The notes: generated by a model from the letters alone, not told the origin. 20,000 bases of DNA from an uncultured virus (IMG/VR IMGVR_UViG_3300003375_000022) (IMGVR_UViG_3300003375_000022); one strand, 5' to 3'. Counted from the first letter of the stretch, positions 1 through 20,000 are shown. Numbers and translations: made by a program.

Positions 1-552
1 ATCTTCCACTAAATCGGACTGATAAAACAGTCTAAACCATCTACTGTTAGCGAATACACGAGGTTCGACAGCTCTTAATGATTGAAAGGAAAGGGAAACA
101 TCTACTCCTTTGTGCCTTAAATTAACAAGACCACCGACCACTTCTTCCATGTGGGTTATGCTTAATATATAATTATTTGGATCTTCACAGATTAGTCCAA
201 TATTGAAGGTAGAATTCACAAGGTATTCTAATACTTTTTTCTTTTGTTTTATGCCAAGACTCTTTGCGTCTATTACCCTACATTCAACTAAGTTAGAGCC
301 ACACCAAGCAACAACATCTTTTAGTGCTATTTTTTTGGGATTGAAGTTTGGAATTCCATTTCTTTCAAATTGCTCCTTTTTATATTCTCCATTTACATCA
401 TAGACAAGTATTTTACGACCCATTACTTTGCTTTTAAAGTCGTCTGTGATATATGATTTTATGAAGTGCATTTTTTGGTACGTCTTTCCAACACCTTGTC
501 CCCCGATGTCTGGCATCATTCCGCATTCTCTGTAACTAATTTCTTCTTTCAT
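1..552 (-). CDS. P-loop ATPase, FtsK/HerA superfamily, A32/P9-like genome-packaging ATPase candidate (3' end runs off the window)
   Basis: Not in the ORF track. ATG at 552..550, open for 184 codons to position 1: MKEEISYRECGMMPDIGGQGVGKTYQK... Walker A GGQGVGKT at 481..504. Walker B-like IGLICED. Then NLRHKGVDVSLSFQSL, matching the arginine-finger RH plus conserved Q pattern of FtsK/HerA packaging ATPases. Confidence 0.8.
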   Translation of the reverse strand, partial: MKEEISYRECGMMPDIGGQGVGKTYQKMHFIKSYITDDFKSKVMGRKILVYDVNGEYKKEQFERNGIPNFNPKKIALKDVVAWCGSNLVECRVIDAKSLGIKQKKKVLEYLVNSTFNIGLICEDPNNYILSITHMEEVVGGLVNLRHKGVDVSLSFQSLRAVEPRVFANSRWFRLFYQSDLVED

Positions 553-554
553 TT

Positions 555-1445
555 TTATTTATTTATGATTCTCTTCCATATAAACCCACAAGCAAATCCA
601 TTTTTATGTCTCCTTGAATTTCCTAATGTAGCTATATTTATGTTATTTTCTTCGGCAGCTTCTTTATAAGAAGAATACACGTTCAATAGTTTTCCTTCTA
701 ACGAATATTTTTTTAAGCCTATTTTAGTTTTTTTAAATCGACCCTCTGCATAAGCCCTCTTTAAACCATTCGCTCTTTTTTTAACATCTTCTTGGAATTT
801 ATTTGAATCGTAGTAACGCTGCAATGTATTTCTTCTTTTTTCTCTGAATTCTTTTGTTTTCCACTTTTCTTTAGTGGCTTCATGAGCTTTTTTTAACTGA
901 ATTGCGCCCCTTTCTGTTTTAAAAAACTCTTTTAGGTTTTTTGACCTTTTTCTCAAAGCCTCTGGGTGCTCTTTTAAGTATTTTTTAATTCTGTCTGATT
1001 GAGCTTTTCTGTATTCTTTGTTTTTAAATTTTTTAACCATAATTTCGCCATGCCTTTTTTCTACCTCTCTTGCTTTTGGGGTTTCTCTAAACTTCCTTAT
1101 AGCTTCTTTATGGTTGCCCCTGTAATCTTTTGATGTTCTCATTTTAGCAAACGAACCAGCGGCATCGGCAGAAAAGGAAACGTCCATAAAGTTATACCCT
1201 ACTTTTGGGTCGGTAGTTCCTAATTTTTTTATATAGTAAATTTCTTTTTTATCTACCTGTTCTTTTGTTTTGCAATAGCAAAGTATTTCTCTTTTAAAAT
1301 TTTCTCTTCCGTGTTTTCTAAAGGCTCTCTGTATGTAAGTTCCGCTACCCATGTATTTTTCCTTGTTTCCATTGTGCTGTCCAATGTAAATCTTTCCATT
1401 CAAAAGGTTTGTAGTTTTATATACAAAAAACTTTTTCTCTTCCAT
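555..1445 (-). CDS. Free-standing GIY-YIG homing endonuclease (Seg-like) with C-terminal NUMOD1-type HTH
   Basis: N-terminal FVYKTTNLLNGKIYIGQH...YMGSG...GRENFKREIL...E..YI...GYN catalytic module, a basic helical linker, and C-terminal YSLEGKLLNVYSSYKEAAE...GFIWK (NUMOD1-like). Start overlaps the upstream stop (TAATG at 1443..1447). Confidence 0.9.
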   Translation of the reverse strand: MEEKKFFVYKTTNLLNGKIYIGQHNGNKEKYMGSGTYIQRAFRKHGRENFKREILCYCKTKEQVDKKEIYYIKKLGTTDPKVGYNFMDVSFSADAAGSFAKMRTSKDYRGNHKEAIRKFRETPKAREVEKRHGEIMVKKFKNKEYRKAQSDRIKKYLKEHPEALRKRSKNLKEFFKTERGAIQLKKAHEATKEKWKTKEFREKRRNTLQRYYDSNKFQEDVKKRANGLKRAYAEGRFKKTKIGLKKYSLEGKLLNVYSSYKEAAEENNINIATLGNSRRHKNGFACGFIWKRIINK

Positions 1446-2767
1446 TACTCCTTAGTTTCTAAAGCACTTTCGATTATACCTTCATTAATAGTGCCTCCAT
1501 CAAATTTACTCAATTCCTCATCGAGTTCATTAAAACTTTGTTGCTGATAATTCACTGGATTCTCTTTAGTTGTTTCTTTAGCTGTTTCTTTTACCTGAGC
1601 CTCTCTTTCAGCTTGCGCCGAATCCGCGCTTTGTTTTTGAGCCTGCTCGTAATTATTGTGTTCTTCTTGCGTGTTTTCATGTTCAACAACTTCACCCTGC
1701 TTCATTGCCCTCAACTGCATTAGTATAGAATTATTTTGCGCCGTCATTGTCAGCACATCTATAGCCTTCTCGCCAAGCATCTTTGCGCCAAGTGTAAGGA
1801 GTTCTTGCATCGGAGTTGGTGCAATACCTTTCTCCAACATTACATCTGCTAAAATATCAGCTAAATCCTTTTTTTCTTCCGCATCAAAATTCGCTAATGC
1901 GTTTGCACTAAACCTTTGTACTTTAAAAAATTGTTTTACCGTTGCCTGCTGCCCGCTATCTAAACTCAACAATAAAGTTAAGTCCATTTCGTTATTTAAT
2001 TCATACTCCGCAAGTTTGGCTTCCGATATATCTTTTGTTGCATACCAAACTAAACCCTTACCCGCCAACATACAAACACCTTCGACTATGTATTTTGCCC
2101 AGCGCTTTGTAGATTTACGTTTTCTGTCGTTACCCATGTCGTTAAACGCTGGATTAACTGGGTTCGCAACATTTTTATTTCCACCACCGTTTCCGTTTGG
2201 CTGTTGTGTTTTTTGTTGATTATTGCCTAAACCAGCGCCGCTATTACCGCCCCCTGAGTTTCCTGTCGGTTGTGCTTTTGCGCCACCGTTATCCGAACTC
2301 GGAATTTCAAAAGCATCTCCCCAATTAGTAGGTTCGTCAAACGTCGTTTGTTGCGTAGTGCCTTCGGTTTCATTTCCGGGAGCCGTAAACTGATTATCCA
2401 ACACATAATCACGAATGTTTGGGTTCTGCCTGTTTAATGGATTTATAACTTCGTGGTCGTTATCGGTAAATGTTTCTTGCTGAGCGCCGCCAGTATTGTC
2501 AGCGGAACTTGTTTCTTCAACAACACTTGCATTTTCTTCTGCGCTCGTATTTGTGCTTTTTGGCGCGTTATCTTTAACTTCTGTGAACTCTACGTTTTCT
2601 ATGCAATACCTATTGTATAGTGTTTTTAGATCTTCTGAATTTTTTGCTGGTTCAAATGTAAAAGAAGAATCTTCTGCCATTTTTTTTTCAATAACTTCCT
2701 GCAAAGCCTTCACCATCTTCTTTTCGATGTAATTGGTGTTCCCTCTTTTCGAATATACCTTGATCAT
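1445..2767 (-). CDS. Hypothetical protein, 440 aa: acidic/Gly-Asn low-complexity N-terminal half, helical core
   Basis: Long ORF in the minus-strand operon, translationally coupled to the next gene. No family recognised. Confidence 0.75.
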   Translation of the reverse strand: MIKVYSKRGNTNYIEKKMVKALQEVIEKKMAEDSSFTFEPAKNSEDLKTLYNRYCIENVEFTEVKDNAPKSTNTSAEENASVVEETSSADNTGGAQQETFTDNDHEVINPLNRQNPNIRDYVLDNQFTAPGNETEGTTQQTTFDEPTNWGDAFEIPSSDNGGAKAQPTGNSGGGNSGAGLGNNQQKTQQPNGNGGGNKNVANPVNPAFNDMGNDRKRKSTKRWAKYIVEGVCMLAGKGLVWYATKDISEAKLAEYELNNEMDLTLLLSLDSGQQATVKQFFKVQRFSANALANFDAEEKKDLADILADVMLEKGIAPTPMQELLTLGAKMLGEKAIDVLTMTAQNNSILMQLRAMKQGEVVEHENTQEEHNNYEQAQKQSADSAQAEREAQVKETAKETTKENPVNYQQQSFNELDEELSKFDGGTINEGIIESALETKE

Positions 2768-2776
2768 TCTATATAT

Positions 2777-3220
2777 TTATTTTGTTTTTTCTTCTATGAA
2801 TTTTAGCAATTGCGATTTCAAATGTTCGTAAGCTTTTAAAAACTCTGCGTCCACTTTTATTTTAGGATTAGCTCCCTTGTATCTTTTTACGCCGTTGTAT
2901 ATGCTGTTTTGCCAGCTTCTTGAAAATATTCTGTTGGCTATGTGTCTTTGAGAAAGGTTTAAATCTAAATGTAATAAACAAAAACAAACTTCTTTAGCGT
3001 CTTTAATTCTGCCTCTTGAGGTAGCTGTAGTTAATGTCCTTACACTTATGGAATATTTTTCGGAAACGCATTTTAGCACAAAATCAATTTCTTCTTTCTT
3101 TTCGTGCTTGCTATTAATACCCTTGATAAGCATTTTGTTTATTTCCTTTATTGGATATAACTTCAAGCTCTTATGCAAATTCCCCAATAAATTTTTTAAA
3201 TCATCTTGTTTATCGCTCAT
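2777..3220 (-). CDS. DNA-binding protein with DnaA domain IV (Bac_DnaA_C)-like HTH
   Basis: EEIDFVLKCVSEKYSISVRTLTTATSRGRIKDAKEVCFCLLHLDLNLSQRHIANRIFSRSWQNSIYNGVKR follows the DnaA C-terminal domain pattern. No AAA+ domain. Confidence 0.6.
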   Translation of the reverse strand: MSDKQDDLKNLLGNLHKSLKLYPIKEINKMLIKGINSKHEKKEEIDFVLKCVSEKYSISVRTLTTATSRGRIKDAKEVCFCLLHLDLNLSQRHIANRIFSRSWQNSIYNGVKRYKGANPKIKVDAEFLKAYEHLKSQLLKFIEEKTK

Positions 3221-3241
3221 CTTTATAAATTACTCTTTGTG

Positions 3242-3307
3242 CAAACATATATAAAATATTTGACCAACGGAATATTGTTAATAAATTATTAATAAAAGTT
3301 AATTTTG
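3242..3307. promoter_or_regulatory. Divergent Bacteroidota-type primary-sigma promoters
   Basis: TAtgTTTG on the minus strand (3242..3249) before the 147-aa gene, and TAatTTTG on the plus strand (3300..3307) before the 94-aa gene. Both match the Bacteroidota -7 consensus TAnnTTTG. Confidence 0.6.
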
Positions 3308-3327
3308 TATTTCATCAAATAAAAAGT

Positions 3328-3612
3328 ATGAACGACTTCAATAAGAATGATAAGCAAGTATATTTTAACCGAGTTAAGGGTTCTGTATGCGAATTAAATG
3401 AGAGCGATAAATTTTGCTCTATAACACTAAGTGTTGGTCACGAAAATTCAAGGTTTGCAAATTTTGTTTGCAAAAAATCAGAATTTGAAAAATACAAACA
3501 ATTCCTAAACATAGAAGATAAAGTAACTATCCAATTTTATATAGTAAGTAGGTTTAAAGCTGGCAGGTGGTACACCAGTGCTACTATTCTTGATGTTCTA
3601 AAAGAAGTTTAA
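3328..3612 (+). CDS. OB-fold, DUF3127-like putative single-stranded DNA-binding protein
   Basis: The only convincing plus-strand gene. C-terminal DKVTIQFYIVSRFKAGRWYTSA resembles the V.V.F.I.SRE..GRWYT pattern of Bacteroidota DUF3127 proteins. Has its own promoter and an A-rich leader. Confidence 0.6.
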   Translation: MNDFNKNDKQVYFNRVKGSVCELNESDKFCSITLSVGHENSRFANFVCKKSEFEKYKQFLNIEDKVTIQFYIVSRFKAGRWYTSATILDVLKEV

Positions 3613-3639
3613 TTTACTCATTGTTTTTATTTTTAGTAT

Positions 3640-3846
3640 TTATTTACGTTTCTTTTTTAAAATTTCAATTGTTTTCTGAAGGGTGTCTATTTTGTTTTCT
3701 ATCGAATAATTGTATTCGTTGCATTTACTTAACGAAGCTTGCATAGATTCTATTTTTTTGTTTGTATCAAAATACATAACAGCTATTATTAATAAAATTA
3801 AAATTGCTAAAGTGGTGGCTATTGCATCTTTTATAAATTCTTTCAT
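3640..3846 (-). CDS. Small membrane protein with one TM helix and a coiled-coil tail
   Basis: Hydrophobic stretch IATTLAILILLIIAVMYF followed by a heptad-like region. A-rich leader. Confidence 0.6.
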   Translation of the reverse strand: MKEFIKDAIATTLAILILLIIAVMYFDTNKKIESMQASLSKCNEYNYSIENKIDTLQKTIEILKKKRK

Positions 3847-3858
3847 TTTTTGTTTTTT

Positions 3859-4176
3859 TTAAGTGAACTCGTATTGGTCATTGTTGTTTACTATCGTTGT
3901 TCTGAAAGGAAAAGAATCTTCAGGTATATTATCAAGTGTTTTCATTAATAATTTTGCTATAGAAAATGCTACATATTTTGTATTTTCCAAACTTATCTGA
4001 ATGTATAAACACTTATCACTCCCTTTTTCTGGGTATTTAGAATCTTTAATTTCATGAAAATGAACGATTATTTCTTTACCTAAAATTTTCGCTATTCTTA
4101 TTTTTTCTCCAACAAATCTTTTCCCTTCAACTTTTATGCCTAATTCGGAAAATTTTTTAATAGATTGATCTTTCAT
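3859..4176 (-). CDS. Hypothetical protein overlapping the DGR RT gene; candidate DGR accessory factor
   Basis: 105 aa, overlaps the RT 3' end by 20 nt. The sequence looks beta-rich (KKFSELGIK..FVGEKIRIAKILGKEIIVH..FPFRTTI) and unlike the Avd four-helix bundle. Confidence 0.7.
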   Translation of the reverse strand: MKDQSIKKFSELGIKVEGKRFVGEKIRIAKILGKEIIVHFHEIKDSKYPEKGSDKCLYIQISLENTKYVAFSIAKLLMKTLDNIPEDSFPFRTTIVNNNDQYEFT

Positions 4177-5122
4177 ACAATATTTTATTTTTTAAGTTAA
4201 TACAGTTCCCATGTTTAAACCAGCCAAGATAAGAAGCTAACGATTGTTTATTAAACCTATTTTTAACCATTTTTATAAACTCGTCCTTTATGGTTGGTCT
4301 TATCAAGGTATGGGTTTGGAAAAATACATATCCCAAGAAATTAATTCCCCTTGATTCTACTGGGAAAATTTGGTAATTTGGTTTAAGTTCTAATTTAAGG
4401 TTTTCTTTTAAATATGATTTTATATTAGCTAATATTTTGTGTAAAAATTCTTTTGAATCGGAAAGAACTATACAGTCATCGCAATACCTTATGTAATTCA
4501 GCGCACCCTGCTTTTCTTTTACCCAATGATCAAAATATGTGAGGTAAAAATTACCTAATGTTTGACTTGAGTAGTTGCCTATTGGCAATCCAACCGCACT
4601 ATCAACAATGTCGTCAAGTAGCCAAAGTAAATCTGAATCTTTAAACTTTTTTCTTAGCATATGTTTTAATATTTCGTTATCTACGGAAGGGTAGAATTTT
4701 CTTACATCTATTTTCAAACAATACTTAGTTTGTTCTTTATTTTTAAGAATTAATTTTAACTTACGTACGGCGGCATGGACACCTCTTCCTTTTATGCAAC
4801 TATATGTATCCGCGGTAAATGTTTTTGTAAAATAAGGTTCTAAAACATTCATCGCTGCATGTTGAACTATTCTGTCCGGATAGTACGGCAGCTTATACAC
4901 TACTCTTTCTTTTGGATCTTTTATTTTAAATGTAATGTACCTTGAAGTTGTGTATGTTTTGTTTTTAAGTTGTTCGTGTAGCGTTAAAATATTTTCGTTG
5001 CTGTTTTCGTCATACTTTTTTACGCACACTCTTTTTACCTTACCCTTTCTTGCTTTAATTTCGGCAGAAAACAAGTTTTCAACACTTATTATTTCTTGAT
5101 ACAAATTACCTTTTCTTTTCAT
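4157..5122 (-). CDS. Reverse transcriptase of DGR class
   Basis: 321 aa with RT motifs KERVV..LPYYPDRIVQHA, YSCIKGRG, YCLKIDVRKFYPSV, GLPIGNYSSQ (DGR-type GxxxSQ), YIRYCDD and GINFLGY. No maturase or endonuclease domain. Adjacent to a template repeat. Confidence 0.97.
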   Translation of the reverse strand: MKRKGNLYQEIISVENLFSAEIKARKGKVKRVCVKKYDENSNENILTLHEQLKNKTYTTSRYITFKIKDPKERVVYKLPYYPDRIVQHAAMNVLEPYFTKTFTADTYSCIKGRGVHAAVRKLKLILKNKEQTKYCLKIDVRKFYPSVDNEILKHMLRKKFKDSDLLWLLDDIVDSAVGLPIGNYSSQTLGNFYLTYFDHWVKEKQGALNYIRYCDDCIVLSDSKEFLHKILANIKSYLKENLKLELKPNYQIFPVESRGINFLGYVFFQTHTLIRPTIKDEFIKMVKNRFNKQSLASYLGWFKHGNCINLKNKILYERSIY

Positions 5123-5204
5123 TAAACCTTTGCTTTAAAAGTAGTTTTCTTACTAAAATACTAACAACTTTATTCTAATCATTTATTTTTTACCTTGCTG
5201 GTAT

Positions 5205-5333
5205 GGTTTTATGCTGGTATTTTAAACATTTAGCATAGTCGGGAGGCGGAATTCGCATTCGCATTCGAATTGTCGTAATTCGTGTCGTTGAACTCGAATC
5301 CCGAAGAAACCGCCATCTTCACAGCATAAAACC
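5205..5333. repeat. Perfect 12-bp inverted repeat bracketing the TR
   Basis: GGTTTTATGCTG at 5205..5216 and CAGCATAAAACC at 5322..5333. Confidence 0.85.
5233..5310 (-). repeat. DGR template repeat (TR), part of the non-coding template RNA
   Basis: Minus strand: GTT TCT TCG GGA TTC GAG TTC AAC GAC ACG AAT TAC GAC AAT TCG AAT GCG AAT GCG AAT TCC GCC TCC CGA CTA TGC. 78 nt, 20 adenines, six AAY codons. Intergenic and directly upstream of the RT. Confidence 0.95.
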
Positions 5334-5352
5334 TTTTTCATATTTTTTCTTT

Positions 5353-5387
5353 GGATTTCATTGATCTATTGAAGATCAATGAAATCC
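5353..5387. other. 15-bp-stem hairpin/cruciform downstream of VR1, overlapping the target 1 stop codon
   Basis: GGATTTCATTGATCT (5353..5367), 5-nt loop, AGATCAATGAAATCC (5373..5387). Confidence 0.8.
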
Positions 5388-5842
5388 TTATCAACATCGA
5401 TGAATTTCTTCGCGTAATCTATGGCGCACTCTTCATTCGGAAAGCAAAGGCGGGAGGCGGAAACCGCATACGCAGACGAAAAGTCGTAAAACGTGTCGCG
5501 GAACTCGAACCCCGACGAAACCAAGTAGTACGGATACCATCTTCTTTCGTTTCGTTTGGCAACCCAATTTTCCCTATACACTTTTGATATACGCATCTTT
5601 TTTATAAATGCTCTTACAACTTTGTTTTCTGATTCATCAAAATTATCTATATTTACCACATCGTTTTTTTCGTTGTAGTTTCCTATAGATAAAACATCAT
5701 TGTAGTCGTTTATTCTTTCTGTAATTTTTTTATTGAAAAATTCTTTTCCAAAATTTAATTCAAGTATTTGTTTAAACTCCGAAGATGCAGATGGGTACAA
5801 TCTTAGTGCGTCGTGTTCGTTTAATTCTAATTGCTTTTTCAT
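5366..5842 (-). CDS. DGR target protein 1 (158 aa) carrying VR1 near its C terminus
   Basis: Contains VSSGFEFRDTFYDFSSAYAVSASRLCF. The start is better placed at 5842 (MKKQLEL) than at the track's 5920, because the leader AAAAACAGAAAAAATGAAAAA matches that of target 2. Confidence 0.9.
   Translation of the reverse strand: MKKQLELNEHDALRLYPSASSEFKQILELNFGKEFFNKKITERINDYNDVLSIGNYNEKNDVVNIDNFDESENKVVRAFIKKMRISKVYRENWVAKRNERRWYPYYLVSSGFEFRDTFYDFSSAYAVSASRLCFPNEECAIDYAKKFIDVDKDFIDLQ
5444..5521 (-). repeat. DGR variable repeat VR1
   Basis: 78-nt ungapped alignment to the TR with 15 mismatches: 14 at TR adenines and one T>G near the 5' edge. Confidence 0.95.
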
Positions 5843-5880
5843 TTTTTCTGTTTTTAAATATTTAATTATTTTAAAATTCG

Positions 5881-5899
5881 ATTTTTGCTTCGCAAAAAT
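5881..5899 (-). other. 8-bp-stem GAA-triloop hairpin downstream of target 2/VR2
   Basis: Minus strand ATTTTTGC-GAA-GCAAAAAT, about 20 nt after the target 2 stop codon. Confidence 0.7.
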
Positions 5900-5919
5900 T
5901 TGCAGAAGTTTTTCAATCA

Positions 5920-6408
5920 TTACTTCGTAATAAAATTTCTGTACTCATTAGTGAAAGTTTTTCCGGCATATTCTGCGAGTTCTTTGGTTTTGAAGCAAAG
6001 GCGGGAGGCGGAATCCGCACACGCACTCGAAGTGACGCAACGCGCGCCGTCGAACTCGAATCCCGAAGAAACCGAGTACCAAGAATACCATCTATTTTCT
6101 GAACCATCCATTTTAGGAATCCACCCTTCGTTTAATGCTTTAGCCAATAATACACATATCATTTCGTACTTGGAGTGCAGGAGCAGTTCATCACTTCCAT
6201 TATACTTTATTAAAGCTAAAACTTCTTTTGAAGGTTTTGTTATACTTAATACGTCCTTTAGTGTTTTAACCTTGCCTGTAATTGACTTTGGTTTGTTTTT
6301 TAATTTAGCCGCTTCTACTTTAGCGATTAGCGCTTTTTCTTTTTTAACGGCTAATTCTTTTTGTTGTGTAGCTGCTTTTAATTGCTGCTCTAATGTTTGT
6401 TTTTTCAT
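5920..6408 (-). CDS. DGR target protein 2 (162 aa), paralog of target 1 with an N-terminal coiled coil
   Basis: Contains VSSGFEFDGARCVTSSACADSASRLCF. Shares IT..I/V....DVLSI, W......E.RWY..Y and RLCF...E.A..Y with target 1. Confidence 0.92.
   Translation of the reverse strand: MKKQTLEQQLKAATQQKELAVKKEKALIAKVEAAKLKNKPKSITGKVKTLKDVLSITKPSKEVLALIKYNGSDELLLHSKYEMICVLLAKALNEGWIPKMDGSENRWYSWYSVSSGFEFDGARCVTSSACADSASRLCFKTKELAEYAGKTFTNEYRNFITK
5995..6072 (-). repeat. DGR variable repeat VR2
   Basis: 78-nt ungapped alignment to the TR with 14 mismatches, all at TR adenines. Confidence 0.97.
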
Positions 6409-6441
6409 TTTTTCTGTTTTTTAATTTAACTTCTAACTTTT

Positions 6442-6478
6442 TGTTACACAAATGTACTACAACTTTTTGTACCCACAA
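6442..6478 (-). promoter_or_regulatory. Bacteroidota-type promoter driving the DGR operon
   Basis: Minus-strand TTG (6476..6478), 19-nt spacer, TAcaTTTG (6449..6456). The 15-mer TGTTACACAAATGTA (6442..6456) is repeated exactly at 7411..7425. Confidence 0.7.
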
Positions 6479-6507
6479 TGAGGCAATGGAAAAGTTATTA
6501 ACATTTT

Positions 6508-6831
6508 TCAAATCAAACCTTTGTTTCTAAAACCAAGTGAGGTCTGCTTACTTGCAACCCTACCTTCAAGGGTGAGTCCTTGCCCTAATTTGTTTGCCAT
6601 TCTTTGCATGGCTTGTTCGTCTGTTTCGCCATCTTTTACGGCTACCCAAGTTTTTTCGTTGACCTTGACTAATCTTTCTTTTTTGCCAGTAATTTCGGCT
6701 TGCGAGTTGCTCCAATTTCTGTAGCAGATTGTGTCGCAGTAATTGCCTGTTTTAAAACTTATTGAACTATTGCACCAAAGGCAAGTGCTGTGCTTTTTCT
6801 TTTTACTTCCGTTATTATAAAACTTCTTCAT
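6508..6831 (-). CDS. Hypothetical protein with putative Cys4 zinc-binding motif
   Basis: CLWC...YCDTIC in a 107-aa basic ORF overlapping the upstream gene. Confidence 0.6.
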   Translation of the reverse strand: MKKFYNNGSKKKKHSTCLWCNSSISFKTGNYCDTICYRNWSNSQAEITGKKERLVKVNEKTWVAVKDGETDEQAMQRMANKLGQGLTLEGRVASKQTSLGFRNKGLI

Positions 6832-7132
6832 AATCTTTGTTTTTTAAATATTCATTAAGTTTTTCGCGCTTTTGCTCTGCTTCGTATTCGGTGTCATAAA
6901 CTCCATGTAATGGTACAAAATAAAAAAAGTGTTTTTCTTCTACATACCATTTAAAAATGCCTTTTATTTTTGTGCAATTTACGCGGTATGGCGGCATTTT
7001 ATTCATAGACCTTATATAGTCAAATAAAAACCTTCCGGCGGCGTAAACAGCGGCTGAAATCAATATTATAACAACCCACATCAATATTGCGTGGTTATCT
7101 TGTTTTAGTAATTCTATTCTTTTATCTTCCAT
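6815..7132 (-). CDS. Hypothetical membrane-anchored protein
   Basis: Hydrophobic AILMWVVIILISAAVYAAG segment. Overlaps its neighbours in operon fashion. Confidence 0.6.
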   Translation of the reverse strand: MEDKRIELLKQDNHAILMWVVIILISAAVYAAGRFLFDYIRSMNKMPPYRVNCTKIKGIFKWYVEEKHFFYFVPLHGVYDTEYEAEQKREKLNEYLKNKDYEEVL

Positions 7133-7392
7133 AGTTTTTCGGTCTTTTTTGTTAGATCATAAGTTATATTTATTTTATAACTTTCGTTAGCACGCACCCA
7201 TGTTTCATACATCTTAAAAGCACTGCTAAAATAAATGCCAGTAGCTAAATAGAATACACACTGAATCAATGTATCTATATCTGTTTCTAATGAGGATTCT
7301 GGTGTTTTGTTCCATCCGAAATAGCTGTTTGAAATTACCCATATCGCAACACAAACACACCATAAAGTTTTTCCAAGTTTAATTGCTTTCAT
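7114..7392 (-). CDS. Hypothetical membrane protein (two hydrophobic segments)
   Basis: 92 aa; first gene after the 7411..7449 promoter. Confidence 0.6.
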   Translation of the reverse strand: MKAIKLGKTLWCVCVAIWVISNSYFGWNKTPESSLETDIDTLIQCVFYLATGIYFSSAFKMYETWVRANESYKINITYDLTKKTEKLWKIKE

Positions 7393-7410
7393 AATTTATT
7401 CGTTTTTAAA

Positions 7411-7449
7411 TGTTACACAAATGTATAACAAGCAACCGTCATTAACAAA
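7411..7449 (-). promoter_or_regulatory. Bacteroidota-type promoter
   Basis: Minus-strand TTTG (7446..7449), 20-nt spacer, TAcaTTTG (7418..7425): a full match to the -33/-7 consensus. Confidence 0.75.
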
Positions 7450-7480
7450 TATTTTTTTAATACTTGTTAACAACTGATTG

Positions 7481-7687
7481 TTAATCTTGGGTTTGTTGGA
7501 TTGCTTGATTTTGCAGCTTAGCTATGGTTAGCAGCTTAATTTGTTTATCAAGAGCTAACACATCTTCTTCTATTCTACGGTGTTCCTTGCGTTCTCTGTA
7601 AATAAAAATTGTTGTAAGGGCTGCGACAGCCGCAATAGCTTCAAAAACTATTCTATGAAAATGTATTTCTGCCTTACTTTCCGCCAT
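7481..7687 (-). CDS. Small single-TM membrane protein
   Basis: IVFEAIAAVAALTTIFIY followed by a basic, coiled-coil-like tail. Confidence 0.65.
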   Translation of the reverse strand: MAESKAEIHFHRIVFEAIAAVAALTTIFIYRERKEHRRIEEDVLALDKQIKLLTIAKLQNQAIQQTQD

Positions 7688-7691
7688 TTTT

Positions 7692-7874
7692 TTATTTTGT
7701 TTCTTGCTCTTTCTTTTTAGCCTGAGATGGTTTCCACCAGAACTCCCATAAGCCCCAAGCTAATAAAGCTGCTCCAGCTACGTATAAAATTGTATTTCCA
7801 CCACTTCTGCTTCCAGAAGCCGCTGATGATGATGCTGATGAGCCTGCGCTCGCTGTGTTAAAATGTGTGATCAT
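7692..7874 (-). CDS. Small single-TM membrane protein with Ser/Ala/Gly-rich N terminus
   Basis: ILYVAGAALLAWGLWEFWW followed by a lysine-rich tail. Confidence 0.65.
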   Translation of the reverse strand: MITHFNTASAGSSASSSAASGSRSGGNTILYVAGAALLAWGLWEFWWKPSQAKKKEQETK

Positions 7875-7876
7875 GC

Positions 7877-8422
7877 TTATTTTTTTGTTAGCGTATATAC
7901 TTGTTTTTCTGTTTCTATTAATTTATGGTACGTTGTTTCAATACCATTTTCTTTCCCTTCTTCGTAAGTCTCAAAAACCACTTTATAAGAAGTTGGTGAA
8001 GAAGATTTAAGTTCATCGATTGTAAATTTAGTTTTACCAGCTTCTAACTGAGTAGCTAATTCTTTGTCGATAGCGATGCCCTTTGTGTCCACAGCGTCTT
8101 CTGTTTGGTTTGCACCTACAATTACTGGCTCAACAGCCGCTTCCTGTTTAATCTCTTCTACGACCTCTTTTGTTTCATGAGGAAGCTTTGCGCTGTTTGT
8201 GTCTTTACCTTCAAGTTCGTCTTTGATTTCCCTTACAACCCACTTGTCGTTTGCTTTTAATTTTTGTAAAACTTTTTCAGATACTTTTCTGCCAGTTTTT
8301 TCCATCATGTTTATTGATTTCTCAATATCGGCAATAGTTCTAATTCCTATTTTTGCATCCAAAGGAAGTTTGTCTAAAGTTAGACCTTTTTCCTGCATTA
8401 ATTTTTCATATTCGTGTTCCAT
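7877..8422 (-). CDS. Hypothetical protein, 181 aa
   Basis: Tightly packed minus-strand ORF. No family recognised. Confidence 0.7.
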   Translation of the reverse strand: MEHEYEKLMQEKGLTLDKLPLDAKIGIRTIADIEKSINMMEKTGRKVSEKVLQKLKANDKWVVREIKDELEGKDTNSAKLPHETKEVVEEIKQEAAVEPVIVGANQTEDAVDTKGIAIDKELATQLEAGKTKFTIDELKSSSPTSYKVVFETYEEGKENGIETTYHKLIETEKQVYTLTKK

Positions 8423-8442
8423 ATTTATTTGTGTTTTTTAGG

Positions 8443-11334
8443 TTATTGCAAATGTACAAAATGTTTATTTAACTTACGCAGAATATTTGTTCTAACGGTT
8501 TCTCCTTTTTTGGAAAGATTGTTTTCAAATTCTGGATTATACATAACTTCTTTAATGTAACCTAATTTTAAACGCTTCCAATTGCCTTCGTTGATTTCTG
8601 GGTGGTCGTGTGTGCCGTATCTATTTATTGCGCTGGCAAGTAATGCCGATTCTTCTTCTATTAATTCGTTGCTCCAATGTGTTTCATCAATAACGTCTTC
8701 TTCCAAAACTTCTTCTTCTGATTCTTCTGCATCCAGTTCTTGGATTTGTTTGTTTATTGAACTTATTTTTTGTTGTATTGAATTTGTGTAATCTTCGGTG
8801 TCTTCTTTTGGCGAAAGCTGTTTCAATAAATTTGACCTCTCTTGAATCAGTTCTTCTATGATTTCGTCATTCATTTCTTGTAAAGTTCCGCCTTCTTCGA
8901 ACTTATCAACATAATCCCAATCTTTATCCAATTCCCACGTAGTTACTATTTTTGTTGAATTTCCGTTCTCCAAGTTATACGTATTGTAATCTGGTTTGTA
9001 TTTTTTAATTACATAAACTGGATATTTTCCAAATAGTGGTTTACCTTTCATTCTATAGCCTTCCCCTATTTTGTCTTTTCCAAATGTTTCTGATTCTATA
9101 GTAGCTCCTTGCTCAAACATTTCGCGATGTTCTAATTCGTATTTCTGTATAGTTTCTTCGTCTAATAAATTCCTATTTACAGTCATTAGTTTTTTGCCTT
9201 TGTGATAAACAATCCAATTACCTTTAGGCGAAGAATCAACGGTAACGTCTTCTAAACTTATTTTGTTATCGCTAATTCTAATAGCTTTTAAAAATCTTTG
9301 AGCCTTAAAATCTAATTCTTTGTTTATAGTAGCTCCTTGCTCAAACTTATCAACGCCCATTGAATTAGATAATTCTTCTTGGAATTCTTCGTCTTGGAGA
9401 GTATCATTTAATGTTGCATACCAGTCTATTTTTCCATTATGTTTTTGAACATTGCCTTTAATATATTTATTAAAAATTATTTTGCCCTTTGGAGTTTTTG
9501 AAAGAAATTCTGATATTAACTTTACAGCAGAATCTATTGTTTTTTCCGGTATTTCATTTTCTGCAGAAATATAATCTCTTAAAACCTTACTTTCTACACC
9601 GCCTCCATCTTCAAATGTAGATATTAACTTAAACCTTGTTTTTAGTTCTTCTTTGGTTACAAGCATTTCACTACCACCAAAAAAACCTCCTTGTGTAGTT
9701 TTTAATTCGTATATGCCATCTTTTCCGAGTTTTTTAACCACGTAACGCTTTCCGTTAAACTCAACTTGTTTACCAATCCATTCTTCCCCAGTTATATTTC
9801 CGCCTTGCTCAAATTTCTCATTGCCTTTAACTACAGCTTTTAAAACTTTTAAAATATTATCATAAGTTTTTGGCATTTCCCATACGTTCATTTCGTCCCA
9901 AATTTTTGCACGAACCTTATAATCTAAATTATTTTCTTTTTCAAAATAAACCATTAGGTCTTTTAGGTCAGCTCCTTTTTTAACCTGAGCCTGCATGTAT
10001 CTTGCGGTTTCTTCTAATTTATATTCGGGAATAATAGTTGCTCCTTCTTCATGGGCGGCAACGTGCGTAACTTGCTCGCCACCTTTTTCTGCCAACACAG
10101 CGGTTACTTCCCACGGCTTCTTAGTTGCTTTAAAAGCTACGGCGGCTTTATTACGTGCTTCTAATGAAGTGTTTGCGTGTACTTCCATTTGTTTGCCTTT
10201 GTAGAAACATATATACCCATTAGCTCCTTCTGGACTCACTTCAATCTTTCTTTCTACGCCGCCTCCATCTGCAAATTTTTCTCCGTAAGAACCCGATAAT
10301 GGTTTGCCGCTTTTTAAAACTTTCTTAGCAACCTTCATGTAATTTTCGTAAGCTACTTTATCTTTAAAATCATTTTCTGAAAGATTATCAAAATACGCTT
10401 GATCCATATAAACAATAGCAAATTTATCTCCACTACCATTTACACCTATATAGCCAGTTGATTTTCCAAGTTCGCCAGCTTTCTTTTCGCGCTTATATAA
10501 ATCTACAGCTTTAATGTATTCTTCTTGAAAATTGCTCGAAGAACCATTTAATGCTCCATGACCACCTTGATTGTCGTAGTATTCTACTTGATACCAAATT
10601 TTAGGTTCTTCTTTTTTAAATGATTCTGAACTTAATAAAACTAAATATTTTCCGGAAGGATCACCCTCTGCTGTGCCATTAAATTGTTTGGCTAATTGCA
10701 TTGCTTTTGATTTACTAAATAAACCAGCGTCATTGTACCCGTCTTCGCTAATTCCATCTGCTTCCTGATTAAGATAATCCTGTTCTCCATAAACCCCGAT
10801 TTCTTTTAGTTTTTCAAGAGTCCGATTTAAGTCTTCTTGTGAAGTAGTATAGGTGCTTTTTGCATTTATTCCATGAGATTGTTTGTTTACAGTTGCTCCT
10901 TGCTCAAATCGTGTTCCGCCAACTTCTGTGTAAAGTTTTTTATACTTTTCGTATTCGTCTTTATGGAATTTCTTATGTTTAGCCCAATCTTTATCTCCTG
11001 GAAGATAAGATGCAGCCATAGTTTCGTGATGATTCATTTGTTTTTTATACTCCGCTTTTTTTAAGCCGTCTTTATCTATGGTTGCTCCTTTAGCGTATTT
11101 ACCAGTTGCCACATGGTCTTCTAATGCAACCCTAATGGCTGGCTCTAAATTAAAATAAATTGATGTTGCATAATTTTGTGTATTCAGCTTAGTATTGTTG
11201 TTTCCAAGTTCGGCTTTATGGATTCTATTGATTTCGACTTCGTGGTCTTTTAAGAAGTGGGTTCGTTGCGAAACGCTCCAATTATCCCAAATTGTTTTTG
11301 CATCTGCCTTGTACTGTTCTGATATTTTTTTCAT
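8443..11334 (-). CDS. Large modular (polyvalent/polyprotein-like) protein, 963 aa, with nine F/Y-E/A-x-G-G/A linker motifs
   Basis: Motifs start at aa 79, 142, 353, 427, 507, 573, 663, 739 and 811, separating unrelated modules that are mostly 63-90 aa long. Confidence 0.85.
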   Translation of the reverse strand: MKKISEQYKADAKTIWDNWSVSQRTHFLKDHEVEINRIHKAELGNNNTKLNTQNYATSIYFNLEPAIRVALEDHVATGKYAKGATIDKDGLKKAEYKKQMNHHETMAASYLPGDKDWAKHKKFHKDEYEKYKKLYTEVGGTRFEQGATVNKQSHGINAKSTYTTSQEDLNRTLEKLKEIGVYGEQDYLNQEADGISEDGYNDAGLFSKSKAMQLAKQFNGTAEGDPSGKYLVLLSSESFKKEEPKIWYQVEYYDNQGGHGALNGSSSNFQEEYIKAVDLYKREKKAGELGKSTGYIGVNGSGDKFAIVYMDQAYFDNLSENDFKDKVAYENYMKVAKKVLKSGKPLSGSYGEKFADGGGVERKIEVSPEGANGYICFYKGKQMEVHANTSLEARNKAAVAFKATKKPWEVTAVLAEKGGEQVTHVAAHEEGATIIPEYKLEETARYMQAQVKKGADLKDLMVYFEKENNLDYKVRAKIWDEMNVWEMPKTYDNILKVLKAVVKGNEKFEQGGNITGEEWIGKQVEFNGKRYVVKKLGKDGIYELKTTQGGFFGGSEMLVTKEELKTRFKLISTFEDGGGVESKVLRDYISAENEIPEKTIDSAVKLISEFLSKTPKGKIIFNKYIKGNVQKHNGKIDWYATLNDTLQDEEFQEELSNSMGVDKFEQGATINKELDFKAQRFLKAIRISDNKISLEDVTVDSSPKGNWIVYHKGKKLMTVNRNLLDEETIQKYELEHREMFEQGATIESETFGKDKIGEGYRMKGKPLFGKYPVYVIKKYKPDYNTYNLENGNSTKIVTTWELDKDWDYVDKFEEGGTLQEMNDEIIEELIQERSNLLKQLSPKEDTEDYTNSIQQKISSINKQIQELDAEESEEEVLEEDVIDETHWSNELIEEESALLASAINRYGTHDHPEINEGNWKRLKLGYIKEVMYNPEFENNLSKKGETVRTNILRKLNKHFVHLQ

Positions 11335-11352
11335 TTTATATTTATTAAATTT

Positions 11353-12009
11353 TTATTTAAGTGATTCTAACATTTCTATTGCTGTGTGGTATGCGCCATT
11401 CCATAATTCCTTTTCTTCTTCCGTTATATGTTCTTGGCGCAGCATCATATTAGCGGTTTCCAGTAAACCTTCGAACCTTTGTTGGTGGTCGTCAAAATCA
11501 ACTTCCTCTTCTTCGGTTATCGGCTCAAAACTTTCCGCATTAATTACTTCAAGAACAAACTCTGGAAGCTTTGCATATCCATCTTCGTAAACAAATGTAC
11601 TTATTTCTTTTGTAAGTGCCTTAAATTTAGCAGAAGTAGCTTCATCCATTGGTTTTTTAGTAAACGCAAAACCTATGTACATAGAAATTAATTCGGTTAT
11701 CTTTTCTATTCCTGTGTGTTGCTGCGCATACAATTCTAAATACCTTTGCACTATCCACCACTCACGAAGTTTAGCGCGCTCCGAAAACAAATCCGTTTCT
11801 GCCATAACCTTGTAAGCTATAACAATTAATCTGTCGTCATTAAACGCAATTTTATCTTGCATGTTTTCCATGTGTATTTTAGCGTCTACTTCGCGTAGCT
11901 TAAAGTACCAATCTTCTTTGTGGAAAACTGCTGGTATTTCGGATATGTGTTCTGTGAAATCTGTAAACTTAAATTTCGCTGAAACTATTTCTAATTCTTG
12001 TGCTTCCAT
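11353..12009 (-). CDS. Hypothetical acidic alpha-helical protein, 218 aa
   Basis: Packed between large co-oriented genes. No family recognised. Confidence 0.7.
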   Translation of the reverse strand: MEAQELEIVSAKFKFTDFTEHISEIPAVFHKEDWYFKLREVDAKIHMENMQDKIAFNDDRLIVIAYKVMAETDLFSERAKLREWWIVQRYLELYAQQHTGIEKITELISMYIGFAFTKKPMDEATSAKFKALTKEISTFVYEDGYAKLPEFVLEVINAESFEPITEEEEVDFDDHQQRFEGLLETANMMLRQEHITEEEKELWNGAYHTAIEMLESLK

Positions 12010-12014
12010 ATTTC

Positions 12015-15000
12015 TTAATCTAATAAAATTGTCATTTGCACCAACTCGTCAATAAGAAAATCTATTTCTTGTTTTGCCCTGTCTTCTGGCGCAACAAATT
12101 TAACCCTATTTTCTTCATCTATTTCAGTTAATTCAAATTCGTCGTTAAATTGTTCAAATGCGTAATCTGCTTTGTGTCTTTCAAAATATAAATTAGCAGT
12201 TGCAAAACTTGGCTTGCGTCTTAGTGCTTCAAATGCCAGCATCAATGAATTAAACTCTGTAAAGTTCATTTCTAATTGCGCTACATAACGCATTCCATAA
12301 TTCATGTAGTTTTCTAATTCAACTACATTTGTAGGGAAAAATGTTTTAAACTGTGTGCCGTAACCAAATCTAAATAACCCCAGCATTCTGCCCCTTGAAG
12401 ATATATCTTTAAATATAGCGCTCTTTCCAGCTATCCTGTAATTGCTGTCTGATATTTGAGTTCCAACTTCTTTTTGCAGATAGTAAGCAAAATAATCAAC
12501 CGCTTGTACGTTGTCGGAAATAACTTTAAAGGTTAGTGAATCTAACACGTTTTGTTTCGAAGGCACTTCTTCTAAGGATTCTTTATTGTTGTACGCCTTA
12601 ATGTTACCTAAGGATGTATAAAAATGATTGCTATCTGCATTGACGACAATAAATATTCCTCTTTCACGACTTGTTATTTGAAATACAAATTCATTTTGAA
12701 TTCTTTCTATTGTATCAATTGCCTCTTCGCCGTTTTTACGTTTTTTGTTTTCTTCGGAAGCTTTTCCAAACATTGCATAGTAAATGTAATCATACATAAA
12801 TTTATTTATGTTCTCTGGATTGCCGTCGTAATAAACAGGGTACTGTAATTGCGATTCAGGATTATAGCGTTCTTCCAGTATTTTATAAATAGACTTCTCT
12901 GGTTTTCTACTGTATTTTTCGTCTTCTTTTTTGTCAGACAATTCTATGCCAAGTCTTGTTCTTCCGTCTTTGTAATTAAATTTAATTATCTGACCAGTTA
13001 ATCCGTTTTTACGTGATAAACTATATGTACGAGGTAAACTACCTACAAGAATGTATTTATCTTCTCTGTATGAGTTATCGAACTTGCCAGCTATCTCATT
13101 CCACATTCCTTTGTATGAATCCGCAATCAATGTTATAGCCTCTGTTTCTTTATATCCTAATGCTTTTTCTTCGTCAGTGAATTTTTTATTGAATTTATAA
13201 ACACTGTAAACAAATTTTTCGGAAACACCAGCTAAATGTATTTCAAATTTACTTGGAGTCAAGTCCCATATATCGTAAGGAAAAGAAACGCCAGTCATTA
13301 CAACTGATTGCCTTGAAGATTCTTTATAAGTTACGCTTTTTACATTCCATCCGTTTTCGTCAAACTCTTTGTTTTCTTCGTACACAACTAAATCAAACAC
13401 CTTGCCTATTTGACCAATGTATTCTTTCCCTTTTTTAACTAATGAACTAAACTCGCTGATTAATTTTAGGTTTGAATTTATTTTCTTTTCCTTGTATTCT
13501 ATTTCTTCTTCGGCTCGCTTTGCTTCTCTTTTAATTTCACGCTGCTCACTTTTTTGAGAAAGTATTTCTGAAACAAGAGCGAATTTTTCTTCAAGCTCTT
13601 TTTTTCTTTTATTGCTTTCGTTCATTTCTAAAGAAAGTTTACCAACTTCCTCCATATTTCCTTCAATAGCAGCCTTTGTTATAGCTTCTGCTCTTGATTT
13701 CGCAGATTCGTTTATTTCGTTTAGTTCTTTTTCGGTTGCAAGCGCGTCATCAAGTTTTTCAAACTTTCTTAAGGTTCCTTGAATCTTAGATAGCTCGGCT
13801 TTTAACTCAACAACTTCTTCTTCTGATTGCTTAATCTGTGTTTGGTAGAACTCGGTTTTTTCTTTTTCAAATCCATCCAACCTTTCTTTTGCTTTTGGCT
13901 GAAAATCAGATAATCTTGAAAAATACAAATCTTCTTTTACCGTTGAACCAACAGAACTACTTCCTTCTGGAGCCAATTTAATTTTAAGGTGGTCGGTAAT
14001 AGCTTCCGTTATTTTTCTTTCCGTGTTTTTTTCTTTAAATAATTGTACGTTAACTTTTTCTATTGAACTATGTCTTCCGAAAGAAGTTTTGGCATGGTTG
14101 TCGCCAACAAAGAAAGGCGCACTAAATACGGTTTCTGCCAAGTAATCTTTCTGTGTCATTTTACCCTTAAACAACCCAAGTTTTATTTGATTTTCAATAT
14201 ACTCTTTTAAGCGCTTGGCAAATGTTTCGTAAAAATCTTTTTGGAATTGGAATGGTTTAAAGTAAAGTGTTTTTGAATAATCTTTAATTTGCGAGCCGCG
14301 TCTAACTGGTTCTCTGCTAACTCTTAAATCCTTCATTGTTTCGTTGAACGGTTCAACAGCTTCGTCACTGAAGAAGTCATCAAAAGAAAACATATACGAA
14401 CCCTGTTCTTGGTTAGAACTAACGTTTGCAGACAACGAACGTAATTTCTGTTCCATTAAAGCTGTTAGTCTTGCTTCAGAAGGTATGGCTGAAATTATAT
14501 AGGTATATTCTGGTTCATAAACTTGACCAGTACGATTAATGCGCCCAAGTTTTTGAACTTCTTTATTTATATCTAACTCCATTTGGGTGATAACCATTGC
14601 ACGCTTCTTAACCTCTTTTTTATTTTCAAGAGTTGAAGGAGCAGCATCAATCACAACGCCGTCTTCGCCTTTAACTGGCTTTCCGTCTTCTCCTAATGGC
14701 GTTTCATATACGATGTTAGCTACGTTATTCGGAAGCGCGTGCATAGATATACCCACTGCCCCGCTTTGGTTTATTAAAAGACAGTCTATTGCGTTTTCAT
14801 TAAAATCACGAACCAACACATCCGTCTTAATAATATTTCTTTTTGAAATTGTGCCGTAATCTGTTTCTGTGTCTTCAAAATTAATGCAGCGCTGGCGACC
14901 AGTAATTTCGTTTATAGAAAACCCTGCGTCATGAATATTCTTTTTAATCATATCCAAAGGCGCAATAGGAATACCAGTATCGGTTCCAAGTATTTCTTGT

Positions 15001-17144
15001 ATTAAACTAACGTATTCATTAAATAGCTGGTCTTTAATTTTAGTTGATAACTCATCGTCTGAATCTAAAACATAAACCGTTTCTTTTATTTCTTCTTGCT
15101 GCCCTTCATCGTTAACAGAAATTTTAATTTCATTCCAACGCATGGTGTAGTTAAGTAGGTAAGCCATGTAAAGTGAGAAATCATTTTTAATTTTATCCCC
15201 TACTTTATATGAATCAACGCTTACATTACTCATAAATGTTTTCGACATATTGTCTAACGCTGATTCCATTGTGCTGGCAACCGTTACAACAACCTTTCTG
15301 CCATTTTTTAAATTCTCTATAGCACGTTCGCTTGACTGCCTAACTTTTAAGCCAAGCAACATAAAGTTAAATAAATTAAACGCTAAGGCATTTACGCCGC
15401 GCGCTTGTTTTATTTTTGCCTTTTCTTCTGTATTTAAGTTGCTTTTATGTTCTGATACAACCACTCTAACTTTATCTGCAAAATCAAGAACCTTACTATA
15501 TAGTACAGCTATTCTGTCTAATTTATTTATTTGGTTATCGCCAGTTTCTGAACCTTCTTTTTCATAATAGTATTTTGAAACACCTTGAATCAATTTTTCC
15601 CTACGCAACAATTGTCCGTTTCTTGTAAGTTCTGCCGATACCGCTTCTTGCAAAGCGTTTCCTCCAGCAATAAACACATCAACCAACTCCTCGTCATTTA
15701 ATCCAGACTCCCTTATGCTTGTTCTTAAAGCATACAAAGGCATGTTATCTGGACGCTTGGCATAGGTAGCTGATAAATACGTTACCATAGATGCCGCCTT
15801 AATCATTGGAGCCATAATTTCCCCAACATTAGAAGTTATTCCAGATGCAGTATGGCTTTCATCAAGCACAAGTACGCATTTCCTTTTATCGTCAAAAACA
15901 TAGCGCTGTAATAGCAGCGTTTTTGGGTGTAATGATTTTGTTCCGGCTATGTATGGTCTACTAACTTGACTGTATGGTATTGCCATCATTCCAAATTCAG
16001 CGGGTAGTTCCATGTCTGACATCTTTAAATCAACATCTGGCTTTGGAGATTTTTTGCCGTCAGATTTATATTTCCATATTTTTTGTAATTCCTTATTTGT
16101 AATTGAAGGATAGATTACATTTCCTTGTGCGTCTTTTATTTCTATTCCGGAATACGGTATGTAAGGTCTGAATAATTTTTTGCCTTCTCTTAAAGCGGTT
16201 GTTACATTTTTAGCGTATGTTTCTCTGTCAACTGGTTCGTAAACATCTCTTCCGTTTTCAAGATAATGCTGTCTGTATAATTCTATTAGTTCAGCAGTAA
16301 TGTTTTCTATTTCGTCGAAGTTTTCGTTTGTATCGTCAGCACCTTTAACCAAGTATTCGTTTTCCCACCAATCAGGAAAAGAATAATCAACTAAAGTTAC
16401 TTCTTCGTTGTCTTTAATGTCTCTTCTGATTTCACGGAGTATGTAGGTGTCTGTTAGTTCAGATGAATCAATTTCTATTTTTTTTCTTAATACGGTTGGT
16501 ACGCCCGCGTCGAATCCAATGGCTATTAAATCCCTGTATATGTCGTTTATTAAATGTTTTTTTTCTGTAAAAAATATTGGCATAGCTTTTAATTCAAGTG
16601 CCGCGTATCTTAAAATTCCAGCCGCCTGCCTGCCTTTACCAATCCCAGTTTGATCGGCAATAATAATAGCATCGCCGCCGTTTTCATAATTAAAAATAGC
16701 GGTTGCAATAGCGTCGATTTGCTCTCTTGAAAAACGAACTATTTTGCGACCAGCTTCATCTAATTTGTTTGGCTCGTAACATAAGTCTTCAACACTTCTG
16801 TAATGTAATTTCTTAGCTACATATTCCTCTACGGTTAAGCCTAAAATAGCAATTGCATTTTTTAAATACTCGTTAAATTTACGCTGCTCAACAGCCATTG
16901 AATTTGGAACAACGGTATCTAAAGTTGCACCCATTTCGGAAGCGGAATAATACGGTGTTTGTATTTGATCTTCAGCTTCAACAGTTGCACCTAATTCAAA
17001 CTTTTGCGCATTTATTTTTTTTACATCTGTACAAAACAAGTTGTCTGATTTTGTTTTGTCTTTATAAAATTTACTTTCGTTGTCTTTGTAGAATTGGTCG
17101 TCAACTGGTTTGTAAAATTTTTCTTCTATTAATACTGTTTCCAT
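12015..17144 (-). CDS. Strawberry notch-like SF2 helicase (AAA_34/Helicase_C_4 type), 1709 aa
   Basis: IIADQTGIGKGRQAA (motif I), VLDESH (II), YLSATYAKRPDNMPLY (III), EITGR, LLINQSGAVGISMHA (V) and QKLGRINRTGQV (VI), followed by a long coiled coil and an unknown C-terminal region. Confidence 0.9.
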   Translation of the reverse strand: METVLIEEKFYKPVDDQFYKDNESKFYKDKTKSDNLFCTDVKKINAQKFELGATVEAEDQIQTPYYSASEMGATLDTVVPNSMAVEQRKFNEYLKNAIAILGLTVEEYVAKKLHYRSVEDLCYEPNKLDEAGRKIVRFSREQIDAIATAIFNYENGGDAIIIADQTGIGKGRQAAGILRYAALELKAMPIFFTEKKHLINDIYRDLIAIGFDAGVPTVLRKKIEIDSSELTDTYILREIRRDIKDNEEVTLVDYSFPDWWENEYLVKGADDTNENFDEIENITAELIELYRQHYLENGRDVYEPVDRETYAKNVTTALREGKKLFRPYIPYSGIEIKDAQGNVIYPSITNKELQKIWKYKSDGKKSPKPDVDLKMSDMELPAEFGMMAIPYSQVSRPYIAGTKSLHPKTLLLQRYVFDDKRKCVLVLDESHTASGITSNVGEIMAPMIKAASMVTYLSATYAKRPDNMPLYALRTSIRESGLNDEELVDVFIAGGNALQEAVSAELTRNGQLLRREKLIQGVSKYYYEKEGSETGDNQINKLDRIAVLYSKVLDFADKVRVVVSEHKSNLNTEEKAKIKQARGVNALAFNLFNFMLLGLKVRQSSERAIENLKNGRKVVVTVASTMESALDNMSKTFMSNVSVDSYKVGDKIKNDFSLYMAYLLNYTMRWNEIKISVNDEGQQEEIKETVYVLDSDDELSTKIKDQLFNEYVSLIQEILGTDTGIPIAPLDMIKKNIHDAGFSINEITGRQRCINFEDTETDYGTISKRNIIKTDVLVRDFNENAIDCLLINQSGAVGISMHALPNNVANIVYETPLGEDGKPVKGEDGVVIDAAPSTLENKKEVKKRAMVITQMELDINKEVQKLGRINRTGQVYEPEYTYIISAIPSEARLTALMEQKLRSLSANVSSNQEQGSYMFSFDDFFSDEAVEPFNETMKDLRVSREPVRRGSQIKDYSKTLYFKPFQFQKDFYETFAKRLKEYIENQIKLGLFKGKMTQKDYLAETVFSAPFFVGDNHAKTSFGRHSSIEKVNVQLFKEKNTERKITEAITDHLKIKLAPEGSSSVGSTVKEDLYFSRLSDFQPKAKERLDGFEKEKTEFYQTQIKQSEEEVVELKAELSKIQGTLRKFEKLDDALATEKELNEINESAKSRAEAITKAAIEGNMEEVGKLSLEMNESNKRKKELEEKFALVSEILSQKSEQREIKREAKRAEEEIEYKEKKINSNLKLISEFSSLVKKGKEYIGQIGKVFDLVVYEENKEFDENGWNVKSVTYKESSRQSVVMTGVSFPYDIWDLTPSKFEIHLAGVSEKFVYSVYKFNKKFTDEEKALGYKETEAITLIADSYKGMWNEIAGKFDNSYREDKYILVGSLPRTYSLSRKNGLTGQIIKFNYKDGRTRLGIELSDKKEDEKYSRKPEKSIYKILEERYNPESQLQYPVYYDGNPENINKFMYDYIYYAMFGKASEENKKRKNGEEAIDTIERIQNEFVFQITSRERGIFIVVNADSNHFYTSLGNIKAYNNKESLEEVPSKQNVLDSLTFKVISDNVQAVDYFAYYLQKEVGTQISDSNYRIAGKSAIFKDISSRGRMLGLFRFGYGTQFKTFFPTNVVELENYMNYGMRYVAQLEMNFTEFNSLMLAFEALRRKPSFATANLYFERHKADYAFEQFNDEFELTEIDEENRVKFVAPEDRAKQEIDFLIDELVQMTILLD

Positions 17145-17157
17145 AGTTTTTATTTGT

Positions 17158-17823
17158 TTATGCTAAATTTTGGTGCGCAAATACTGGTCGTTTACATTTT
17201 TCACATACGTTTGTGAATTTAGGCTGATCTCCATAGCCGATATGTTGACACGAACCACATTCGTATTTGAAGTTTTTTATTGCTGGCGCTAAAACTGCGG
17301 TTTCTAATTTTATTCTTAATTCATGTCCAGCCAGTTTTTTTGTAACTGCTTTCCATAAAGCGCCGTGTCCATCTGTTTCTTTATGCTGGTCATCTAATCT
17401 ATGTAAATGACCTATGTGTTTTTTATCGAAATGGAATATTTCAAAAATAATTGCGTGTGATATTTCGTGCAAAATTACGTCGCGCATATTTTGTTTCCAA
17501 TTCAAATCATGCTTAGTATATTGTATAGAAACGTAAATATTTTTACCATGTTTTGATTTTCCAATCATTCCTGATGCAGCAGAACATAAACCAGCCCATT
17601 CTTTAGAACTACCGAATTGGAATTTCCAACCGCGTTCTTGTAAATTCATTTCCTTGTAGTCGGCAATATACTTTTTAAGTTTTGGGATAGTTTTAATCTT
17701 AGATAGGTAGTCTATATTTATAAGACTTGCGCCGTATGCAATTGTTTCTGCAATGATATCTGGATTAGCGTTTACTTTTCCAGCTTCTTTATATAAGTCT
17801 TCTATGAATGAGTCGAAGTTCAT
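17158..17823 (-). CDS. SprT-like zinc metalloprotease with C-terminal zinc ribbon
   Basis: WAGLC, VILHEISHAI (HExxH), HGALWK third-ligand motif, then YECGSC...CEKC. Confidence 0.85.
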   Translation of the reverse strand: MNFDSFIEDLYKEAGKVNANPDIIAETIAYGASLINIDYLSKIKTIPKLKKYIADYKEMNLQERGWKFQFGSSKEWAGLCSAASGMIGKSKHGKNIYVSIQYTKHDLNWKQNMRDVILHEISHAIIFEIFHFDKKHIGHLHRLDDQHKETDGHGALWKAVTKKLAGHELRIKLETAVLAPAIKNFKYECGSCQHIGYGDQPKFTNVCEKCKRPVFAHQNLA

Positions 17824-17829
17824 TTTATT

Positions 17830-17985
17830 TTATTTTTTTAATAAATCCTTGACTCCAACGAAATAATTTTTGCCATACGCTTCTTCTAATTGTTCTTTGG
17901 TATAGCTATAATAATCATGTACTATACATGGAGAAGATTTCATTATTTTTATTTCTTCTTCCGTGAAAACCACACAGCTCTTCAT
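17830..17985 (-). CDS. Small hypothetical protein, 51 aa (below the ORF-track cutoff)
   Basis: MKSCVVFTEEEIKIMKSSPCIVHDYYSYTKEQLEEAYGKNYFVGVKDLLKK* fills the gap between the kinase fusion and the SprT-like gene. Confidence 0.45.
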   Translation of the reverse strand: MKSCVVFTEEEIKIMKSSPCIVHDYYSYTKEQLEEAYGKNYFVGVKDLLKK

Positions 17986-18012
17986 AAGTTCTTCTATGGG
18001 CGTTTTTTGGTT

Positions 18013-19999
18013 TTACTTCTCATCTTTTACGTAAAAAACCGTGTCTATAAAATACAAAACTCCTTTTTTGGTTAAAACATTTTCGTCATGAATGTCTTGT
18101 AAATGAATTCCTAATTCGGAATTGTAATAATCAAAGTTTTCTGTATTCTCAAATCCTTTGTCTAAAAGAAAGCTACTCACTAATTGTAAATCTGCTTTTT
18201 CTGTATCTTCAATTAAAGGTTGCTTAACCACAGAGAACAGGCAACCATTTTTTTCGGTAAATCCAATTAGTTCGTAATATGTACCTGGGAAAAAGTAATT
18301 GTGCAAAATAAGACTGTTCAGGTATTTTTCCCAAGAACTATAAAACCAGCAGCTATTTGCCTTTAACGTGTGTTTTTTGTCATAAAAATAAACATCGTGT
18401 TCATTCCCCTGACCAGCAAATTTTTCTTCGTCTAATTTTTCAATCCAAATGTTTTTAGATTTAGCATACTTCTTTAATTCGCTTGCTTCTTTATTTTTGA
18501 AGTGCTGCGGTGTTTCACTCTTATTATTTGAGCCCTTAATTTTTCTAAGGTAAATGGCTGCTGATTGGATAGCTGATCCTCTTGTAACTTTGCTAACTCC
18601 TGAAATGATGTCGTTGATTTCATTTTTATTTGTTTTATTTGTTGATTTTAAAATTCCTCCGTTTGAAAATTCTTCCGCTTTATGATTTTCATCCAACCAA
18701 TTTAAAGCGTGTATATGTGCATTGCCATAGCTGTATATTTTTATTTTACCTTGCGCTTGTAATTCAATGGCAAAGTCGCTAAGTGTTTTTCTTGCCTGAC
18801 CAGAAGTAATTGTTGATTTTGGATCGTTCCAAGATTCGTAGGCTTCTATAACTTTAATTGGTATTTCTTGTTTTATAGTAGCGCCTTGTTCGTAACGACC
18901 TTCTTGAGAATCTTCTTGTTGTTTTTTATGCAGTTTATCTAATTCTAAAAAAAAGGTATTCGTATATTGTATCCCTTTGTTTTTTAGCCAAACATACACG
19001 CACAACATAGCTTCTTGTTCTGATTCTTGTTTCTTATATTTATAGTACGCAGCAAACTCTTTATCTTCTTTAGATAACCCTACAGAAGACCTTTGTCTAC
19101 TAAGTTCATCAGATATTTCCTTCTTGGTTCGTCCAAAGAAGTTTCTATCCGCCTGTTGACATACATGTTGGATTTCGTGAAGCAATGCGGCTTCTTTTGA
19201 GCATTCCGATTGGCTTTCGCCGATTTTGAATTTTTCATGTTTATTTTTTTTATAATAGTTTAGATGTAACCCTATATATATTTTACTCAACCCATAGCTG
19301 GTTCCTGATTCAATTTCAGATTCAGCGTCGTCGTCACCTTTAATTGAAACGAAATATACTAATATTTTTTTGGCTTTTGGATATTTATTAAAAAATTCTT
19401 TATGCTCTATGATTTTACTTAGAGGTAATGGCTTGCCTGTATCGCATAATGAATACGCTTTTTCTGTGGTTATTTTCCACTTATACTCAGAATCATCTAT
19501 GTTTTCTGTAAAATATTCCGCACCTACATTGCCTCCAAATAGTTTTTTTTCTACTTCTTTGGGGCAACCAATAACAGCCAGCACGCCATCTTTTAGTTTA
19601 ATGGTTTTAAATTTCTTTTTGACAAAATGCTTCGGGTCTTCTTGGCGCATTCTTATAACGGTTATTCCTTCGTCTATGCCATCCTCAAAACCGTGTTCTG
19701 TAGCCCACTTTTTAGCTTGGGCTTGCGTAAAGTTCTTCTTTTCAAAAAGCAGGGTTTGTATTTTTGTTCCTTCTGGACAGAATTTTTGGATAGTTGTGCC
19801 TTTTTCAAACTTAGGCTCTACTATCGGATTACCGCCTTCTGATTGGTTTATCTTACTTAATGTTTTCCAGTGCTTTTTAACGGCTTTTTTAGTGATAATA
19901 GCTTCACCAAGCTCAATTTCTACTGGTCTTCTGCTGTCATCTACTATAACGGCTTGAACGCCTCCGTCGACATGAAGTTTTCCTCCGATGTTTCCTCCC
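18013..19999 (-). CDS. Polyvalent protein (5' end off window): small domains, LPD23-like/zincin metallopeptidase, and C-terminal polyvalent-protein Ser/Thr/Tyr kinase
   Basis: The frame is open upstream of the track's Met 19650 to the window edge (GRNIGGKLHVDGGVQAV...). It contains LSKIIEHKEFFNKYP...LLHEIQH...Y....SEQEA (metallopeptidase) and GQGNEHDVY...LHNYFFPGTYYELIGF...VVKQP...LQDIHDENVL...FIDT (Kinase-PolyVal-like). Confidence 0.85.
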   Translation of the reverse strand, partial: GGNIGGKLHVDGGVQAVIVDDSRRPVEIELGEAIITKKAVKKHWKTLSKINQSEGGNPIVEPKFEKGTTIQKFCPEGTKIQTLLFEKKNFTQAQAKKWATEHGFEDGIDEGITVIRMRQEDPKHFVKKKFKTIKLKDGVLAVIGCPKEVEKKLFGGNVGAEYFTENIDDSEYKWKITTEKAYSLCDTGKPLPLSKIIEHKEFFNKYPKAKKILVYFVSIKGDDDAESEIESGTSYGLSKIYIGLHLNYYKKNKHEKFKIGESQSECSKEAALLHEIQHVCQQADRNFFGRTKKEISDELSRQRSSVGLSKEDKEFAAYYKYKKQESEQEAMLCVYVWLKNKGIQYTNTFFLELDKLHKKQQEDSQEGRYEQGATIKQEIPIKVIEAYESWNDPKSTITSGQARKTLSDFAIELQAQGKIKIYSYGNAHIHALNWLDENHKAEEFSNGGILKSTNKTNKNEINDIISGVSKVTRGSAIQSAAIYLRKIKGSNNKSETPQHFKNKEASELKKYAKSKNIWIEKLDEEKFAGQGNEHDVYFYDKKHTLKANSCWFYSSWEKYLNSLILHNYFFPGTYYELIGFTEKNGCLFSVVKQPLIEDTEKADLQLVSSFLLDKGFENTENFDYYNSELGIHLQDIHDENVLTKKGVLYFIDTVFYVKDEK

Positions 20000-20000
20000 A

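What the first reader, a model, noticed from the sequence alone, without database searches (positions are those of the whole stretch)
8881..19812. Shared F/Y-E/A-x-G-G/A tag punctuates several giant proteins at module boundaries: candidate polyprotein-cleavage or virion-loading system
Seen in the 963-aa protein, nine copies: KYAKGATI 11077..11100, RFEQGATV 10888..10911, KFADGGGV 10255..10278, AHEEGATI 10033..10056, KFEQGGNI 9793..9816, TFEDGGGV 9595..9618, KFEQGATI 9325..9348, MFEQGATI 9097..9120, KFEEGGTL 8881..8904. Spacings are 63, 211, 74, 80, 66, 90, 76 and 72 aa. Seen elsewhere: KFELGATV (16980..17003) just before the helicase core, and KFEKGTTI (19789..19812), RYEQGATI (18874..18897) and EFSNGGIL (18649..18672) between the domains of the peptidase-kinase protein. 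The intervening modules are unrelated to each other. Established: adenovirus, ASFV and poxvirus maturation proteases cut at xGG/AG-type sites, and polyvalent proteins (Iyer/Aravind) are thought to be delivered with incoming DNA. Inference: the tag marks cargo for packaging and/or proteolytic release of many small anti-host effectors from a few polyproteins.
Basis: partly seen in the sequence, partly recalled or inferred. Interest (0 to 1): 0.85.

Follow-up and report, generated by a model that had tools for sequence, protein, structure and literature searches.

The report
Conserved joint motif in phage polyproteins
Three large phage proteins are strings of unrelated small modules joined by one short conserved peptide (aromatic-Ala/Glu-x-Gly-Gly), which many uncultured phages share, which resembles the spot where phage T5 cuts its tail ruler protein, and which is probably a cutting or hinge joint, although no cut has been shown.

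Summary
All 13 sites are at the stated coordinates. The 963-aa protein carries 8 strict copies against 0.03 expected by shuffling, and the window's other ORFs carry none.

The tag is a local form of a wider joint, K-[FYM]-[AE]-x-G-G-x-[VIL]. It sits in linkers between modules that evolve independently. Homologues match single modules whose edges fall on the tags. Many modules also occur as stand-alone 57-140-aa genes without tags. A close relative swaps cassettes exactly at the tags. AlphaFold gives a confident four-helix module with low-confidence tags on both sides.

In a 170-kb viral contig, all 21 DNA matches to the tag fall in a 12.5-kb stretch: 20 in two adjacent giant genes and one in the next gene. 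Polyvalent proteins with ART, topoisomerase and kinase domains carry the same tags.

In lambda the motif occurs only in the tape measure protein gpH, within the C-terminal part that is cut off. T5 cuts its tape measure at R|AEGG.

Cleavage here is inferred, not shown. No clan-CE protease was found. The zincin-like domain bracketed by tags is absent from the 170-kb contig. Virion loading is untested.

The parts
8443..11334 (-). P0001, 963 aa. A cassette polyprotein of 11 unrelated segments (A, x, B, C, D, E, F, G, H, I, J) with 9 joint tags.
   Evidence: ORF and translation. No Pfam or PHROG family. Homologues match module by module. Segments are mutually unrelated.
11077..11097 (-). Tag 1, YAKGATI (residues 80-86), after module A
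   Evidence: In homologues the end of module A is followed by a tag in 21 of 22 cases.
10888..10908 (-). Tag 2, FEQGATV (residues 143-149)
   Evidence: The relative P0004 starts its shared part just after this position.
10255..10275 (-). Tag 3, FADGGGV (residues 354-360), between modules C and D
   Evidence: In homologues module C ends at a tag (10) or at the protein end (18) in 38 cases.
10033..10053 (-). Tag 4, HEEGATI (residues 428-434), between modules D and E
   Evidence: AlphaFold pLDDT is below 50 just before module E. Four stand-alone module-D proteins stop exactly at the aromatic position.
9814..10032 (-). Module E (residues 435-507), a four-helix unit
   Evidence: AlphaFold2 with alignment A4 gives pLDDT 85-92. 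Stand-alone homologues of 88-108 aa exist. No match in PDB.
9793..9813 (-). Tag 5, FEQGGNI (residues 508-514)
   Evidence: F-E lies at the end of the last helix, and confidence then falls (block means 67, 49, 39).
9595..9615 (-). Tag 6, FEDGGGV (residues 574-580)
9325..9345 (-). Tag 7, FEQGATI (residues 664-670), before module H
   Evidence: Alignments to module H start at residues 660-675.
9097..9117 (-). Tag 8, FEQGATI (residues 740-746), after module H
   Evidence: Thirty-four alignments end at residues 735-739. P0009 ends just before this position.
8881..8901 (-). Tag 9, FEEGGTL (residues 812-818), before the C-terminal module J
   Evidence: In P0004 module F is joined directly to J through one tag.
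12015..17144 (-). P0002, 1709 aa, a Strawberry-notch-type helicase protein with one tag, FELGATV, at residues 49-55 (16980-17000)
   Evidence: Pfam AAA_34 and Helicase_C_4. Tag. The single copy is not significant alone.
17158..17823 (-). A 221-aa SprT-like zincin, a stand-alone candidate peptidase
   Evidence: Pfam SprT-like at 29.9 bits, cut-off 25.6.
18013..19998 (-). P0003, which runs 10 codons beyond the window (full length 671 aa, P0161). Order: N-terminal module, tag, module, LFGGNV, zincin-like domain, tag, module, tag, Kinase-PolyVal.
   Evidence: Tags: FEKGTTI at 19789-19809, YEQGATI at 18874-18894, FSNGGIL at 18649-18669.
18913..19521 (-). Zincin-like (HEIQH ... EQEAM) domain of P0003, bracketed by GG tags
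   Evidence: No Pfam family. Atlas leads to SprT-like, LPD23, M78 and M48. Catalytic residues and both flanking GG motifs are kept in 4 of 4 homologues.
18025..18498 (-). Kinase-PolyVal domain of P0003
   Evidence: Pfam PF18762, E = 1.1e-53.

Best explanation
The tag is the local form of a widespread inter-cassette joint, consensus K-[FYM]-[AE]-x-G-G-x-[VIL], used by phages of low-GC, probably Bacteroidota, hosts. These phages use it to string small, unrelated, independently folding modules into giant proteins.

Shown:
- The joint lies in flexible linkers exactly at module borders.
- The same modules exist elsewhere as separate small genes without the joint.
- Close relatives insert, delete and replace cassettes exactly at the joints.
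- The joint is restricted to a few giant proteins per genome.
- It also flanks known polyvalent-protein domains (ART, topoisomerase IB, kinase, zincin-like).

Inferred:
- The joint is a peptide signal read by a common factor, most likely a protease that cuts the chain into its modules. This would make these proteins true phage polyproteins.
- The cut may fall just after the aromatic residue. Phage T5 cuts its tape measure protein at R|AEGG, and four stand-alone module-D proteins end exactly at that residue.
- The protease is not identified. Candidates are the tag-bracketed zincin-like domain of the kinase protein, the neighbouring SprT-like protein, or a host enzyme.
- The same short joint also serves as the seam at which cassettes are exchanged.
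For: 1. Enrichment and restriction.
- P0001 has 8 strict copies against 0.028 expected, and there are none in the other 2763 aa of the window.
- In the 169,658-bp viral contig G001, all 21 matches to the DNA pattern for [FY]-A-x-G-G lie at 151,269-163,789 on one strand. Twenty are in two adjacent ORFs of 1656 and 1939 aa and one is in the next ORF. The reversed-pattern control gives 1.
- Across that contig there are 30 tags in 3595 aa of giant proteins, against 13 in 43,946 aa of other ORFs.

2. Module borders.
- P0001 has 363 relatives with E <= 0.001; the best 150 were examined. Their matches begin and end at the tags.
- In the hits, a module end is followed within 12 aa by a tag or by the protein end in 21+0 of 22 (A), 10+18 of 38 (C), 7+11 of 28 (D) and 17+6 of 25 (E). 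A random position is that close to a tag 10% of the time.

3. Stand-alone forms.
- 29 of 33 hits of 140 aa or less have no tag.
- Viral contig L003 and the Bacteroidota MAG loci L013 and L014 carry the modules as separate small ORFs.

4. Cassette exchange. P0004, 85% identical to P0001 in its best local alignment, differs from it by replacements and deletions whose breakpoints fall on tags.

5. Structure. AlphaFold2 with an alignment gives pLDDT 85-92 for module E. The model's residues 1-6 and 8-17, which run into the upstream tag (residues 14-20), score below 50. Confidence falls across and after the downstream tag, with block means of 67, 49 and 39.

6. The signal is at peptide level.
- An unbiased logo of 521 GG sites in 45 giants has F/Y/M at -3 in 64% (background 11%), A/E/K at -2 in 73%, and V/I/L at +3 in 54%.
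- The window encodes GG mostly as GGA/GGC (19 of 20 codons). G001 uses mostly GGT (41 of 61).

7. Polyvalent proteins. All 4 homologues of the zincin-like domain keep GG tags on both flanks and carry kinase, topoisomerase IB or ART-PolyVal domains. ART-PolyVal ends at residue 180 and the tag IRFKKGG follows at 188-194.

8. Precedent.
- In lambda's 52 CDS (13,029 aa) the motif occurs only in gpH, at residues 733, 778 and 848. These lie in the glycine-rich C-terminal part that is cleaved off, and how that cut is catalysed is stated to be unknown (PMC12617516, passages).
- T5 pb2 is cut after R1127 (PMC10038345, passages). In the T5 record that position reads ...SFVPR|AEGGMM.

9. Spread. A scan of IMG/VR for two A-K-G-G tags 59-69 aa apart found 119 stretches. 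Of the 80 fetched, 10 loci (9 contigs) hold giants with 5-24 tags.
Against: - No cleavage product, proteome or read evidence exists for any of these proteins.
- No protease travels consistently with the tags. G001 (82% complete) has 30 tags but no SprT-like or LPD23 match. It shares with the window only RusA, a GIY-YIG endonuclease, a methylase and the modules.
- The conserved neighbours of other giants (an AAA ATPase, phrog_249, and unknowns) are absent here.
- Pfam does not recognise the zincin-like domain of P0003.
- 17 of 63 long hits carry the same modules with no tag at all, so modules can be fused without the joint.
- Module H is followed by a tag in only 2 of 50 cases.
- The T5 site has R, not an aromatic residue, at the first position. 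The lambda cut is placed only roughly, at about residues 690-710, some 25-40 residues before the first tag.
- Codon choice inside tags is more uniform within an element than elsewhere: GCT in 20 of 22 tag codons against 73 of 132 in G001, and the rare GAG in 4 of 5 FEQ copies here. This fits DNA-level exchange at the joints as well.
- The logo set was chosen for having at least 3 tags, so positions -3 and -2 are partly circular. Position +3 is not.
Confidence: 0.45

Rival explanations
1. The joint is an uncut hinge or docking joint. The proteins work as beads on a string. The conserved joint is a flexible break with two hydrophobic anchor residues that binds a common partner, such as a chaperone, the portal or tail channel, or nucleic acid. 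Alternatively it lets the chain thread through a narrow channel module by module.
For: - The tags lie in low-confidence linkers.
- Tags occur singly, in doublets 4 residues apart (GG-xxxx-GG), and as near-pure tandem arrays. Thirty-four small lysine-rich proteins of 180 aa or less consist of KKKG[YM]AKGG repeats with no cassette between them. That suggests a multivalent binding unit.
- Related giants sit beside tail-fibre, SLT-like and lysis genes.
- The part of lambda gpH that holds the tags is unresolved in cryo-EM (PMC12617516 passages).
Against: - The same modules function as separate small genes elsewhere, which fits release better than permanent tethering.
- No partner has been identified.
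- T5 does cut at a site of this type.
Confidence: 0.25
2. The joint is mainly a recombination seam. It is kept because its short conserved DNA gives microhomology for shuffling cassettes within and between phage genomes. The peptide itself is only a tolerated linker.
For: - Cassettes are exchanged exactly at tags between close relatives.
- Codon use inside tags is unusually uniform within an element.
- G001 encodes a RecT-like annealing protein.
- A RusA gene lies next to the giants in the window and in several loci.
Against: - The peptide is conserved across elements that encode it with different codons: GGA/GGC here, GGT in G001.
- The flanking positions -4, -3 and +3 are constrained at amino-acid level.
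- Fifteen bases is very short for homologous exchange.
- Tandem tag arrays with no cassettes between them are not explained.
Confidence: 0.15
3. The tag is a virion-loading signal. It targets the carrier protein to the capsid or tail interior, like the capsid-targeting sequence of T4 internal proteins or the cargo-loading peptides of encapsulins (both recalled). Cleavage may or may not follow.
For: - Giants in G001, L022, L030, L072, L073 and L085 lie in blocks with tail-fibre, tail-spike, virion-structural, SLT-like and lysis genes.
- The motif is native to tape measure proteins, which sit inside the tail.
- Iyer et al. 2017 argue that polyvalent proteins travel with the DNA (passages).
Against: - In the window the three tagged genes follow a DNA-modification and recombination block (Tet/JBP, PD-(D/E)XK, methylase, RusA), not recognisable structural genes.
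- No capsid or tail protein of this phage is in the 30 kb held.
- Nothing was tested.
Confidence: 0.1
4. The tag is a chance or low-complexity artefact, or the repeated edge of one structural repeat fold.
For: The motif is short, and glycine pairs are common in linkers.
Against: - The shuffle tests.
- The restriction to two genes in 170 kb.
- The modules are unrelated.
- Stand-alone homologues lack the tag.
- The AlphaFold model shows no repeat fold.
Confidence: 0.02

Closest known systems
Polyvalent proteins of phages and conjugative elements (Iyer, Burroughs, Anand, de Souza, Aravind 2017, PMC5512222; passages read)
   Same: - These are large multidomain proteins of phages.
- P0003 carries the family's Kinase-PolyVal domain, and homologues of its zincin-like domain carry ART-PolyVal.
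- The paper predicts processing of such proteins by zincin-like metallopeptidases and delivery together with the DNA.
   Different: - In the main text the words linker, glycine, boundar-, interdomain and spacer have 0 occurrences. No joint or cut-site motif appears in the text I could search. Its supplementary files on an FTP site were not seen.
- P0001 and 17 of the 20 related long proteins scanned have no Pfam family at all, and none has a polyvalent-protein domain.
- Their cassettes are small modules of unknown function, not enzymes.
Maturation of tape measure proteins: lambda gpH to gpH* plus gpHC, and T5 pb2 cut after R1127
   Same: - The same five-residue motif is involved. Lambda gpH has FATGG at 733 and YATGG at 778, and no other lambda protein has the motif.
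- The T5 cut site reads R|AEGGMM.
- Both are cuts in a glycine-rich flexible region of a long virion protein, with no catalyst identified.
   Different: - No Pfam or PHROG search run on the window proteins or the related giants returned a tape measure family.
- The tags here occur up to 9 times per protein (24 in relatives), not once or twice.
- The resemblance of the N-terminal module of P0003 to the lambda segment GEFVFTKEA is not significant: BLASTP E = 21, hhalign probability 0.2%.
- The lambda cut is not mapped to the residue.
Gly-Gly-X polyprotein processing by clan CE proteases (adenain, ASFV pS273R, poxvirus I7), recalled from knowledge
   Same: A small Gly-Gly core with an upstream hydrophobic residue at module borders of virion polyproteins.
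   Different: - The hydrophobic residue is one position further from GG than in the recalled adenain consensus.
- Pfam matched no clan CE protease in any ORF scanned across the 30 kb held.
- The host is a bacterium.
Junction motifs of polymorphic toxins (VENN in CdiA, DPxGL in Rhs), recalled from knowledge
   Same: A short conserved peptide marks the seam at which variable cassettes are exchanged. In Rhs it is also a cut site.
   Different: - Those systems have one seam per protein, before a single C-terminal toxin.
- Here there are many seams between cassettes of unknown function.
- There is no sequence likeness.

Membership tests
Polyvalent proteins (Iyer et al. 2017) | Two or more domains of the polyvalent-protein repertoire in one polypeptide of a phage or conjugative element | tested here: met
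   Met for P0003: Kinase-PolyVal at E = 1.1e-53 plus a zincin-like HExxH domain. P0002 has AAA_34 plus Helicase_C_4. Phage context: GIY-YIG homing endonuclease, DGR-type reverse transcriptase and RusA.
Polyvalent proteins (Iyer et al. 2017) | The same, applied to the 963-aa protein P0001 | tested here: not met
   No Pfam and no PHROG family. It is linked to the class only by the shared joint and by gene neighbourhood.
Polyvalent proteins (Iyer et al. 2017) | A zincin-like metallopeptidase domain able to process the protein | tested here: inconclusive
   HEIQH and EQEAM are invariant in 4 of 4 homologues. No Pfam match. The Atlas gives leads only.
Tape measure proteins | A recognisable TMP domain (Pfam TMP_2, Tape_meas_lam_C, TMP_N/C or a PHROG tape measure family) | tested here: not met
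   No such family was returned for the window proteins, for any of the 20 related long proteins scanned with Pfam, for any of the 41 giants scanned with PHROGs, or for the G001 giants. The lambda and T5 controls do match.
Tape measure proteins | Gene position between tail chaperone genes and distal tail or baseplate genes | tested here: inconclusive
   In the window the neighbours are DNA-metabolism genes and unknowns. In G001, L022 and L073 the giants lie upstream of SLT-like, tail-fibre or tail-spike genes, but no tube or chaperone gene was recognised.
Tape measure proteins | The [FY]-A-x-G-G joint in a glycine-rich flexible segment | tested here: met
   Lambda gpH at residues 733 and 778. 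The window tags. Logo.
Clan CE Gly-Gly-X polyprotein maturation (adenovirus, ASFV, poxvirus) | A clan CE cysteine protease encoded by the element | tested here: not met
   No such Pfam family in 38 ORFs or ORF pieces of the window and L001. Only 30 kb of the 74-kb contig is held.
Clan CE Gly-Gly-X polyprotein maturation (adenovirus, ASFV, poxvirus) | Observed cleavage at the Gly-Gly site | not testable with these tools
   This needs proteomics or an expression assay.
Structural repeat protein | Repeated units that are related in sequence or fold, with the motif inside the fold | tested here: not met
   Units are unrelated. The tag lies outside the confident fold. Stand-alone homologues lack it.

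The most novel reading that the evidence does not exclude
Phages of bacteria run a true polyprotein system. Dozens of small proteins that other phages encode as separate genes are made as giants of up to more than 2000 aa and released by cuts at one shared code, [FYM]|[AE]-x-G-G. This is the same code at which lambda and T5 cut their tape measure proteins. The protease behind that classic, still unexplained maturation step (phage-encoded or host-encoded) would then have hundreds of further substrates. The tandem KKKG[YM]AKGG mini-proteins would be cut into short basic peptides that travel with the DNA.
Probability: 0.3. Interest if true: 0.85.

Novelty: new variant of a known kind. Interest (0 to 1): 0.72.

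Why it matters
Polyvalent proteins were predicted in 2017 to be processed, but no cut-site signal appears in the text I could search. How lambda gpH is cut is stated to be unknown in a 2025 paper.

A single short joint links three things: cassette polyproteins with no known domains, bona fide polyvalent proteins, and tape measure maturation. That turns both questions into simple experiments: mutate the joint and look for fragments.

It also gives a rule for cutting hundreds of giant 'dark' phage proteins into their real functional units for annotation and structure prediction. And it shows that arrays of small genes and giant fused genes are two ways of writing the same gene pool.

Tried and rejected
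- **AlphaFold2 of the whole 963-aa protein without an alignment.** Mean pLDDT was 35.7, which is unusable.
- **Global MAFFT alignments of several modules at once.** Modules C and E were misplaced, so these alignments were not used for folding.
- **Complex prediction** of the zincin-like domain (alignment A6, residues 168-372) with Zn and a 36-residue tag peptide of P0001. The result was no verdict and counts neither way.
- **Foldseek of module E against PDB.** Nothing at E <= 0.001.
- **Homology of the N-terminal module of P0003 to the lambda gpH joint region.** BLASTP was not significant. A three-sequence HMM found the module only in P0075 and P0045, not in gpH or pb2. hhalign probability was 0.2%. 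Rejected.
- **Internal translation starts at the tags.** GGA GCx/GGx gives GGAG, but no start codon follows and relatives use other codons. Rejected.
- **GenBank phage collection.** No relative of P0001 or P0003. P0002 gave only 25-27% identity hits.
- **Window contig in IMG/VR.** Not found.
- **Literal searches of papers** for YAKGG, FADGG, FEKGG, FAKGG, MADGG and FEQGA. The 25 papers listed (of 317 found) were unrelated.
- **Paper searches** for polyvalent protein + proteolytic + virion + mass spectrometry, and for polyprotein + bacteriophage + Bacteroidota + cleavage site. Nothing relevant.
- **Cluster names for 8 relatives.** All unnamed or 'hypothetical protein'.
- **A conserved protease next to other giants.**
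  - PDB sequence searches of three upstream genes of L046 found only a RelA/SpoT-like stretch.
  - The Atlas had nothing for the 287-aa upstream gene.
  - Upstream genes are conserved among L046, L068, L086 and L072 but are not shared with the window or G001.


Full report
**The observation.** All genes in the flagged region lie on the minus strand.

In the 963-aa protein (P0001, 8443-11334) the nine tags start at residues 80, 143, 354, 428, 508, 574, 664, 740 and 812. That reproduces the stated spacings.

I shuffled each protein 5000 times:
- The strict pattern [FY][EA].G[GA].[ILV] has 8 copies in P0001 against a mean of 0.028 (maximum 2).
- A looser pattern has 9 copies against 0.08.
- The kinase protein has 3 loose copies against 0.05.
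- The single copy in the helicase protein is not significant alone.

The window's other 14 ORFs (2763 aa) have none. A metagenome contig that overlaps the window end (L001, identical over the shared 77 bases) adds 10 kb upstream. Its 15 ORFs (2484 aa) give one match to a broader pattern. It also shows that the kinase protein starts 10 codons beyond the window (full length 671 aa). The 11 segments of P0001 are unrelated to one another (best E = 0.22).

**What the proteins are.**
- P0001 matches no Pfam or PHROG family.
- P0002 has the two Strawberry-notch helicase domains.
- P0003 ends in a Kinase-PolyVal domain (E = 1.1e-53).
- A 221-aa SprT-like zincin lies between P0002 and P0003.
- Pfam does not recognise the middle of P0003. 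It has HEIQH and EQEAM, which are invariant in its four homologues. The protein Atlas gives SprT-like, LPD23, M78 and M48 as leads.
- Upstream lie Tet/JBP, PD-(D/E)XK, DNA methylase and RusA genes.
- Downstream lie a diversity-generating retroelement and a GIY-YIG homing endonuclease.

This is a phage. Relatives of one module sit in contigs binned as Bacteroidota.

**The tag marks module borders.** A full HMMER search of 1.84 billion representative proteins found 363 relatives of P0001 with E <= 0.001. I examined the best 150. Each relative matches one or a few modules.

The starts and ends of the matches pile up at the tags: ends at residues 85-95, 350-360, 425-430, 505-515 and 735-745, and starts at 365-370, 425-435 and 660-675.

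In the relatives themselves, a module's end is followed within 12 residues by a tag or by the end of the protein:

| Module | Tag follows | Protein ends | Cases |
|---|---|---|---|
| A | 21 | 0 | 22 |
| C | 10 | 18 | 38 |
| D | 7 | 11 | 28 |
| E | 17 | 6 | 25 |
| H | 2 | 17 | 50 |

A random position lies that close to a tag 10% of the time. Module H is often followed by untagged sequence.

Of the 33 relatives of 140 aa or less, 29 carry no tag, so the modules are independent small proteins elsewhere. Four different stand-alone module-D proteins stop exactly at the aromatic position of the tag (...VTHVADF...HTADF...HTANF...HTPSF). Stand-alone module-E proteins begin where the fused forms have GG.

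In viral contig L003, five separate small ORFs each match one module of a tagged giant. In two Bacteroidota MAG contigs, module E is a small ORF within a row of small ORFs.

P0004 is 85% identical to P0001 in its best local alignment. Relative to P0001 it has one cassette inserted after FADGG, module E replaced by two other cassettes, and G-H-I deleted. Every breakpoint falls on a tag.

**Structure.** Folding all of P0001 without an alignment failed (pLDDT 35.7). Folding residues 415-530 with 11 homologues gave a four-helix module E at pLDDT 85-92. The model's residues 1-6 and 8-17, which run into the upstream tag (residues 14-20), score below 50. The F-E of the downstream tag sits at the end of the last helix, and confidence then falls, with block means of 67, 49 and 39. 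The tag is therefore a linker element, not part of a repeat fold. Module E has no match among solved structures.

**The wider joint.** The relatives carry YAKGG, FADGG, MADGG, FEKGG and similar tags every 60-100 residues, up to 23 in a 2187-aa protein. Of the 20 long relatives scanned, 17 have no Pfam family. No PHROG search of the 41 giants returned a tape measure family.

I built a logo of all 521 GG pairs in 45 such giants:
- F/Y/M at -3 in 64% (background 11%).
- A, E or K at -2 in 73%.
- K, D or N at -1.
- V, I or L at +3 in 54%.

The set was chosen for having tags, so only position +3 is fully independent.

In the 169,658-bp viral contig G001, a DNA pattern for [FY]-A-x-G-G matches 21 times. 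All matches are on one strand between 151,269 and 163,789. Twenty lie in two adjacent ORFs of 1656 and 1939 aa. The reversed-pattern control gives 1. Across that contig's ORFs there are 30 tags in 3595 aa of giants, against 13 in 43,946 aa elsewhere.

A scan of IMG/VR for two A-K-G-G tags 59-69 aa apart found 119 stretches. Of the 80 fetched:
- 10 loci (9 contigs) hold giants of 533-2101 aa with 5-24 tags.
- 34 hold small lysine-rich ORFs that are almost pure KKKG[YM]AKGG repeats.
- 13 are intermediate.
- 10 have 0-2 tags and include unrelated glycine-rich proteins.
- 13 had no reading frame with two AKGG.

**Link to polyvalent proteins.** Of the 4 proteins found with the zincin-like domain (one is P0003 itself in full length), two end in the kinase domain, one carries a type IB topoisomerase and one carries two ART-PolyVal regions. 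All four keep an LFGG/LYGG motif just before the zincin-like domain and a Y-x-x-G-[GAS] tag just after it. ART-PolyVal ends at residue 180 and IRFKKGG follows at 188-194.

Iyer et al. 2017 predict processing of polyvalent proteins by such peptidases. In the main text the words linker, glycine, boundar-, interdomain and spacer do not occur. I read passages only and did not see their supplementary files.

**Link to tape measure proteins.** Earlier notes of this scan reported the same aromatic-x-x-Gly-Gly joints in giant tape measure proteins and pointed to lambda gpH. I tested that lead.
- In the lambda record, gpH has FATGG at 733 and YATGG at 778, plus FSGGG at 848. None of the other 51 proteins (13,029 aa in all) matches.
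[quoted passage not shown] It places gpH* at roughly residues 1-710 and states that how the cut is catalysed is unknown (PMC12617516, passages).
- For T5, the cut in pb2 was mapped after R1127 (PMC10038345, passages). In the T5 record this reads ...SFVPR|AEGGMMYPG. That is a cut between the first and second positions of a tag-like A-E-G-G-x-M site, with R where the aromatic residue would be.
[quoted passage not shown] I saw only the title.

The proteins here are not recognisable tape measure proteins. The likeness of the first module of P0003 to the lambda segment between its two tags is not significant.

**Mechanism.** A conserved eight-residue footprint with two hydrophobic positions, sitting in a disordered linker between unrelated domains, points to recognition by a common factor. 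Because the same modules work as separate small proteins in other phages, release by cleavage is the simplest reading. The T5 cut and the four stand-alone proteins that end at the aromatic residue suggest a cut right after that residue. This step is inferred.

Evidence against a phage-encoded zincin as the general protease:
- G001 has 30 tags but no SprT-like or LPD23 match.
- G001 shares no candidate protease with the window.
- Other giants have different conserved neighbours: an AAA ATPase and unknowns, with lysis genes and RusA downstream.

A host enzyme therefore remains possible.

The codons speak for both levels. The peptide is the same, while the window uses GGA/GGC and G001 uses GGT. 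Within each element the tag codons are more uniform than elsewhere. That fits cassette exchange at the joints.

Two observations show the joint is neither obligatory for fusion nor merely a seam. Seventeen of 63 long relatives fuse the same modules without tags. The tandem-tag mini-proteins have no cassettes between their tags.

**Virion association.** This is untested. The hints are the gene neighbourhoods of related giants:
- tail fibre, SLT-like lytic protein and endolysin in G001;
- similar neighbours in L022, L030 and L072;
- tail spike in L073;
- a virion structural protein in L085.

In the window itself the neighbours are DNA-metabolism genes.

**Verdict.** The joint is a new variant within known kinds (polyvalent proteins and tape measure maturation). 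My searches of the literature found no description of it.

Noticed in passing
window 3859-6408: A diversity-generating retroelement. It has a reverse transcriptase (4157-5122, phrog_1423 at E = 4e-118) and a template repeat at 5231-5337. Two variable repeats lie at the 3' ends of two paralogous genes: 5442-5548 in the 184-aa ORF and 5993-6099 in the 162-aa ORF, both phrog_11581. Of the mismatches to the template, 19 and 20 fall on template adenines, against 15 and 14 on the other three bases together.
   Followed up: partly
L021, L023, L025, L037, L038, L052, L054, L056, L076 and others (34 of the 80 loci): Small ORFs of 78-177 aa that are very lysine-rich and consist almost wholly of tandem KKKG[YM]AKGG[AM]M units, often with a central ...MVP.FAMDGKGKM piece. 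In L038, L054 and L060 the gene lies between a phrog_3704 gene and the terminase and portal genes. Their function is unknown. They show that the tag can be amplified on its own.
   Followed up: partly
G001 (L008-L009), about 84-116 kb: About 13 paralogous genes of 246-354 aa resemble the window-adjacent DNA methylase (L001 8653-9363; BLASTP E = 1e-13 to 3e-5). That is an unusually large methylase family for one phage contig.
   Followed up: no
window 19900-19998 and L001 9973-10077 (N-terminus of P0003): The first 70 residues (GG..GGK.H.DGG[VI]...E.GE.II.KKA...) recur as an internal module right after a tag in P0075 and P0045. They look like the lambda gpH segment GGKYEPAGIVHRGEFVFTKEA, but the likeness is not statistically supported.
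   Followed up: yes
P0050, P0052, P0065 (relatives carrying module E): Several tagged proteins begin with a hydrophobic helix, MLPLILVAVGAYLIGDSVL. Some carry an EF-hand-like piece, KNLDVNKNGKLDAEDFKML, next to tags (also seen in P0008).
   Followed up: no
L001 2270-3139 and 8653-9363: A Tet/JBP-type dioxygenase (E = 4e-27) and an N6/N4 DNA methylase lie upstream of the polyvalent cluster. This suggests that the phage modifies its DNA bases.
   Followed up: no
window 9097-10908: Four of the five F-E-Q tags use the rare GAG codon for Glu within the same string, TTTGAGCAAGG. Across the window's ORFs GAG is used 81 times against 470 for GAA. This hints at recent copying between tags at DNA level.
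   Followed up: partly
L046 709-2607: A 632-aa protein lying four genes upstream of a 1381-aa tagged giant has a RelA/SpoT-like stretch (PDB 1vj7, E = 1.4e-5). The same gene block with an AAA ATPase (phrog_249) recurs in L068, L086, L072 and L073.
   Followed up: partly
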